Under the pieces are notes generated by a model that worked only from the letters and a program-made list of their open reading frames with translations, did no database searches and was not told the DNA's origin. The position numbers were made by a program, and so were the translations under genes. This document shows positions 1-64,000 of a stretch of DNA of 64,000 nucleotides, piece after piece. How positions within the stretch are numbered: the stretch's first letter is position 1; each line of letters starts with the position of its first letter. The stretch comes from Patescibacteria group bacterium (GTDB taxonomy: Bacteria > Patescibacteriota > Minisyncoccia > UBA6257 > Colwellbacteraceae), in NCBI GenBank assembly GCA_023380475.1, contig JAMCRD010000006.1, forward strand, positions 117,996-181,995, given 5' to 3'.

Positions 1-79
1 CGATTGAAGCGCTGCGCTACGAGTAGTCTGATCTGAGCAATCGGCTGGCGGCCGTGATATATTATTCAGTAAGCTCTGC

Positions 80-1756
80 ATGACGCTTTTCACTGAAATA
101 GCTTTGTCGATAATAATCGCTGCGGCTCTGGGGATAATCGCCCATCTTCTAAAGCAGCCTGCCTTGATAGGTTTCATCGCCGCTGGCCTGATTGTCGGCA
201 GTATTACCCATCTGATCAATATCGATACCAATGTGATCGACAGCTTGTCATCATTGGGAGTGGCGCTACTTCTATTTATTGTCGGCTTGGACCTTGATCT
301 GCGGGAGCTCAAGAACGTAGGAATACACGTTATTATCATCGGTATCGGGCAGGTGCTAGTAACTTTCGGCATCGGCTTTTTACTCAGCCGCGTCCTGGGG
401 TTTGCTGTATTGCCTTCGGTCTACATATCAGCTGCTCTGACCTTCTCCTCGACCATCATCGTCGTTAAGCTTTTGTCGGAGAAGAAGGAGCTAAAGAGTC
501 TCTATGGCCGGATAGTGGTCGGAGTGCTTATTATCCAGGATTTCGTGGCTATGCTGGCCTTGCTTGTCCTATCTTCTGGATTGGCCAACCAGGGATTGGG
601 TCTGATCTCTCTAGGGTTGAGTTTGGCCAAGGGGATAGTTTTGGCTGTGATCTTGATCCTGCTGTCAAAATATCTGCCACGGCTCCTGGACCTCGTCGGT
701 CATTCCCAAGAGTTATTGTATTTATTCAGCATCGCTTGGGCGTTAGGGGTGTCACTACTGGCCGCTTCCCCTTATATCGGACTTTCAGTTGAGGTGGGGG
801 GACTGCTAGCCGGGCTAACCTTAGCCAATTCCGCCGAGCATTTTCAGATCAGCAGTCGGCTGTCTCCTTTGAGAGACTTCTTCGTAATGGTTTTCTTCTT
901 TGGGTTGGGTACGAAAATGGTTATCAGCGCTGGCGCTATTGCCTTGAAACCACTGATCATTTTTGTGCTATTTGTGATGGTGTTCGATCCGCTCATCGTT
1001 TACATCATCATGACCGTCTTGGGCTATCGCTCCCGCACCTCTTTCATGGCCGGTATAACTATGTCTCAGATCTCCGAGTTTAGCCTGGTACTGGTAACGT
1101 TGGGGGCTGAGTTGGGGCACATTACTGCAGCCGAGGGATCACTGGTCATCATCGTCGGCGTGATTACGATGTTCTGTTCGTCTTATCTGATAAGCTACAG
1201 CGATAAGCTTTACGAGTTGCTGAAGCCAGTCTTAAAACTGACGGAGCGCAAGATGGCTCGGCCGGAGGAGACCACACCGCAGGAAAAATTTATGAATCAC
1301 GTTATCTTGATAGGCGCGCACAGGATGGGGCGGACCATCTTGAGAGCGCTAGAATCTTCAGGGGGCAGGGTAGTCACGATCGACTTCGATCCGGTGGTAG
1401 TCAATAGGCTCAGAGCCGAAGGTAAGACGGTGATCTATGGCGACATAACCGACCCGGAGATTCAAGAAGTAGCTGAACTAAAGAAGGCCAGAGTGGTTAT
1501 CTCTACCGCTCCCGATCTTCGCGACAATGAGGCTATTTTGAACGCGGTACGCCGAGAGAATTCTTCAGCCAGAGTGATTCTGACGGCGGACGACGAAAAC
1601 TCGGGGCGCAAGCTTTATTCTATGGGAGCTGACTACGTCATAATGCCGCACCTGATCGGTGGCGAAGAGCTGGCCAGATTTATATTGCGAGATCGTAATT
1701 TTGAGAAGCTGGAGGAAATAAAGCAGCACCACCTCAATTTCTTAGGAAATCTGTAA
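80..1756 (+). CDS. Monovalent cation:proton antiporter (CPA2/Kef-like) with C-terminal RCK/TrkA-N regulatory domain
   Basis: About 12 predicted TM helices in the N-terminal 380 aa; C-terminal Rossmann-like block HVILIGAHRMGRTILRALE...VTIDFDP typical of the TrkA-N/RCK domain. Confidence 0.8.
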   Translation: MTLFTEIALSIIIAAALGIIAHLLKQPALIGFIAAGLIVGSITHLINIDTNVIDSLSSLGVALLLFIVGLDLDLRELKNVGIHVIIIGIGQVLVTFGIGFLLSRVLGFAVLPSVYISAALTFSSTIIVVKLLSEKKELKSLYGRIVVGVLIIQDFVAMLALLVLSSGLANQGLGLISLGLSLAKGIVLAVILILLSKYLPRLLDLVGHSQELLYLFSIAWALGVSLLAASPYIGLSVEVGGLLAGLTLANSAEHFQISSRLSPLRDFFVMVFFFGLGTKMVISAGAIALKPLIIFVLFVMVFDPLIVYIIMTVLGYRSRTSFMAGITMSQISEFSLVLVTLGAELGHITAAEGSLVIIVGVITMFCSSYLISYSDKLYELLKPVLKLTERKMARPEETTPQEKFMNHVILIGAHRMGRTILRALESSGGRVVTIDFDPVVVNRLRAEGKTVIYGDITDPEIQEVAELKKARVVISTAPDLRDNEAILNAVRRENSSARVILTADDENSGRKLYSMGADYVIMPHLIGGEELARFILRDRNFEKLEEIKQHHLNFLGNL

Positions 1757-1777
1757 TAGCGGCCGCAAGTCAGTGCT

Positions 1778-2401
1778 CTAGAATAGTTTTTCCTGTTTCA
1801 GATGTTTATCGGCGGCGGTTAGCTCGGCTGGCTTTTCAGCCAATAGATCGGCCAACTTACGGCGTACCGTGGGCAAAGTGCCGAACTTTTTACGTAGTTC
1901 TTCCAGAACTGCGGTTGATCTCAAGGCTGCCGCGGGGTGATATAGCGGAAATATTATCCAGTCGCCCTTCCTGAAGACTCTACCTTGATCACGCGATATC
2001 TTTGCGTCCGGCAGGAAAATATTCATTGAGAATCTCCCTAAGGGAACGATCAGTTTAGGATTGATAATGTCGATCTGCTTCTTGAGGTAAGGATAATAAG
2101 CTGTCACTTCCTCGGGGAGCGGATCGCGGTTCTCGGGTGGGCGGCGTTTAACGATGTTGGTTATGTAAACACTGCTGCGTTTCCAGTCTATCTCCTTAAG
2201 TAACTCATCCAACAGCTGTCCAGCTCGACCGACAAATGGCCGGCCTTGCTGGTTTTCATAAAAACCGGGCGCTTCTCCGATAAATATAACTTCCGCGTTG
2301 GGGTCACCTTCTCCGAATACCAAGTTGGATTCGATAAGCGGCAAAGATTTGTCGGCAGCGATCTCTCTTTTTAATTCTTCGAGGGCGGCAGCTTTGTTCA
2401 T
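1778..2401 (-). CDS. Uracil-DNA glycosylase, family 4-like (cysteine-free variant)
   Basis: Motif FIGEAPGFYENQQGRPFVGRAGQLL (the GEAPG...GRPFVGRAG signature of family 4/5 UDG); no Cys residues, so no Fe-S cluster. Confidence 0.75.
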   Translation of the reverse strand: MNKAAALEELKREIAADKSLPLIESNLVFGEGDPNAEVIFIGEAPGFYENQQGRPFVGRAGQLLDELLKEIDWKRSSVYITNIVKRRPPENRDPLPEEVTAYYPYLKKQIDIINPKLIVPLGRFSMNIFLPDAKISRDQGRVFRKGDWIIFPLYHPAAALRSTAVLEELRKKFGTLPTVRRKLADLLAEKPAELTAADKHLKQEKLF

Positions 2402-2823
2402 TGGTAGGATTATTTTACACCCAAAGTGCCTCGGGTTACGCGATGCAGCAAGTGCGCTATAATCTAATCATGATCGGCGTGCTCTATGTGGCTACACGCT
2501 TTTTGAATCGAATAGTCCAGTTTATCCGCGATTGGTATGTGGGCGGCTTTAATGCACTAGTCCATCGAGCCTTGCTTATCTTTGGCCGCCTGGACAGATT
2601 TTTGGCCCTTAGGGTTACCTTGCATCACATGTTTGAACCCCTCTATCAGGATCGATCAGTGCTCGGGCGCATTCTGGGTTTAATCTTCCGTAGCGTTCGG
2701 GTGGTTGTGGCTTTGCTTATCTACGGTGTCATTGCCCTCGTCTTTCTCGCGATATACGTCGCTTGGGCAGCCATACCGCTATTATTAATTTATTTCTTGT
2801 TTGCTGACTATGGAATCACCTAA
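2401..2823 (+). CDS. Hypothetical small membrane protein
   Basis: 140-aa ORF with 2-3 hydrophobic helices; overlaps the start of the downstream Clp ATPase gene by 23 nt; no recognisable motifs. Confidence 0.3.
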   Translation: MVGLFYTQSASGYAMQQVRYNLIMIGVLYVATRFLNRIVQFIRDWYVGGFNALVHRALLIFGRLDRFLALRVTLHHMFEPLYQDRSVLGRILGLIFRSVRVVVALLIYGVIALVFLAIYVAWAAIPLLLIYFLFADYGIT

Positions 2824-5308
2824 TTTTTATTTTGAAGACCCGAGGCTGAATATGTCCCTGCCCGCCAGGACGATCATTAACATCGTCATGTGGGTATGGA
2901 CGGTTGTGCTCGTTACGAGTACGGCCATATTCCTACTGTCCGGCGTTGCCTGGATGAGGGCGCTTGGCTTGCTGCTGGTGCTTTATCTGGCTGATCGTTT
3001 CATCCGCCGCAACCGTTCGAACAAGCCCCTGCGCAAGATACCCAAAGATGGGGATATAAACCTAGCAGACTACATGAGTCCGCAGGCGGTAAATTTGATG
3101 CTTTCTGCCTTTAGCCGAGCTCAGGTTTTCGGCGGCCACCCTTATCTGCATCTGGCCAAAGATCTGCTGGTAAGAAGCGAGGTGGACGAAGCGTTGCGCC
3201 GGCTGGATGTTTCCCGCGACGAACTGGGGGCAAAACTGGTCGAGCATCTGAATAAGAGTTTGCCAGTCAAATATAACCGCGAGCAGATAGCTAAATTGGC
3301 CAAGAAACTCACCTTAGCAGCAGCGCTCCAGGCCTCGAATGGGCAGACTGATGAGATAAATCCAGCCGACCTGTTTGCCGGCATATCGGCGGTGGGTGAG
3401 TTGGAAACAGCCAAAGTCTTCGACCTTTTCCAAATTGCCTCAGGCGATCTGGAAAAGGCTCTTATCTTTGGCCGCTTCAAATCCTCCCTGCGTTTTACCC
3501 GCCTACCCTCGAGCCTGGGAGGCTTTGCTAGGAGGGCCTATCGCACGAAGCACCGCTTTATGAACCGAGCTTGGACGGCCCGGCCCACGCCAGCCTTGGA
3601 TAGGGTCAGTTCTGATCTGACGGATATGGCGAGAGCCGCGAAGGTCGGTTTTATGATCGGGCACCACAAAGAATATGAAAGACTAGTCAATATCATTTCC
3701 CGCCCGGACAAGCCCAACGCGCTCTTGATCGGTGACCCAGGTGTCGGGAAAGCAACCGTAATCGACCATTTGGCGTACATGATCAATAGAGACGAAGTTC
3801 CACCGCCCTTGTTCGACAAGCGGTTGGTTGCTCTCGATATGAACGCCTTGCTGGCCGGAGCCGATCAAGGAGAAATTCAACGGCGGATCAAAGTTATCTT
3901 CAGTGAGATAGCGTCAGCCGGCAACATTATTTTGTACATACCGGATATACATAATCTCTCGCGCACTTCGCCTTCACGGGAGCTTTCGGCGGCCAATACC
4001 CTGCTGCCGCTCGTGGTTTCTAACGACTTCCCGACGATAGGCACGACTTACCCAAAGGAATACAAGCAGTTCATCGAGACAGACAGTGTTTTCGCCAGCT
4101 CTTTCCAGGAAATACAGATGGACGAGGTGAGTGAGGACGAGGCCGAGCGCATCATGGTCTACGACAGTGTGATTCTGGAAAAGATTTACAAGGTTAGGAT
4201 AACCTATGCTGCTATCAAGAACGCCGTGCAGCTGGCTAGAAGATACTTCCGCGAAAAACTTCTCCCTTCCTCGGCCGATGATCTGCTTAAAGAAGCTTTG
4301 ACAGAAGCCAATCGCAGCGGCGAGAAGTCGATCGGCAGCGATGATATAGCCCGCGTGGCGGAGAGGCGGGCTAGGGTGCCGATCCATAAGGCCGGTAATC
4401 TAGAGCGGGAGCAGCTGTTGCATCTCGAGGACATAATTCACGAGCAATTTATTGACCAGGAAGTCGCTGTTAAATCGGTGTCGCGGGCCCTACGCGAATA
4501 TCGCAGCGGCTTGGTGCGGAGAGGCGGTCCCATAAACTCATTCTTATTCGTCGGACCGACCGGGGTCGGTAAAACGGAGTTGTCCAAGATACTGGCCCGG
4601 GTTCAGTTCGGCTCAGAAAGTGCGATGATCCGCTTCGATATGTCCGAGTATCAGGATAAAGGTAGCGCCATGCGTTTGATTGGTTCGCCCGACGGCGCGG
4701 TAGCCGGCCTTTTGACCGACGCGGTCATCGAGCATCCTTACAGCTTGGTTTTGTTGGATGAATTTGAGAAAGCCAATCCGGACATTCTCAACTTGTTCCT
4801 GCAGGTTTTTGACGACGGGCGACTTACCGACAACTTGGGGCGGACGGTGAGTTTCGAGAACACGATGATCATCGCCACTTCCAACGCCCACTCCGAGTTT
4901 ATTAAAGACGAATTGGCCCAAGGCAAGAGCATGGAAGAAATAAGCAGCACCTTCAAGAGCAAACTGACCGACGTTTTCCACCCCGAGCTCTTAAACCGTA
5001 TGACAGTCATCGTCTTCCGTAACCTCGGTCCAGCAGATATAGCCAATATTGCCAAGTTTCAAATCGACGAACTGCGCAATACTCTCAAGAATGAGAAGGG
5101 TATAGAACTCAACGTGCCGACGGCGACCCTGACTAAGCTGGCAGAATGGGGTTACGATCCAGTTTTCGGAGCCAGGCCTCTCCGAGAGGTCATATCTGAG
5201 AAACTTCGCGGGCCTCTCTCAGAAATGATTCTGTCGACGGCCGTCGAAAGGGGAGCGGTGATAACAGCTGTGGTAGAGGGAGATAAAATCGGGCTAGATA
5301 TGAAATAG
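2801..5308 (+). CDS. Membrane-anchored Clp/Hsp100-family AAA+ ATPase (ClpC/ClpB-like, two nucleotide-binding domains)
   Basis: Two N-terminal TM helices, then Clp_N-like repeats. NBD1 Walker A is GDPGVGKAT and NBD2 Walker A is GPTGVGKTE. NBD2 Walker B is LVLLDEFEKA. C-terminal sensor-2 is GARPLRE. NBD1 Walker B reads ILYIPDIH, i.e. D but no catalytic E. Confidence 0.8.
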   Translation: MLTMESPNFYFEDPRLNMSLPARTIINIVMWVWTVVLVTSTAIFLLSGVAWMRALGLLLVLYLADRFIRRNRSNKPLRKIPKDGDINLADYMSPQAVNLMLSAFSRAQVFGGHPYLHLAKDLLVRSEVDEALRRLDVSRDELGAKLVEHLNKSLPVKYNREQIAKLAKKLTLAAALQASNGQTDEINPADLFAGISAVGELETAKVFDLFQIASGDLEKALIFGRFKSSLRFTRLPSSLGGFARRAYRTKHRFMNRAWTARPTPALDRVSSDLTDMARAAKVGFMIGHHKEYERLVNIISRPDKPNALLIGDPGVGKATVIDHLAYMINRDEVPPPLFDKRLVALDMNALLAGADQGEIQRRIKVIFSEIASAGNIILYIPDIHNLSRTSPSRELSAANTLLPLVVSNDFPTIGTTYPKEYKQFIETDSVFASSFQEIQMDEVSEDEAERIMVYDSVILEKIYKVRITYAAIKNAVQLARRYFREKLLPSSADDLLKEALTEANRSGEKSIGSDDIARVAERRARVPIHKAGNLEREQLLHLEDIIHEQFIDQEVAVKSVSRALREYRSGLVRRGGPINSFLFVGPTGVGKTELSKILARVQFGSESAMIRFDMSEYQDKGSAMRLIGSPDGAVAGLLTDAVIEHPYSLVLLDEFEKANPDILNLFLQVFDDGRLTDNLGRTVSFENTMIIATSNAHSEFIKDELAQGKSMEEISSTFKSKLTDVFHPELLNRMTVIVFRNLGPADIANIAKFQIDELRNTLKNEKGIELNVPTATLTKLAEWGYDPVFGARPLREVISEKLRGPLSEMILSTAVERGAVITAVVEGDKIGLDMK

Positions 5309-5316
5309 AGCGGGAA

Positions 5317-7047
5317 ATGAGGAATGAGGAGATCGCCAAAACGCTTGCGGCCATCGGAAGTTTCCTGGAGATGGACGAGGTGGCATTTAAGCCCAGGGCT
5401 TATGCTCGCGCTGCCGAGGCCATCTCCAATCTAGAGGAAGAAACATCGGAGATATATAAAAAAGGAGGTATAAAGGCGCTCGAGGAAATACCGGGAGTGG
5501 GTGCATCGATAGCTGAAAAAATTGAAGAGCTCTTAAAGACAGGCAAGCTGCAGTATTACGAGGATTTAAAGAAGAAGCATCCCATAAACGTGGCCGAGCT
5601 GTCGAGCATCGAGGGCCTCGGCCCGAAGACGATGCAGCTCTTATATAAGAAGCTGGGTGTAAAGAATTTGGCCGGGCTTGAGAAGGCCGTAAAAGACGGC
5701 AAGATTCGTAAGTTGCCCCGATTTGGGCAGAAATCGGAGGAGAAGATAGAAAAAGGTATTGAGGCTTACCACCGGCACTCCGGCCGCTTCCCCATCGGCG
5801 AAGTGGCGGGCCTAGCTGAATCGATCAAGGATATGCTCTGGAAAGTTCCTGGCGTATCCAGGGTAGATATCGCCGGATCGTTTAGGCGTCGTAAAGAAAC
5901 GGTTGGGGATCTGGACATGTTGGTTATATCAACGCGCCCCAAGGCGGTCATGGATGCGTTTATATCGCAGCCGGACGTGATCGAAGTAATCGCTCACGGC
6001 AATACCAAGTCTTCGGTGAGACTGAAGATCGGCATAGATGTCGATCTGCGTGTTGTTAATGCCGAGTCCTATGGGGCAGCACTGGCATACTTTACTGGTT
6101 CGAAACCGCACAATGTGGCCATGCGCCAGATGGCCCAAGATAAGGGGTGGAAACTTAACGAGTACGGTTTGTTCCGCAAGAGCGGGAAGGGGTGGATTGG
6201 TCTGGCCGGAAAGACGGAAGAGGAAATCTACGAAAAGCTCGGCTTGGAGTATGTACCGCCGGAGATGCGCGAAGACCTAGGTGAGCTGGATTTGGCGGCA
6301 GTGCACAAGCTGCCCCGCCTCATAGGCTACAAGGATCTGGTGGGCGACTTGCAGGTTCAATCCAACTGGACCGACGGCGCTAACTCGATCGAGGAAATGG
6401 CTCTGGCCGCTGAAAAAATGGGTTATAAGTATGTAGCTATAACCGATCATACCAAGCGGCTGGCTATGGCCCACGGCTTAGATGAAGCCGGGCTGGCGAA
6501 GCAGGGGGTAGAGATAGATCGAGTTAACAAGAAGTTGAAGGGTCGCATTAAAGTGCTGAAGGGGACGGAATGCGACGTTTTGAAAGATGGAACGTTGGAT
6601 ATATCCGACAAGACTCTGGCAAAGCTGGATATCGTCGGCGTTTCCATCCATTCCTACTTTGACTTGCCGCTTAAAGAACAGACAGCGCGACTCGAGAGAG
6701 CGATGCGCAACCCGAACGCCGATATAGTTTTTCATCCTACCTGCCGATTGATAAATAAACGCGAGCCAATCAGCATCGACATGGACAGAGTCATTAAAGT
6801 AGCCAAAGAGACGGGGATGGTTCTCGAGATAGACGGCATACCAGACAGACTGGACCTCAAGGACGAGTATATAAGAAAAGCTGTCGAGGTGGGGGTAAAA
6901 CTGTCGGTCGATTCCGACGCTCATGCTATCGCCCACTTGCCGTTTGCGAGCTACGGCTTGGCTCAAGCTCGCCGCGGCTGGGCCAAGCGCAGCGATATTG
7001 TGAATACTTGGCCGCTCGAGAGGATGAAGAAAATGTTAAAATCGTAA
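5317..7047 (+). CDS. polX: DNA polymerase X family protein with C-terminal PHP phosphoesterase domain
   Basis: N-terminal helix-hairpin-helix motifs (GVGASIAEKI, GLGPKTMQLL), Pol-beta-like nucleotidyltransferase core (GSFRRRKETVGDLDMLV), C-terminal PHP domain (ITDHT...HSYFD...DSDAH). Confidence 0.85.
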   Translation: MRNEEIAKTLAAIGSFLEMDEVAFKPRAYARAAEAISNLEEETSEIYKKGGIKALEEIPGVGASIAEKIEELLKTGKLQYYEDLKKKHPINVAELSSIEGLGPKTMQLLYKKLGVKNLAGLEKAVKDGKIRKLPRFGQKSEEKIEKGIEAYHRHSGRFPIGEVAGLAESIKDMLWKVPGVSRVDIAGSFRRRKETVGDLDMLVISTRPKAVMDAFISQPDVIEVIAHGNTKSSVRLKIGIDVDLRVVNAESYGAALAYFTGSKPHNVAMRQMAQDKGWKLNEYGLFRKSGKGWIGLAGKTEEEIYEKLGLEYVPPEMREDLGELDLAAVHKLPRLIGYKDLVGDLQVQSNWTDGANSIEEMALAAEKMGYKYVAITDHTKRLAMAHGLDEAGLAKQGVEIDRVNKKLKGRIKVLKGTECDVLKDGTLDISDKTLAKLDIVGVSIHSYFDLPLKEQTARLERAMRNPNADIVFHPTCRLINKREPISIDMDRVIKVAKETGMVLEIDGIPDRLDLKDEYIRKAVEVGVKLSVDSDAHAIAHLPFASYGLAQARRGWAKRSDIVNTWPLERMKKMLKS

Positions 7048-7049
7048 CT

Positions 7050-7559
7050 ATGCAGCAAGCGGTTAGTCATGAAGTATCAGCGGGTATAGTGGTCTACCGT
7101 CGCACCAACGAAGGCCCCAAATTTTTACTGCTCTACCACGGCGGCCGCTACTGGAACTTCCCAAAAGGACATATCGAGCCGCTAAAGACCGAAGGCGGAA
7201 ATACCACTCCGCTTATGGAAACGAGTTTCAGGGCCGCCGTACGCGAGACGTGTGAGGAAACCGGCCTCAAGGAGAGCGATCTTAGGTTCAGGCGCGGCTT
7301 TAAAGCTTACGAGCGCTACCTTTTTAACAAGGGCAAAACACGGGTATCTAAAACGGTAATTTTCTATCTAGCCGAGACCAGAGAAAGGCAGGTAAAGATA
7401 TCAGAGGAACACGAAGGGTTTGGCTGGTTTAAATATCGGGACGCCCTGCGGCTGTTAAATTCCTACCGCGAAAACGAGGCGGTGATAAAACGCGCTCACA
7501 ATTTTATATCCCATCCTAGGCCGGTGCCTAGCTCTTCAGAGACGCAACGATCTTCTTGA
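7050..7559 (+). CDS. NUDIX hydrolase
   Basis: Nudix box GHIEPLKTEGGNTTPLMETSFRAAVRETCEETGL (Gx5Ex7REUxEExGU). The track ORF begins at 7008 inside polX, so the start is placed at the first ATG after the polX stop. Confidence 0.8.
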   Translation: MQQAVSHEVSAGIVVYRRTNEGPKFLLLYHGGRYWNFPKGHIEPLKTEGGNTTPLMETSFRAAVRETCEETGLKESDLRFRRGFKAYERYLFNKGKTRVSKTVIFYLAETRERQVKISEEHEGFGWFKYRDALRLLNSYRENEAVIKRAHNFISHPRPVPSSSETQRSS

Positions 7560-7875
7560 AGACAGCTGGTTCGTTTTCAGCTATATTGGCCAGCACCTTG
7601 CGGTCAAGCTTTATATTATTGGCCTTGAGGGTATGGATTAGTTCGCTGTAGCGGACACCTTCACCCCGGGCGGCGGCGTTTATCTTGGCCTGCCATGCCG
7701 TACGGTTAACCCTCTTCTCTTCTTTACGTCCCCGGAAAGAGTGTGACCAAGCGTGGAGCAGAGCTTCCTTAGCGGCACGCTCTTTGGATTTACGGCTCCA
7801 CCTGAAACCCTTGGTGTATTTCAAGATCTTGCGGCGCTTCTTAGCTGCTATTTTCCCTCTTTTTACTCGTGCCAT
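7528..7875 (-). CDS. rplT: 50S ribosomal protein L20
   Basis: MARVKRGKIAAKKRRKILKYTKGFRWSRKS... canonical L20 sequence; last gene of the infC-rpmI-rplT operon. Confidence 0.95.
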   Translation of the reverse strand: MARVKRGKIAAKKRRKILKYTKGFRWSRKSKERAAKEALLHAWSHSFRGRKEEKRVNRTAWQAKINAAARGEGVRYSELIHTLKANNIKLDRKVLANIAENEPAVFKKIVASLKS

Positions 7876-8058
7876 TTATCCTAGATATTTCTTGGCGATT
7901 TTCTTGGAATCTGTAGAGATAAGGATTTTGTTTTTCCGCTTGTGGCGTATCCGGCCCTCGTTCTTGTTCGCCCGCGAATGTCCCAGTCCCATCGGCCGTC
8001 GTAGAATCTTGCCATTCTTGGTTACGCGGAATCGATCTGTTATAGCCCGTTTGGTCAT
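7876..8058 (-). CDS. rpmI: 50S ribosomal protein L35
   Basis: 60-aa basic protein MTKRAITDRFRVTKNGKILRRPMGLGHSRANK..., positioned between infC and rplT. Confidence 0.9.
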   Translation of the reverse strand: MTKRAITDRFRVTKNGKILRRPMGLGHSRANKNEGRIRHKRKNKILISTDSKKIAKKYLG

Positions 8059-8118
8059 ATCAGCAACTTTTAGTATCTAAGTACAGTAGCGATGATACCG
8101 TATAATAGATTTTTTGTC

Positions 8119-8174
8119 GAGACACCTCTCGTCTGGGAAAACACCTCTATTGCGAGAGGTGTTTTTGTTTTTTG
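8119..8174 (-). promoter_or_regulatory. Structured infC-rpmI intergenic leader (candidate L20 translational operator and/or attenuator)
   Basis: On the minus strand the hairpin CACCUCUCGCAAUAGAGGUG is followed by UUUUCCC and then by a second CGAGAGGUG copy that can alternatively pair with the first arm (pseudoknot or alternative-helix potential). Confidence 0.35.
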
Positions 8175-8187
8175 TAGACCAGCTGTT

Positions 8188-8697
8188 TTACTTACTCAAT
8201 TGTATAAGCAGGCCGTGCGCTCCTCTCTGGGCACTTTGAGTGACTTTATAGGGAGTAGAAATAAGTTTCAGGAAGGCGTCTAACTTCTCCCTAGCAAACC
8301 CTTCCATGGATTTCTCTCTGCCTCGCATGGTCAATTGGATTTCTATCTTGTGACCCTCGTTTAGGAATTCGTCTATCTTCTTAGCCTTACGGGCCATATC
8401 ATTCACAGCTTCGCGGACGCTAACCTGAACCTGCTTCATCTCCAGGGTTCTGGTGGCTGCCTTTTGTTTTTTGAGCTCTTTAGACTTCTCGTAGCGGAAT
8501 TTATCAAAGTTAACTACCCTCGCCACTGGCGGGGTAGCCTGAGCGGTGATTAAAACCAAGTCCAGCCCCTTCTCTTTGGCTATGCGTATGGCTTCATCAC
8601 GTTCAAGAACGCCAAGGTTGTTACCGGATTCGTCGATCACCCTGAGTTCCTTAGCTCCTATCTGATTGTTGAGGACGAAGTTTTCTATGGTTTCAAT
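8188..8697 (-). CDS. infC: Translation initiation factor IF-3
   Basis: VIDESGNNLGVLERDEAIRIAKEKGLDLVLI... plus conserved C-terminal domain. The track ORF starts at GTG 8640, but the in-frame upstream extension IETIENFVLNNQIGAKELR matches the conserved IF3 N-terminus. The likely non-AUG (AUU/AUA) start is near 8697, exact position uncertain. Confidence 0.85.
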   Translation of the reverse strand: METIENFVLNNQIGAKELRVIDESGNNLGVLERDEAIRIAKEKGLDLVLITAQATPPVARVVNFDKFRYEKSKELKKQKAATRTLEMKQVQVSVREAVNDMARKAKKIDEFLNEGHKIEIQLTMRGREKSMEGFAREKLDAFLKLISTPYKVTQSAQRGAHGLLIQLSK

Positions 8698-8766
8698 ATA
8701 TATGATGCCCGGCCCTAGTGCAACATCTCACAGCGAGGCTGAGCAACCCGTCGGCCGGACGGGCGT

Positions 8767-8772
8767 TATAAT
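8767..8772 (+). promoter_or_regulatory. -10 box TATAAT placed 6 nt upstream of the ATG of the 8779 gene (leaderless-type promoter)
   Basis: gttTATAATagggagATG; no convincing -35. Confidence 0.3.
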
Positions 8773-8778
8773 AGGGAG

Positions 8779-9942
8779 ATGATTCATAGGGGTATCGCCA
8801 CTTTTGGGCTAGACTACGGCCATTGTCCGCCATGGCTTTTTCAGCGGATGGTTAAACTCGGCCGCGAGATGACCGACATCCTCGTTGAGGAGTACGGGTC
8901 GGATGAATTTGTACGTCGCATGGCCGATCCAGTGTGGTTTCAATCTTTAGGGACAGTTTTGGCGTTCGACTGGAACGCTTCGGGCTTGACCACGATACTT
9001 ACAGCAGCGATGAAAGAGGCTATCCGCGGACGGGAAGCCGAGTTGGGCGTGTTTATCTGCGGTGGTAAAGGCAAAACTTCGCGGCGGGCGCCTGAAGAAA
9101 TTAGAAATTGGGGTGAGCGTTTGGCTTTACCGGAATCTAAAACCAACAACCTAGTTTATAACTCTAAGATGAGCGCCAAGGTGGACAGCGCTTTGGTCCA
9201 AGACGGTTTTCAGATATATCACCACAGTTTTATGTTTTCTAGGAACGGGGTGTGGGCGGTTGTCCAACAGGGTATGAATAAGGATCAGCTGTCAGCGCGC
9301 CGCTATCATTGGTACTCAGAGAAAGTGGAAGACTTGGTGTGCGAACCTCATGCTGGGATATCGTCCGAGGTTAAGCTTTCTAAGGCACTCAACCTGACAG
9401 CGCGGGACAGTTCCAAGACCAGAGAGATATCGACCGAACTGGTGGGAGGGGGTTACGCCACGCTGATGAAAGACATCAATTTACTTAGAAAATACTCTTC
9501 GTCGCTGTCGCAGATGGCCAAACTTGAGACCCAGCGGGGGCAGCTTACATTGCTTAACCTGGAAACGGTTGAGTTTAAATATCATCCGGTCGTGAAAGAA
9601 GATTTTTCCAAGAGCAAGTATTTGGATAAGGTTCTGCAGCGCGTGGCTTACACAAAGCCGGTAAACTATGAGCAACTGCTGGCGATGGAAGGGGTTGGCC
9701 CAAAAACAATGAGGGCGCTGGCCTTGGTGGGCGAAGTAATCTACGGCGCCAAACCATCCTACGAAGATCCGGCGCGTTACAGCTTTGCCCATGGCGGAAA
9801 GGATGCAACGCCGTATCCGGTTGACCGGCCGACCTACGACCGGACTATAGATGTGTTAGCCAGAGCCGTTCGCAAAACCAAATTGGACGCAAATACCAAG
9901 AGTGGTGCGCTGGGCAGACTATATAAGTCGACCAATAAGTAG
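8779..9942 (+). CDS. Conserved hypothetical protein with C-terminal helix-hairpin-helix motif (possibly DUF763-like)
   Basis: 387-aa soluble ORF with HhH-like LLAMEGVGPKTMRALALVGE near the C-terminus; family assignment from memory only. Confidence 0.45.
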   Translation: MIHRGIATFGLDYGHCPPWLFQRMVKLGREMTDILVEEYGSDEFVRRMADPVWFQSLGTVLAFDWNASGLTTILTAAMKEAIRGREAELGVFICGGKGKTSRRAPEEIRNWGERLALPESKTNNLVYNSKMSAKVDSALVQDGFQIYHHSFMFSRNGVWAVVQQGMNKDQLSARRYHWYSEKVEDLVCEPHAGISSEVKLSKALNLTARDSSKTREISTELVGGGYATLMKDINLLRKYSSSLSQMAKLETQRGQLTLLNLETVEFKYHPVVKEDFSKSKYLDKVLQRVAYTKPVNYEQLLAMEGVGPKTMRALALVGEVIYGAKPSYEDPARYSFAHGGKDATPYPVDRPTYDRTIDVLARAVRKTKLDANTKSGALGRLYKSTNK

Positions 9943-10039
9943 CTCCTGCACCCAGATCACTTCTCGAAGTGGGGCACGATAAGCTTCTGGTCAATGTTAA
10001 AAGATATTGCTTTTCCGCATGCAACACATTTCTGTTAGC

Positions 10040-10288
10040 CTACACCCCTTCTTCTACTAGCAGCTTAACTTTATTGGAGGCTTTGACCTCCATAAACCCT
10101 GAAAGCACGGGGATATAGTGGTCCTCTTTATTTGTGTCAGTCATTTCAACGACGCCCTTACTAAGTATCGAGATTAGGGGTCGGTGATTATCTAGTACAG
10201 TGATCTCACCAGACTTAGTCTTGCAGTTTATTGAAACAACTTCACCCTTGAACAATATTTTCTTGAGCGAATATATCTCTAGTTTCAT
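10040..10288 (-). CDS. atpC: F1 ATP synthase subunit epsilon (beta-sandwich domain only)
   Basis: 82 aa, MKLEIYSLKKILFKGEVVSINCKTKSGEITVLDNHRPLISIL...; last gene of the atp operon; lacks the C-terminal two-helix domain. Confidence 0.8.
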   Translation of the reverse strand: MKLEIYSLKKILFKGEVVSINCKTKSGEITVLDNHRPLISILSKGVVEMTDTNKEDHYIPVLSGFMEVKASNKVKLLVEEGV

Positions 10289-10299
10289 GCTTTTTATAG

Positions 10300-12624
<2,325 letters not shown>

Positions 12625-12625
<1 letters not shown>

Positions 12626-14154
12626 TACTTTGAATTCAAGAAGTGATCCAACGCCTCTTTGAGTTTCTCTTCAGTACTCTCACTGAAGTCGCCCGTGTCG
12701 CGTATCGGTTTTAGAATGTCATTGTCGTGCAGCTTCTTCAGGTAGTTAGTGAGATCGTGTTCGGTCTTCTTTACATTCTCGATGCCGACGGCTCCAAAGT
12801 AGTCGTTTAGAACTGCGTAAAGTATGCAAACTTCCTCCTCGAACGGCATGGGGGAAAGATCGTTTTGTTTCAAAACCTCGTTTATCTTCTGCCCGTGCAA
12901 TATTTTCTTCTTGGTGGCCTCATCGACGTCGGTCGCGAACTGTACGAAGGCCTGCAACTCCCTGAATTGAGCCAGAGCCAGCCTTAGTTTGCCAGCTACC
13001 TTCTTCATGGCTTTGGTTTGGGCGGCTGAACCGACGCGGGATACCGAGATACCGACATTGAGGGCCGGGCGTTGTCCTTGGTAGAACAAATCTGACTCGA
13101 GATAAATCTGACCGTCGGTGATCGAGATTATGTTGGTCGGGATATAGGCCGTGACATCGCCCAGCTGGGTTTCAACTATAGGCAACGCCGTAAGCGATCC
13201 GCCCCCTTTATCCTTGGATAGCTTTGCGGAGCGCTCCAGAAGACGTGAGTGCAGGTAAAAAATATCGCCTGGGTATGCTTCTCTTCCCGGTGGACGGCGC
13301 AGTAGCAATGATATCTGGCGGTAGGCCCAAGCGTGCTTGGACAGGTCGTCGTAGACGACTAGAGCGTCTTGGCCGCGGTCGCGGAAGTATTCTCCGATGG
13401 CGCAACCAGTGTAAGGCGCCAGGTACCACAATGAAGCTGGAGAGGATGCGGAGGCCGACACTATTATGGTGTATTTCAAAGCATCGAACTTTTTTATGGT
13501 CTCGACCATCTTGGCTATCTTCGATTCCTTCTGGCCGATAGCGACGTAGATGCATACCGGCGTACGGCGACCCTTATCGTTTAGCTGGTTTAGAATTGCA
13601 TCGAGTGCGATTGCCGTTTTCCCGGTTTGCCGGTCGCCGATGATCAATTCACGTTGGCCGCGGCCAATCGGGATCATCGCGTCGATGGCTTTTATGCCGG
13701 TGTGCAGGGGAGCGTTGACTGATTCCCGCTCCAAGACCGATGGCGCGCGGGCTTCAAGTGGGTTTCTTTTGGGCTCGGTTCCCTTTTTGAAAACTTCTCC
13801 CAGTCCGTCCTGGGGATTGCCCAGCGGATCTATCACCCGGCCGATGAGTTCTTCCCCGACTTGAATCGATAGAACCTCGCCGGTGCGTTTCACGGTATCG
13901 CCAACTTCAATTGCTAAGAAATCGTCCAATACCAAGGCGCCAATAGACTCTTCTTCGAGGTTCAAGGCCAGCGCCGTACGTACGCCTTTCGCTGTGTCGA
14001 TTTTTAATATCTCTTGGCTGACCGCGTTGCGCAGCCCAAGAATTTTAACGATCCCGTCGCCGACTTCTGTAACCTGGCCGACTTCGGCCCACTCAGGTTT
14101 TTCCCGATAACCCTCTATCTCCTTTTTTAGTTTTTCTATTATTTCGTAAGCCAC
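12625..14154 (-). CDS. atpA: F1 ATP synthase subunit alpha (GTG start)
   Basis: Walker A GDRQTGKT; conserved alpha-subunit sequence; start codon is GTG by sequence. Confidence 0.97.
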
Positions 14155-14163
14155 GTTAGTTTT

Positions 14164-14553
14164 TTAGTTTTGTATGTCTGAAAAAATCTTATCCAACTTC
14201 CCCTTAAGCGTTTCGTCCAATTGCAGCTCGTCATCAATAATTACCCTGACCCCTGCTACCAACTCTGGGTTTATGTTCTCCACGACTATATCTCCCGGCT
14301 TGACGAACTTGGCTATCTCCTTTTTATTCTGGGCACTGAGTTCACGAGCCGATTCGATAGTGACCTTGCGGATGCCGCTGTCGCGGCGTACGTAGCGCGA
14401 CGTTTCTTCTAGAATTTTCCGCAAGCTGCTCGCGTCGCCGTTTCTCTGGACAAGGCTTATGAAATTCTTCGCGATCTGCTCCGCTTTCTCGGATGGAGCT
14501 GCCGCTATGGCCTTAGCCAGGGCTGTAGCGTATATGTGGGCGGGATACTTCAT
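14164..14553 (-). CDS. atpH: F1 ATP synthase subunit delta (OSCP), short form
   Basis: 129-aa ORF between atpF and atpA, helical N-terminus; shorter than the typical ~180 aa. Confidence 0.7.
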   Translation of the reverse strand: MKYPAHIYATALAKAIAAAPSEKAEQIAKNFISLVQRNGDASSLRKILEETSRYVRRDSGIRKVTIESARELSAQNKKEIAKFVKPGDIVVENINPELVAGVRVIIDDELQLDETLKGKLDKIFSDIQN

Positions 14554-15053
14554 TGCGATTTTTTGATTTCTCCCACCGCCTTGGCTATGAGTGTGTTGTC
14601 TATTTGTTCTGGTGCGAGCTGTACTGTTTTGGCGATAGCACGACGCACAAGGTCAGCCGCTTCCCGCTCCATTTCCTTCTTGGCCTCAGCCTCTTTAGCC
14701 TTGATAGCAGCTTCGGAGTCGCGCATAGCCTCAGCCTCCCGGTGTTTAACCTGGCTAAGCAACTCCGCCTCCAAATCCTTAGCGCTGTTCTCTGTATCCT
14801 GAATGATTTTCAAGGCCCGCATCTCTGCTGCTCTGACTTTCTCTTCGCCCAGGGCGTCGATTTCACGCAGGCGATCGTCAGCCATTTTGGCCTTGGTTAA
14901 ACCGTCACTTATCCTATTTTGTCTGTCGTGCATCAGTTTCAGCAGTGGCCGGTATACAAAGAGACGCAGAATTATGAGCAGCAACAAAAAATTAACTGCT
15001 TGACTGAGAAGCAGGTGCCAATCTATTCCTAGCTGGGAAATTAGTTGTTGCAT
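14550..15053 (-). CDS. atpF: Fo ATP synthase subunit b
   Basis: Single N-terminal TM helix followed by a long charged coiled coil; operon position. Confidence 0.8.
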   Translation of the reverse strand: MQQLISQLGIDWHLLLSQAVNFLLLLIILRLFVYRPLLKLMHDRQNRISDGLTKAKMADDRLREIDALGEEKVRAAEMRALKIIQDTENSAKDLEAELLSQVKHREAEAMRDSEAAIKAKEAEAKKEMEREAADLVRRAIAKTVQLAPEQIDNTLIAKAVGEIKKSQ

Positions 15054-15101
15054 CTATGCTATTGTCTGAAGATCGCGACAAAAAGAACTGCTGGTTAACG
15101 C

Positions 15102-15332
15102 TTACGGCACGAATTTTATGATCAGCGCTACCACTAGACAGTAAATACCGATAGCTTCGGCGAAAGCGATGGCCAAAACCATCGATGTTTGTATCTTAGG
15201 AGCAGCTTCTGGATTGCGCCCGATGGCATCGGAGGCCTTTGAGCCTATCCAGCCGATAGCTATGGCCGGGCCTATCGCGCCTATGGCCATGGTGCCAGCT
15301 GTGGCCAGCAACCTTATCATATTTGCATCCAT
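15102..15332 (-). CDS. atpE: Fo ATP synthase subunit c
   Basis: 76-aa two-helix hairpin with GRNPE loop and the conserved carboxylate in helix 2 (AFAEAIGIY). Confidence 0.9.
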   Translation of the reverse strand: MDANMIRLLATAGTMAIGAIGPAIAIGWIGSKASDAIGRNPEAAPKIQTSMVLAIAFAEAIGIYCLVVALIIKFVP

Positions 15333-15334
15333 TA

Positions 15335-16117
15335 TTAGATTTCTTGTTGGTTTATTTCCGACCTTTCGCCGTTCTTCAAACTAACAACTTTTTCTTCGTC
15401 GCCGGTGCCTATAGCTACGAATACCAGTGTCAACATACCAAAAATAAAAGCTTGAATAAAGCCGACAAATATCTCCATAAACATGAAGGGAAGCGGCATT
15501 AGGTATGGCACTAGGAACGCCATGATGGCCAGCAGTACCTCGCCTGCAAATATATTTCCGAAGAGACGGAACGAGAACGACACAATTTTGGCGAATTCCG
15601 ATATGAGCTCGAGTATGCCTATGAAGAAGTCAATCGGACTCCGAAAGTCGAAGAATATCGATAGACGTGATTTAAGCCCCGTGGCGGCAACGCTGAGGGC
15701 GTTAACTAATGTGACGGCGATAAGAGCGATAGCCAAGGTGAAATTTAAGTCGCTAGCCGGAGATCGCAACAGCGGAGTCGATGTTCCGTTATTGTTCAAC
15801 ACTAGTGAACCTATCCCTGGGACAAGCCCTAGCCAATTGGAGAACAGTATGAACAAGAAAATCGTTAGCACTAAGGGCAGGTACTTCTCGGATTTCTCGC
15901 GGCTGCCCAATACGTCGTCCATCAGCCCAAGAGTGCCTTCTAAGATCAGCTCAGTAACGTTCTGGATGCCCCTTGGCACCAAAGACATCTTTCTATAAAG
16001 CGTTAAAGCTATAACTGCCATAAGTACAACCACTACAGAGGCCAGTAATACAGCGTTAGTGACCGGAAAAGTGCCTATTCTAAATACTTCTTGAGCGCGG
16101 AGCGATATATCTAACAT
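15335..16117 (-). CDS. atpB: Fo ATP synthase subunit a
   Basis: Polytopic membrane protein with conserved RLFGNIFAGE motif (essential Arg). Confidence 0.9.
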   Translation of the reverse strand: MLDISLRAQEVFRIGTFPVTNAVLLASVVVVLMAVIALTLYRKMSLVPRGIQNVTELILEGTLGLMDDVLGSREKSEKYLPLVLTIFLFILFSNWLGLVPGIGSLVLNNNGTSTPLLRSPASDLNFTLAIALIAVTLVNALSVAATGLKSRLSIFFDFRSPIDFFIGILELISEFAKIVSFSFRLFGNIFAGEVLLAIMAFLVPYLMPLPFMFMEIFVGFIQAFIFGMLTLVFVAIGTGDEEKVVSLKNGERSEINQQEI

Positions 16118-16232
16118 TTTCGGTGAGTAAAAACAGCTAGCCCGTTTGGGAGCCTAGCCGCATCCAATATACCAAATTGGGAAAATAAAAGCAGCTAGCG
16201 CCCATCCTTGTTCTCTAACCACATGCTTTGTG

Positions 16233-16238
16233 TATAAT
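16233..16238 (+). promoter_or_regulatory. -10 box TATAAT 11 nt upstream of the ATG at 16250
   Basis: tgtgTATAATtgtgattgactATG; weak -35 (TTGTTC) 19 nt upstream. Confidence 0.35.
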
Positions 16239-16249
16239 TGTGATTGACT

Positions 16250-16993
16250 ATGGCTAAATTCAAAAATACTGCGAGTAGCCCACCAGGCATACAGCCCGGG
16301 GAACTGATAACGGTGGGAGGTGTAACCTATGAGCGTTTCCCTATAAAGGTCCCGCGACTGATTGAATTTGGCGAGGATTTGAGTGGGGTGGTGAACGAGT
16401 TTGTGAAGCCTCACTATCAAAAAGGGGACTGGATAGCCGTATCGGAGAAAGTTTTTTCGATATCTCAAAACTTAGTGAGGCACATTTCCACGGTTAAGGT
16501 TGGATTCCTTGCCCGCTTTATCACGCTTGGCGTTAAGAAGTACAAAAACATGACAGCTTGGTCTAGGCCGGAGAAGATGCAGGTCGCTATAGAAATTGTC
16601 GGCGCTCCAAGGATGATCTTTGCCGCTGCTGTCGGAGCAGTAGGTAAATTAGTTGGGCAACACGGGGTATTCTGGAAAATAGCTGGGCATCGCGTTTCAG
16701 AGATAGACGGATTCATTCCTGAAGATATGTATCCTTACACCGAATGGGGCGTGCTACCGCCGCCCGATCCGCAGGGCGATTGCGATAAGCTGGAAAAAAT
16801 TACCGGTATACCGGCAGTAACGGCGGACGCTAACTACATAGACGTACAAGTACTTGGGGTAAGCAAAGGAGTTGGGCTCGATAAGAAAACAGTTAGGCAA
16901 ATCCTAATGGATAATCCCTTGGGGCAGGGCAACAAGATGACGCCATTCGTCATCGTCAGGCGGTTTAAGAATAAGAACCTTGAATCAGCATGA
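16250..16993 (+). CDS. CofE-like (F420-0:gamma-glutamyl ligase family-like) protein, paralog A
   Basis: Motifs GDWIAVSEKVFSISQN and C-terminal DNPLGQGNKMTPFVIVRR resemble the CofE GD..hhSKxVSKAEGR and GxGxxxPxVhhRG motifs. Clear paralogy with the 17778-18824 ORF. Start moved to the first ATG, since the track start is TTG 16244. Confidence 0.5.
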   Translation: MAKFKNTASSPPGIQPGELITVGGVTYERFPIKVPRLIEFGEDLSGVVNEFVKPHYQKGDWIAVSEKVFSISQNLVRHISTVKVGFLARFITLGVKKYKNMTAWSRPEKMQVAIEIVGAPRMIFAAAVGAVGKLVGQHGVFWKIAGHRVSEIDGFIPEDMYPYTEWGVLPPPDPQGDCDKLEKITGIPAVTADANYIDVQVLGVSKGVGLDKKTVRQILMDNPLGQGNKMTPFVIVRRFKNKNLESA

Positions 16994-17772
16994 CGTTCCG
17001 CGGCCAAGTTAAACGGCATGTGCCGTGGTTTGTGCATTATTTGTACCGCAAGTTTTATTACGCTCCCTTGGATGTACCGGCAGCGTTAGGCTTAGTTTTC
17101 CATTCTACGAAATCGCCGACCAGGTTTTTTGATAGATTAAAATTAGTTATCAGTTTCTATAAAATCTCTTACTACGTTGATTGTCCTCATACAGAGCATG
17201 AGTTTTTCACCATTGCACAGCGCATTCTTAATTTGGGCCCGTCGATTAGCGGCGTGATAGCTGAAGCCGGAGTGTTCCATGGTGGTAGCACGGCCAAGCT
17301 TAGCTTGGTCGCGAGGCTTTGCGATCGTGAAATAGACGCCTTCGACTCGTTTGAGGGTATGCCCGAAAACAATGAAGTTCACGGCAAGAGTATTTACGGC
17401 CGTGAGCATCGTTTCCCCAAGGGCAGCCATGCCGTCGGGCTGGATGAAGTTCGAAGGAATATCGCTAAGTATGGCGACTTAAGCCGGGCAGATCTCCATA
17501 AAGGGTTCTTCGACGTAACCATGCCTGGTTTCAAGAGGCCGGTTTCCATTGCCTGTATCAATGTAGATCTCGTGCAGTCAACAAAAGACTGCCTAAGATT
17601 TTTGTACCCATTAGTGTCGCCTGGCGGGCTAATTGTGTCCCAAGACGGCCACTTCCCCTGGATCATAAAACTTCTAGGAGACAAATCTTTCTGGAGGGAA
17701 GAGATAAATATAGACATGCCTAAAATGGAGGGATTGGGGTCATCTAAGTTCGTATTTATTCACAAATCTTAA
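16990..17772 (+). CDS. TylF/MycF-family (macrocin O-methyltransferase-like) SAM-dependent methyltransferase
   Basis: GVIAEAGVFHGGST (SAM glycine loop), AFDSFEGMPE and INVDLVQSTKD motifs characteristic of PF05711-type O-MTs; 4-nt overlap with the upstream gene. Confidence 0.7.
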   Translation: MTFRGQVKRHVPWFVHYLYRKFYYAPLDVPAALGLVFHSTKSPTRFFDRLKLVISFYKISYYVDCPHTEHEFFTIAQRILNLGPSISGVIAEAGVFHGGSTAKLSLVARLCDREIDAFDSFEGMPENNEVHGKSIYGREHRFPKGSHAVGLDEVRRNIAKYGDLSRADLHKGFFDVTMPGFKRPVSIACINVDLVQSTKDCLRFLYPLVSPGGLIVSQDGHFPWIIKLLGDKSFWREEINIDMPKMEGLGSSKFVFIHKS

Positions 17773-17777
17773 AAACA

Positions 17778-18824
17778 ATGCCGACGGAAAATCCTCAAGC
17801 TTACACAGAAATGAAGGACGGAACCGGCCTTGTGGTTTTTTACATACCGCATACAGATGGGTCGGCGGATGTCCGGCTTGCGACCGATGACGGCACTGTT
17901 GTAAGCGAAGCTACGTTTACTAGTGTAAGGATCGACGAAGCTCATATCCTATACATGGAGGTTACGGAACTCCTCCGTTCCCGGGCTGCCGTTAAGGAAA
18001 ACCCAATAAATATCCGCGATAGGGCTGAAAAATTGCTAGCCTCTTTTAGGGGAGAAAAAGTCTCTTTCGAGGAAAATGAACCAGTCTCAGCTTCTCGTCA
18101 CCCATCTGGAGAATTTGTGGCTAACCCCGGTAAGAGGATAGATATCAATGTCGATGGCGTGATCTACAAACGTCTTCCCGTCAGGACTAGGTTGATTACA
18201 GAGAAGGATAGCGACCTACTTCTACTACTGGAGGATTATGTGAAACCGTATATCAGTGCCGGCGATATGCTCTTCGTAAGCGAGAAAGCTCTTTCTATAA
18301 CGCAGGGGCGCGTGGTGGATATGGGTGATATCAAACCTAGATTGCTGGCTAGGGTTCTTGCAAAGAATGTGGGCAACTATTACGGCTCCAGTCAGTTTAG
18401 GGGCTTTGGCCATGGTACAGCACTGGCGATGCAGTTATTTATAGAGGAGGCTGGATATCCACGCGTAATCTTTGCCGCATTCATTTCCGCGCTGACTCGA
18501 TCATTTGGTGTACGTGGCCTCTTCTACCGCATCTGCGGCAAACAGGCAAAGTCAATCGATTGCCCAATGTCCTTCTTGGTTTTAAAGTACGCTCACTCAG
18601 CTAAGCTAGCACCACGCGATCCCAGCGGTGCCGCGCGCAGATTTAAAGAAAATCTTGGTTGCGAGACCGTTATTCTCGATGCCAACTATCGCGGTGCGTT
18701 TTCGCTTGGCAAGTCCAGTAACACCATCTCGGAATCTTTTATCGGCAAGTTGTTCCGCGACAATCCGTTGGGTCAGTCAGATGAAATGACTCCTTTTTGC
18801 ATAGTGCGAAGGGCTGATGCTTAG
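17778..18824 (+). CDS. CofE-like protein, paralog B, with ~100-aa N-terminal extension
   Basis: DGVIYKRLPVRT, KPYISAGDMLFVSEKALSITQGRVV and DNPLGQSDEMTPFCIVRR, collinear with paralog A. Confidence 0.5.
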   Translation: MPTENPQAYTEMKDGTGLVVFYIPHTDGSADVRLATDDGTVVSEATFTSVRIDEAHILYMEVTELLRSRAAVKENPINIRDRAEKLLASFRGEKVSFEENEPVSASRHPSGEFVANPGKRIDINVDGVIYKRLPVRTRLITEKDSDLLLLLEDYVKPYISAGDMLFVSEKALSITQGRVVDMGDIKPRLLARVLAKNVGNYYGSSQFRGFGHGTALAMQLFIEEAGYPRVIFAAFISALTRSFGVRGLFYRICGKQAKSIDCPMSFLVLKYAHSAKLAPRDPSGAARRFKENLGCETVILDANYRGAFSLGKSSNTISESFIGKLFRDNPLGQSDEMTPFCIVRRADA

Positions 18825-20341
18825 CTGAAACCCGGAAAGAAATCCGTTTTAATCTGTCGGGTCGGTATCTTCATGGTTTGCAATGTAGCCTTGGTATCGG
18901 CAACCATCTTGTATGTGCCGGAAATGTAAAAAGTCTTGTGTTGATAGTCCGGTACATGGTGTTTGATCATCTCTGTGTCTATTCTGCCCGTTGAGCCTTC
19001 CCATCCTGCGGGTATGCTGGTTTTATCAGTAAGCGTGTAAATCGTTCTAAGACCGATTTTGTCCTCGGCTTCTCTAAACACGTCTGAATAAACTACTTCA
19101 GACGCAGTATGGTTGGCATACAGTAGTGTGACAGAACGTTTATCTCCACTATCAGACAAGTATTTAATCATGCTTCTGAATGGTGTTATGCCTATGCCTC
19201 CAGCTATGAAGACCAGCCCGATTTTTTTATTTTTAGGCATAGTAAAATCTCCGGCTAGCTGGCCCGCCATAATTTCTTCGCCCGGGACCAGGGATAGTAA
19301 ATTATTCTTGAAGCTGCTGGGATAGTCATAGAATTTAACTCCTAGGCGTAGAGCGCTTTCGGTAGGCGATGAGGCCAGTGTGAAGTAACGGCGGCTGCCG
19401 CGATCATCCGAACGCCCGTGTGCAAGAGTCCATTCCATATACTGACCCGGCTTGAATCTCAGTTTCTTTGCTGGTTTAAACGTAAACTCGTATATCCCCG
19501 TACCAATTCGTTTTCGATCCTTTAGCTTAAGAATGAGCTTTTCTTTGGGGCTTACTATATAAGAGAATATATTCCCAACCACTAATGCCAGTTCCGGTGT
19601 GGAGTACAGTGTACCGATATGTATTGCTGGGGAAAAGAGAAACCCCACCATGGCGCCGTAGATTATTTCCAGCGACCGAGTGGGCGGCGTGGTAAGAGGT
19701 TCGGTTAGCATGACAAAAGCGAAGAAGAACAACGGCGTATGTAGAAGTAGCTGGGAGACGTTTGAAGCTATATCTCCTGAGTAGGTTAATGCCACAGTTA
19801 AAATCGCGACCGACAAAAAAGAGATAACCATCGATGATTTATTTACCTTTCTGACGATCAGCAACCCGCCCAATACAACGAAGGCCATCATCGGTAGGTT
19901 GCCGCCGACCCACCAGCTAGCCGCTCCACCGATGGTTAAAGCCGTTGTAGCTACCGCGAATGCTACCGGGTTAAAAACATGCTTGTTCTTTATAGCGATT
20001 ATATATTTCGAGGTTATAGCTAGAATCGCTGCCCAAATTAGGAGGGGCATGGCGGAAATCTGCGACGGCAGGGCGGGAGTTATAATCAAAGACAAGATCA
20101 ACGCTGTTATATAAGTAGACTCAGTATTAGGTTGCGACTTAAAAACGCTGACGCAGATCTTATTCGTCAGGATGCTAACGATTAGGATAACAGCTGTCGA
20201 AAAAATTATTGAAATCGGGCTGTAAGGAAGTATGTTTAATTGCCCAAATAGCACTGCCGCTATCAACAGTACTATTAGGAAATACAGTACCAACCGGTAC
20301 ATTGTTACCCCATTTAGAAGCTTATCTATCCGGTCGAGCAT
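18821..20341 (-). CDS. Polytopic membrane protein fused to a C-terminal ferredoxin-NADP reductase-like FAD/NAD(P)-binding domain
   Basis: About 8 TM helices in the N-terminal 280 aa; C-terminal RRYFTLAS (RxYS/T FAD motif) and GLVFIAGGIGITPFRSM (NAD(P) motif GGxGxxP); TM domain has only 3 His (no bis-heme pattern). Confidence 0.7.
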   Translation of the reverse strand: MLDRIDKLLNGVTMYRLVLYFLIVLLIAAVLFGQLNILPYSPISIIFSTAVILIVSILTNKICVSVFKSQPNTESTYITALILSLIITPALPSQISAMPLLIWAAILAITSKYIIAIKNKHVFNPVAFAVATTALTIGGAASWWVGGNLPMMAFVVLGGLLIVRKVNKSSMVISFLSVAILTVALTYSGDIASNVSQLLLHTPLFFFAFVMLTEPLTTPPTRSLEIIYGAMVGFLFSPAIHIGTLYSTPELALVVGNIFSYIVSPKEKLILKLKDRKRIGTGIYEFTFKPAKKLRFKPGQYMEWTLAHGRSDDRGSRRYFTLASSPTESALRLGVKFYDYPSSFKNNLLSLVPGEEIMAGQLAGDFTMPKNKKIGLVFIAGGIGITPFRSMIKYLSDSGDKRSVTLLYANHTASEVVYSDVFREAEDKIGLRTIYTLTDKTSIPAGWEGSTGRIDTEMIKHHVPDYQHKTFYISGTYKMVADTKATLQTMKIPTRQIKTDFFPGFS

Positions 20342-21082
20342 TTATGCGGTGTATTTATCGAGGCCGCTGGTCATGGTAGCAACGCCATTTTTGTCTATGG
20401 CATAGCCTTCGAAGCCCTCTAATCTTTCTACGAACTGTATCCCGCTGAGCCCCATAGCAAAAGCGGCGGTGGCGAAACGGTCGGCCTCGTATACATCCGG
20501 CCCGATCACGGTCAAGCTTAAAATTTCATCCGCCACTTTCCCGTTCTTGGGATTGTATATATGCAAGCCTCGTATATATGTGCCGGAAGTTGCTACGCCT
20601 CCGTCGCTTAGGTAAATTGATTTCACGATCTTACTTTGGTTGAAAGGGTCTTTGATGCCGATGAGCCATTTACCTCCCTTGGCGTTCTTCCCGCTAGTTT
20701 GTACGTCGCCGCCGGCATTTATGTAGAAGTTGTTGAAGCCCATCTCTTTTAATATCTTAGCGGCATCCCTTACCGACCAGCCTTTTACTAGTCCCGACGG
20801 GTCATATTTGCCGGCGGGTGTCCTTATGTCAAAGTAGCCGTCAGTTTCTTTTTTGGTTCTTTCGCTTAGGGCGAATACCAGCTTCATGTCGTTGCTCCAC
20901 AATTTCTCACCTAATCCGTCGTTGTTTATGCGGCTTATCTCGCTGGCCGCTTTATAGGTGCTGAATTTGTCGTCGATATATCTAAAGTAACCAAAGATAT
21001 CGTCGAAAACCTCGTCATCGACATCCTGGCCGACAATTTCCACGGATATCGGCATACCCATCACTATCTTGGTCTGTTTCAT
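20342..21082 (-). CDS. apbE: ApbE-family FAD:protein FMN transferase (short form, no signal peptide)
   Basis: MKQTKIVMGMPISVEIVG... N-terminus; conserved ...GYFDI..., GGVATSGTY and ...DAFATA-like (ADRFATAAFAMG) blocks of ApbE/Ftp. Confidence 0.8.
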   Translation of the reverse strand: MKQTKIVMGMPISVEIVGQDVDDEVFDDIFGYFRYIDDKFSTYKAASEISRINNDGLGEKLWSNDMKLVFALSERTKKETDGYFDIRTPAGKYDPSGLVKGWSVRDAAKILKEMGFNNFYINAGGDVQTSGKNAKGGKWLIGIKDPFNQSKIVKSIYLSDGGVATSGTYIRGLHIYNPKNGKVADEILSLTVIGPDVYEADRFATAAFAMGLSGIQFVERLEGFEGYAIDKNGVATMTSGLDKYTA

Positions 21083-21087
21083 TGGTG

Positions 21088-21537
21088 CTAGTTTTTAGCC
21101 TGACTCAGAGCCGAAGTTAACGACTGTTGGTAGGCCAAGCTGGTTTCAGTTGCTCCGGAGACGATATCGACGTTGGCGCTCTGTGACTGAATGGCTTCCT
21201 GTTTAAGTATTGGTAAGGCGTAGCCGCTTACTGCAAGCGAGTGGCCGTTGTCGTTGGGATATTGCAAAAACTGTACGTCGGTTAGCTTGCCGTTTTTTAT
21301 GGCTGCCGCTACCTGCACGTTTCCGTAAAAAGCATTTGCCACACCTCCGTAGAATAAGCCGCCTTTGTATGCCGGTGATCTTGTGACTGAGGCGGGGGAG
21401 GTGGGTCGGACGACGTCGCTACTGCTGGGGACGATAGCCTGTTGAGACGTGGTGAGGGAACCCTGGTTGTCGTTGCTCAGCAAGGCGTAAAGCACGAATG
21501 CGGTTATCACTCCCAGTGAAAACAGGAATTTCTTCAT
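21088..21537 (-). CDS. Secreted or anchored FMN-binding domain protein (FMN_bind; ApbE substrate type)
   Basis: N-terminal signal/anchor MKKFLFSLGVITAFVLYALL; C-terminal DIVSGATETS flavinylation motif (SGATxT). Confidence 0.75.
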   Translation of the reverse strand: MKKFLFSLGVITAFVLYALLSNDNQGSLTTSQQAIVPSSSDVVRPTSPASVTRSPAYKGGLFYGGVANAFYGNVQVAAAIKNGKLTDVQFLQYPNDNGHSLAVSGYALPILKQEAIQSQSANVDIVSGATETSLAYQQSLTSALSQAKN

Positions 21538-21732
21538 GTTGACGGCGTGTGGTGGTTAATCTGGTAACCTAAAGACTGTTGTATTATTACTACACGCAGG
21601 AATCGCAATTCCGTGCAGCGTCCCCCGTCACGCAGCGTTCATATGGGTCGGAGTGTATTATAGGTACATCTAATAGGTATGATGCTGTACGGAGGGGCTG
21701 CGGCGTGCCCATACATAAGTTATTACATTAGC

Positions 21733-22302
21733 ATGAGAGACATCTCGGACGAGAAATTAGTCGGGCTATCTCTGGGGGACGACAAGTATTATGGGGAGCT
21801 CGTTGACCGCTATGAAGGTAGGCTGCAAAAATACATCGTCAGATTCATAAACTGCGGCATAGAAGATGCGCAGGATATCGTGCAGGAGACATTCATAAAA
21901 GCCTATCGCAACCTGAACAACTTCAATCCCGATCTTAAGTTCTCCTCATGGATATATCGCATAGCTCACAATGAGGCCGTGAACTATTTTAGGCAAGCAA
22001 AATCGCATAAGGCGATTGCGATGGAGGATTTTAAACTGGAGGTATTCCCTTCGGGGCAGGATCTAGAGAGAGAACTTGGAGAAAAGATGGAACGGTCCAT
22101 GCTGCTCGATGCCCTCAGCCGTTTGGATACTAAGTATAAGGAAGTGCTCGTCCTGAGATATATGGAAGAAAAGGACTACATGGAGATCTCCGATATCTTG
22201 AAAAAGCCGGTGGGGACGGTGTCTTCGCTCATAAGTAGAGCCAAAAAGTTGCTGATAGAGGAAGTTAAACTAAAAGCTGAGTCAAATGTCAGATATAAGT
22301 AA
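21733..22302 (+). CDS. ECF-type RNA polymerase sigma-70 factor (sigma-24 family)
   Basis: Region 2 (AQDIVQETFIKAYRNLNNFN...FSSWIYRIAHNEAVNYFR) and region 4 (YKEVLVLRYMEEKDYMEISDILKKPVGTVSSLISRAKKLL). The track ORF starts at 21679, but 21733 gives a canonical-length N-terminus. Confidence 0.85.
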   Translation: MRDISDEKLVGLSLGDDKYYGELVDRYEGRLQKYIVRFINCGIEDAQDIVQETFIKAYRNLNNFNPDLKFSSWIYRIAHNEAVNYFRQAKSHKAIAMEDFKLEVFPSGQDLERELGEKMERSMLLDALSRLDTKYKEVLVLRYMEEKDYMEISDILKKPVGTVSSLISRAKKLLIEEVKLKAESNVRYK

Positions 22303-22708
22303 AAAAGTAATAGGGGAGATACATGAGAAGAATATAAAGCCGCTTTCAAAACGGTACTTTGTGGTAAGAAGCACTGCCGTCTGGCTATCCCTGCTTGCTT
22401 CGGTCATATTGGGCGGTATAGCAGTAAGCACAGAGGACATGTTTTTGGAAAGAGCCAACGGATTGATAAATTGGGTTTCCTTGTTCCTGGTGTTCTCTGT
22501 ATTTCTATTCATGACGTTGGCGTATCTCAATGTCCGGTCGACCGGGGACGGCTACCGCTACCGTACTGTGTGGGTTGTGATCAGCATAATTCTGATTTTT
22601 ATAGCTCTAGCAGTGCTTTTCCGCCAGGAAGGGATAGGAGACAGAGTTGAGTCTAGGTTTGATTCGCATTGTCCGGCGATATCGCAATACTGCCCCGACA
22701 GATACTAG
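22286..22708 (+). CDS. Membrane protein, possible cognate anti-sigma factor
   Basis: Overlaps the sigma gene by 17 nt; three predicted TM helices; no conserved motifs. Confidence 0.4.
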   Translation: MSDISKKVIGEIHEKNIKPLSKRYFVVRSTAVWLSLLASVILGGIAVSTEDMFLERANGLINWVSLFLVFSVFLFMTLAYLNVRSTGDGYRYRTVWVVISIILIFIALAVLFRQEGIGDRVESRFDSHCPAISQYCPDRY

Positions 22709-22949
22709 ACGGTGGTCGACCTCATTTTTTAGAGACGCCCTATTTGTTTTGAATAAGATGGTCGGCAGGCGTGTATTAGTTGGTGAAAGGCCACAATTAG
22801 CCTTACCAACTAAACATGAAAATAATCTACCATATACGCTGCCCTACCAGAAGCCAACCTACGACTAGCATAGATTGGTGATGTCGGTTCAACCTATGTA
22901 AAGTTTGCGTACATAAAACCGCGGCTAGGCCGCGGTTGTTATGTAAGTG

Positions 22950-23287
22950 TGGAGGCGGAGGGATTGAACCCTCGTCCAGGAAGTTGCTCAAAGGCGCTCT
23001 ACAAGCTTAGTCCTCTTGCGAAGACGTGGTTGCTCCCGGTGGTTTAACCTGCCTTATTGGGAACCTGTTGGGGCAGGCGATTCCGCTGTATGACACCGGT
23101 TTGACCTCTAGCGGAAATCGAGGACCGATGCCCGACTCATGTGGAGCCGAGGCCAGCATTAAGCCAAAGCCAATGCTGGGGCTGCAACTTTATAGTTGGC
23201 AGTTCTTGGTTTGCGACGGGTTTTACGAGCATGTCGCAGCTCGGCTTGCTACCTTTAAGGGTGCTCCCTGTCGAAGCTTGCGCCCCC
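22950..23287 (-). ncRNA. ssrA: tmRNA (SsrA)
   Basis: Minus-strand 5' end GGGGGCGCAAGC pairs with 3' end ...GGUUCAAUCCCUCCGCCUCC-A (tRNA-like T-arm and acceptor). Internal reading frame GCC AAC UAU AAA GUU GCA GCC CCA GCA UUG GCU UUG GCU UAA encodes the tag (A)NYKVAAPALALA. Located immediately downstream of smpB. Confidence 0.85.
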
Positions 23288-23725
23288 ATTACGTATCTCT
23301 TTCTGAAATTCTTGCTTTTTAAGAAACTCTCGCTTGTCAGCCTTATTTCTCGGGCGAACCAGGCCTATCTCTAGTTTGACTATGCCCAGTTTGCCGCGGG
23401 CAGTATAGATTCTGAGCGGGATAGCAGTCAACCCCTTCTCTTTTATCCGTCCTAACAGGAGGTTTATCTCTTTGCGGTTTAACAGTAGTCTGCGATCACG
23501 CTGCGGTTTATAGCTGGCAGGGGTATTCTTGGGCTGATAAGGTGGGACGTCAGCTCCAATAAGCCAGGCCTCGCCACCCCTCAGGGCGACATGGGCGCCG
23601 GCGATGTTAACCCGGCCCGACTTTATGGCTTTCACCTCGTGGCCGTGCAATTCGATACCCGCCTCAAACTTTTCCAACACGGCGTAATCGTGATAAGCCC
23701 TGCGATTGGCTGCCAATTCACTCAT
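23255..23725 (-). CDS. smpB: SsrA-binding protein SmpB
   Basis: MSELAANRRAYHDYAVLEKFEAGIELHGHEVKAIKSGRVNIAGAHVAL... canonical SmpB sequence; 3' end overlaps the tmRNA 5' end by ~33 nt. Confidence 0.9.
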   Translation of the reverse strand: MSELAANRRAYHDYAVLEKFEAGIELHGHEVKAIKSGRVNIAGAHVALRGGEAWLIGADVPPYQPKNTPASYKPQRDRRLLLNRKEINLLLGRIKEKGLTAIPLRIYTARGKLGIVKLEIGLVRPRNKADKREFLKKQEFQKEIRNGGASFDREHP

Positions 23726-23794
23726 TTAGTTAAGTATAACCTCAATTCGCGAGTTTTTGGTTTTTAGGCTCTTAGAAACTAGAATATATATGTT

Positions 23795-25510
23795 ATGTTT
23801 GAGGTTTTGAGGGATCTTATAGCGCAGGCCTCCGGGACGGATAGTTTTCAGCTGGGAGTGCCGGAGTTTGAAAAACTGGGTCATTTTATGACCAATGTCG
23901 CTTTTGCGGTTGGGAATAGAGACAAAATAGGACCGATGGAGGCCGCCCGCAGGCTGGAGAAAGAGATTCTAACCAGAAGCCCCAAGAACTTTATAGACCG
24001 CATCGACGTGGCCGCCCCTGGTTTTATAAACTTCTGGCTTACCCCCCAGGCTATCCAAACAGAGTTAAGTTTCATTTTTAAAGACAAGCAGTACGGTCTG
24101 GGCAAAAGTTGGAAAGGCAAGCGGGTGATGATCGAGTTTACCGACCCCAACCCATTCAAACTTTTTCATATCGGCCACCTGATGAGCAATACTATCGGCG
24201 AATCGTTCGCGCGGTTATTCGAGGCTGCCGGCGCCAAAGTTATCCGCGCCAACTACCAAGGCGACGTCGGTCTCCATGTGGCTAAGGCCATCTGGGGGAT
24301 GCGGCAGATGATCGAGCGCGGGGACAAAATGCCCAGTGCAGGCGACAGTCTGGTAACCAAAGTTGATTTCCTCGGCCGAGCCTACGCGCTGGGGGCTTCG
24401 GTCTACGAGGACCAAAGCGGTTCAGCGCGGCCGGAAGCCAAAGAAGAAATATTAGCGATAAACGAAAAAGTGTATTCGCGTCGCGACAAGTCGATCAATC
24501 AACTTTATGATATTGGTCGCAAGTGGAGCCTGGCTTACTTCGAGACGGTGTACAAGAAATTAGGTACGAAGTTCAACCACTACTTCTTTGAAAGCAAAGT
24601 TGGCCGGGATGGTTTGAAGTTGGTCATGGCTCACCAAGATATTTTTGAGGAGAGCCAAGGCGCCATAGTCTTCCCCGGAGAAAAGTACGGCTTGCATACG
24701 CGGGTGTTCGTTAACTCCAAAGGGCTGCCGACCTATGAAGCCAAAGAGCTTGGTCTTAACAAGAGGAAGTTCGAGCTGTACAAGCTCGATTTGTCGGCAA
24801 TAGTCACTGCCAACGAGATCAATGATTACTTCAAAGTACTGCTTAAGGTGATGAGCCTAATAATGCCGGAGGTGGCTCGAAAGACGCGCCATGTGTCACA
24901 CGGCTTTTTGCGCTTGCCCGGCGGCAAGATGTCTTCCAGGACGGGCAGTGTGATAACTGCCGAGTCGCTGATCGAGCAGGTCAAAGAGAAAATACGGGAG
25001 CGGGTTGGCCGGAACGGGGATATAAGCGGAAAAGACAAAGAAGTCATAACTGAAGCTATCGCCATTGGCGCTATAAAGTGTTCTATTTTAAGACAGAGCC
25101 CGGGTCAGGACATAATTTTTGATTTTGAGAGATCTTTATCGCTTGAAGGAGATTCGGGGCCGTACCTGCAATACGCTTTTGTCAGAGCGCTGAATATTCT
25201 TAATAAAGCGGGGAGGATCAGCAAGGTAAACTACGAACTCCTTGATAGCGGGGAAGAGCTGGCTCTGATTATGAAACTTATTGAATTTCCGACGGTTATT
25301 AAGACATGCATTGATTCTTTAGCTTCTAACGGACTTGTCACGTATCTATACGACCTTGCCAAGACGATGAATCGTTTCTATGATGCGAAAAACGTCTTGA
25401 AGGCGGAAGATAAGGTTCGCCGCGCAAGATTGGCGCTGGTCTTTGCAGCCGCCAGGACGCTTAAGACCGGTCTTGGCCTGTTGGGTATAAACACTGTGGA
25501 ACATATGTGA
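23795..25510 (+). CDS. argS: Arginine--tRNA ligase
   Basis: HIGH motif (FHIGHLMSNTIG), class I catalytic core, C-terminal DALR anticodon-binding domain. Confidence 0.9.
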   Translation: MFEVLRDLIAQASGTDSFQLGVPEFEKLGHFMTNVAFAVGNRDKIGPMEAARRLEKEILTRSPKNFIDRIDVAAPGFINFWLTPQAIQTELSFIFKDKQYGLGKSWKGKRVMIEFTDPNPFKLFHIGHLMSNTIGESFARLFEAAGAKVIRANYQGDVGLHVAKAIWGMRQMIERGDKMPSAGDSLVTKVDFLGRAYALGASVYEDQSGSARPEAKEEILAINEKVYSRRDKSINQLYDIGRKWSLAYFETVYKKLGTKFNHYFFESKVGRDGLKLVMAHQDIFEESQGAIVFPGEKYGLHTRVFVNSKGLPTYEAKELGLNKRKFELYKLDLSAIVTANEINDYFKVLLKVMSLIMPEVARKTRHVSHGFLRLPGGKMSSRTGSVITAESLIEQVKEKIRERVGRNGDISGKDKEVITEAIAIGAIKCSILRQSPGQDIIFDFERSLSLEGDSGPYLQYAFVRALNILNKAGRISKVNYELLDSGEELALIMKLIEFPTVIKTCIDSLASNGLVTYLYDLAKTMNRFYDAKNVLKAEDKVRRARLALVFAAARTLKTGLGLLGINTVEHM

Positions 25511-28500
25511 TTGATGGCGGAAGAGAATAAACAATTTAAATTGCCGGAAGGAGAGGAGCGCATCCTAAAGTTCTGGGACGAGCGCAAGATTTTCGAAAAG
25601 AGTCTTGAACAGACCCGCCGCAGCAAACCGTTTGCGTTTTATGACGGGCCGCCTTTTGCAACTGGCCTGCCCCACTACGGACATTTACTAGCCTCAACGG
25701 TGAAGGATGTTTTCGGCCGCTACCAGACGATGCGGGGGCGATACGTCCGCCGGCGTTGGGGCTGGGATTGCCACGGCTTGCCCATCGAGGAGGTGGTTGA
25801 AAGAAAGCTGGGCATCTCGGGCAAGAAGCAGATTGAGCAGATCGGCATAAAAAAGTTCAACGAGACCTGCCGCAGCATGGTTTTGGAATATGCCGGTGAG
25901 TGGAAGGAAACAATAAGACGCCTGGGCCGATGGGTCGAGTTCGACGATTCCTATAAAACCATGGATTCAACCTACATGGAGTCGGTCTGGTGGGCTTTCA
26001 AGGAAATATATAAGAAGGGTTTGGTCTACGAAGGTCGGAAGGTGTTGCTGTACTGCCCGCGCTGCGAGACGCCAGTCTCCAACTTCGAGGTAGCAATGGA
26101 CAACAGTTATAAGGATGTCACTGAAGAATCGGTAACGGTTAAGTTCAAAGTTAAGAACCCCGGTAAGATCGGGCTTGGCAACAAGGATTTGTATATCCTG
26201 GCTTGGACGACGACGCCTTGGACATTGCCTGGCAATGTGGCTTTGGCGGTCGGTTCGGAAATAAGGTACAGGATTGTTAGAAGCGGCAACGAATATCTGA
26301 TTGCTGCTGTTGACCGGCTTAAGGATATAGGCTTGGTCGGCGAAAGTGTCGAGTTCGGCCAGGAGCTCACGGGAGCAGACCTAGTTGGACTAGGATACGT
26401 GCCGTTGTTCAACGTTCCGGAAGTTAAGAATGAAAAGTCATTTAGGGTTTATCCGGCATCTTTTGTAACAACCACGGATGGTACAGGTATAGTCCATACG
26501 GCCGTGGTCTACGGTGAAGACGATTACAACCTTGGGGTGCAGGTCGGTTTGCCGGTGGTGCCCATGCTGGATGAGAAAGGAACGTTCAACGACAAGGCAC
26601 CGGAGTTTCTGCGGGGGCAATATTTTAAAAAGGCAGACGGGTTGGTGATAGCTGACCTGGAAAAACGCAACTTGGTTTTCAAGAAAGAGAGTTACACTCA
26701 CTCCTACCCGCACTGCTGGCGGTGCGGCAATATGCTGTTTTACAACGCGATACCGGCCTGGTTCTTCAACATCCAGAAGATAAAGCCGAAGTTGATCAAG
26801 TCCAATAGCAAGGAAATAAATTGGTTCCCGGAGCATTTGAAACACGGCCGCTATGAAAAAAGCATCGAGGCGGCTCCTGACTGGAACATCTCGCGCAACC
26901 GTTACTGGGGCAATCCGATACCGGCATGGAAATGCGATAAATGCGGCCAGACGGAAATCATCGGCAGTATCGACGAATTGTCAGCCCGAGTCGGCAAATC
27001 TAAAAACGAATACTGGATTATGCGCCACGGCGAGGCGGAGACCAATGTCTTTGACGTGACCGATTCAGGCCAGGGCAAATTCCATCTTACGCCTTTGGGC
27101 GAGCGGCAGGCCAAAGAAGCGATAGATAAGTTCGGGAAGGAGTTGTCCAGGCAAGGCAAGAGGATTGATTTGATAATCGCTTCCGACATCCTGCGCACCA
27201 AGGAAACGGCTAAGATCGACGATAAGGAACTCGGCGGGGAGTCGCTCACGTATGACGAGCGCTTGCGCGAGATAAACCTGGGGCCGATACTAAACGGCTG
27301 CCACGACGAGAAATACCACCAGATATTCCCGACCTACCAGGAAAAATTCGAGAAACGGCCGCAAGGCGGGGAATCACTGCGCGATTTGCGTAAGCGGCTG
27401 TGGGAATTTTTGGCTGATTGCGAAACTAAGTACGAGGGCAAGAACATATTGATTGTTACCCACGAATATCCGGCTTGGATGCTGGCTGTAGCCGCCGGAG
27501 CGATGGATGAACGTCAAGCTATAGTGGAGAAGGAAAAATACGGCAAGGATTACATAAATTTTGCTGAGATACGGAAGCTGGGGCTAAGGATAGCGCCCCG
27601 CAACGATACCGGCGAGGTTGACCTGCACCGTCCTTACATCGATGCCGTTACGTTCGCCTGTCGGTCGTGCGGCGGCAAAATGCGGCGCACAACGGAAATA
27701 TTCGACTCTTGGGTGGAAGCAGGATCAATGCCCTTCGCGGAGTTTCACTATCCTTTTGATAACAAGAAAGTGTTCGAAGCTCGTTTCCCGGGACAGTTTG
27801 TCGCTGAGTACATTGCTCAGACCAGGGCTTGGTTTTATGTCATGCATGTCATATCGCTGATTTTGTTCGGGGAAGCACCGTTCGAGAATGTAGTCACAAC
27901 CGGCACGATTTTAGCCGAGGACGGCTCCAAGATGAGCAAGTCCAAAGGCAACTACCCCGACCCCAAGATTGTGCTTGCCAGGTACGGGGCGGATAGCCTG
28001 CGTTTCTACCTTATGAACTCGGTAGTTATGCAGGCCGACAATCTTGATTTCTCGGAGAAGGGAGTGGAGGGTATATACCGCAAGGTGGAACTCCTGATAG
28101 CCAATGTTTACAAATTCTTCGCGACCTACGCCAGCACGAGCAATGCCACTGCGACCGGCGACGAGGCAGCCAGATTGCTGGATTTATGGATCAAGGTCCG
28201 AACGGAGGAGTTGGTGACCGAGGTAACCAAATATCTCGATGTCTACGATACGGTTCGGGCCACGCGCGCCGTCCAGGAATACGTTGACGACTTGTCCACT
28301 TGGTATCTGCGACGCAGCCGTAAGCGTGATGATCGAGCGTTTTTCAACACCTTGCACGATAGCCTCTTAACTCTTAGCAAGGTAATCGCGCCTTTCATGC
28401 CGTTCTTGGCAGATGACTTGTACGGGAAGATCAAGTCGCATGATTTGGCCGACAGCAGAGCTGAGTCGGTGCATTTAACTGCTTGGCCCAAAGCCAGCTT

Positions 28501-29035
28501 CTCCATGCGGGAGTCGAAGCGCCGGGAACTAACAAGCAAGATGGCCGAGGTTCGCCGTTTGGCCAGTTTAGGACTAGCTGGTCGCGAGAGGGTTAAGATT
28601 AAGATCCGTCAGCCGCTCTCTAAGATGTCGGTTAAAGGTAAAGTGACACTCAATAGCGATATGTTGAATATTCTGAAAGACGAGGTGAATGTTAAGGAAG
28701 TTGTGTTTGACCCCGACTTGGTTTTGCCTGAGGATCAGGAAATACAACTTGATACCAACCTAACCGAGGAGCTTAAGGAGGAAGGCGTGCTGCGTGAGAT
28801 GACGAGGTTGATCCAAGGATTAAGACGCGAGGCGGGCCTTGTACCAACCGACACCATAAATTTGCACGTTCAGTGCTCATCCGCAATGCAGCTGGCGCTC
28901 GAGCAGCATCTGGCCGATTTCAGAGACGACATCGGCGCCAGAGAGGTGCTTTTTGGGAAATCCGACAAGTTTACTGCCGAGAAAAGTACTCAAATCGACG
29001 GCGAGCCGATTTGGGTAGGGATAGCTAAGCTTTAG
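25511..29035 (+). CDS. ileS: Isoleucine--tRNA ligase with an inserted histidine-phosphatase (PGAM-family) domain
   Basis: HYGH (PPFATGLPHYGHLL), CP1 editing domain, NISRNRYWGNPIP, KMSKSKGN. Between KCDKCGQTEIIGS and LHRPYIDAV lies an ~200-aa block with IMRHGEAETN ... ILIVTHEYPAW, the two-His signature of the histidine phosphatase superfamily. Confidence 0.95.
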   Translation: MMAEENKQFKLPEGEERILKFWDERKIFEKSLEQTRRSKPFAFYDGPPFATGLPHYGHLLASTVKDVFGRYQTMRGRYVRRRWGWDCHGLPIEEVVERKLGISGKKQIEQIGIKKFNETCRSMVLEYAGEWKETIRRLGRWVEFDDSYKTMDSTYMESVWWAFKEIYKKGLVYEGRKVLLYCPRCETPVSNFEVAMDNSYKDVTEESVTVKFKVKNPGKIGLGNKDLYILAWTTTPWTLPGNVALAVGSEIRYRIVRSGNEYLIAAVDRLKDIGLVGESVEFGQELTGADLVGLGYVPLFNVPEVKNEKSFRVYPASFVTTTDGTGIVHTAVVYGEDDYNLGVQVGLPVVPMLDEKGTFNDKAPEFLRGQYFKKADGLVIADLEKRNLVFKKESYTHSYPHCWRCGNMLFYNAIPAWFFNIQKIKPKLIKSNSKEINWFPEHLKHGRYEKSIEAAPDWNISRNRYWGNPIPAWKCDKCGQTEIIGSIDELSARVGKSKNEYWIMRHGEAETNVFDVTDSGQGKFHLTPLGERQAKEAIDKFGKELSRQGKRIDLIIASDILRTKETAKIDDKELGGESLTYDERLREINLGPILNGCHDEKYHQIFPTYQEKFEKRPQGGESLRDLRKRLWEFLADCETKYEGKNILIVTHEYPAWMLAVAAGAMDERQAIVEKEKYGKDYINFAEIRKLGLRIAPRNDTGEVDLHRPYIDAVTFACRSCGGKMRRTTEIFDSWVEAGSMPFAEFHYPFDNKKVFEARFPGQFVAEYIAQTRAWFYVMHVISLILFGEAPFENVVTTGTILAEDGSKMSKSKGNYPDPKIVLARYGADSLRFYLMNSVVMQADNLDFSEKGVEGIYRKVELLIANVYKFFATYASTSNATATGDEAARLLDLWIKVRTEELVTEVTKYLDVYDTVRATRAVQEYVDDLSTWYLRRSRKRDDRAFFNTLHDSLLTLSKVIAPFMPFLADDLYGKIKSHDLADSRAESVHLTAWPKASFSMRESKRRELTSKMAEVRRLASLGLAGRERVKIKIRQPLSKMSVKGKVTLNSDMLNILKDEVNVKEVVFDPDLVLPEDQEIQLDTNLTEELKEEGVLREMTRLIQGLRREAGLVPTDTINLHVQCSSAMQLALEQHLADFRDDIGAREVLFGKSDKFTAEKSTQIDGEPIWVGIAKL

Positions 29036-30075
29036 ACCGCGTAGTCCTTGTTGGCAAAGTAGTCGATCTTGATCGCCTTACGGACTTTAGTCATGGTTTC
29101 TTTGGCGATCGCCTGCACTTTCTTAGTGCCATCAGATAAAACGGCTCGAACATATTCCGGATCTTTGGCTAACTTCTCGCGTCTTTCTCTTATAGGGCCG
29201 ATCACGTTTTCTAACACGTCGATTAGATGTTTCTTGATAGCGGTATCGCCCAACCCTCCTTTTCTATATTGCCGCTTGAGTTCTTCAGCTCCGGCTTTGT
29301 CGGTATCAAATGTGTCCAAATAAGTAAATACAACGTTGCCTTCTACTTTACCGGGATCGCTGGCATGGATGTGACCGGGATCGGTGTACATCATCATCAC
29401 CTTTCTTTCTATCTCTTCCTTCGAGTCGGCTAAATAGATTGCATTGCCGAGCGATTTGCTAGCTTTGGCATTGCCGTCGATGCCGATCAGCCGCGGCGTG
29501 TCTGATAACACCGGCTTAATTTTCCTAAACGTCTCGCCGTAAGTAGTGTTGAACTTATCGACGATTTCGTTGTCCTGCTCTATCACTGGTAACTGGTCCT
29601 CGCCGACCGGTATGATGTTGCTGTCGCAGAATAATATGTCTGCGGCCTGACTGATTGGGTATACTAGAAACCCAGCCGGCACATTTTCTCCAAATCCCTT
29701 CTGCTTCATCTCGGCCTTCACTGTCGGATTCCTTCTTAACCTAGCGAGAGTTACCAGATTAAGAAAAACGACAGTCAATTCTGCTATCTCAGGTATCTGC
29801 GATTGTATGAAGAAAGCTGTCTTTTTGGGATCGAGTCCTGCTGCCAGATTGTCCAAAGCGACCTCGAACACATTCTTTCTGACCTTATCTGGATTGCTGG
29901 CATTGTCGGTCAGCGCCTGTACGTCAGCGATCATATAAAAGCAGTGTTCGTACTTGTCCTGCAGCGCAATCCGGTTTTTGATTGAGCCTATGTAATGGCC
30001 AAGATGCAATTGGCCAGTCGGCCTATCGCCAGTCAATACGACGTCGGTGCTATTTTTCTTGCTAAACAGAGCCAT
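29032..30075 (-). CDS. trpS: Tryptophan--tRNA ligase
   Basis: TGDRPTGQLHLGHYIGS (HIGH-type), KASKSLGN (KMSKS-type), ~347 aa class Ic size; convergent with ileS, stop codons overlapping by 4 nt. Confidence 0.85.
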   Translation of the reverse strand: MALFSKKNSTDVVLTGDRPTGQLHLGHYIGSIKNRIALQDKYEHCFYMIADVQALTDNASNPDKVRKNVFEVALDNLAAGLDPKKTAFFIQSQIPEIAELTVVFLNLVTLARLRRNPTVKAEMKQKGFGENVPAGFLVYPISQAADILFCDSNIIPVGEDQLPVIEQDNEIVDKFNTTYGETFRKIKPVLSDTPRLIGIDGNAKASKSLGNAIYLADSKEEIERKVMMMYTDPGHIHASDPGKVEGNVVFTYLDTFDTDKAGAEELKRQYRKGGLGDTAIKKHLIDVLENVIGPIRERREKLAKDPEYVRAVLSDGTKKVQAIAKETMTKVRKAIKIDYFANKDYAV

Positions 30076-30095
30076 AATCCGGATAAGTGTTGCAA

Positions 30096-30323
30096 CTAAG
30101 AAAATTCTATTTTTGCTCCATGCGCGTTCATAGCCTCCACAATCTTTTTCGCCGTAAGTTTGTTTAATGAGTCATGCCGAGGGATCATAGTTATAAATTT
30201 ACCCGAAGAAGTACTTATCTTGGTGTGCTTAGATCCTTGGTAAATGCTAAACCCAAAACTTACAGCAATTTGTACAAGTTCTGAGTTAGAAGTATCTGCC
30301 GTATTAACACTTCTGGGCTTCAC
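30096..30323 (-). CDS. hicA: HicA-family toxin (YcfA-like mRNA interferase)
   Basis: 75 aa, ...SELVQIAVSFGFSIYQGSKHTKISTSSGKFITMIPRHDSLNKLTAKKIVEAMN... matches the HicA SH3-like fold consensus. Confidence 0.6.
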   Translation of the reverse strand: MKPRSVNTADTSNSELVQIAVSFGFSIYQGSKHTKISTSSGKFITMIPRHDSLNKLTAKKIVEAMNAHGAKIEFS

Positions 30324-30672
30324 TTGTAGAAAGCGGGAATACGAACCTTTGTGTGCTCTGGATAATAGGAAAGATATCTAATTTCTGGGCAGCCTCAATA
30401 GGAGGAATATAATTTGGTACATAAGGGATGAATTTGTCTGGTATTTCAAAATATGTCTTGACGGCGTCATTAACCATTTCTATCAATTCCGAGAAGCTAC
30501 TTGCTTCTGTAAAGAGACCGCTGAACGTGTGAATAGTCGCCAAAAAATCGCCGTTCTCCGAACGTTCAACGCTCACCTTTATTTCACTTGGGAATAAAGC
30601 CCGATATTTATTAACTTCTTCTACTTCTCTCTTATCCATTTTTTGATGGTCATCATAGCATATGGCTAACAA
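30304..30672 (-). CDS. hicB: HicB-family antitoxin
   Basis: 122 aa, upstream of and overlapping hicA by 20 nt; N-terminal RNase-H-like HicB block (KVSVERSENGDFLATIHTFSGLFTEASSFSELIEMVNDAVKTYFE). Confidence 0.5.
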   Translation of the reverse strand: MLAICYDDHQKMDKREVEEVNKYRALFPSEIKVSVERSENGDFLATIHTFSGLFTEASSFSELIEMVNDAVKTYFEIPDKFIPYVPNYIPPIEAAQKLDIFPIIQSTQRFVFPLSTSEAQKC

Positions 30673-30752
30673 GAAAAGGTTTCAATGCCTATCGACAAAG
30701 CTATGCCCCATATGTAATCGCCACAAAACCGTTATAGAATGGGCTTCGACGA

Positions 30753-32534
30753 TTATATCTCTATGATCACCGGCAAGACCATTGGTCTGCGGAAGGTTTG
30801 AGACCAGATAAGCTGACCAATCTGATCGCGGAATACCGCCTTAAGATAGTCAGGATCAATCTGCTGGTTGTGCGGTATACGGCCCATAATGCCCTTTGTT
30901 TTTTGTCTGATTTCATCCAGAAGTTTCTGGTTGTCGCGCAGATATATGAAACCTCTCGAAACTATGTCCGGATTCTTGATCAGCCGACCAGTCTTATGGT
31001 CGATGGTTACGATCATGACCAGCATTCCTTCCTCGGCCAGCATAAGCCGATCGCGGAGGACAACTTCACCGATGTCGCCGACGCCCAGACCGTCCACCAG
31101 AACATAGTTGGCCGGTACGGTTTCCTCTGTGATAATGAAGTCGTTCTTTGTCAGGAAAGCAACTTGGCCATTGTCCATCAAACGGACATTTTGGGGCAGC
31201 AGTCCGCCGCGGACGGCGTTCTCGCCGTTGGCCGAACGCATGAAGTAATGTCCGTGCACCGGCACGAAATACCTAGGTTTAAGTATGCTTACAACCAAGG
31301 AGATATCGTCCGCTGGAGCATGGCCGCTAGCGTGAATGTCTATCAAGCTGGACGTATACACCCTGGTTTTTTGTCTGGCTATGTTGTCCTTGAGATTTTG
31401 GACACTCCTTTCGTTGCCAGGAATAACTGATGAAGAGAAGATAACCGTGTCGCCCGGCTTGAGATGAATGTGCCTGTGCTCGCCGCTAATTATTCTCATC
31501 AAGCCCGCGCTGGATTCTCCTTGGGCACCGGTAGTGAGTATCAGTATCTTGTCGTCCTTATACTTCGAGACCTCCTCAGTTGTGATTAAAGTTCCTTTCT
31601 TAGCCTTCAGATATCCGAGGTTTTGGGCTATCTGGACGTTATCTTTCATCGAGCGGCCGTTGATAACCACCTTTCGATCCAGCCTTTCGGCGATTTTGAT
31701 CATCTCGGCGATACGAGTGAGCATTGAAGAAAAAGTGGCGACGATGATGCGTCCACTGGCTTCCTTGAACAAAGCCTCCAGATTTTTCTCGACCGTACGT
31801 TCGGATATGCTGTGGCCGGGCTCCTCGGCATTGGTGCTGTCGCACAAGAAGGTATGCACACCTTGTTTGCCTACGGCGGCTATCACATCCAAACCGTTGG
31901 GCTTGCCATCAGCAGTGTAATCGATACGAAAGTCGCCGAAGTGAACAATGTTCCCAATCGGGGTTTTGATTATGACTCCCACTGAGTCGGGGATGGTGTG
32001 TTCGATATTGAAGAACTCCAGTTCGAAGTATTTACCAACCTTAACTTTATCGCCGTGAGAGACACTGATAACGTTCAATTTAGGAGCGTTCACAAATTCT
32101 TCCTGCCGCTTCTCAATGATTGCTTTCGTCAGCTTTGCGGTATAGATGGTCGGATTGCCAACTTTGCCTATAAGGTAGGGGATCGCACCGATGTGATCGT
32201 AGTGGCCGTGAGTTAAGACCACGGCTTTAACGTTGTTCTTGCGCGGTTCGATATAACTCACGTTGGGAATAATGTAATCAATCCCGGGCGTATCTTCCTC
32301 GGGGAACTGGAAGCCCATATCGATTATTATCATCTCGTCCTTGTACTCGAGCAGGCTCATATTTCTCCCTATTTCCTCCATCCCCCCCAAGGGAATGAGG
32401 CGTAGAGTGTCATCTGGTGTAGGTTTAACCTTCTTAGAGGTTTCCGTTGTCTGTCCTTCTGGTTTTACATGCGGCGACAAGCGGACAGTGCGTGTTCGTG
32501 GCATGTTTGGATTGCGTCTTATGCGCGGTGTCAT
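30753..32534 (-). CDS. rnj: Ribonuclease J (metallo-beta-lactamase/beta-CASP)
   Basis: VLTHGHYDHIGAIPYL motif, beta-CASP region, ~50-aa basic N-terminal extension. Confidence 0.9.
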   Translation of the reverse strand: MTPRIRRNPNMPRTRTVRLSPHVKPEGQTTETSKKVKPTPDDTLRLIPLGGMEEIGRNMSLLEYKDEMIIIDMGFQFPEEDTPGIDYIIPNVSYIEPRKNNVKAVVLTHGHYDHIGAIPYLIGKVGNPTIYTAKLTKAIIEKRQEEFVNAPKLNVISVSHGDKVKVGKYFELEFFNIEHTIPDSVGVIIKTPIGNIVHFGDFRIDYTADGKPNGLDVIAAVGKQGVHTFLCDSTNAEEPGHSISERTVEKNLEALFKEASGRIIVATFSSMLTRIAEMIKIAERLDRKVVINGRSMKDNVQIAQNLGYLKAKKGTLITTEEVSKYKDDKILILTTGAQGESSAGLMRIISGEHRHIHLKPGDTVIFSSSVIPGNERSVQNLKDNIARQKTRVYTSSLIDIHASGHAPADDISLVVSILKPRYFVPVHGHYFMRSANGENAVRGGLLPQNVRLMDNGQVAFLTKNDFIITEETVPANYVLVDGLGVGDIGEVVLRDRLMLAEEGMLVMIVTIDHKTGRLIKNPDIVSRGFIYLRDNQKLLDEIRQKTKGIMGRIPHNQQIDPDYLKAVFRDQIGQLIWSQTFRRPMVLPVIIEI

Positions 32535-32560
32535 TTTTATTTGATTTTATTGTTTATTAG

Positions 32561-32643
32561 TGCCGAGGGCGGGACTTGAACCCGCAAGCCTTGAAGGCAC
32601 ACGGCCCTGAACCGTGCATGTTTGCCAGTTTCATCACCTCGGC
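32561..32643 (-). tRNA. tRNA-Leu (anticodon CAG), class II with long variable arm
   Basis: Minus-strand GCCGAGG acceptor / CCUCGGC-A, anticodon loop UUCAGGG (CAG), variable-arm hairpin GCCUUCAAGGC, T-arm GCGGGUUCAAGUCCCGC. Confidence 0.85.
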
Positions 32644-33287
32644 GATGTAACAAACTCTTTTGCTATAAAGAACTTTCTTTCTAAACGCGGTACGTTTGGT
32701 TTGTAGTAAATGCGATTCAGCAGGGCGATCGAGTCTTGTTTGCTGAATGTTAACCTGAATGTTACCGGATCATTTCTAATAAAGCCCCTTTTACCAGTTG
32801 CACTCGTAATCTTTCTCCTAAGCCACAAGATGTGCGGCAGTGAAGCAGACATAAAAGTGGTGTAAAGGCGTAGACTTTTTGGATAAACCGGATCGTTATA
32901 TTTCATGATACAACCATCTCCATCCAAATGTCCTCTGAGAAAATCAAAGAAGAGATCATTGGGTATCTTTAATGCCCCAAGACGTTTTGATTTATTGGGC
33001 ATTAAACCAACATCGAGAAGCCATCGGTAAAGTGTGACATTGCCAAATTGGATGTGAAACGAACTTAATCTGTTAGTGTAACTACTCCGCTTTCTAACTA
33101 TTCCGTTTTTTAAATTAAGGCACTTTTTAAAAGTCTCCATTTGATCCTTATCATTCGAAGTAAAGTCGAAGTGACGGCCATCCGGAGACAAACAGCCGTC
33201 TGTGGTGATAAGTCCCACGGCGTATGCAATCTGGGGTGACCAAGCAATTTCTTTTTGTCTAGGATACATTGACTTACTTGCGTCCAT
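32634..33287 (-). CDS. Free-standing LAGLIDADG homing endonuclease (two-motif, single-chain type)
   Basis: AYAVGLITTDGCL (motif 1) and FLRGHLDGDGCI (motif 2); wedged between pgi and tRNA-Leu, overlapping the tRNA 5' end by ~10 nt. Confidence 0.75.
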   Translation of the reverse strand: MDASKSMYPRQKEIAWSPQIAYAVGLITTDGCLSPDGRHFDFTSNDKDQMETFKKCLNLKNGIVRKRSSYTNRLSSFHIQFGNVTLYRWLLDVGLMPNKSKRLGALKIPNDLFFDFLRGHLDGDGCIMKYNDPVYPKSLRLYTTFMSASLPHILWLRRKITSATGKRGFIRNDPVTFRLTFSKQDSIALLNRIYYKPNVPRLERKFFIAKEFVTSPR

Positions 33288-34224
33288 AGTGTTTGTCTGA
33301 GCTGGCCGAACTTGCTTTCATCCAAGCTTTTAAGGTATCAATGCTCCGCGTTTCCTTTGGATCCCTGCCTTTGGCTATAGCCAGTTTGGTGGCTACAGCT
33401 TCTCCCAGGTAAACGCCTTTCCAGAAACGCTCGAACATAGTTTTACCATTTAATCTGACTACTAAAGTTTCTCCGCCAAGCTTTCTTATGATTTTCCCCG
33501 TAAGAGCTATGCGTTTTTCAATATACTCGGATTCACTCGGGTCTTGGATGAACATAACGCGGAACGGACTAGCCTGACCTTCGAAGCCGACAATCTCGTT
33601 ATGGTCCAGTTCCGGGAGCTGATCGACAAAGGCAGGAGTTTTGGCCGTTTCGTTAAGCCATATCTTCCAAATGTAAGCGAGAGACTTAAGTTGGTTTGAA
33701 GTATATATAAGAGGGACCTTTTTGTCAATAAATTTCAGGATGCCTGCGGCAGTGGCCGTTTTCTTTTTGGTGGGTATCGCCAGTTTCTTGCTGGTGACGC
33801 CGGCGGCGCTTGTTATCTTAATGAGTCCTTCAAATAGCGGAACTAGCGCGAAGCGCGGTACAAGCCCATCTTTATCAAATGTTACAAGCGGGAGTTTACG
33901 TGCCTCGGCCATTTTCTTCAGCTCTCCTCCAGTGGTAAGGACGGCTGTTTTCGAATGACCAACTTTTAATGCAGCCTCGAGGCCGCTGATGGTCTCGGCG
34001 GTCTCGCCGGAGAAGGAAACGGTTACAAACAAGGTGTACTTAGCGATATGCGGTGGCAGATTGTAATCTTTCCATATGACTACGGGAACTTTCACGCCTA
34101 ACGTGTCCCGGAAGGCGTCGAGTATCTCGCCTGGCAGGCCCGAACCGCCCATACCGCATATGACCAATTGGCTGGCCCTGAACCCTTTTAACTTTTCGAA
34201 GTGCTTTATGGAGTATTTGGTCAT
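33274..34224 (-). CDS. pgi: Bifunctional phosphoglucose/phosphomannose isomerase (SIS-domain, archaeal-type PGI/PMI)
   Basis: LVICGMGGSGLPGEILDAF and SFSGETAETI SIS-domain motifs; ~316 aa. Confidence 0.75.
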   Translation of the reverse strand: MTKYSIKHFEKLKGFRASQLVICGMGGSGLPGEILDAFRDTLGVKVPVVIWKDYNLPPHIAKYTLFVTVSFSGETAETISGLEAALKVGHSKTAVLTTGGELKKMAEARKLPLVTFDKDGLVPRFALVPLFEGLIKITSAAGVTSKKLAIPTKKKTATAAGILKFIDKKVPLIYTSNQLKSLAYIWKIWLNETAKTPAFVDQLPELDHNEIVGFEGQASPFRVMFIQDPSESEYIEKRIALTGKIIRKLGGETLVVRLNGKTMFERFWKGVYLGEAVATKLAIAKGRDPKETRSIDTLKAWMKASSASSDKHYGRK

Positions 34225-34227
34225 CGG

Positions 34228-35802
34228 TTACCTAAAGACTCTCTTGGTATTTATATACCATGAAGTTATATCTGAGAACCGGTCGGAGGCGACCGATATG
34301 TACTTGGTGCCGCTGAATCCGCCCAAGGTTGGGGTCGCAATATACAGATAATCCGGGGAATAGAGGAATATAGCCGGCAGGTCGCTGGCGATCTTGTTGC
34401 TGATCGTTTCCAAAAGCTGGGCGCGCTGGGTCGGATCAAAGGTGCTGCGATACTGCTCCAAAGCCGCGTCGACGCTTTTGTTGCTGTACAGTGATAGGTT
34501 CTGATCGGGGTAGAATCTTTGCGATGAATCCCAGAAAGCGAACAAGTCTTGGTTGGAGTCGGTGATATTGCCGAAGAGCAGCAGGGAATAATTGGAATTC
34601 TTGAGCGTATCTTCCTGGATGGTTTCGACCGGTAAAATGTTGAGGGCCAGGCTTATTCCCGCAGTTGCCCAGTCAGCTTGAATCATATCAGCGGTTTTAA
34701 CCAAGAAAGGATCGTCGGGTACGGTGAGTTGCAGCGACAGACCATTCAGAAGAGTTGAGGTAGATGACGTGGCGGATACGGGGTTCTGAGCCAGAGTGGT
34801 CGGTCCGTAGAGTACCTGGCCGTGGCCGCCCAGCACGTCGTTCACCAGTGCGGTGCGGTCGATAAGGGCCGATAGGGCCGAGCGGACTTTTATGTCTTGA
34901 AGCTGCTGCGGCGCCGTGGCCGGGTTTATGAATACGGCGTAGTAACGGTAGGTGTTCAGGTAGTACGGGGTATAACGTACAGCCAAGTTGGATATCACCG
35001 GATCATACGTTGAGAGGCCAAAGGAGTCTATCTGCCCGGCGTTGTAGGCGGCTACCAAACTTTGCGGGTCTTGGTAGAACTTGAAAACCAATGTGGAGAT
35101 ATTGGGAGCAGTGCCGAAATAGCGGTTGTTTGCAGCCAAGGTAACTGAGGTTATTGTCCCATCAGGAGCAGTCGAGTAGTCGTCGGCTATATAGGGACCC
35201 GAACCCACCGGCTTCAAGGCGTACACGGAGAGGTGCCAGTTTTGCACGGGTATATTGGCAAAGATATGCTCCGGAATTATAAGCATATTTTGCAGTTGGT
35301 TCTGCTGAAAGAAGGCGTACGGTGCCGGCAAGGAGAAGGTTACTTCTAGGGCGCTGACCCTGGTTACCTGAACGCCTTCAAAACTGCGGTAGAGGGGTGA
35401 ATTGTTATCGGGGTTTTGGATGGCCTGCATCGTGAAGACGACATCGTCCGCTGTTAGCTTCTGCCCGTCGCTCCAAAAGACATTTTGTTTCAAGCGCACA
35501 GTATAAGTCCGGTTGTCGGGAGACAGGGTTATGCTGTCGGCTAGATCGTCCACGCTCGAGTAAACCAGCTGTGAGATGTCGCGGTCGGCTTGGGTTACGG
35601 GTATTACCGGGTTTATTATGACCGGCTGGCTGGCTATGCCTTCGCGCAGTTCGCCGCCTGTGTCCCCGACCAAGTAACTGTTGGTTTGGACGTAGATGAC
35701 TGTGATTGCTACGGCGGAGACAATTGCGACCAAGAGCGCCACATAAAAGACGAAGCGTTCTCGGCTGGTCATGGCTTTGATTATCGCTGCAAGGCGTTTC
35801 AT
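34228..35802 (-). CDS. Extracellular solute-binding protein, family 5 (Opp/Dpp-type), orphan
   Basis: N-terminal anchor helix; SBP_bac_5-like core (YTVRLKQNVFWSDGQKLTADDVVFT); no ABC permease or ATPase adjacent. Confidence 0.75.
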   Translation of the reverse strand: MKRLAAIIKAMTSRERFVFYVALLVAIVSAVAITVIYVQTNSYLVGDTGGELREGIASQPVIINPVIPVTQADRDISQLVYSSVDDLADSITLSPDNRTYTVRLKQNVFWSDGQKLTADDVVFTMQAIQNPDNNSPLYRSFEGVQVTRVSALEVTFSLPAPYAFFQQNQLQNMLIIPEHIFANIPVQNWHLSVYALKPVGSGPYIADDYSTAPDGTITSVTLAANNRYFGTAPNISTLVFKFYQDPQSLVAAYNAGQIDSFGLSTYDPVISNLAVRYTPYYLNTYRYYAVFINPATAPQQLQDIKVRSALSALIDRTALVNDVLGGHGQVLYGPTTLAQNPVSATSSTSTLLNGLSLQLTVPDDPFLVKTADMIQADWATAGISLALNILPVETIQEDTLKNSNYSLLLFGNITDSNQDLFAFWDSSQRFYPDQNLSLYSNKSVDAALEQYRSTFDPTQRAQLLETISNKIASDLPAIFLYSPDYLYIATPTLGGFSGTKYISVASDRFSDITSWYINTKRVFR

Positions 35803-35846
35803 GCTGCGTAGTTGATAATGGGCCAGCCGCTAAGGCTGGTGCCAGG

Positions 35847-36068
35847 CTAGTGTTTTACAAGGTTGATCACCGACAGCGCGATGAATATCACTATCGCTGT
35901 GATGGTCGCTATAAACAATATTTTCTCTACACCGCGACGGGCTTGGTAGACCCCGCCCATGTCGCCACCGCCAAAAAGGCCGGAAATGCCGGACTCTCGC
36001 TCCTGTAACAAAATCAGGATGATGATTATTACCGAAACCAATATCTGGGCGATGTTGATGTAGCTCAT
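35847..36068 (-). CDS. secG: Preprotein translocase subunit SecG
   Basis: 73-aa two-TM protein with LLQERESGISGLFGGGDMGG glycine-rich loop typical of SecG. Confidence 0.7.
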   Translation of the reverse strand: MSYINIAQILVSVIIIILILLQERESGISGLFGGGDMGGVYQARRGVEKILFIATITAIVIFIALSVINLVKH

Positions 36069-36080
36069 GCGGTTTAGCGA

Positions 36081-36443
36081 CTAGATCATATGAACAACCA
36101 GGTTCACCAGAGTCAGGATGATGGTAGCATAGGCCAACGGGACAATTCCACTGAAACTGACCGTCGGCACGATAAGGGTCAGGATATACAAACCCACGCC
36201 GTTTATCACTAGGGTAAGCAGGCCGAGTGTCAGGGCGACCAGCGGCGAAAGGATGAATTTCAGGATAGCGACGACCGTCAAGTTTATCAGAGTTAAGACT
36301 AGGGCCGCTATGACAAGCAAGACCAGTCCGTCGACGCTAAGCGGTATCGTGACTCCGGGGATGGTGGCTCCGGAGACGTAAGTACCGGTAAGCCACAATC
36401 CTGCGCCGTTGGCGACTATGCCGATGATAATCTTCTTTAGCAT
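36081..36443 (-). CDS. Four-TM small membrane protein (phage holin family IV / DUF360-like)
   Basis: 120 aa, four hydrophobic helices, LTLGLLTLVINGVGLYILTLIVP resembles the DUF360 consensus. Confidence 0.4.
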   Translation of the reverse strand: MLKKIIIGIVANGAGLWLTGTYVSGATIPGVTIPLSVDGLVLLVIAALVLTLINLTVVAILKFILSPLVALTLGLLTLVINGVGLYILTLIVPTVSFSGIVPLAYATIILTLVNLVVHMI

Positions 36444-36487
36444 CTTCTGTTTAAATCTAGTTCAATCCGTGCCTTTTTTCAAAGCGA

Positions 36488-38029
36488 TCAGACAAGTAGT
36501 TTCAGCAGACTTACGCCGCTCATCTCGGCTGGCTGGGGCAGGCCTAGGATCTCAAGGATGGACGGGGCAACGTCGGATAGGACGCCGGCACTCTCTTTTT
36601 CTCCACTTTCGACGTCAAAATCGTCGCGGAGGCGTTCCCAATCTTTGGCAACTATATATATAGGTACGGGGCTGTCGTCGTGCTTAGTCTCGATCACCCC
36701 CGTTAGTGGATCGATCATCCGCTCGATATTACCATGATCTGATGTTACGACCATGACCGCCCCGGTGGCGTAGACGGCCTTGACCAACTCAGCGATTTGG
36801 GAATCGACGACCTCAATCGCTTTAAGGGCCGCATCAAAGTTGCCGGTATGGGCCATTAAGTCAGGGTTGGCGTAATTGATGAGGATAAAATCGTAAACGC
36901 GCTCGCTTATAGCCGAGATGGCTCGGGCGGTTATCTCTGGAGCCATGAGTTCGGGGAACTCCTCCGGCCGGGCGGTGGTGCGGGAGGGGATAACGGCCCG
37001 ATATTCGTTTTTGAAGGGGGGCTCGCGATAACCATTGAAGTAGTAAGTCACATGGGCGTACCGCTCCGATTCTGCCAGCCGCAGTTGTACCCGCCCGTTG
37101 TCCGAAAGCACCTTGCCGAGGGGGTTGTCGATAACTTCCTGCGGGAAGGCCACCGGTAGGGAGAATTTTTGGCTATAGTTTGTGAAAGTGGTTAGTAAAA
37201 CATCCGGCAATTCGGCATTTACGAACATTTCGGTCAGCTGACGCATGCTGTCCTCCCGGAAATTAAAGAAAATAGCGCTGTCGCCTTTTTGGATCGTTCC
37301 ATCCTCGAGCAATAAGGCCGGCTCGACGAACTCATCGGTCAGTCCACCGGCATAAAAACTGGTAATGTATTGCGCGGCATTTTTGCCAGTCGGACGATTT
37401 GCCGCCGGCGAACCGGTTAGGGCGTTATAGGCTTTTTCGGTCCGGTCGGTATGGAAGTCCCGATCCATAGCGAAGTACCTGCCGCAAACGCTGGCGATCC
37501 TCAATCCCGGGTTGTCAGCCAAAAGTTTATTCAAAAGGTCTATCGCGCTTTTGGGAGGGCTGTCGATGCCATCGGTGAACAGATGCAGATTCAGGCGTTC
37601 GTTGGCGATGCCTTCGCTCTTGACCAAGCGGACGAGGGCTTGCAGATGTTCCATGGATGAGTGAACGTGTCCGCTCGATAAGAGACCGACCAGATGGATG
37701 CGTGAATTGTTGTCTGTGCCGTGGCGCAAGGCTGCCAGCAACATCGGATTTTTATAGAAAGTCCCGTTCCTGATTGCCAGGGTTATACGGGGGAAAGACT
37801 GGTAGATGACTCGCCCGGCGCCCAAGGTAAGGTGCCCGACTTCGGAATTACCCTCTTCTTCCCACGGGAGCCCAACCGCTATGCCGGACGCTTGGAGCGA
37901 TCCGCTGTAGTGGTTGTGTTTTATCCAGTCAATTGTTGGCGGCTTGGCTATGTGGATTGGGTTGGATCCGTCTTTGCGTCCGATGCCCCATCCATCCAAG
38001 ATCACCATAACAACCGTCCGACGATTCAT
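36488..38029 (-). CDS. gpmI: 2,3-bisphosphoglycerate-independent phosphoglycerate mutase
   Basis: VMVILDGWGIG, NSEVGHLTLGAGR, TSDHGN motifs of iPGM; an AGGAG Shine-Dalgarno ~11 nt upstream (one of the few in the window). Confidence 0.95.
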   Translation of the reverse strand: MNRRTVVMVILDGWGIGRKDGSNPIHIAKPPTIDWIKHNHYSGSLQASGIAVGLPWEEEGNSEVGHLTLGAGRVIYQSFPRITLAIRNGTFYKNPMLLAALRHGTDNNSRIHLVGLLSSGHVHSSMEHLQALVRLVKSEGIANERLNLHLFTDGIDSPPKSAIDLLNKLLADNPGLRIASVCGRYFAMDRDFHTDRTEKAYNALTGSPAANRPTGKNAAQYITSFYAGGLTDEFVEPALLLEDGTIQKGDSAIFFNFREDSMRQLTEMFVNAELPDVLLTTFTNYSQKFSLPVAFPQEVIDNPLGKVLSDNGRVQLRLAESERYAHVTYYFNGYREPPFKNEYRAVIPSRTTARPEEFPELMAPEITARAISAISERVYDFILINYANPDLMAHTGNFDAALKAIEVVDSQIAELVKAVYATGAVMVVTSDHGNIERMIDPLTGVIETKHDDSPVPIYIVAKDWERLRDDFDVESGEKESAGVLSDVAPSILEILGLPQPAEMSGVSLLKLLV

Positions 38030-38127
38030 CGACCATATTTTATGCTCCTATGTTGTTTTAGTCATTCGGCAGGAGCGGGCGATAGTTATTTGACACTATT
38101 GCCGAGTTAGCCATATTCTTCCCCTCG

Positions 38128-38937
38128 ATGACCGAAGTCTGCAAGGCAAATATTGCCGATCACGCCCGAGAGATATCCCACGCCGTTTTCCGAGTGGCTA
38201 AAGTTATCGAGCAGCCAAAGCTTAAAGAGGAGCTTGAAAATGCGGCTGTAGAGTTGGTTGCCAAAGCTGGGGAGGTGCCGTATGTCTCGTTTGTGCCCAA
38301 GGACGTGGAGTTACCGTATTTGCCTTATGTGGATAGATTGATCAACCTGGTTAAGTTAGCCGAGGTTATCGGTGAAATAAAACCAGTCAACGCCCAAGTT
38401 ATAGCTAGAGAAGCCGCAAAACTTAGAATGGAAATTGCCGATTCAACCGGCAAAGTTAGTGAAGTAAACCTTGAGCACGTTTTTGGTGTAGAGAGCGAAT
38501 CAGAAAATCCGGCTCACGGCTTGGGAGATAAGAAAGTAGAGATAACTTCACCTGTCGCAGAAGACAGGCGAGAGTCAGAACAACCCCAACCCGACAGATT
38601 TGTTAAGCCCCAGGCACTTGAGTTGAACCAGGCATCCAGTCGGCAATCGGCAATGCTTAATTTCGTAAAGTCGCTGCCGAATGGTTGCCGAATGAAGGAT
38701 ATGCTTGAGCATTTCCCGAGTGTGAGCGAAAGAACCATCAGAAACGACCTTCAAACTTTAGTCTCAGGCGGCTTTATCGAAAGATTCGGAGCTGTGCAGG
38801 GGCCTTTTGCTTACTACCGAAGCAGGAACACGGTCTTTACAAAAGATCAAATAAATGGTGTTGGAGCTGCTCGGGCGAGTGATGACCTGTTGTCCGTGAC
38901 TAGTAACGAAGATAGGAAAGGTGGCGTTATAAGTTAG
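38128..38937 (+). CDS. Hypothetical protein with C-terminal winged-helix domain (putative transcriptional regulator)
   Basis: C-terminal FVKSLPNGCRMKDMLEHFPSVSERTIRNDLQTLVSGGFIERF resembles a DeoR/wHTH DNA-binding domain; acidic linker. Confidence 0.35.
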   Translation: MTEVCKANIADHAREISHAVFRVAKVIEQPKLKEELENAAVELVAKAGEVPYVSFVPKDVELPYLPYVDRLINLVKLAEVIGEIKPVNAQVIAREAAKLRMEIADSTGKVSEVNLEHVFGVESESENPAHGLGDKKVEITSPVAEDRRESEQPQPDRFVKPQALELNQASSRQSAMLNFVKSLPNGCRMKDMLEHFPSVSERTIRNDLQTLVSGGFIERFGAVQGPFAYYRSRNTVFTKDQINGVGAARASDDLLSVTSNEDRKGGVIS

Positions 38938-39317
38938 TAGGGCAATGGCCCTGCGCGATTCTGTCTCCGGTAGCTGGATAATTCACAATCATTCGGTTGC
39001 AGAGGCAGAGTACGTACATTATAATTTTGTCAGGCTTGTGTGAGGCGAGCCGCCCGTTTTTGCAATATAACTGTCGCTGACTAGCGACGGGCAAGAGCCT
39101 CACTCAAGAAAGTGGGGCTTTTGCTTATCCCAAGACCCCGTTAACAAGTTTCTAGGGTTATCTGCAGCCATCGGTTAGCCGACGCCTCACGAGTTCGGAG
39201 ACCGGTCGATGGTGACGCAAGTGGATAATCTCCCGGAAGAACCCATTCTTCTGTTGCTGTAATAAGCAAGGAGGAATCGGGGGTCAAAAACAAAACTGAA
39301 ATAGAAATCAAAGTCGA

Positions 39318-42300
39318 ATGAATAAATCACAGAAAGCGGTAGCCCTTGGCTTAGCTTTGACTACTGGACTTTGGTTGTTCGCAGGTGTGTTTGCTGCGCC
39401 GTTGGCGTCAGCTGCGACATCCGCCGACATCCAGGCTCAGATCAACCAGCTAATGGCCGAGATCCAGACTTTGCAATCACAGCTCGGAACTTCTTCGAGC
39501 AGCTCTTCTTCGTCCTATAACTTCACCCGCAACCTCACAGTGGGTTCGAAGGGAGCGGACGTAGGAGCTTTGCAGCAAATCTTGATCAATGGGGGTTACC
39601 TTACAGCAGTCTCGGCTCCGACGAATTACTTTGGTTCGGCTACCAAGGCAGCCCTTGCCAAATGGCAAGCGGCTAACAAGGTCTCGCCGGCCTCAGGATA
39701 CTTCGGTCCGTTGACTCGTGCAGCTTTAGCTTCGGCTAGTGGCTCTACCACTACTACTGGTGGATCTACTGGTACGACAGTAGTTGTACCTGCAGGCAGT
39801 GGATTGAGCGTCTCAGTGGCTTCGACCAACCCGGCGGCGGCAAATGTCGCTCTTGGTGCGGTCGCAACCCCATTGTTGGCGTTGAACTTCACAGCTGGTT
39901 CGCAGGCGCAGACCGTAACTTCGCTTACACTTCAGCGCTCTGGTCTATCGCAGGACGCTGATCTTCAGAACGTATATCTCTACAGCGGATCTACTAGGAT
40001 CGCAACCGATCAGAGCATTTCCAATGGGAATATAGTGTTCACTAATGCATCAGGCTTGTTCACCGTTGGTGCCGGTCAGATGCAAACCATCACCGTTGAG
40101 GCTGATATCTACAACGGCTCCTCGAGCGCAAGCCATGTTATGGCTTTGTCGGTCCCGGCAGCCTCTGATGTAGTTACTTCCAGCGGTGTCACGGTAAGCG
40201 GTAACTTCCCGGTAAGTGGTAACCAGATGACGTTGGTTAATGTCAGCAACTTAGCTACCTTAACCTTCACAGCCGTTAACCCGGGAGCCAGCTCGACGAT
40301 AAACGCCGGTCAGAAAAATAACTTGATCGGTCAGTTTACTTTGCTCGCTGGCAACAACCCGGTTAAGGTTACCAGCGCCCGTTTCACGATGACGGGCAGC
40401 GAACCCACTCAGGATATCCAGAACATATACCTGATGAACGGTTCAGCGCAGGTTGGCGCCAAGCTTTCGAGCTTGAACGGCAATGTTGCGCAGTTTGATC
40501 TTTCGGCTGCCCCATTGATGTTGGCAGCTGGCCAGACAGCGACCTTGTCGCTGTACGCTGATGTTACGGGCGGTGTCGGAGATTACTTCGAATTCACTGT
40601 CCAGCAGGCGTCTGATATTCAGGCGGTTGACAACATGTACAATGTTGGCATTGGCGCTCAGTTAACTGGCGGTGGGGCGTTTAGCGCCCAGAACCTCGCT
40701 TACATCAACGTGGCGGCAGGCGGCCTAGTGGTAACGGCTGCTCCGCAGTCGTCGATGTACGTGGTTACGAATAACACCAACGCGGTGTTGGGTCAGTTCA
40801 GTGTATTGGCTTCGGGTGACAGCATCCGCTTGCAAACACTGAGCATTGCCTTGAGCAATGCTTCCGACACGAACGTTTCCGTCTTAATCAACGGAACGCA
40901 GTTGGGTACGACTCAGACGGCGATTGCGACTTCTGCGTCGACGACAATATCTTCCAACCTGAACTACATCATTCCGGCTAACACGACCCAGACTCTAACG
41001 ATTCAGGGTACTGTGGCTTCCGGAAGCAGTGTCCAGGCGACGGTATACATGACGGGTCAGGCGCAAGCTAACTACGCCGGCGTGTCTGGTTACCAGACGG
41101 CTCCGAGCTTGACCATATTGTCTAGCACGTCCAACTTGACGGTTTACCAGAACGGTGCGTTCGGTACTCCAGTCTTGACGGCTGGCAGCAACAACCAACT
41201 TGCATCCTTCACCCTCCAGAGTGGCCAGGTTAACCCGGTCATTCTAAGCGGTGTGACGGTTGCGATTCCTTCCGGCTTATCGGCTGGTGAGTTGTCTAAC
41301 CTGTACGTGAACGTGAACGGTACGCAGTTTGGGATGACCCAAGGTGGAGTCACTTCTCCAAACTCCTACACCTTCAACTCGGCGAGCCCGATTACTATAA
41401 ACGCCAACTCGTCTGCTGAAGTGGATGTTTACGCCACAGTCAACAGCTCGGCTAGTCAGTCTACGCCTGGCTATCTTGCTACTCTAAGCAGCGTGAATGC
41501 GACGGCGGCTAATAACGCTATCACTATCACGTCGACTAACGGCCAGAATGTGACCATCTCGCAGGGCCAGACGTTGGCAAGCATTGCGCTTAACACCAAC
41601 TCTCCGGCGACAAGCACGATGGGCATGGGTACAAGCCAGAATACTCTGGCTATCTACCAGTTGAATGGTTCGGCTAATGGTCCGACAACTGTTACACAGT
41701 TGACGGTCATGGATGCTTCAACCACGAATTCAACTACCACGGCTAACGGCAGCTTGACTGCCTTCAACACCTTCAGCTTGGTGTACAACGGCAACTCGTT
41801 GAACGTTCAGCCTTCGTTGCAGTCCAGCGGCTCAGCCACTGGTACGGCGACATTCGTGTTTAGCTCGCCGATCGTTGTCCCGCAAAACGGTTACGCAACG
41901 GTCAGCTTGGTAGGCAATGCCGCCAACTACAACACTTCTACTTCGTCCGAGGGGACCACGCATTACTTTGATGTCGTCTCGTACGTTGTTCAGAAGTCTA
42001 GCGGCGCTAGCACGCAGCAGACTGGAGTCTCGGCTTACGGTAACGGGATAACCCTGTACCGCACGATGCCTTCAGCTATCAGCGCAGCTTCCGTACCGGC
42101 CGTTTCGTCGGCCAGCGGCGTCGGCAACATTCTCGCTGAGTTCAATACTGGAGCTCAGGCTGGTGGTGATGTCTACATAGAAGGCTTGGTCTTGGCTCAG
42201 AGCGGCTCAGTCGTTAATGCCACAGGGACAGAGATATCTTTCCAGGCTTACGACACAGCCAATTCTTCGGCCAGTCTCGGAACGTTTAACCTCGGCAGCA

Positions 42301-42602
42301 CCAGTGCTACATCCACGGCTACAACCACGGTGTACCTGGGTACCCTGAACGGAGGTAGCGGTCCGACTTCTACTACAACAACCGCCGGTTGGGATATTCC
42401 TGCCAACTCGACACACACCATAGCCTTTAAGGTTACGAGCGTGCCGGGCGCAACGAAGTCTCAGACCAACAGCAATGGTACATACCAGATCACAGTTAGT
42501 GGTGTGATATGGGGCGATGGTACGACAGGCAACTTAACCACTTTGCCTTCGACCATTACCTTGCCAGTTGCTGGAACGTTGTTGACCAACTTGTCTAACT
42601 AG
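39318..42602 (+). CDS. Large secreted repetitive surface protein with N-terminal peptidoglycan-binding domain
   Basis: Signal peptide (MNKSQKAVALGLALTTGLWLFAGVFAAPLASA), coiled segment, poly-Ser tract. PG_binding_1-like block (GSKGADVGALQQILINGGYL...KWQAANKVSPASGYFGPLTRAALA). This is followed by ~900 aa of Thr/Ser/Gly/Asn/Gln-rich beta-type repeats. Confidence 0.75.
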   Translation: MNKSQKAVALGLALTTGLWLFAGVFAAPLASAATSADIQAQINQLMAEIQTLQSQLGTSSSSSSSSYNFTRNLTVGSKGADVGALQQILINGGYLTAVSAPTNYFGSATKAALAKWQAANKVSPASGYFGPLTRAALASASGSTTTTGGSTGTTVVVPAGSGLSVSVASTNPAAANVALGAVATPLLALNFTAGSQAQTVTSLTLQRSGLSQDADLQNVYLYSGSTRIATDQSISNGNIVFTNASGLFTVGAGQMQTITVEADIYNGSSSASHVMALSVPAASDVVTSSGVTVSGNFPVSGNQMTLVNVSNLATLTFTAVNPGASSTINAGQKNNLIGQFTLLAGNNPVKVTSARFTMTGSEPTQDIQNIYLMNGSAQVGAKLSSLNGNVAQFDLSAAPLMLAAGQTATLSLYADVTGGVGDYFEFTVQQASDIQAVDNMYNVGIGAQLTGGGAFSAQNLAYINVAAGGLVVTAAPQSSMYVVTNNTNAVLGQFSVLASGDSIRLQTLSIALSNASDTNVSVLINGTQLGTTQTAIATSASTTISSNLNYIIPANTTQTLTIQGTVASGSSVQATVYMTGQAQANYAGVSGYQTAPSLTILSSTSNLTVYQNGAFGTPVLTAGSNNQLASFTLQSGQVNPVILSGVTVAIPSGLSAGELSNLYVNVNGTQFGMTQGGVTSPNSYTFNSASPITINANSSAEVDVYATVNSSASQSTPGYLATLSSVNATAANNAITITSTNGQNVTISQGQTLASIALNTNSPATSTMGMGTSQNTLAIYQLNGSANGPTTVTQLTVMDASTTNSTTTANGSLTAFNTFSLVYNGNSLNVQPSLQSSGSATGTATFVFSSPIVVPQNGYATVSLVGNAANYNTSTSSEGTTHYFDVVSYVVQKSSGASTQQTGVSAYGNGITLYRTMPSAISAASVPAVSSASGVGNILAEFNTGAQAGGDVYIEGLVLAQSGSVVNATGTEISFQAYDTANSSASLGTFNLGSTSATSTATTTVYLGTLNGGSGPTSTTTTAGWDIPANSTHTIAFKVTSVPGATKSQTNSNGTYQITVSGVIWGDGTTGNLTTLPSTITLPVAGTLLTNLSN
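39900..42560 (+). repeat. Degenerate tandem protein-coding repeats (~100-aa period) inside the surface-protein gene
   Basis: Recurring blocks such as QFTLLAGNNPVKVTSARFTMTG / QFSVLASGDSIRLQTLSIALSN / SFTLQSGQVNPVILSGVTVAIPSG. Confidence 0.5.
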
Positions 42603-42640
42603 TAGGCAAACTGGTTGAATCGTTTCCTCCTAGCGTATAA

Positions 42641-42692
42641 GGAGACCACAAACCGCCCGAAAGGGCGGTTTGTGGTCTCCGGATGGTTTGTT
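42641..42692 (+). terminator. Rho-independent terminator (18-bp perfect stem, GAAA loop, U-rich tail)
   Basis: GGAGACCACAAACCGCCC-GAAA-GGGCGGUUUGUGGUCUCC followed by GGAUGGUUUGUUU. Confidence 0.85.
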
Positions 42693-42716
42693 TAGGATAA
42701 GCAGCCATTATATAAT
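42688..42716 (+). promoter_or_regulatory. Sigma70-like promoter TTGTTT-17-TATAAT ending 6 nt before the ATG at 42723 (leaderless-type)
   Basis: ttgtttaggataagcagccattaTATAATcagctcATG. Confidence 0.45.
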
Positions 42717-42722
42717 CAGCTC

Positions 42723-43586
42723 ATGAAAGAAAGTAAAAATTTGGATCAAAATATAGAGGAAGGAAACAAATCGGAAATTGAAGTAGTGGACGTGCTGGTG
42801 GAGGAACAGGCAAAACCGAATTCTTCGGCTAGGACAAATAAGTTCTTGGCGATAAGTATCCTAGTGGCAGCTTTACTGATCTGTGGAACCTTGCTTTACG
42901 TTTTCAATCCTATGAGATCCAACAGCAATGTGACTGGGCAGCCTACTTCTGCGGCGGCCACGGCTAGTACAACCACCATAACTATTCCTAACTTTGCGAC
43001 GAGCTTGCCGTATCCGCAGACCAGGGAGGGCAACGAAGTGGTTTTAGGCAACCCAAAGGCACCGGTGCAAATAGTGGAATACGGAGATTACCAATGCACG
43101 TTCTGCAATCTATACTTTAACCAGACCGAGCCCCTTATAAGGCAGGACTATGTTGCCTCAGGTAAAGTTAGCGAAGTGTTCAAAAATCTTGTGGTTATAG
43201 ATAACTTTGTCCCGGGCGGGCACGAATCGGCCGACGCTGCCCTGGCTGCGAGTTGCGCCATGGACCAGAATAAGTTTTGGGAATACCACGATGCCATTTA
43301 TACATTCAAAACCGCTAACCCTGGAGAAAACGCCGGCGACCTTACCAGGGACATCTTTACCCAGATAGCGACAAAGTTGGGGATGAACGTGGGTCAGTTC
43401 ACGAGTTGTTTCGATTCGAAGAAATACAGCAGCCTTATCGCCAGCGATATGAAAGAAGCCACCTCGCTTTTCTCCCAAGTGGCCACCCCGAGCTTCGTGA
43501 TAAACGGTCAGACGGTGCAGGGAGCGGAGCCTTTCAGCACTTTCCAGACGATAATAGACGCGGTGCTTAAAAAAGCCGGCCAATAA
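42723..43586 (+). CDS. DsbA-family thiol:disulfide oxidoreductase, membrane-anchored/secreted
   Basis: N-terminal TM anchor; thioredoxin-fold CxxC (YGDYQCTFCNLYF); DsbA-like helical insertion. Confidence 0.75.
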   Translation: MKESKNLDQNIEEGNKSEIEVVDVLVEEQAKPNSSARTNKFLAISILVAALLICGTLLYVFNPMRSNSNVTGQPTSAAATASTTTITIPNFATSLPYPQTREGNEVVLGNPKAPVQIVEYGDYQCTFCNLYFNQTEPLIRQDYVASGKVSEVFKNLVVIDNFVPGGHESADAALAASCAMDQNKFWEYHDAIYTFKTANPGENAGDLTRDIFTQIATKLGMNVGQFTSCFDSKKYSSLIASDMKEATSLFSQVATPSFVINGQTVQGAEPFSTFQTIIDAVLKKAGQ

Positions 43587-43596
43587 ATCCAGTTTC

Positions 43597-43776
43597 ATGA
43601 AGTGGGTCGTCAGGGTAGTTTTTGTGATAGGAGTTTGGACGATGCTGTCTCCTTGGTTGGTGCCGTTTTTGGGGATAAGTCAGACATGGAACGGTGTATT
43701 CTCGGGGGCGATCGTCATAATATGCGGTTTGTGGTGGTTAGCTGACAAGAATTTACAGGCCGAAACTAAGTTATAA
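43597..43776 (+). CDS. Small two-TM membrane protein with SPW motif (SPW-repeat family-like); 59 aa, below the ORF-track cutoff
   Basis: ATG 43597 ... TAA 43776; MKWVVRVVFVIGVWTMLSPWLVPFLG...; my own translation. Confidence 0.35.
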   Translation: MKWVVRVVFVIGVWTMLSPWLVPFLGISQTWNGVFSGAIVIICGLWWLADKNLQAETKL

Positions 43777-43834
43777 GTGATTACTTATATATCCCTCTTG
43801 ACTTGCTAGGGGTCGGCGGGCTATTTTTATAGCA

Positions 43835-44065
43835 ATGGTAAAAATATATTCAACGCCCACTTGCGTTTACTGCAAGATGGCCAAAGAGTTCTTCAATAAA
43901 TATCACATACCGTACATCGACGTCGATGTGACCAAGGACGACCGGCTGGTTGAGGAAATGGTCCAAAAATCGCACCAGATGGGCGTGCCGGTAATAGATA
44001 TTGATGGCGAAATCTTCGTGGGTTTCGACCGTAGCGGGATAGCTGCGAAGCTGGGCATAAAATAG
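43835..44065 (+). CDS. NrdH/glutaredoxin-like small redoxin
   Basis: 76 aa, MVKIYSTPTCVYCKMAKEF... CxxC thioredoxin-fold glutaredoxin. Confidence 0.8.
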   Translation: MVKIYSTPTCVYCKMAKEFFNKYHIPYIDVDVTKDDRLVEEMVQKSHQMGVPVIDIDGEIFVGFDRSGIAAKLGIK

Positions 44066-44124
44066 TAACGGCAGTTGACCAAAGCAAGCACTCCTTCAAT
44101 AGGAGCGCTTGCGGTTAAAGGGAT

Positions 44125-44130
44125 ATAATA
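44125..44130 (+). promoter_or_regulatory. -10 box TATAAT 5 nt upstream of the ATG at 44136
   Basis: gggaTATAATaagacgATG. Confidence 0.3.
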
Positions 44131-44135
44131 AGACG

Positions 44136-45059
44136 ATGAACTATGAATTGGTTATTGTGGGCGGCGGTCCGGCCGGAGTGGCGGCTGGGGTTTACGCCGA
44201 GCGCAAGAAAATAAGGACGTTGCTGGTCGCCGAGTCGTTCGGTGGACAGTCGATCGTCTCCGGAGAGATAAGAAATTGGATCGGAACCAAGTCGATATCC
44301 GGTTTAGAGTTGGCTAAAGCGCTTGAAGAGCACCTCAAAGCTCACCAGGATATAGATATTCTGGAAGGCGAGCGCGTTGCCAAGATTTCCAGAGCCGATG
44401 GCGGATTTCAAATTGAGACTTCCGGCGGCAAAGTTTTCGGGGCCAAGACCATAATGATGGCAAGCGGTAGCCGCCGCCGACGCTTAGCTATTCCGGGCGA
44501 GGATAAGTTTGATGGCCACGGCGTTTCGTACTGTTCGATTTGTGACGCCCCGCTTTTCAAAAATAAGAATGTGGCCGTGGTGGGCGGAGGCAACTCAGCT
44601 TTGGAAGCGGTGGTTGATTTGTTGCCGTATGCCAGCAACATTTATTTGTTGCAGCACAGCGCTGCACTGAAGGGCGATCAGGTGACACAGGATAGGATAG
44701 CGAAGGAACCGAAAGTTAAAACCTGCCTTAATGCCGAAACAAAAGAAATTGTCGGCGACGATATGGTCAAAAGTCTCAAGTATCAGGACAATGTTACCAA
44801 GGAGATTAAGGAACTAGCGGTGGACGGCGTTTTTGTGGAGATAGGCATAGTCCCCAATTCGGAATTAGTTAAAGACCTAGTGCAGCTTAATCCATTGGGC
44901 GAGATTGTGGTTGACCAAAAGACTCAGCAGTCTTCGCTGGAGGGCATTTGGGCAGCCGGGGATGTAGGCGACGCGCTATATAAGCAGAACAATATATCCG
45001 CGGGCGACGCCATTAAGGCTATACTTAGCATCTACACCTATCTGAACAAGTCTAAATAG
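44136..45059 (+). CDS. trxB: Thioredoxin-disulfide reductase
   Basis: VIVGGGPAG FAD motif, redox-active CSICD, second Rossmann VAVVGGGNSALE. The track ORF starts at TTG 44109, but ATG 44136 gives the canonical M-x-Y-[ED]-hhIhGGGPAG N-terminus. Confidence 0.85.
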   Translation: MNYELVIVGGGPAGVAAGVYAERKKIRTLLVAESFGGQSIVSGEIRNWIGTKSISGLELAKALEEHLKAHQDIDILEGERVAKISRADGGFQIETSGGKVFGAKTIMMASGSRRRRLAIPGEDKFDGHGVSYCSICDAPLFKNKNVAVVGGGNSALEAVVDLLPYASNIYLLQHSAALKGDQVTQDRIAKEPKVKTCLNAETKEIVGDDMVKSLKYQDNVTKEIKELAVDGVFVEIGIVPNSELVKDLVQLNPLGEIVVDQKTQQSSLEGIWAAGDVGDALYKQNNISAGDAIKAILSIYTYLNKSK

Positions 45060-45524
45060 ATGGTGGTGGTATTACATAACATACGCAGCCTGCATAACGT
45101 CGGCTCGATATTCCGCACGGCGGATGCCGCCGGGGTAGAGAAAATATATCTGGGCGGTATAACTCCTACACCGGAAGACAAGTTCGGTCGGCTACGTCCG
45201 CAACTGATCAAAGTCTCCTTGGGGGCGGAAAAGTCCGTTCCTTGGGAAAAAGTTAGCGACACCAGCAAACTGTTGAACAAACTCCAAAAAGAAAAATATA
45301 AGATTGTGGCTGTTGAGCAGGACAAAAATTCTATACCTTACTTTAAGTTCAAGGCGGGCAGATCCCGAATGGCACTGGTTTTGGGCAATGAGATCAGCGG
45401 CCTGCCACAGTCCATATTGAAGATGGCCGATAGAATAGTGGAGATACCGATGCAAGGTAACAAGGAATCACTGAATGTCGCCGTTGCCTTTGGCATTGTG
45501 GCTTTCAGGGTGGCGTACAAATAA
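45060..45524 (+). CDS. SpoU/TrmH-family RNA 2'-O-methyltransferase
   Basis: SPOUT motifs LHNIRSLHNVGSIFRTADAAG ... LVLGNEISGL ... NVAVAFGIV. Confidence 0.8.
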   Translation: MVVVLHNIRSLHNVGSIFRTADAAGVEKIYLGGITPTPEDKFGRLRPQLIKVSLGAEKSVPWEKVSDTSKLLNKLQKEKYKIVAVEQDKNSIPYFKFKAGRSRMALVLGNEISGLPQSILKMADRIVEIPMQGNKESLNVAVAFGIVAFRVAYK

Positions 45525-45528
45525 ATCC

Positions 45529-46032
45529 ATGCACCGCAGAGCCATGACAGCAACAATCCTGACTATAGTTATCCTATTGATCTTGGGAGGGGCGGCCTAT
45601 TATCTATGGACGATAGGACATGCCGGTCATGCCGGAGCCCAGCCTTCCTTGCCCACCGTCAGCGCGGTTATAGGCGGGCAGCAATTTGAGCTGGAGGTGG
45701 CCAGCACCACTGCCGAACAGAATTGGGGGCTGTCGGGACGGATCAGTCTCGGTGGCAACGACGGCATGCTTTTCTTGTTTAGCGTCCCCGGCCCGCGTTT
45801 CTTCTGGATGAAAGACATGAATTTTGACATAGATTTGATATGGATCCGCGGTGACAAAGTAATAGGATTTTTGCAGGGATTGCCCACGCCGGCTGCTTTG
45901 CATGCCACCAGCACGATCAATCTGCCGATATATGTGTCGCCTGGGTTGGTGGATAAGGTCATAGAGATAAATTCTGGCGAGATAGCTAAATTGGGTCTGA
46001 AAGTAGGTGATACTATCCGAATAAACATTTGA
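45529..46032 (+). CDS. DUF192 domain protein, membrane-anchored
   Basis: N-terminal TM helix; MKDMNFDIDLIWIRGDKVIG matches the DUF192 core. Start placed at the ATG after the upstream stop, since the track start 45475 overlaps the previous gene. Confidence 0.65.
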   Translation: MHRRAMTATILTIVILLILGGAAYYLWTIGHAGHAGAQPSLPTVSAVIGGQQFELEVASTTAEQNWGLSGRISLGGNDGMLFLFSVPGPRFFWMKDMNFDIDLIWIRGDKVIGFLQGLPTPAALHATSTINLPIYVSPGLVDKVIEINSGEIAKLGLKVGDTIRINI

Positions 46033-46058
46033 GACTTACGTGAGGATGGTCGTATAAT
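46029..46058 (+). promoter_or_regulatory. Sigma70-like promoter TTGAGA-18-TATAAT, 8 nt upstream of the gap ATG
   Basis: TTGAGActtacgtgaggatggtcgTATAATttattgaaATG. Confidence 0.45.
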
Positions 46059-46066
46059 TTATTGAA

Positions 46067-47086
46067 ATGGCAAAAATAGCAATAAATGGTTTCGGTAGAA
46101 TAGGTCGCTTGTTCTTCAAGCAGGCTTTTGGCCAGCCTGGCTTGGACATAGTGGCGGTCAACGATCTAGGTGACGTCGAGAATCTGGCTTATCTCCTGAA
46201 GTACGACACGGTTTATGGGAAGTATGACAAGAGCGTTGCAACTCAGGCCGGAAAACTTATCGTCGACGGGAAGGAGATAGCGTTTTTGCAGATTAAGGAT
46301 CCGACTCAATTGCCATGGAAGGCCATGGGTGTAGACGTCGTCGTGGAATCAACCGGCATTTTCGAGGAATACGAAAAGGCAAAAGTTCACTTGCAGGCTG
46401 GAGCTAAGCGAGTTGTTATCACGGCGCCGGCCAAGGATCCGGATGGCACCGAAGGCAAGACAGTCCTAATGGGAGTAAACGAAGACGAAGCCAAAGGCGT
46501 GGTTATAACTTCCAACGGTTCATGCACCACCAACGCTTCATCGCCGGTTATCCAGATAATGTCGGAGAATCCGGGAATAGTTAAAGCGATACTTAATACG
46601 GTTCACGGCTATACCGCGACGCAGTCGATAGTTGACGGCCCGGTAAGGGGCGGCCACGATATGCGCCGTGGCCGCGCTGCGGCGCAGAACATAGTTCCCT
46701 CAACGACCGGAGCGGCGATAGCTGTCACTAGAGCTATCAAGGATCTGGTTGGGAAGTTCGATGGTATGGCTATGCGGGTACCGGTCGTATCTGGTTCCAT
46801 CGCTGATATTACTTTCATAGCAAAACGTAAAACTTCAGTTGAAGAGATAAATAACATATTCAAAGCTGCGGCCGAGTCGCCGCGGTGGAAGGGTATCTTA
46901 GGGGTGACTGAGGACCAGGTGGTCTCATCCGACATCTTAGGTGAACCCTACGGTGCTATCGTCGACCTCGGGTTTACGAAGGTAGTCGACGGCGATATGG
47001 TCAAAGTGCTTTCCTGGTACGATAACGAGGCCGGTTATGTGAGTACTTTGGTCAAGCACGTTCAAAGAGTGGCGCAACTTGTATAA
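46067..47086 (+). CDS. gap: Glyceraldehyde-3-phosphate dehydrogenase
   Basis: INGFGRIGR NAD-binding N-terminus, active-site SCTTN, full-length conservation. Confidence 0.95.
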   Translation: MAKIAINGFGRIGRLFFKQAFGQPGLDIVAVNDLGDVENLAYLLKYDTVYGKYDKSVATQAGKLIVDGKEIAFLQIKDPTQLPWKAMGVDVVVESTGIFEEYEKAKVHLQAGAKRVVITAPAKDPDGTEGKTVLMGVNEDEAKGVVITSNGSCTTNASSPVIQIMSENPGIVKAILNTVHGYTATQSIVDGPVRGGHDMRRGRAAAQNIVPSTTGAAIAVTRAIKDLVGKFDGMAMRVPVVSGSIADITFIAKRKTSVEEINNIFKAAAESPRWKGILGVTEDQVVSSDILGEPYGAIVDLGFTKVVDGDMVKVLSWYDNEAGYVSTLVKHVQRVAQLV

Positions 47087-47883
47087 TGACCGAAAAAGAT
47101 GGTTCATCTCCCAGACTTATCCCGATCGGATCATTGTTGCGCCGAAGCTGGCACAGATACAATCGGCAATTTGATACATTAATCTGGATACCGGTCCTGC
47201 CATCGCTGGCTGTAGCCCTAGCTTCCTATCTAGGCTTATTCAGCGGCGGGCTGGCGGGGACCTTGGCCATCGGGGTTAACATCATCGGTTTTGTACTATC
47301 GCTCTTGGCGGCGCTGGCACTTACTTACGCTGCCCAGAACGATAAACAGTTCGGCGAGAGTTATTGGTATGCGTTGGGTAACTTGCTGCCGTATTTCTGG
47401 GTGTATGTGCTGTCGCTGGCATTGATGAGCGGTGGCCTATTTCTTTTGATCATCCCTGCAGCCGTTTTGGCGGTCTGGCTGGCGTTTACGGAATACGTGT
47501 TCGTGGTGGAAGGCGCTCGCGGCCTGAGTGCTCTGCTTAAATCTAAGGAGTACGTCCGTGGTCGCTTTTGGCCGGTTGTCCTTAGACTGCTGGCGGCACT
47601 GCTGATTGGAATGATCGTATCCTTGGTGGCTGATGCCATCGGGCGCCTTGGCGGGCCGTCGGGATTGATAGCGGCCAACCTGCTGATCGGGATATTGCTG
47701 CCGCCGTTTCTGGTGATATATATGCTGGAGATATATGGGGACCTACGGCAGCTCCGCCCAGAAGTGGCCGGCACCGAGGTCCGGCGCAGCCGGGGGTGGT
47801 TCGTGGGAACCGCGATCTGGGGAGTGGCAGCTGCAGCTTTGTTTATCCTGATTGTGGCTTCGGGCTATCTGGGGCGGTTATAA
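47086..47883 (+). CDS. Hypothetical polytopic membrane protein
   Basis: 265 aa, ~6 TM helices, no recognisable catalytic motifs. Confidence 0.4.
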   Translation: MTEKDGSSPRLIPIGSLLRRSWHRYNRQFDTLIWIPVLPSLAVALASYLGLFSGGLAGTLAIGVNIIGFVLSLLAALALTYAAQNDKQFGESYWYALGNLLPYFWVYVLSLALMSGGLFLLIIPAAVLAVWLAFTEYVFVVEGARGLSALLKSKEYVRGRFWPVVLRLLAALLIGMIVSLVADAIGRLGGPSGLIAANLLIGILLPPFLVIYMLEIYGDLRQLRPEVAGTEVRRSRGWFVGTAIWGVAAAALFILIVASGYLGRL

Positions 47884-47893
47884 TAAGGAATCC

Positions 47894-48355
47894 ATGATCA
47901 TATATATAGGTGCGGATCATCGCGGCTTTCAATTGAAAGAAGCCATAAAAGAGTATGTTAAGAATCTGGGCTATCAGGTTTCTGATTTGGGCAATTCTGC
48001 CTACGACGAGAACGACGACTATCCTGGCTTTTCAGCGGCGGTGGCTGAGAAGGTCAGCGCCGATCCGACCGGTAGCCGAGGCATAGTTATTTGTGGTTCG
48101 GGCGTAGGGGTGGATGTGGTAGCCAACAAATTCAGGGGGGTAAGATCGGCTTTGGCTTTTTCTACCGACCAAGCGGGTGCCTCGCGAGCGGATGACGATA
48201 CCAACGTCTTAGCTCTGCCGGCCGACTTCTTGGATTTGGATACGTCTAAAAAAATTGTGAGCATTTGGTTGCAGACCCCCATATCCACCGATCCCCGCTA
48301 TAAACGCCGCTTGGAGGAGGTAAGGGCATTGGAACAAAAATTAAAGAACCAATAA
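47894..48355 (+). CDS. rpiB: Ribose-5-phosphate isomerase B
   Basis: MIIYIGADHRGFQLKE...GIVICGSGVGVDVVANK RpiB/LacAB family motifs; start at the ATG after the upstream stop. Confidence 0.85.
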   Translation: MIIYIGADHRGFQLKEAIKEYVKNLGYQVSDLGNSAYDENDDYPGFSAAVAEKVSADPTGSRGIVICGSGVGVDVVANKFRGVRSALAFSTDQAGASRADDDTNVLALPADFLDLDTSKKIVSIWLQTPISTDPRYKRRLEEVRALEQKLKNQ

Positions 48356-48991
48356 ATGCTAGTCATACCGGTCATAAACTGCCGCGATGCCAAGACTGCC
48401 GGTATTAATATTAAAAAAGCGGCGGAGTTTTCGAACTGGATACATATAGATATCGTCGACGGCCTGTTTGCCTCCGGAGTAACTTGGGGTGATCCCTCAG
48501 TGCTCCGTGGACTCAAGGACGAGTTTCCAAACATGCATTTCGAGATCCATTTGATGGTACAAGAGGCCGATGAAGCCGCACGTAACTGGCTGGAGGCCGG
48601 GGTAGATCGGGTGATAATACCATTGGAAACCATGAAAGATCCGGGATCGATACTGAACGAAGCTCGGCGGCATGCCGCCGAGGTGATGCTATCCATATCT
48701 CCTTCCACCTCAGCCGAGAACCTTATACCGTACCTGTCCTCCTTCACCGCCTTCCAAGTGCTGGCAGTTAGTCCCGGCCCCTCAGGGCAAAAGTTCTGGG
48801 CGGGCGCGGTAGATAAAGTGAGATTCATTGCCAAGAGTCGGCCGACGGCCGTGATTGAAGTCGACGGCGGGGTAAGCTTGGGGGTTTGTCACTCGTTGAG
48901 CGAAGCTGGAGCCACAGCGGTGGCCTCGGCTACCTATATTTTCGGCAGTCCTGATCCCAAACTAGCTTACAAAGAACTCTCCAGTTGTTAA
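48356..48991 (+). CDS. rpe: Ribulose-phosphate 3-epimerase
   Basis: HIDIVDGLFASGVTWG, HLMV, TIM-barrel Rpe pattern. Confidence 0.85.
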   Translation: MLVIPVINCRDAKTAGINIKKAAEFSNWIHIDIVDGLFASGVTWGDPSVLRGLKDEFPNMHFEIHLMVQEADEAARNWLEAGVDRVIIPLETMKDPGSILNEARRHAAEVMLSISPSTSAENLIPYLSSFTAFQVLAVSPGPSGQKFWAGAVDKVRFIAKSRPTAVIEVDGGVSLGVCHSLSEAGATAVASATYIFGSPDPKLAYKELSSC

Positions 48992-49021
48992 ATTTTCTTA
49001 TTTTGGATACAGTCGTATCCA

Positions 49022-49055
49022 TTGACGTAATGCCTCCGCAACCCTGTGATATAAT
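49022..49055 (+). promoter_or_regulatory. Promoter TTGACG-22-TGaTATAAT (extended -10), 8 nt upstream of the transketolase ATG
   Basis: aTTGACGtaatgcctccgcaaccctgTGaTATAATcaaatcacATG. Confidence 0.45.
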
Positions 49056-49063
49056 CAAATCAC

Positions 49064-49921
49064 ATGGTATTAAACGATGATAAGTTGCAGTCTCTTCGTG
49101 ACACAGCCGTTAAAATTAGGGAAACGATAATCGAGACTCTTATTGAAGCCGGATCCGGACATTCCGCCGGACCAATGGGCATGGCGGATGTGTTCACCGC
49201 TTTTTATTTTCACATCCTGAATCATGATCCCAAGAAACCGGATTGGCCGGATCGGGATCGGCTGATTCTCTCCAACGGTCACATCTGCCCGGTGCTCTAT
49301 GTCACTTTAGCCTATTCCGGATACTTCCCGATGGAGGAGTTGAAAACGCTGCGTAAACTGAATTCGCGGTTACAAGGCCACCCTCACCGCAAGTCACCGC
49401 CGGGCATTGAAACAACTTCCGGTCCGCTTGGTTCAGGACTAAGCCAAGCCATCGGCATGGCTCTTGCGGCCCGGCTCGATAAGGCAAAATACAGAATTTA
49501 CTGCCTGACCTCAGACGGCGAACACGACGAAGGGAATACTTGGGAAGCGATAATGTTTGCCGGTAAGAACAAGTTGTCTAACCTCACAGTGGTCATCGAT
49601 CGCAATAATATCCAGATAGACGGTTTTACGGAGAACGTCATGCCTTTGGAACCACTTAAGCAAAAATACGAGTCATTTGGTTGGCAGGTGCTGGAAATAG
49701 ACGGGCACAACTTTAACGCCATCATCGATGCTGTAAATGAGGCCAAGGCTATACATGAAAAGCCCACCGTTATAATTGCCCATACCATCCCGGGCAAGGG
49801 GGTGAGTTTTATGGAGAACGATTACTTGTGGCATGGTAAACCGCCGACGAGAGAAGAAGGTGAAAAAGCTTTGAAGGAGCTGCGGACTCTTCAAGGCAAA
49901 ATAGAATCAGAACATCAATGA
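49064..49921 (+). CDS. tkt: Transketolase, N-terminal (TPP pyrophosphate-binding) subunit
   Basis: GSGHSAGPMGMADV, GDGEHDEGNTWEA (TPP-binding GDG motif); split-gene arrangement. Confidence 0.9.
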   Translation: MVLNDDKLQSLRDTAVKIRETIIETLIEAGSGHSAGPMGMADVFTAFYFHILNHDPKKPDWPDRDRLILSNGHICPVLYVTLAYSGYFPMEELKTLRKLNSRLQGHPHRKSPPGIETTSGPLGSGLSQAIGMALAARLDKAKYRIYCLTSDGEHDEGNTWEAIMFAGKNKLSNLTVVIDRNNIQIDGFTENVMPLEPLKQKYESFGWQVLEIDGHNFNAIIDAVNEAKAIHEKPTVIIAHTIPGKGVSFMENDYLWHGKPPTREEGEKALKELRTLQGKIESEHQ

Positions 49922-49931
49922 CCATACTGAG

Positions 49932-50921
49932 ATGTTGAACCCTAAAGCGAAACTTAATCCGAAACTATTCGACGCCGATGTCGAGGCCAGACCGATACGT
50001 GACGGGTACGGTGAAGGATTGGTCGTAGCTGGTGAGAAGAACCCGAACGTGGTTGTGTTGTGTGCTGACCTGACTGAATCAACTAGGTCGGAAGCGTTCG
50101 CCAAGAAATTCCCGGAGCGATTCTTTGAGGTGGGCGTTGCTGAACAAAACATGGTCACAATAGCCTCCGGCTTGGGTATTGCTGGCAAGATCCCTTTTGT
50201 ATCGTCCTATGCAACTTTTTCGCCTGGGCGTAACTGGGAACAGATCCGCACGACCGTAACCTACAATGACTCCAACGTTAAGATTGCCGGTCACCATTCT
50301 GGGATATCGGTAGGGCCGGATGGGGCAACTCATCAGGCCATAGAAGACATAGCGACGATGCGTGTCCTAGCTAACATGAAAGTCTTCGTGCCGTGCGATG
50401 CGATCGAGGCTAGGAAAGCCACCCTAGCTGCTGCTCAGATTGTCGGGCCAGTCTATGTGCGGCTGGCCAGGGAGAAATCAGCTGTCATAACCACCGAAGA
50501 CACTCCGTATAGTCCCGGCAAGGCCGAAGTTTTCTGGGAGTCTGATAAGCCGGAAGTGGCTGTCGTAGCCTGCGGCCAGTTGGTATATCAATCGCTCTTG
50601 GCAGCGAAGGAGCTGGAAAAGGACGGGATAGACGTAGTCGTTCTCAATAACCAGAGCGTCAAACCGATGGATGAAGCTGGTTTGATCAACGCCGCTAAAA
50701 GCTGCGGCGCAGTAGTGACAGTCGAGGAACACCAAGTCGCAGGCGGAATGGGCAGTGCGGTAGCTGAGCTATTGGCTCGCAAATTCCCGGTGCCAATGGA
50801 ATTTGTCGGCATGCAAGACGTATACGGAGAATCCGGCAAGCCCAATGAACTTATTGAAAAATACGGTATGGGTGTTAAAGATATAAAAGAAGCCGTCAAA
50901 AAAGTTATCTCGAGAAAGTAA
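49932..50921 (+). CDS. tkt: Transketolase, C-terminal (pyrimidine-binding/C-terminal domains) subunit
   Basis: FEVGVAEQNMVTIASGL, HHSGISVGPDGATHQAIEDIA motifs. Confidence 0.9.
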   Translation: MLNPKAKLNPKLFDADVEARPIRDGYGEGLVVAGEKNPNVVVLCADLTESTRSEAFAKKFPERFFEVGVAEQNMVTIASGLGIAGKIPFVSSYATFSPGRNWEQIRTTVTYNDSNVKIAGHHSGISVGPDGATHQAIEDIATMRVLANMKVFVPCDAIEARKATLAAAQIVGPVYVRLAREKSAVITTEDTPYSPGKAEVFWESDKPEVAVVACGQLVYQSLLAAKELEKDGIDVVVLNNQSVKPMDEAGLINAAKSCGAVVTVEEHQVAGGMGSAVAELLARKFPVPMEFVGMQDVYGESGKPNELIEKYGMGVKDIKEAVKKVISRK

Positions 50922-51949
50922 TGGCGACCAGGAGAAAATATGATGTAGTAACAATTGGGTCGGCAACGCGCGATGCCTTCTTTGAAGGCGGTTTCAAAAT
51001 CGAACCTTACCCCAAGACGGAAAGCGGTCGGGCGATAATATTGCCGTTCGGGGAGAAATTTGGAGTAAAAAGAGTGTATTTCACGATTGGCGGAAACGCC
51101 GCCAACGCTGGTGTGACTTTCAGGAAACAGGGGTTCAAAACGGCTGTTGTGGCTAAGGTTGGCCGTGACGTATCGGGAGAAGAAGTAAGACGGCGTTTGG
51201 AGCGGGAGGGCGTAAGCACCTCACACATAACATTCTCGGAATTGCCGACAGCCTATTCGGTATTGCTGTTGGAGGGTGGAGAACGCACTATCCTTAATTA
51301 CCCTGGTGCAGCCAACGAGTTCTCTATAAAGGAAATAAACTTTGGTAGCCTTGATGCCAGATGGTGGTATGTGTCTATGCCGGGCAAGTCCTTCAGGTCG
51401 TTTCCGGATGTTTTGAGAATGGCGGAACGTAAGGGAATTAAAGTTGCTTTAAACCCCACCATGGCTCATATCACGGGCGCTAGGAAAGAACTCCTGAAGC
51501 TGATACCGCGAATATCGTTTTTGGTTATGAATGACAGCGAGGCTTCAGTTCTTACGGGGATATCCTTCAAGAAGGAAAGCACTATATTCAAGCGTATTGA
51601 GAAGATAGACCGGAGCATCGTAGCTATAACCGCGGGTCCTAAAGGAGTCACCGTCTCCGATGGAAGATTTATGTACCACGCCGGCATATTCAAAGAAAAA
51701 AGGTTGGTCGATAGAACCGGAGCGGGAGACGCCTTCGGTTCAGCGTTTGTGTCAGCCTTACTAAGGAAAGAACATCCGAACGGTAGAGGCTACGGCCAGG
51801 AGGATATCGAATATGCCATACGTCTTGCTTCAGCCAACTCCACCGCTACCGTTGAAGCCATGGGGGCGACTGAAGGTACATTGTCCAAGCGCCAATTTGA
51901 CACTGAGCTGCGCTTTAAGAAGCTAAATATAAGACGTAAACCTATATAA
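50921..51949 (+). CDS. PfkB-family carbohydrate/sugar-phosphate kinase
   Basis: Ribokinase-fold; C-terminal DRTGAGDAFGSAFV (GAGD anion hole). Confidence 0.8.
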   Translation: MATRRKYDVVTIGSATRDAFFEGGFKIEPYPKTESGRAIILPFGEKFGVKRVYFTIGGNAANAGVTFRKQGFKTAVVAKVGRDVSGEEVRRRLEREGVSTSHITFSELPTAYSVLLLEGGERTILNYPGAANEFSIKEINFGSLDARWWYVSMPGKSFRSFPDVLRMAERKGIKVALNPTMAHITGARKELLKLIPRISFLVMNDSEASVLTGISFKKESTIFKRIEKIDRSIVAITAGPKGVTVSDGRFMYHAGIFKEKRLVDRTGAGDAFGSAFVSALLRKEHPNGRGYGQEDIEYAIRLASANSTATVEAMGATEGTLSKRQFDTELRFKKLNIRRKPI

Positions 51950-51950
51950 G

Positions 51951-53198
51951 ATGAATCAGTATGAAAAATTGGCTGCGATTCTAAAGCTAGATCCGGCTGT
52001 GCTTGAAAATCTTGACCATGAAATGGCTGCTAGAACCGGCCAGCAAGACATTATGAAAAAAATTGTCGATGAGAATGAAAGAATGGTTAACACTACTCTT
52101 AGCGTCCTCGACCCCGGAGACCGTACCTCCAGGCATGTCCGAAGCATCTTGCGCAAGACAATTCTCCATCATGAGGATGAGTTACTTGATTACCTTGATG
52201 CCGTCGAAGGTGAAAATGAACTTGAGAAAGCAGTCGCGTTGGCGCGGAAGGTGGCTCACGTCGGCCCGGGCTATTTCCTGAAGAAAGAGCATGCAGCAGA
52301 GATATTGCGTAAATGCCCTCCAGAGAACGTCCTGAAATACCTCGGCGTGTCGGATGTAGATAGCGCTTTAAAAAACCATGATGTCGTCGAGATCTTTACG
52401 GCGCTCAGGTTTATGGAATCGGATGAGTGGATGCACGAAACTTTTGAAAAGGCTTACGGCAACTTCGCCGCCGCCGACTTTGAAGAACGGCCGATAGAAA
52501 TAAAGGTTCTTGGCAAGGAATGGCATGAGGTCGCCAAGAAATTCGTTGCGAAGAAACATCACAATGTTAGCCACCTTAAAGAGTTCGGAGTGATATTTTT
52601 GAACCCGATTCAAGAGAGACTGCCTGGCAAATTCTTCCGTGACTTCGCTTTGCTGTTTCACTATTCTCACGAAATCGAGTTTTACTCCAAGATGTTCAGG
52701 GTCTTCGCCGCTGGTCCGGATTTCGCACAAAAGTTCAAGGCGTTGCTCCGTGGTGACGTACCAGAGACGAACAAGCTTAATCCTGGGGAGTGGATGATTG
52801 TCCAGCGCTACCTGGCTAAGGTCAATCCGTCTGACCCACGTCTGTTCATGCCGAGAGTGAACCCTGAATCGCTACACTGGCGTCGCGGTGAGACAGATAT
52901 TGCTATGTTCCAAATCCCGCAGGTGAAGCTCAATCTTAACATATGGTCGGACCTCGATTGGGTAGGAGAAATATTTGATATAGATTCCCCGGCGGACGGT
53001 AAGGAGTTAGTCAGCTTCGATTTGGAGGATAACGCTATGACCCTAGTCTCATTTATGGAGGGCGAAGATCAGCAATCGTTTACATATCACCAAATGGAAG
53101 CTATGTGGACCAGGATTTTCAGCGAGTATGTTGGTGGCGACGATAATATGGAGAAGCTATTGATAACCAACTTCGACAAAGGAATAGTTAAGTTCTAA
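51951..53198 (+). CDS. Conserved hypothetical cytoplasmic protein embedded in the sugar-phosphate operon
   Basis: 415 aa, no TM, no motif I can assign; tightly coupled between the PfkB kinase (stop 51949) and the class II aldolase (start 53199). Confidence 0.5.
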   Translation: MNQYEKLAAILKLDPAVLENLDHEMAARTGQQDIMKKIVDENERMVNTTLSVLDPGDRTSRHVRSILRKTILHHEDELLDYLDAVEGENELEKAVALARKVAHVGPGYFLKKEHAAEILRKCPPENVLKYLGVSDVDSALKNHDVVEIFTALRFMESDEWMHETFEKAYGNFAAADFEERPIEIKVLGKEWHEVAKKFVAKKHHNVSHLKEFGVIFLNPIQERLPGKFFRDFALLFHYSHEIEFYSKMFRVFAAGPDFAQKFKALLRGDVPETNKLNPGEWMIVQRYLAKVNPSDPRLFMPRVNPESLHWRRGETDIAMFQIPQVKLNLNIWSDLDWVGEIFDIDSPADGKELVSFDLEDNAMTLVSFMEGEDQQSFTYHQMEAMWTRIFSEYVGGDDNMEKLLITNFDKGIVKF

Positions 53199-54071
53199 AT
53201 GAAAACGCTAAAGGAAATATTGGTAGATGCTGATGGCCGCAGAGTCGCGGTGGGACACTTTAATATCTCGGACTTGGGAGCGTTCAAGGGCATAACCTCC
53301 GCTGCCCAGGAATTGAAGGTACCGGTGCTAATCGGGGTCTCCGAAGGCGAAAGGGAGTTTCTGGGAGTGCGAACCGCTGCTGCTATCGTAAAGTCATATC
53401 AAGACCAATATGACTTTCCTATCTATCTCAATGCTGATCACACTCATTCCTTGGACAAGGTAAAGGAAGCGGCCGAAGCCGGATTCGACGAAATACTGTT
53501 CGACGGTTCGGCATTACCGATGAAGGAAAATATTAAACAAACCAAAGAAGCTGTTGAGATCGTGCGGTCGATAAACCCCGCGATCGTCGTTGAGGGTGAA
53601 ATAGGCTATATTGGCTCTTCCTCGGAAATAGTGAATGAACGGCCCGAGAGTTCGCTTAGGCTCTCAACGCCAGAAGAAGCCGTAAGCTTCGTAAAGGAGA
53701 CGGGGATTGACGTTCTGGCTCCAGCAGTTGGGAACATGCATGGCATGCTCAAGACAATGTTAAGCGGTGATGTCCATAAACGTTTGGATATCGGTCTTAT
53801 CGGAGAGATAAAAAAAGCCTGCGGCGGCATACTTATGACTCTCCATGGCGGTTCGGGAACGGCTGATGAAGACTTTACAGCTGCTGTTAAAGCGGGGATA
53901 GACATAGTCCATGTCTCGACAGAGTTACGTATAGCCTGGCGGAAAGGCTTGGAGGAGGCATTGCATGCCAAGCCCGACGAAGTCGCCCCCTATAAGCTGG
54001 TCGCCACAGCGACCGACAACATATATAAAGTGGTCTTGAACAGGCTGAAACTTTTCAACGGTTTGAGTTGA
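53199..54071 (+). CDS. fba: Class II fructose/tagatose-bisphosphate aldolase
   Basis: VAVGHFNISDLG, LNADHTHS, LHGGSGT metal-dependent aldolase motifs. Confidence 0.85.
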   Translation: MKTLKEILVDADGRRVAVGHFNISDLGAFKGITSAAQELKVPVLIGVSEGEREFLGVRTAAAIVKSYQDQYDFPIYLNADHTHSLDKVKEAAEAGFDEILFDGSALPMKENIKQTKEAVEIVRSINPAIVVEGEIGYIGSSSEIVNERPESSLRLSTPEEAVSFVKETGIDVLAPAVGNMHGMLKTMLSGDVHKRLDIGLIGEIKKACGGILMTLHGGSGTADEDFTAAVKAGIDIVHVSTELRIAWRKGLEEALHAKPDEVAPYKLVATATDNIYKVVLNRLKLFNGLS

Positions 54072-54134
54072 AATCGTGCCACCTCTTGAGTTTCTTGGAT
54101 TAATCCTTACAATGGGATTGTTAGTTTGCCTGGA

Positions 54135-54797
54135 ATGATAGAACTGAAAACAGAAAAAAGAACTGTCTTGGGCAGAGCCAGCGCTGCTTTACGAGAAAAG
54201 GGGCTGGTACCGGCGGAGTTATATGGTCACGGCGTCCCCAATGTTCACCTGGCTGTTGACGGCCGGGAGTTTGAGCAAGCCTTTAAAGTAGCCGGAGAAA
54301 ACACGGTTATCAACATGCTGGTTGATGGCAAGCCAGTTCCAGTTCTAATCTACTACGTCAACCGCGATCGGGTTAAGGACCAGATCCTAGCCATTGATTT
54401 CTATAAAGTGAACATGAAAGAGAAACTGCAGGCTGAGATACCGTTGCACTTCGAGGGAGAGTCACCAGCGGTTAAGGAGGGTGGAATACTCATAAAAGCC
54501 ATGGATGGTGTTAGGGTTGAGGCCTTGCCGCAAGATTTACCGGAGTACCTAGCGGTTGATCTCAGTAAACTGAACAAGATCGGGGACAGCATATATGTGC
54601 GTGATCTGGTTCAGAGCGACAAATTCGAATATCTAGTCGAAGCAGCTACAGTAGTGGCCAGTATTACCGAACAGGCTGAAGAAGAAGTTGCCGCCCCAAC
54701 GGTTACGCCGGAAGAGGTGGTGGTGGAAACCGAAGAAAAGAAAGCGGAGCGCGATCAGGCCAAAGCGGCTGAAAGCAGCAAGGGGGAGTCTAAGTAA
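54135..54797 (+). CDS. rplY: 50S ribosomal protein L25 / general stress protein Ctc, with acidic C-terminal tail
   Basis: MIELKTEKRTVLGRASAALREKGLVPAELYG...; C-terminal E/A/K-rich low-complexity extension. The track ORF starts at TTG 54126. Confidence 0.85.
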   Translation: MIELKTEKRTVLGRASAALREKGLVPAELYGHGVPNVHLAVDGREFEQAFKVAGENTVINMLVDGKPVPVLIYYVNRDRVKDQILAIDFYKVNMKEKLQAEIPLHFEGESPAVKEGGILIKAMDGVRVEALPQDLPEYLAVDLSKLNKIGDSIYVRDLVQSDKFEYLVEAATVVASITEQAEEEVAAPTVTPEEVVVETEEKKAERDQAKAAESSKGESK

Positions 54798-54889
54798 CGC
54801 AAGGACCCCGATAATTTTAAGGCTGACGCAACGGGTGTCGTGAAATGCTGCCTTGGCGTAGTCGCCAGCTGGTAATAGAATATCTTTAG

Positions 54890-56314
54890 ATGAGGCTGAA
54901 ACCTCGTACAATTTATGACGTTAAACCCAGTGGCGCGGATGTTTTCGTCCCAAGTAAGCGGATAGTCAATCTCAGCCGGGTTAAATATTTTGCGGCGCAC
55001 GGACAGCGTAAGCTTGTTGTGTTGCTCGCGGTTATCTTGCCGCTCCTGTTCCTTACCTCTGTGGGCGCCCCGGTTACGACTGGTAGTACCTCCGCTACAG
55101 CCGGTTCGACTGATGTCCAGCGTCAGGCTCTCGAAGCTCAGTTGCAGCAGCTTGAAAGCCAGATTGCAGGTTACGAAACAACGATTTCCAATTATCAAAA
55201 GCAGGGTAAAAGCTTGACCACGGAGATAAATACGCTAAATGCCAACATCGCCAAGATCAACCTGCAGATAAGGGCTATAAATATTTCTTTGGATGAATTG
55301 AACGGAGAAATTAAAGATACGAATTCACAGATAAGCGTGACGGAGAGCAACATCAATGCCGGCAAACTCAGTTTGGCCAGTGCCTTGCAGGATATGTATG
55401 AGAATGACAACCAGAATTTGGCTGAGATTCTTTTGGCCCACCCGCAACTGTCTGATTTCTTCGACAACGTGAACAACCTTGATCTACTGCAAGAAAACGT
55501 CCAGGTAGCCATCACCAACCTTGCGGCGATGGAAACCACTCTTCAGAATCAGAAGCAGGAATTGGGTGTAAAGTTGTCTGATGAAGCGACACTTAAGGCC
55601 TATCAAGCCCAACAAGCTACAGCTCTGCGGTCGACTAAGACAGACAAAACAAGCCTTCTCGCTGAGACCAAGGGTCAAGAAGCGGCCTATCAGAAAATAC
55701 TGGCTACCACTCAACAGACAGCTGCCCAGATCCGTAACCAGATATTCCAGTTGTTGGGCGGCGGCACGCTAACTTTCGAAAAGGCTTATGAGTATGCAGC
55801 AGCCGCTCAAAGCGCGACCGGAGTCAGGGCCGCTTTCTTGCTAGCCGTCTTGGATCGCGAGTCGGCTTTGGGACAGAACGTCGGCCAGTGCAGCTACAAA
55901 ACGGCCATGAGCCCCAGCAACATACCAATATTTCTGCAGATAACCAAAGCCCTCGGACTAGATCCGAACGAAATGTTAGTTTCCTGCCCCAACGCTGACG
56001 GAGTATACGGCGGTGCCATGGGTCCGGCGCAATTTATACCGTCGACGTGGAAACTTTATACCAGTGCTGTTTCCAATATCACAGGCAACAACCCGGCGTC
56101 GCCGTGGAGCGATGCGGATGCTTTTACGGCGGCGGCACTGTATCTCAAAGACGCTGGTGCAGCTACCAATGAGCAGAAAGCCGCGGCAGAGTATTACTGT
56201 GGGTCAAACTGGAACCGCTACGTCTGCACCCAAGTTTACGGTCTGAACGTTATTGAGCAAGCCGATCAATTCCAGCAGGATATAAACGTGCTGAACAGTA
56301 ATTCGACAGGCTAG
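54890..56314 (+). CDS. Secreted coiled-coil protein with C-terminal lytic transglycosylase (MltB/Slt35-like) domain
   Basis: N-terminal anchor, ~250-aa coiled-coil (QLQQLESQIAGYETTISNYQKQGKSL...), then LAVLDRESALGQNVGQCSY (catalytic E-S) and GGAMGPAQFIPSTW (G-x-M-G-x-x-Q-F-x-P-S-T-W signature). Confidence 0.7.
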   Translation: MRLKPRTIYDVKPSGADVFVPSKRIVNLSRVKYFAAHGQRKLVVLLAVILPLLFLTSVGAPVTTGSTSATAGSTDVQRQALEAQLQQLESQIAGYETTISNYQKQGKSLTTEINTLNANIAKINLQIRAINISLDELNGEIKDTNSQISVTESNINAGKLSLASALQDMYENDNQNLAEILLAHPQLSDFFDNVNNLDLLQENVQVAITNLAAMETTLQNQKQELGVKLSDEATLKAYQAQQATALRSTKTDKTSLLAETKGQEAAYQKILATTQQTAAQIRNQIFQLLGGGTLTFEKAYEYAAAAQSATGVRAAFLLAVLDRESALGQNVGQCSYKTAMSPSNIPIFLQITKALGLDPNEMLVSCPNADGVYGGAMGPAQFIPSTWKLYTSAVSNITGNNPASPWSDADAFTAAALYLKDAGAATNEQKAAAEYYCGSNWNRYVCTQVYGLNVIEQADQFQQDINVLNSNSTG

Positions 56315-56321
56315 GCATTAG

Positions 56322-57050
56322 TTAGGCGGTCGTCTTCCTGAAGGCCTTAACTATGCCGTCTATGTTGCCTTCCATAATATCCTCGATGTTGTGCCATTTC
56401 TTGCCGATACGGTGATCGGTTATCCGGTCGTCCGGAAAGTTATAGGTGCGTATTTTCTCAGAACGGTCAGCCGAGCCTATTTGTTCTCGGCGCAGGTCAG
56501 TGACAGAGCCGGCAGTTTTCAGCTGCTCGGCTTCGTAGAGTTTAGCGCGCAGAATTTCCAAAGCTTTCTCACGGTTGGCGTGTTGCGATCGCTCGGAGCG
56601 CGAGCTCACTACTATCCCCGTGGGTTTGTGCAGGATTCTGACTGCCGTTTCCACTTTGTTTACGTTTTGTCCGCCCGGCCCACCGGCCCGCGAGAAGGTG
56701 ACTTCGATATCGTTCGGACTGATGTTAACTTCCTGAGCTTCGACCATGGGCAGTACGGCCACCGAGGCAGTGGAGGTATGAACTCGACCGTTCTTTTCGG
56801 TCTTGGGGATGCGTTGAACGCGGTGAACCCCTGACTCCTGCTTGAGGTCGTCGTAGACTCCTTCACCACTCACCTCGGATATAAAAGTTTTATATCCGCC
56901 AATCGTGCCTTCATTGGTATCAAGTACTGCAAAGCCCCAGCCGCGTTTGGCGGCGTAGCGCTGATACATACGGGCTAGGTCACCGGCGAAAAGAGAGGCC
57001 TCGTCGCCGCCGGCTCCAGCTCTTATTTCCAAAATTATTTTATTGGTCAT
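56322..57050 (-). CDS. prfA: Peptide chain release factor 1, N-terminally truncated (lacks domain 1)
   Basis: Starts directly at the domain-2 sequence [20 protein letters not shown]; tripeptide-anticodon region [13 protein letters not shown] (PxT type); GGQ motif ([13 protein letters not shown]). Only 42 nt separate it from rpmE upstream. Confidence 0.8.
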
Positions 57051-57092
57051 CAGTTCCGTGACCGCTAACGATTAGACGATTGCGAAACGAGT

Positions 57093-57365
57093 CTACTTAT
57101 GTTTCTTGGCTTTGGCCTTTGCGGTCGCGCGCCTGATTTTCTTTTTGGGTGCCGGTTCAGCTACAGCCTTGGAACGTCTTGAGGCGAAACGTTCGATTCT
57201 TCCAGCAGTGTCGATCAGTTTCTCCTTACCGGTATAAAAAGGATGGCAGTTGCTGCATATTTCAACCTGAAGTTCTGACTTAGTCGAGCCGACGGTGAAT
57301 TCATAGCCGCAAGCACAGCGAACCTTGGCTTTAGGATAGTAGGTTGGATGTATTTTCTCCTTCAT
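57093..57365 (-). CDS. rpmE: 50S ribosomal protein L31 with Lys/Ala-rich C-terminal extension
   Basis: [23 protein letters not shown]...[11 protein letters not shown] (zinc-ribbon type A L31). Confidence 0.9.
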
Positions 57366-57395
57366 TGCGCCTTAGGTTACCATCGGTGCCAGAGT

Positions 57396-57424
57396 TTGAC
57401 AAGCTTAGGCCGAGGCTTTAATAT
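57396..57424 (+). promoter_or_regulatory. Near-consensus sigma70 promoter upstream of the 16S rRNA (TTGACA-17-TAATAT)
   Basis: TTGACAagcttaggccgaggcttTAATAT, ~160 nt upstream of the mature 16S 5' end. Confidence 0.5.
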
Positions 57425-57584
57425 TGTCTCTGCTCAACGATGGTGACAGATCGTTTACAAGTGAACAAATAAGTAACCAAATTGGTAAAGGTTCAAAACA
57501 ATAGATAATAAATAGAGAATTTTTTAGTTGTCCCAAAGCACTTTACTTTCGACCGGCCCAGCATGGGTGGTCGAAAGTTTTTTT

Positions 57585-59928
<2,344 letters not shown>

Positions 59929-60118
59929 TAAAGAACGAATCTGACATTTGTCAGATAAGGTTTTGGTCGAGGAGCCATTCAAGTCTCGACTCCTTCCGAG
60001 TAATTCGGATTGTATGGCTTTGGGATAACTAAAAAGTTTTCTATTCTATGTTCTCAACCTGACTATCTAGCAGACAGGATTGAGTCTGATAAACATTTTG
60101 TGCTAGTATTGAAGTAAC

Positions 60119-60508
60119 ATGGCGTTAAACAAGACAGTGATGGTGGTCGAAGACGACCAATTCTTGTCGCAATTGTTGAGCAACCGTTTAGGCCGCGAAG
60201 GCCTGAATGTTATTCGTGCTGGCGATGGGCAGGAAGCCTTGGATCTGCTTGGGGCCAACCAGCCGGATCTGATCCTGTTGGATTTGATTCTCCCTAAGAA
60301 GTCAGGTTTCGAGGTGATGGAGGAGATACAAAAGAATCCCCTGCTTAAGAATGCGCCGATCGTTATAATCTCCAACTTGGGGCAGGACGATGATATATCC
60401 CGCGGTAAGCAGTTGGGAGCTATCGAGTACTATGTTAAGGCAAAGATATCTATTGAAGATCTGGTAAGTAAGATCGAGCAGCTTCTAACCTCAAGCCGTG
60501 CGGCTTGA
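60119..60508 (+). CDS. Stand-alone response-regulator receiver domain protein (CheY-like)
   Basis: VMVVEDDQFL...DLILLDLILPKKSGFEV...PIVIISNLGQ (phospho-acceptor Asp in LLDL, T/S and K positions conserved); a TAGTAT -10-like box 9 nt upstream of the ATG. Confidence 0.8.
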   Translation: MALNKTVMVVEDDQFLSQLLSNRLGREGLNVIRAGDGQEALDLLGANQPDLILLDLILPKKSGFEVMEEIQKNPLLKNAPIVIISNLGQDDDISRGKQLGAIEYYVKAKISIEDLVSKIEQLLTSSRAA

Positions 60509-60616
60509 GGATTGGGGGCTGGGATAGCTATTTACAGGCTGCCCCTCGGCGGCTATACTTGGCTCTAATTGTGGTATAATAAGACGTAATTTCCTTTCAC
60601 TAACCCACAGAAATAA

Positions 60617-61297
60617 ATGGTCGACAAGACAAATCAACATGCAATGGATATGGAAAAGACAACCCCGAAGAGAGGCTTCACTTTGATCGAGTTGTTGATC
60701 GTGATAGCTATTTTGGGTGTTTTGGCTTCAGCGGTGGTGGTGGTTCTGAACCCGGCTGAGTTGCTGGCGGAAGCCAGGGACAGCCAGAGGATGTCTGACT
60801 TGAACAACGTAAGTACAGGTCTTAACCTCTTCTTGTCTCAGGTCGGAGCAACATCCTCGGCCAGCATGGATTATTCAACCTACGGACCAGGCGGCGGATG
60901 CAGTTATATCAACAGTACCTCCACGCAACCATTCAACTACACCAATGGTACTGGCGGCACTGCTCCGTATGCCTCCTCTTCGCAGGCTAGTACAACCAGA
61001 CTGATAAACGGAACCGGTTGGGCTGACGTTAACTTCGCTGCCATCCCGGGCGGTGCGCCATTCAGCGTTCTACCGATTGACCCGACTAACGGCAGCAACT
61101 ACTACACCTACTGTTACGTAGGTACCAGCACCCCCACTTACTCGTACAAGTTGGCGACGCGCATGGAGAGTGTCAAGTTTGCATCGAAGGAGATACAATG
61201 GGATGCTTCTACATCGACTACTGCTTGCGGCGGTAGCGGGCCAGCTGCTACTAACCAGTACTGCTGGTATCAGGTTGGGACCAACCTTGGTTTGTAA
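60617..61297 (+). CDS. Type IV pilin / pseudopilin (prepilin with class III signal peptide)
   Basis: Prepilin cleavage and N-methylation motif KRG|FTLIELLIVIAILGVLA. The true start is more likely ATG 60644 or 60650, giving leader MEKTTPKRG. Ser/Thr/Gly-rich C-terminal domain. Confidence 0.8.
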   Translation: MVDKTNQHAMDMEKTTPKRGFTLIELLIVIAILGVLASAVVVVLNPAELLAEARDSQRMSDLNNVSTGLNLFLSQVGATSSASMDYSTYGPGGGCSYINSTSTQPFNYTNGTGGTAPYASSSQASTTRLINGTGWADVNFAAIPGGAPFSVLPIDPTNGSNYYTYCYVGTSTPTYSYKLATRMESVKFASKEIQWDASTSTTACGGSGPAATNQYCWYQVGTNLGL

Positions 61298-61349
61298 TCT
61301 GCTTAGGACATAAACCTTAAAGAAGCACGCTATTTAGAGGCGTGCTTCT

Positions 61350-63077
61350 TTGGTATACTTAGTTGAGAAAACAATGCTTCAGATACCGGAAGGCAAACTC
61401 AAGGAAATCCTTGTAAGAGACGGACTTATCGATTCCCAGCTATTCGACTCCATAGCCTCTGAGGCCAAGAGGCTTAATCAGAATATAGCTGAGAATATAG
61501 TTTCCCGAGGGATTATCACGGATTCTTATTACAGCTCGGTCTTGTCTAAGTATTTTAACACGCCGCTGGCTGAACTGGACAAGGTACAGATTGATCCGTC
61601 TGTACTGACCCTGTTAACCGAGGATCTAGCTAGGCAGAAGAGGGTGGTGCTCTTTGGGCGCTTGCCGGATGGGACGATCAAGGCGGCCATGGAAGACCCG
61701 ACCGACTTGGTGGCCATCCAGTTTCTAGAAAACCATCTTAAATTACGCATCCAGCCGTTTTTGGCTCGGGAAGTGGATTTGAACAAGGGTTTTGCTTTGT
61801 ATGGTCAGGCCTCTGCCAGGGACTTTAAAAAGGTAATCGCGGAGAACCTCGAAGCCTCCCTGCGCAGCAAGGTTAAAGGCGAGGAAGCGGCCAGTGAGGT
61901 ACCGATCGTTGCCATTGTCGACAACGTCTTATCCTACGCTATGGCCCTCGGGGCATCGGACATTCACATAGAGATCTTCGAGGACTTCATTTACATTCGT
62001 TACCGCATCGATGGCGTATTGAGGGAGGTATTCCGGATGCCAGTTGAGATTCATAGCGCAATTGTGGCTCGCCTTAAGCTCCTTTCCGGCATGAAGATCG
62101 ATGAGCATTCTAAGCCTCAGGACGGTCGTTTTAGGTACAAGATAGGTTCAGATTTGGTCGACGTCCGTGTTTCGGCCATACCGACTTTCTATGGCGAGAA
62201 GATAGAGATGCGTATATTGCCGGCTACGAACCGTCCGCTTTCTTTCCAGGAACTTGGCATGTTTGGGGATACAGCAAAGTTGCTGGAGGATAACGTCCGC
62301 CGAACCTATGGCATGGTGCTGGTGACTGGTCCAACTGGCTCCGGCAAGACGACTACCCTCTACTCTGTTCTTAATATTCTGAATCGGCCGGAAGTTAATA
62401 TTGTAACCGTCGAGGACCCGATCGAGTACAACATCAAGTTTATTAACCAAACACAGATAAACGAGGCGGCAGGCGTGACCTTCGCTGAAGGCCTACGCTC
62501 CATCTTGCGTCAGGACCCAAACGTGATTCTGGTAGGAGAAATACGCGACAACGAAACTGCAGATATAGCCGTGCAAGCTGCTTTGACTGGCCACTTGGTA
62601 CTATCGACGCTGCACACCAACGATGCCCCCACCGCCATCCCGCGTTTCGTGGATCTTAATGTGCCGCCCTTCTTGGTAGCGGCCGTACTGGACGCGGTCT
62701 TGGCCCAGCGGCTGGTGCGCAAAATATGTACATCGTGCATTTACTCTTATGAACCGGCGCCGGAGGTTGTAGACGCCCTTAAAAGGCAGGCTGATCAGCT
62801 GGGCGTCGAAGGATTTGCGGTACCCAGGACGCTGTATGCCGGCAAGGGCTGCCCGGTTTGTGGCGGTACCGGCTATCGCGGCCGTTTGGGTATATTTGAA
62901 CTGCTCAATATAAGCGATGAGGTGAGAAAGCTGATTATAAACCCCAACTTTCTTATCGACGATCTGCGCGTTTTAGCTAAGAAAGAGGGCATGCTGACCA
63001 TGTTCCAGGACGGGCTGCGCAAGGTCGAACGGGGGATTACGACCATTGAGGAACTGCTTAGGGTTATAGGCGAATAA
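61350..63077 (+). CDS. pilB: Type IV pilus assembly ATPase PilB (GspE family)
   Basis: Walker A VTGPTGSGKTTTL, Asp box, Walker B, His box, tetracysteine motif CTSC...CPVCGGTG. Confidence 0.9.
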   Translation: MVYLVEKTMLQIPEGKLKEILVRDGLIDSQLFDSIASEAKRLNQNIAENIVSRGIITDSYYSSVLSKYFNTPLAELDKVQIDPSVLTLLTEDLARQKRVVLFGRLPDGTIKAAMEDPTDLVAIQFLENHLKLRIQPFLAREVDLNKGFALYGQASARDFKKVIAENLEASLRSKVKGEEAASEVPIVAIVDNVLSYAMALGASDIHIEIFEDFIYIRYRIDGVLREVFRMPVEIHSAIVARLKLLSGMKIDEHSKPQDGRFRYKIGSDLVDVRVSAIPTFYGEKIEMRILPATNRPLSFQELGMFGDTAKLLEDNVRRTYGMVLVTGPTGSGKTTTLYSVLNILNRPEVNIVTVEDPIEYNIKFINQTQINEAAGVTFAEGLRSILRQDPNVILVGEIRDNETADIAVQAALTGHLVLSTLHTNDAPTAIPRFVDLNVPPFLVAAVLDAVLAQRLVRKICTSCIYSYEPAPEVVDALKRQADQLGVEGFAVPRTLYAGKGCPVCGGTGYRGRLGIFELLNISDEVRKLIINPNFLIDDLRVLAKKEGMLTMFQDGLRKVERGITTIEELLRVIGE

Positions 63078-64000
63078 TGAGATTTCACTACGTAGCGTCA
63101 CAACCTAACGGACGGATTATGGAAGCGGATGTCGAGGCGCAAAGCCCCTCTGATGTCTTGACTTGGATGGCTACGCAGGGCCTGCGTCCTGTGTCGCTGA
63201 AAGCAGTAGGAGGACTTCAAGCCACCGGCATCCGAAAGATCTTCGGGGCATCTATTACCGTTGAAGACCAGGTTTTCCTGACAAAATATCTAGCGCTGAT
63301 GCTTAAGGTCGGGACGGACCTGTTCAAAGCGATAGATATTTTGATAGCGGACTTCGACAAGCCGGTGATGAAGGCCTTGCTCATTGAGATCCGAGACAAC
63401 CTTGGTAAGGGCCAGCCGTTTTACTCGACATTCGCCAAATACCCCAAATTCTTTTCTCCTGTTTTTGTAAACCTGATACGGGCCGGGGAAAAATCGGGCA
63501 ATCTGGAAAAAGTGTTCGATGATCTGAGTGTAGGTTTGGAAAAGGACGCCGAACTGCGCGGAAGCATAAAAGGAGCCTTGATTTATCCGACCATCTTGGT
63601 GTGTATGGCCATACTTATAATTTTGGGCATGGTGACGTTTGCCCTGCCCAAAATCGCCCAGAGTTTCAGTGGCAACGGCATAACCCCCCCAGCTTTCTCG
63701 GCCGCGGTTTTCGCCGTCGGCCTGTTCATAGGCGGCAACGTGGTTTACATATTGACGATTTTGGCCGCTCTAGTGGTCGGGGGGATATTTTTCTTCCGCA
63801 GCGATTTGGGAAAGCTGGTTTTTAACCGGATGGTGTCCCGAATCCCGGTAATCAATGAGGTAATCCACCGCATCGCATTGCAGCGTTTTGCTTCGACCTT
63901 GTCGTCTCTGATGAAAGCCGGCATGCCTATAATTGAATCTATCGAGATAGCAGCTGAAGCAGGCGGCTCGGCGGATATGAAGGCAGCCTTGTTACGGATA
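63077..64000 (+). CDS. pilC: Type IV pilus platform protein PilC (GspF family), 5' portion; runs off the window end
   Basis: My own translation from ATG 63077: MRFHYVASQPNGRIMEADVEAQSPSDVLTWMATQGLRPVS...; first GspF repeat and TM helices present; open to position 64000. Confidence 0.8.
   Translation, partial: MRFHYVASQPNGRIMEADVEAQSPSDVLTWMATQGLRPVSLKAVGGLQATGIRKIFGASITVEDQVFLTKYLALMLKVGTDLFKAIDILIADFDKPVMKALLIEIRDNLGKGQPFYSTFAKYPKFFSPVFVNLIRAGEKSGNLEKVFDDLSVGLEKDAELRGSIKGALIYPTILVCMAILIILGMVTFALPKIAQSFSGNGITPPAFSAAVFAVGLFIGGNVVYILTILAALVVGGIFFFRSDLGKLVFNRMVSRIPVINEVIHRIALQRFASTLSSLMKAGMPIIESIEIAAEAGGSADMKAALLRI

Follow-up and report, generated by a model that had tools for sequence, protein, structure and literature searches.

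The transketolase gene at position 49064 of the 64-kb stretch of DNA analysed here (the window) raises the question of how translation starts are selected in a genome where a promoter element can lie almost directly against the start codon. The site comprises three features:

49022..49027, + strand: TTGACG, which resembles a -35 hexamer and precedes the -10 element by 22 nt
49047..49055, + strand: TGaTATAAT, extended -10 element separated by 8 nt from the ATG at 49064 (PWM score 14.5 bits)
49064..49921, + strand: coding sequence of the transketolase N-terminal subunit, predicted to be leaderless or to have a 1-2 nt leader

With a 22-nt spacer, TTGACG lies too far away to be a working or standard -35, which leaves the TGn extended -10 as the credible element; its PWM score is matched by no control ATG. 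The encoded protein aligns through residues 16-266 with positions 7-268 of the Pfam profile Transketolase_N, and in almost every one of 80 loci the orthologue match starts within query residues 1-3. For this one protein, with MAG labels that are unreliable, the best matches (80-83% at the amino acid level) come from MAGs labelled Colwellbacteria, Saccharibacteria or "bacterium", with further top matches in Jorgensenbacteria, Paceibacteria and Minisyncoccia. In a search of metagenome contigs, the gene was seen in a 3.7-kb Logan contig (SRR10278331) only.

CPR/Patescibacteria account for a large part of bacterial diversity; to our knowledge, hardly anything about their gene expression is known from experiments. 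The reading that we favour, and consider probable on the sequence evidence set out below, is that this CPR (Parcubacteria-like) genome has abandoned pairing between Shine-Dalgarno (SD) and anti-SD sequences, with first cistrons translated from leaderless mRNAs and later ones by coupling.

Promoter-like boxes before start codons in the window

Statistics were based on 57 genes called in the window by a crude gene caller that prefers the first ATG. Of the 57 starts, 13 have a TATAAT box with at least five of six matches 6-9 nt upstream, versus 0.8% of 1654 control ATGs (odds ratio 37, p = 1e-13), an enrichment that confirms the pattern of TATAAT near starts reported in the original prediction. 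Exact TATAAT is found 6-11 nt before seven of the 57 starts (0.14 expected), and 16 of the 57 reach p ≤ 0.02 (1.1 expected) with a PWM trained on other CPR loci only, the window being excluded. Independently of annotation, the window contains 29 TATAAT hexamers, and 9 of them have an ATG 6-11 nt further on that opens an ORF of at least 117 codons. A strict two-hexamer sigma70 scan gave no excess (15 sites versus 15.7 in shuffles) and caught just two of our own sites, 46029 and 54853; it is uninformative because the -35 elements of these promoters are weak. The promoter-proximal starts are as follows, with spacers in nt between the motifs:

2458..2472, + strand: TATAAT-6-ATG(2470), 117-aa hypothetical protein, probably starting at 2470 rather than 2443
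2399..2417, - strand: UDG gene, ATG at 2401, with AATAAT at 7 nt or TAAAAT at 10 nt (PWM p = 0.0018)
7037..7052, + strand: TGtTAAAAT-7-ATG(7050), NUDIX gene, promoter within the 3' end of upstream polX (PWM p = 0.0006)
8767..8781, + strand: TATAAT-6-ATG(8779), DUF763 gene
16233..16252, + strand: TGtgTATAAT-11-ATG(16250), predicted leader of about 4 nt
23723..23738, - strand: TATACT-7-ATG(23725), smpB
23780..23797, + strand: TAGAAT-9-ATG(23795), argS
30637..30657, - strand: TATGAT-12-ATG(30639), hypothetical protein
32532..32549, - strand: TAAAAT-9-ATG(32534), RNase J gene, just downstream of tRNA-Leu
38027..38042, - strand: TAAAAT-7-ATG(38029), gpmI
42711..42725, + strand: TTGTTT-17-TATAAT-6-ATG(42723), DsbA-like thioredoxin gene
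44124..44138, + strand: TATAAT-6-ATG(44136), thioredoxin-reductase-like gene
46029..46069, + strand: TTGAGA-18-TATAAT-8-ATG(46067), GAPDH gene, 11/12 promoter match
47879..47896, + strand: TATAAT-9-ATG(47894), rpiB, internal promoter 10 nt past the upstream gene
54876..54892, + strand: TAGAAT-8-ATG(54890), SLT-domain protein gene
57363..57379, - strand: TTGTCA-17-TAACCT-8-ATG(57365), rpmE (L31), a weak candidate (PWM p = 0.048)
60104..60121, + strand: TGcTAGTAT-9-ATG(60119), response regulator gene
63616..63631, + strand: TATAAT-7-ATG(63629), ORF continuing beyond the window end

All eight examples given in the original prediction were found where it had placed them, except that the spacer at 44136 is 6 nt (AAGACG) and not 5. 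Its assignment of an SD to gpmI did not hold: the AGGAG, at -20..-16, falls within the promoter spacer and is unusable as an SD, and the gene is one of those with a box at 7 nt.

Shine-Dalgarno motifs and the 16S rRNA tail

AGGA, GGAG or GAGG occurs at -18..-4 before 4 of the 57 genes (7%), which is no enrichment over the 10.3% of controls, and AGGAG or GGAGG before none of the 57, in line with the near-absence of SD motifs noted originally. The identical pipeline found SD motifs at 46% of starts versus 6% of controls in 50 kb of E. coli, and at 43-60% in several non-CPR metagenome contigs. SD enrichment was not found in Parcubacteria- or Microgenomates-labelled loci, in close relatives by IF3, or in any gene class, and upstream regions are A-rich and G-poor in all classes. 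The called starts are supported by Pfam and NCBIfam profiles, which align from residues 1-7 of the proteins. It had been foreseen that true starts might lie downstream at SD-preceded ATGs; in 17 leaderless-type genes inspected for this, codons 1-40 contain no such ATG, and SD-like matches there stand only before TTG codons (25, 32 and 40).

The anti-SD is also missing. [quoted passage not shown]

59915..59929, + strand: 16S rRNA 3' tail, GGAACACTTACATTT in place of GGATCACCTCCTTT, with the anti-SD absent and no CCUCC

The apparent anti-SD loss thus stands in the spliced tail. In one relative (L012), the GGAUcACCUCCUUu of the Rfam SSU model is aligned to GGAAUUAUUAAAUU, again without CCUCC, and the tail of a locus labelled Microgenomatus (L066) likewise lacks it, so anti-SD loss may extend beyond Parcubacteria.

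Three candidates for SD-type pairing were rejected. Complementarity to the organism's own tail (ACUUACAUUU) does not serve as a replacement SD, as duplex energies against its 16S tail are unenriched. The AAGGAGGAA about 42-50 nt upstream of the ATG at 39318 has no start codon at SD distance after it. A release-factor ORF pair considered as an SD-dependent prfB frameshift site consists of rpmE upstream and an N-terminally short RF1.

Promoter-to-start geometry in pooled CPR loci

The window and 79 related CPR loci, in which gene calls are crude, yielded a pooled set of 1226 genes. The box-to-ATG distance has a sharp onset and peak at 6 nt (87 genes versus 5.7 expected), with 39-47 genes at each of 7-9 nt and near-background counts below 6 nt. 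Without annotation, ATG follows TATAAT at offsets of 6, 7, 8 and 9 nt in 49, 49, 34 and 26 cases, versus a background of 9-17, and long ORFs begin at the majority of these ATGs; in the same test GTG and TTG show no enrichment. The expectation that leaderless genes should start almost exclusively with ATG is therefore borne out, with infC (ATA/ATC/ATT) as the exception.

Positions outside those used for selection also resemble a promoter. T and G reach 0.51 and 0.54 at -3 and -2, which corresponds to the TG of an extended -10, and T-T-G is enriched at -23..-21, as for a -35 element at 17-nt spacing, although the -35 signal is weak. A box with five of six matches precedes just 17% of the pooled "head" genes, as defined by crude gene calls. 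Transcription start sites (TSSs) were extrapolated from E. coli-type promoter geometry. The peak at 6 nt places the A of ATG on the expected +1, and the -10-to-ATG geometry is what leaderless transcription would predict.

Operon position

A manual census of the one 64-kb window, the source of our figure of about 55%, assigned about 30 genes to the first position of an operon. Of these, 16-17 are of the leaderless type, about 4 count as weaker candidates, and leaders of 7-45 nt that lack an SD precede about 9. Another 24 of the 57 genes are operon-internal, abutting or overlapping their neighbour at -17..+10 nt from the upstream stop. The box is carried by the 16-17 of about 30 first genes versus 2 of the 24 internal ones. 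Operon-internal genes cannot be leaderless and, judging by spacing alone, are probably coupled or re-initiated. The proposal that leaderless translation is the dominant mode therefore survives as a prediction for first cistrons (about 16-21 of about 30), and fails for the roughly 24 of 57 internal genes and the roughly 9 first genes with SD-less leaders.

Proposed mechanism and alternatives

Judged by motif content, about half or more of transcription-unit first genes have a putative sigma70-type extended -10 (TGnTATAAT, with a weak -35) placed 6-9 nt, and up to 12 nt, upstream of the ATG. If RNA polymerase starts about 7 nt past the -10 hexamer, these mRNAs would have their 5' end on the A of AUG or 1-5 nt upstream of it; a box at 9-12 nt would give a leader of 2-5 nt rather than none at all. 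Such first cistrons would be translated as leaderless mRNAs, through binding of 70S ribosomes and IF2-fMet-tRNA to a 5'-terminal AUG. Downstream cistrons, which overlap the upstream stop or lie within about 12 nt of it behind A/U-rich, G-poor sequence, would probably depend on termination-reinitiation or 70S scanning rather than on de novo SD-guided 30S binding, and a minority of first genes would use SD-less leaders of 7-45 nt.

It is scarcely credible that the pattern is an artefact, made of chance matches in A/T-rich intergenic DNA or of mis-called starts with SD-preceded true starts downstream. The caller does favour the first ATG and did mis-call the start at 2443, but correcting that call gave one more TATAAT-6-ATG. 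Chance is excluded by the control ATGs, by a control distance of 20-23 nt and by the annotation-free test, while general mis-calling is contradicted by the profile HMM alignments from residues 1-7 and by the lack of SD-preceded alternative ATGs in the first 40 codons. Quite improbable, too, is that UAUAAU acts in RNA, as a non-SD ribosome-binding or enhancer motif inside leaders of the GeneMarkS-2 group B type. Group B genomes do carry A/T-rich non-SD motifs (PMC6028130), and in the crude pooled set a box precedes 10.6% of genes at gaps of -8..12 nt, classed as operon-internal. However, box frequency depends on the gap: it is 4.8%, with no exact TATAAT, for overlapping or abutting internal genes, and 31% where a gap of 13-25 nt leaves room for a promoter, which is the behaviour of a promoter and not of a ribosome-binding site. 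The flanking TG at -3/-2 and the TTG 17 nt upstream are DNA-level sigma70 features, first and internal genes in the window differ as described above, the motif has no complementarity to the organism's own 16S tail and, unlike a general ribosome-binding site, it is missing from most genes.

A further alternative accepts the promoters and places the TSSs elsewhere, either because CPR polymerase has another -10-to-TSS distance or because other upstream promoters dominate. The mRNAs would then have short or ordinary SD-less 5' UTRs and be initiated, as in Bacteroidetes, by 30S/S1 standby binding or 70S scanning where the leader is A/U-rich and unstructured. We regard this as unlikely, although several boxes do lie at 9-12 nt, upstream sequence is A-rich and G-poor in every gene class, and the roughly 9 first genes that need SD-less leadered initiation imply that such a mechanism must exist in the cell. 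What speaks for leaderless first cistrons instead is the abrupt onset and 6-nt peak of the distance distribution, the ATG-only enrichment, which fits recognition of a 5'-terminal start and not leadered SD-less initiation, and the same geometry in experimentally verified leaderless genes of Mycobacterium and Deinococcus (PMC6028130).

Relation to known systems

Leaderless-rich bacteria (Mycobacterium, Streptomyces, Corynebacterium and Deinococcus) have 25-60% leaderless transcripts with a 5'-terminal AUG (PMC6028130, PMC9031893), and the leaderless signature of GeneMarkS-2 group C is a -10 box 6-8 nt from the start of operon-first genes (PMC6028130). The window shares this Pribnow box at a short fixed distance before first genes. 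However, group C bacteria have retained the anti-SD, and their internal and leadered genes rely on SD sites, whereas in the window the anti-SD is gone and no gene class has SD sites; it is group C-like for first genes only. CPR are not named among group C taxa (PMC6028130). Bacteroidetes mostly have a non-SD motif upstream of all genes, within leadered mRNAs (PMC6028130). In the pooled loci studied here, the same motif does not precede first and internal genes alike (4.8%, with no exact match, at overlapping or abutting genes versus 31% at gaps of 13-25 nt), and TGn and -35 features are present.

Anti-SD loss itself has precedents. Tsurumaki et al. (2022, RNA 28:1041; PMC9297842) detected CCUCCU in only 48% of Parcubacteria 16S genes and concluded that SD helices are probably not formed; the anti-SD-less subgroup belongs to the same radiation as the window and has the same rRNA feature. 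That subgroup also lacks ribosomal protein uL1; the ribosomal protein cluster of the organism studied here lies outside the window. That work covers rRNA and ribosomal proteins, and the parts of its text that we searched contain no account of leaderless mRNA, SD usage or promoter-to-start geometry. Elsewhere, some Flavobacteriia (Chryseobacterium, Elizabethkingia, Blattabacterium), Mycoplasma and Carsonella lack the anti-SD (Amin et al. 2018, PMC6107228). There, as in the window, the loss is accompanied by absence of SD motifs, but these are other phyla, and the portion of that article consulted identifies no alternative initiation mechanism. The window has the features of anti-SD-less bacteria (Lim 2012; Amin 2018; Tsurumaki 2022), namely a tail without CCUCC and neither SD nor tail-complementary motifs enriched. 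Anti-SD loss in Parcubacteria is thus already published, whereas no description of a leaderless promoter-start layout in CPR, Patescibacteria, Saccharibacteria or Parcubacteria was found in the searchable literature, which leaves subscription journals outside.

If first cistrons are leaderless and SD sites absent, the start codons that SD-trained gene finders have assigned in thousands of CPR MAGs merit re-examination, and heterologous expression and genetic tools for CPR would need promoter-abutting ATGs in place of RBS cassettes. An mRNA-side counterpart would be added to the losses already published, those of the anti-SD and of the GAUCACCUCC-binding Era, and CPR would serve as a bacterial point of comparison for leaderless initiation in mitochondria and archaea.

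A predicted leaderless non-AUG start in infC

The conserved N-terminus encoded by infC reaches upstream of its GTG, and there is no canonical start back to the in-frame TGA. A TATATT lies exactly 6 nt before an in-frame ATA:

8686..8723, - strand: infC, TTGCAC (8723-8718), 17-nt spacer, TATATT (8700-8695), 6-nt spacer, ATA (8688-8686)

Relatives were taken from a metagenome scan, as none of the 80 genome loci contains infC. Of the 12 closest unique relatives, 6 have TANNNT-6-ATC/ATT and one more has TACACT-7-ATC. The original prediction had treated infC as a non-AUG exception that carries a leader; the layout here and in the relatives speaks against this, and its mRNA is predicted to be leaderless with a non-AUG start.

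In E. coli, the infC AUU comes after a normal SD leader. The window gene is similar in having no canonical start codon and using AUH, but its AUH lies 6 nt after a -10 box rather than behind an SD leader, and the mRNA is for that reason predicted to be leaderless. Besides discriminating against non-canonical starts, IF3 is an antagonist of leaderless initiation (PMC9031893). Keeping the leaderless layout with an AUA, AUC or AUU start could preserve IF3 autoregulation, and the predicted AUH start is a concrete, testable prediction on start-codon selection. More tentatively, a large part of the CPR (Parcubacteria-type and Microgenomates-type) may have replaced SD-guided initiation by leaderless first cistrons and coupled later ones, with infC leaderless from AUA/AUC/AUU and 5'-terminal non-AUG initiation used for IF3 autoregulation. 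Such initiation would be a mitochondria-like property, for which we found no description on free bacterial ribosomes in the searchable literature. The small-subunit rRNA of mammalian mitochondria also has no anti-SD (PMC10582724), and these organelles offer a parallel to the predicted leaderless AUA/AUC/AUU infC. They differ in having processed polycistronic transcripts, no sigma70 promoters, and specialised IF2mt and IF3mt.

Promoter-like boxes adjoin start codons

Upstream of the gene for the transketolase N-terminal subunit, a -10-like hexamer (hereafter, box) lies almost directly before the start codon:

49022–49027, TTGACG
49047–49055, TGaTATAAT
49064, ATG of the transketolase gene

The original prediction was that such boxes, together with a near-absence of Shine-Dalgarno (SD) sequences, point to leaderless initiation. 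Its eight cited examples are all present, the sole numerical slip being the spacer at 44136, which is 6 nt and not 5 nt. For 57 ORF-based genes, with the start set at the earliest ATG no more than 15 codons from the first start codon of the ORF, and with 1654 non-start ATGs as controls, an exact TATAAT was found 6–11 nt upstream of the start in seven genes (0.14 expected from the controls). Boxes matching at least five of six positions, with A2 and T6, occur at 6–9 nt in 13/57 genes vs 0.8% of controls (OR 37, p=1e-13), and enrichment is absent in these genes at the control distance of 20–23 nt. A PWM trained on other CPR loci only placed 16/57 genes at p≤0.02, where 1.1 are expected. Independently of gene calling, 9 of the 29 TATAAT hexamers on both strands precede, by 6–11 nt, an ATG at the head of an ORF of at least 117 codons, which adds two further cases (2470 and 63629). 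The pattern is genuine and greatly exceeds what chance would produce.

The called starts are supported by Pfam/NCBIfam profiles that begin within the first few residues (protein residue/profile position: GAPDH, 3/2; TrxB-like, 4/2; RpiB, 3/1; SmpB, 5/2; DUF763, 5/1; iPGM, 5/2; receiver domain, 7/1), and transketolase orthologue alignments start at query residues 1–3 in nearly all of 80 loci. True starts might instead lie downstream at SD-preceded ATGs, but none of 17 leaderless-type genes (those with a box just before the start codon) has an SD-like 4-mer before an in-frame ATG in its first 40 codons; the only SD-like matches there lie ahead of TTG codons (positions 25, 32, and 40).

Census of first and internal genes of transcription units, from our own reading of the window

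Strong proximal boxes (16–17 of ~30 first genes): 2470, 2401(-), infC, 8779, 16250, smpB, argS, 30639(-), rnj, gpmI, 42723, 44136, 46067, 49064, 54890, 60119, 63629
Weaker candidates (~4): rpmE, 38128 (perfect TTGACA), 36443(-), 35802(-)
Predicted leaders of 7–10 nt (3 first genes): 80, 21679, pilB
SD-less leaders of at least 20 nt (~6 first genes): atpB, 21537(-), 30075(-), 39318, 54135, 60617
Internal promoters of the same type, inside upstream genes (two): before NUDIX (7050) and rpiB (47894)

The 24 operon-internal genes start -17 to +10 nt from the upstream stop, save for one crude pair with a 50-nt overlap; the commonest internal spacings in the pooled set described below are -4 (ATGA), +1, -1, and 0. 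Leaderless initiation as the dominant mode thus stands for first cistrons, though not for all genes, given the 24 internal ones. With dominance limited in this way, the leaderless interpretation appears largely right.

The box behaves as a promoter element

A motif adjoining start codons might serve in ribosome binding rather than transcription, and the two readings were compared in a pooled set of the window and 79 CPR loci (1226 crude genes). The box-to-start distance shows an abrupt onset at 6 nt (87 observed vs 5.7 expected), with 47, 39, and 39 at 7–9 nt and modest numbers elsewhere. Downstream of 971 exact TATAAT hexamers, ATG occurs 49, 49, 34, and 26 times at offsets 6–9 (background 9–17), and the majority of these ATGs open long ORFs; GTG and TTG show no such rise, so that ATG alone is enriched, as anticipated for leaderless genes. 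Among 211 aligned proximal boxes, T (0.51) and G (0.54) at -3/-2 form the TGn of an extended -10 element, and T/T/G enrichment at -23 to -21 corresponds to a -35 element with 17-nt spacing, all at positions unused in selection. Among genes overlapping or abutting their upstream neighbour, 4.8% have the box (near background, no exact match), compared with 31% of those with a 13–25 nt gap, which leaves just room for a -10 element and spacer. In the window, only 2/24 internal genes carry it. The TGn and -35 features, the near-background frequency before overlapping genes, and the bias towards first genes argue against a general ribosome-binding motif; with the onset at 6 nt and the gap dependence, the properties of the box are those of a sigma70-type promoter. 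When the hexamer ends 6 nt before the ATG, the A of the ATG is at the usual +1. According to GeneMarkS-2, checked against dRNA-seq, this very signature marks leaderless genes in Mycobacterium and Deinococcus (PMC6028130). Leaderless transcription in the window organism remains what we infer from promoter geometry.

Some boxes have a different setting. The 12-mer TATAATAAGACG occurs twice, at 44124–44135 (+), directly followed by the ATG of the trxB-like gene, and at 60575–60586 (+), followed by TAA and a ~30-nt leader before the 60617 ORF. Exact intergenic TATAAT hexamers without an ATG at leaderless distance are found at 8101–8106 (+), 39018–39025 (both strands), 30752–30757 (-), and 21657–21662 (-), and might drive leadered mRNAs, small RNAs, or small ORFs that lack annotation. 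A perfect 7-bp inverted repeat, TGGATAC-agtc-GTATCCA (49004–49021, +), is located after the rpe stop (48991) and before the TTGACG at 49022; it might bind a regulator or form the stem of a terminator lacking a U-tract.

SD and anti-SD sequences are both absent

The predicted near-absence of SD sequences is borne out: AGGA/GGAG/GAGG occurs at -18 to -4 in 4/57 genes (7%) vs 10.3% of control ATGs, and AGGAG/GGAGG in 0/57. Duplex energies with the canonical anti-SD are no better at gene starts than at control ATGs in the window. The same code can detect SD sequences where present, since it finds them in E. coli (46% vs 6%, 50 kb) and on several non-CPR metagenome contigs (43–60% vs 5–12%). The SD ascribed to gpmI, AGGAG at -20 to -16, is too distant from the ATG, and this gene has the layout TAAAAT-7-ATG. 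Independence from SD sequences holds for all genes.

The 16S rRNA gene is arranged as follows, with protein genes from 60119, and no 23S gene, after it:

57579–59929 (+), 16S rRNA gene, interrupted twice near its 3′ end
~59009–59414, first insertion (~405 nt) after GTACTCACA, E. coli position ~1400, not recognized by Rfam
~59529–59884, group I intron within AAGTCGT/AACAAGG (Rfam match 59523–59875)

Removal of the intron gives a 3′ end of GAAGTCGT joined to AACAAGGCACGGGTAGCGGAAGCTGTTCGTGGAACACTTACATTT, in which helix 45 and its GGAA loop are intact and the tail is GGAACACTTACATTT in place of GGATCACCTCCTTT, confirming the proposed loss of the CCUCC anti-SD. CCUCC is also missing from the uninterrupted 16S ends of two related loci from the transketolase scan, L012 (GGAATTATTAAATTT), where the terminal GGAUcACCUCCUUu of the Rfam SSU model aligns to GGAAUUAUUAAAUU, and L066 (GGATCTAGTACACTT, ~19787–19840). 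Because L066 is labelled Candidatus Microgenomatus sp. (a Microgenomates-type MAG), anti-SD loss may extend beyond the Parcubacteria subgroup of the literature. The regions upstream of window genes show no enrichment in complementarity to the organism's own tail, which rules out a replacement SD pairing with the variant tail.

In one survey, anti-SD loss is rare (128 of ~20,000 taxa, chiefly Mycoplasma, Carsonella, and some Flavobacteriia) and accompanies SD absence (PMC6107228). Tsurumaki et al. (2022) detected CCUCCU in just 48% of the 16S genes of Parcubacteria and suggested that SD helices are not formed; we found no mRNA-side analysis in their paper (PMC9297842). Era, which binds GAUCACCUCC, is also lost in most CPR (PMC10582724). 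Leaderless-rich bacteria such as Actinobacteria and Deinococcus (20–60%; PMC9031893, PMC6028130) keep SD sequences for their other genes, whereas the window organism has them in no gene class. Our search for literature on leaderless initiation in CPR lineages found nothing relevant; a 2025 NAR paper draws on 188 TSS from RNA-seq in the CPR bacterium Nanosynbacter lyticus (PMC12641261). The initiation regime would thus be of a known kind in a new lineage, its distinctive features being the complete lack of SD sequences and the putative leaderless AUH start of infC.

infC has a predicted leaderless non-AUG start

The infC ORF has its first canonical start at GTG 8640. The preceding 16 codons encode IENFVLNNQIGAKELR, a match to the IF3 profile: with the protein taken to begin at ATA 8688, TIGR00168 aligns from residue 5. 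Between the GTG and the upstream in-frame TGA (8730), the frame contains no ATG, GTG, or TTG. In the start region (8686–8723, -), TTGCAC-17-TATATT lies exactly 6 nt before this ATA, so that infC, originally regarded as a leadered exception, appears to have a leaderless layout with a non-AUG start. A metagenome scan with IF3 gave 13 unique close sequences including the window (at least 44% identity), and in 10 of them the conserved N-terminus is preceded by no canonical start in frame. In seven (the window and 6/12 relatives), TANNNT lies exactly 6 nt before an in-frame codon at the aligned N-terminus: ATA in the window, ATC in L086, L087, L088, L091, and L093, and ATT in L100; in L095 the spacing from the -10-like hexamer is 7 nt. 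This arrangement is uncommon among bacteria and recalls that of mitochondrial mRNAs (PMC11775629). Since IF3 disfavours non-canonical starts and leaderless mRNAs alike (PMC9031893), IF3 autoregulation could be retained.

Host lineage and other features of the window

The window has a G+C content of ~50%, tightly packed genes, and one 16S rRNA, one tmRNA, and one tRNA gene. The 80 loci matching the transketolase subunit in the genome-collection scan share 70–83% amino-acid identity. Patescibacteria/CPR MAGs account for the majority of those with a taxon label (Colwellbacteria, Jorgensenbacteria, Wolfebacteria, Liptonbacteria, Paceibacteria, Minisyncoccia, Collierbacteria, Levyibacteriota, and others); many loci bear just the label "bacterium" or "uncultured Gammaproteobacteria", and one bears "Nanoarchaeota". 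From these labels, thus from one protein and MAG names rather than phylogeny, the source organism is a CPR bacterium, most likely of Parcubacteria type.

An isoleucyl-tRNA-synthetase-like protein (1173 aa, 25514–29035, +) has a histidine-phosphatase domain (His_Phos_1) inserted at residues 501–663, splitting the tRNA-synt_1 catalytic domain. The RF1-like release factor (56322–57050, -) has only 242 aa, aligns to 104–340 of the 347-position prfA profile, and lacks ~100 N-terminal residues (domain 1); the ORF directly upstream (57093–57365) is rpmE (L31) rather than an RF fragment. TGA stops are rare (2/24 long ORFs in the window). A weak LAGLIDADG_3 match is found in a free-standing ORF (32634–33287, -), the 3′ end of which overlaps the tRNA-Leu(CAG) gene (32560–32643) by ~10 nt. 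At its 3′ end, smpB (23255–23725, -) shares ~33 nt with the 5′ end of the tmRNA gene (22947–23287, -); as both lie on the minus strand, co-transcription from the TATACT-7-ATG promoter is probable. The tag peptide of the tmRNA is ANYKVAAPALALA.

Follow-up and report, generated by a model that had tools for sequence, protein, structure and literature searches.

Can a bacterial release factor that lacks its entire N-terminal domain be the cell's ordinary RF1? The question is raised by a prfA gene in a 64,000-nucleotide stretch of a Patescibacteria group genome (GCA_023380475.1, contig JAMCRD010000006.1, positions 117,996 to 181,995), referred to below as the window, whose product was described in an earlier note as a naturally minimal RF1 without domain 1. 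Full-text literature searches found no description of a truncated RF1 in CPR bacteria, and the form is absent from a review of release factor evolution (PMC6514570).

According to Baranov et al. (2006, PMC1586002), whose account cites Mora et al. (2003), neither recognition of the stop codon nor hydrolysis requires domain 1, and a truncated RF1 is functional in vivo; the same article records that prfC is missing from small genomes, and a reviewer comment in it states that E. coli release factors without domain 1 support only slow growth. More recently, Graf et al. (2018, PMC6076264) saw the C-terminal domain of bL12 form a bridge from domain I of RF1 to uL11, a contact that helps bL12 to deliver RF1; they saw no contact between RF1 and RF3, and they state that RF1 without domain I is recycled by RF3. 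On the ribosome domain 1 is mobile, its connection to domain 2 being a flexible linker (PMC6076264). Thus, of the background offered in the earlier note, the contact of domain 1 with the stalk (bL12/uL11) and its dispensability for release stand, but its role in RF3-dependent recycling is contested (PMC6076264). Loss of the domain alone does not imply loss of RF3.

An RF1 orthologue that begins at domain 2

The prfA product is orthologous to RF1 and starts with the first beta-strand of domain 2. Pfam PCRF matched only over profile positions 100-194 of 194, with positions 1-99 absent, and the Pfam RF-1 (GGQ) domain matched over positions 3-116 of 116 and is complete. RF1 is the best-scoring class I release factor family, with 369.7 bits to NF001859 (NCBIfam RF1, model positions 104-340 of 347) and 358 bits to TIGR00019 (NCBIfam RF1, model positions 112-348 of 361), compared with 242.5 bits for RF2, 83.4 for PrfH and 54.5 for ArfB; the E-values, 1e-107 to 1e-110, exclude a chance match. 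The protein is not full-length, and both RF1 scores lie below the equivalog cut-offs (400 for NF001859, 423.25 for TIGR00019) because a third of the model is missing, which is why it carries the NCBI name 'PCRF domain-containing protein' and nothing more specific. Alignment to solved structures (~1e-75 to 1e-77) covers residues 111-342 of E. coli RF1 and 86-318 of T. maritima RF1, so that the start near residue 110 of E. coli RF1 proposed in the earlier note agrees with the structural alignment.

The PxT tripeptide and the GGQ motif named in that note are both present, as are the Q and the E/H-T residues flanking PxT, the G..E motif of the alpha5 tip, the GGQ-bearing domain 3 and the C-terminal domain 4 (Table 1). 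In an alignment of 45 short homologues, Q79, P82, T84, E85, H91, T92, RAGAGGDEA and GGQ are invariant, and so, within the alpha5-tip segment, are G12, G14, G15, E17 and A18, while the residue between P82 and T84 is free to vary (K, A, E, S, V or M), as it is in ordinary RF1. The alpha5-tip segment, GAGGDEA, lies only 11 residues from the N-terminus of the short protein; from RF1-ribosome structures, we take this segment to be the one that reads the first base of the stop codon.

An AlphaFold2 model built from the 45 homologues was of moderate overall confidence (pLDDT 72.6, pTM 0.70, with residues 123-132 and 181-209 below pLDDT 50) and matched RF1 and RF2 structures over its full length (236-242 columns). 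The best structural fits (TM 0.81-0.84) were to 1rq0, 1zbt, 2b3t and 6orl, which are compact free or pre-accommodated forms.

Table 1. The prfA locus (positions in the window) and the N-terminal lengths of the RF1 sequences compared
Feature	Position or sequences	Strand	Remarks
prfA, domains 2-4 only, without domain 1	56322-57050	-	242 aa, ATG start
GAGGDEA, residues 12-18, start of helix alpha5 of domain 2	56997-57017	-	aligns with RAGTGGDEA of E. coli RF1
PKT, residues 82-84, RF1-type PxT decoding tripeptide	56799-56807	-	
GGQ, residues 126-128, domain 3 catalytic motif	56667-56675	-	complete Pfam RF-1 domain
rpmE-prfA spacer, 42 nt	57051-57092	-	in-frame TAA at 57072-57074
rpmE, ribosomal protein L31, 90 aa	57093-57365	-	Pfam Ribosomal_L31, 9.9e-29
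Sigma-70-like promoter match before rpmE: GGGACA, 18-nt spacer, TATTAT	57505-57534	-	consensus match, weak
RF1 N-terminus of 102-115 aa, full domain 1	L014, L017, L020, all non-CPR sequences		
RF1 N-terminus of 73-82 aa	most Paceibacteria (group B)		internal ~36-aa deletion, first half of helical domain
RF1 N-terminus of 51 aa	L073		
RF1 N-terminus of 21-30 aa	L015, L011, P0128		
RF1 N-terminus of 2-7 aa	window, L002-L010, P0122, P0125		

A PrfH- or ArfB-like protein in place of RF1, a possibility raised in the earlier note, was looked for and not found, the RF1 profiles scoring far above both. The PrfH score is well short of that family's cut-off of 166.65, PDB PrfH chains aligned at 5e-15 and 1.7e-11 compared with 1e-77 for RF1, and the gene context is not that of PrfH either, since the upstream gene is rpmE (or response regulators in L286, a related contig) and there is no rtcB neighbour. 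ArfB (NF006718, cut-off 100) aligned only over residues 106-140, and the protein possesses domains 2 and 4. RF2 (TIGR00020, cut-off 370) was rejected on its score and on the tripeptide, which is PKT and not SPF.

The domain cannot be supplied from the DNA immediately upstream. The TAG stop of rpmE (57093-57095) lies directly upstream of prfA on the same strand, and the TAA in the spacer stands seven codons ahead of the prfA ATG, so that the upstream open frame amounts to 7 codons; with a 42-nt spacer, an in-frame TAA and an abutting rpmE, there is no coding room for domain 1. The length of the open reading frame, the spacer with its in-frame stop and the conclusion that domain 1 is not encodable upstream are therefore all as the earlier note had them, to which we add the strand (minus), which it did not give. 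The same three features rule out an upstream frameshift or an alternative start. No promoter-like site was found when the rpmE-prfA spacer was scanned; from this arrangement, co-transcription of rpmE and prfA is plausible. The pair is divergent from the 16S rRNA gene, and on its other side a convergent gene (54890-56314), coding for a coiled-coil protein with an SLT_2 domain, has its stop 7 nt from the end of prfA.

Several other elements of the window were recorded. The 16S rRNA gene (57579-59875, plus strand) appears to be split close to its 3' end: the Rfam hit above the gathering threshold stops at 59060, and 59416-59530 contains a separate SSU segment (model positions 1393-1491), with weak group II intron-like matches before it (59096-59403) and a clear group I intron after it (59523-59875, 75.9 bits). 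No 23S rRNA gene was found after the 16S gene, and a response-regulator gene starts at 60119. A LAGLIDADG-like open reading frame of 217 aa (32634-33287, minus strand) with a TGA stop is not located in an rRNA intron; it abuts and slightly overlaps tRNA-Leu(CAG) (32560-32643). A tmRNA gene (tag peptide ANYKVAAPALALA) adjoins smpB at 22947-23725 on the minus strand, and trans-translation rescue is therefore present in the organism.

Distribution and stepwise shortening of the N-terminus

The short RF1 is the standard form in a large clade of Paceibacteria (Minisyncoccia), its members carrying the labels Lipton-, Jorgensen- and Colwellbacteria. The best 120 database homologues (77-100% identity) are 239-253 aa long with two exceptions, and their named sources are the Patescibacteria group, Paceibacterota, Minisyncoccia, Liptonbacteria and Colwellbacteria. 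In the eleven closest GTDB genomes, compared as contigs with one genome per species, the genes code for 239-270 aa at 60-78% identity. The truncation is thus lineage-wide, which the earlier note had proposed to check by aligning related genomes. Elsewhere in the GTDB contigs, RF1 of other Patescibacteria measures 292-349 aa, and the hits outside CPR (Bacteroidota, Cyanobacteria, Melainabacteria, Ignavibacteria and Elusimicrobia) all measure 352-371 aa from the first ATG, with a few over-called starts (for example in L025 and L063) giving up to 387 aa.

Entries departing from these lengths were inspected individually. Two proteins that might have passed as longer RF1s, P0024 (323 aa) and P0116 (286 aa), carry extensions unlike domain 1 and are mis-called starts. 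P0130, P0147, P0181, P0218 and others, which open with RF1 domains 2-4 and have additional C-terminal sequence, look like contig-edge fragments or fusions to PrmC or ABC sequences, and P0121 (477 aa) and P0123 (481 aa) are internally duplicated assemblies.

Purifying selection on the short RF1 is strong. In comparisons of the window gene with five relatives, pS is 0.76-0.85, which amounts to saturation, and pN is low at 0.15-0.22; 108 columns are invariant across the 45 sequences aligned. An identical prfA is found on an independent Logan contig (L001). Another contig, GCA_023476555.1 JAMCXC010000004.1 (10001-21677), codes for a protein identical to that of the first gene of the window (80-1756) and has the same gene order; judging from this match it is a close relative or the same population, assembled independently.

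Alignment of the N-termini together with a neighbour-joining tree of domains 2-4 was used to define stages of erosion, which run from a full domain 1 to next to nothing (Table 1). One of the strongly shortened sequences, L015, of which 23 aa are left at the N-terminus, nests within group B and outside the window clade, and at least this reduction looks independent of that in the window clade. Whether the N-terminus is long or short, rpmE is the gene immediately upstream in most of the CPR and cyanobacterial loci, and the gap between the two genes ranges from -11 to ~+150 nt. The arrangement extends to the lineage of P0125, 58% identical, in which rpmE overlaps a 242-aa prfA by 4 nt and a convergent SLT-domain gene follows prfA as in the window; in some genomes of the short clade prfA is away from rpmE and stands alone (L286). 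Because shrinkage took place in situ beside rpmE, it is to be attributed to 5' deletions inside prfA and not to fission of the gene.

From the profile scores, the invariant decoding residues and the position of the gene, we consider it highly probable that the window gene is the organism's ordinary, functional RF1, with domain 1 lost by 5' deletions within prfA and the rpmE-prfA arrangement kept. The reading in the earlier note, a natural RF1 without domain 1, is upheld by the RF1 profile scores and by the lineage-wide occurrence of the short form.

No substitutions specific to the short clade that might compensate for the loss of domain 1 were seen in the alignment. KKSWHN is common to all CPR RF1 sequences examined, all of which come from the Paceibacteria-related branch, and GPGGQ is present also in the full-length L017 and L020. 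Given the slow growth noted for E. coli with release factors that lack domain 1, some compensation may nevertheless exist in the short clade.

Stop codons, RF2 and competing explanations

TGA is a stop codon in the window, as the earlier note had maintained: 14 of the 68 table-11 open reading frames terminate at TGA, and translation with table 11 leaves long conserved genes intact. As the decoding residues are those of a canonical RF1, an RF2 should therefore lie elsewhere in the genome. The earlier note had left the choice between an RF2 encoded elsewhere and an RF1 of different specificity; the former is to be expected, and the latter is unlikely in view of the canonical decoding residues. 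No RF2 was found in the window, in the ~10 kb to its left or the ~6 kb to its right, or in ~30 CPR RF1 loci, and a scan of IMG/VR for the RF2 of the lineage returned only phage release factors. A search of metagenomes with a DNA pattern aimed at a short RF2 returned 112 RF2 genes, none of them clearly short: an open frame of ~100 codons or longer precedes nearly all of them, and the few exceptions lie mostly at contig edges. Two of the 112 are from CPR (L199, WWE3; L177, Dojkabacteria/WS6), and their 240 closest relatives measure 335-361 aa and keep domain 1, a few shorter ones being likely fragments or mis-called starts. Across these sequences, RF2 from three other CPR classes retains domain 1, which measures ~95 aa in WWE3 and Microgenomatia. 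In E. coli, RF2 domain 1 is ~125 aa long.

In WWE3, Microgenomatia, CPR1 and Dojkabacteria the RF2 genes (L199 5157-6167; P0290-P0409; P0410-P0529) appear as single, continuous open reading frames of 335-361 aa with a Met start, in which nothing pointed to the +1 programmed frameshift that is usual for RF2. They have in common a CPR-type motif, HSGQGGTEA ... R(Q/I)SP(F/Y)NA..LRQT(S/T)FA, with SPY instead of SPF in several Dojkabacteria. In the WWE3 contig (L199 2564-9474) the gene order is a membrane-anchored AAA+ protein (ClpB-like), prfB, ftsE, ftsX and a coiled-coil M23 peptidase. In the window, the gene after the AAA+ homologue (2801-5308; 41% identical over 580 aa) is of the PolX/PHP type and not prfB.

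The phage contigs in IMG/VR contain release factors of their own. Ten of them (L250, L251, L254, L257, L258, L262-L264, L266, L275) code for RF1-like proteins of ~225 aa opening at domain 2 (for example MEQIIIEIRAAEGG), in which GGQ is present and of which several carry a PxT-like tripeptide (PPT, PST, PDT); the match starts near position 10001 in most contigs. An in-frame stop is met near codon 50 under table 11 in all four of the phage release factors translated (L250, L254, L257, L263), which suggests that these phages may use a reassigned stop codon. PrfH-like phage genes of ~195-204 aa are separate from these, as in L278.

A short RF1 that reads UGA as well, leaving the cell no need of RF2, would account for TGA stops in a lineage whose DNA, as far as it was reached, contains no RF2. 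We regard this as extremely unlikely: the canonical RF1 set (Q79, P82-x-T84, E85, H91, T92) is invariant, other CPR classes have a normal RF2, and the DNA examined amounts to ~10% of a genome of ~0.8 Mb, so that absence of an RF2 from it is expected by chance. The probability that the gene is an artefact or a pseudogene, whether by mis-assembly, a 5'-truncated call or decay, appears to us negligible. Metagenome databases do contain many 5'-truncated RF1 fragments and frame-fused calls (P0130, P0147, P0181, P0218; P0121, P0123), but prfA is internal to a 212-kb contig with a complete gene upstream, its sequence recurs identically in a second assembly, hundreds of independent homologues share the same start, and the protein is strongly conserved over saturated synonymous sites.

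Two further explanations concern what might be encoded beyond the DNA at hand, which comprises the 64 kb of the window and ~16 kb beyond its ends. The 242-aa protein could be one half of a split factor, joined in trans by a domain 1 from a separate gene elsewhere, and the flexible attachment and mobility of domain 1 on the ribosome (PMC6076264) would be compatible with such an assembly. Two HMMs of domain 1 were built, the first on CPR sequences and the second on all full-length ones; both detected all the positive controls (E 2e-28 to 1e-3 for the CPR HMM, 3e-38 to 2e-9 for the all-sequence HMM), and the 51-aa remnant in L073 was detected at E = 3e-5. Neither found a match in the 64-kb window or in the ~10 kb around 14 other short or partly reduced genes, and phmmer with E. 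coli RF1 and its domain 1 against the six-frame translation of the window returned only the known open reading frame. The search for a nearby domain-1 fragment that the earlier note had envisaged was thus negative in the window and beside the 14 other loci. Together with the gradual in-place shrinkage (76, 51, 21-30 and 2-7 aa) abutting rpmE, which is the signature of erosion, these results make a split gene very unlikely. Alternatively, the short copy could be a specialised paralogue acting as a rescue or regulatory factor next to a full-length RF1 encoded elsewhere, in keeping with the known relatives without domain 1, PrfH and ArfB/ICT1, which are rescue factors. Against this, the protein gives RF1-type scores and keeps every residue that reads the stop codon; it holds the ancestral rpmE-prfA position occupied by full-length RF1 in other CPR and in cyanobacteria; and the short proteins are placed in the RF1 tree where the orthologue of the lineage is expected. 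In addition, no second RF-like gene was found in ~30 CPR loci around RF1, and no rtcB neighbour is present. A paralogue of this kind is, in our judgement, quite improbable.

Termination without domain 1 and comparison with known release factors

If the short protein is the ordinary RF1 of the cell, domains 2 and 4 would anchor it in the A site, and recognition of the stop codon would let domain 3 swing into the peptidyl-transferase centre as in full-length RF1. The contact of domain 1 with uL11 and the bL12 C-terminal domain at the base of the stalk would not be made. Recruitment might then proceed by diffusion and release by spontaneous or rotation-driven dissociation, with slower recruitment or turnover as a likely consequence, a cost that slow-growing, genome-reduced episymbionts may tolerate. 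Termination at UGA would fall to an RF2 whose gene lies in another part of the genome.

Domain 1, the least understood part of class I release factors, appears to be dispensable in nature. Older work ties it to RF3, and newer cryo-EM ties it to delivery by bL12/uL11 (PMC6076264). It is conceivable, if on balance doubtful, that the repeated erosion of domain 1 in Paceibacteria is a sign that termination at the GTPase-associated centre has been rewired throughout the lineage, through loss of RF3, an altered uL11-bL12 stalk or both. Were this so, termination at UAA and UAG would be independent of the stalk and of RF3, the domain 1 of RF2 would be kept for a separate reason or would also be in the course of being trimmed, and the clade would constitute a natural experiment isolating the role of domain 1. 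The loss of domain 1 can be compared with changes in prfC, rplK and rplL or with growth rate, and the relatives with ~76, 51, 21-30 and no residues provide a ready deletion series for biochemistry and cryo-EM. On the practical side, pipelines for markers or genome completeness that rely on TIGR00019 probably record prfA as absent from members of the short clade.

Compared with canonical RF1 (E. coli, T. thermophilus, T. maritima), the window protein is 46-49% identical over domains 2-4 to solved RF1 structures (foldseek) and shares the PxT tripeptide, GGQ, the alpha5 tip and the switch-loop region, and its position behind rpmE is that of prfA in other CPR and cyanobacteria; however, canonical RF1 has a helical domain 1 of ~105 residues that the window RF1 lacks. 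The nearest relatives keeping an N-terminal domain are the RF1 proteins of group B (for example RAAC4_OD1_1 in L013, and those of Nomura-, Kaiser- and Taylorbacteria), which have in common with the window clade the motif DHRIK(K/E/Q)SW(H/S)N and the adjacency to rpmE, but retain a reduced domain 1 of ~73-82 aa where the window clade has none. PrfH (RF-H; TIGR03072) is, like the window protein, a natural class I homologue without domain 1 in which GGQ is kept; the differences are the divergent decoding region of PrfH, its length of ~200 aa and the rtcB-like gene that always precedes it. ArfB/ICT1 (mL62) shares the GGQ domain with the window RF1 but is without the codon-reading domains 2 and 4, and has a basic C-terminal tail and a length of ~140 aa. 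The closest parallel in architecture, with the same domains 2-4, is provided by the engineered truncations of E. coli RF1 and RF2 (Mora, Zavialov, Ehrenberg and Buckingham 2003, as described in PMC1586002 and PMC6514570), which according to these accounts retain codon-dependent release activity in vitro and function in vivo. Those truncations are laboratory constructs in a host with RF3 and a full stalk, whereas the form in the window is natural, fixed and ancient across its clade, and thus represents the counterpart of the laboratory truncation in nature, together with the evolutionary series leading to it.
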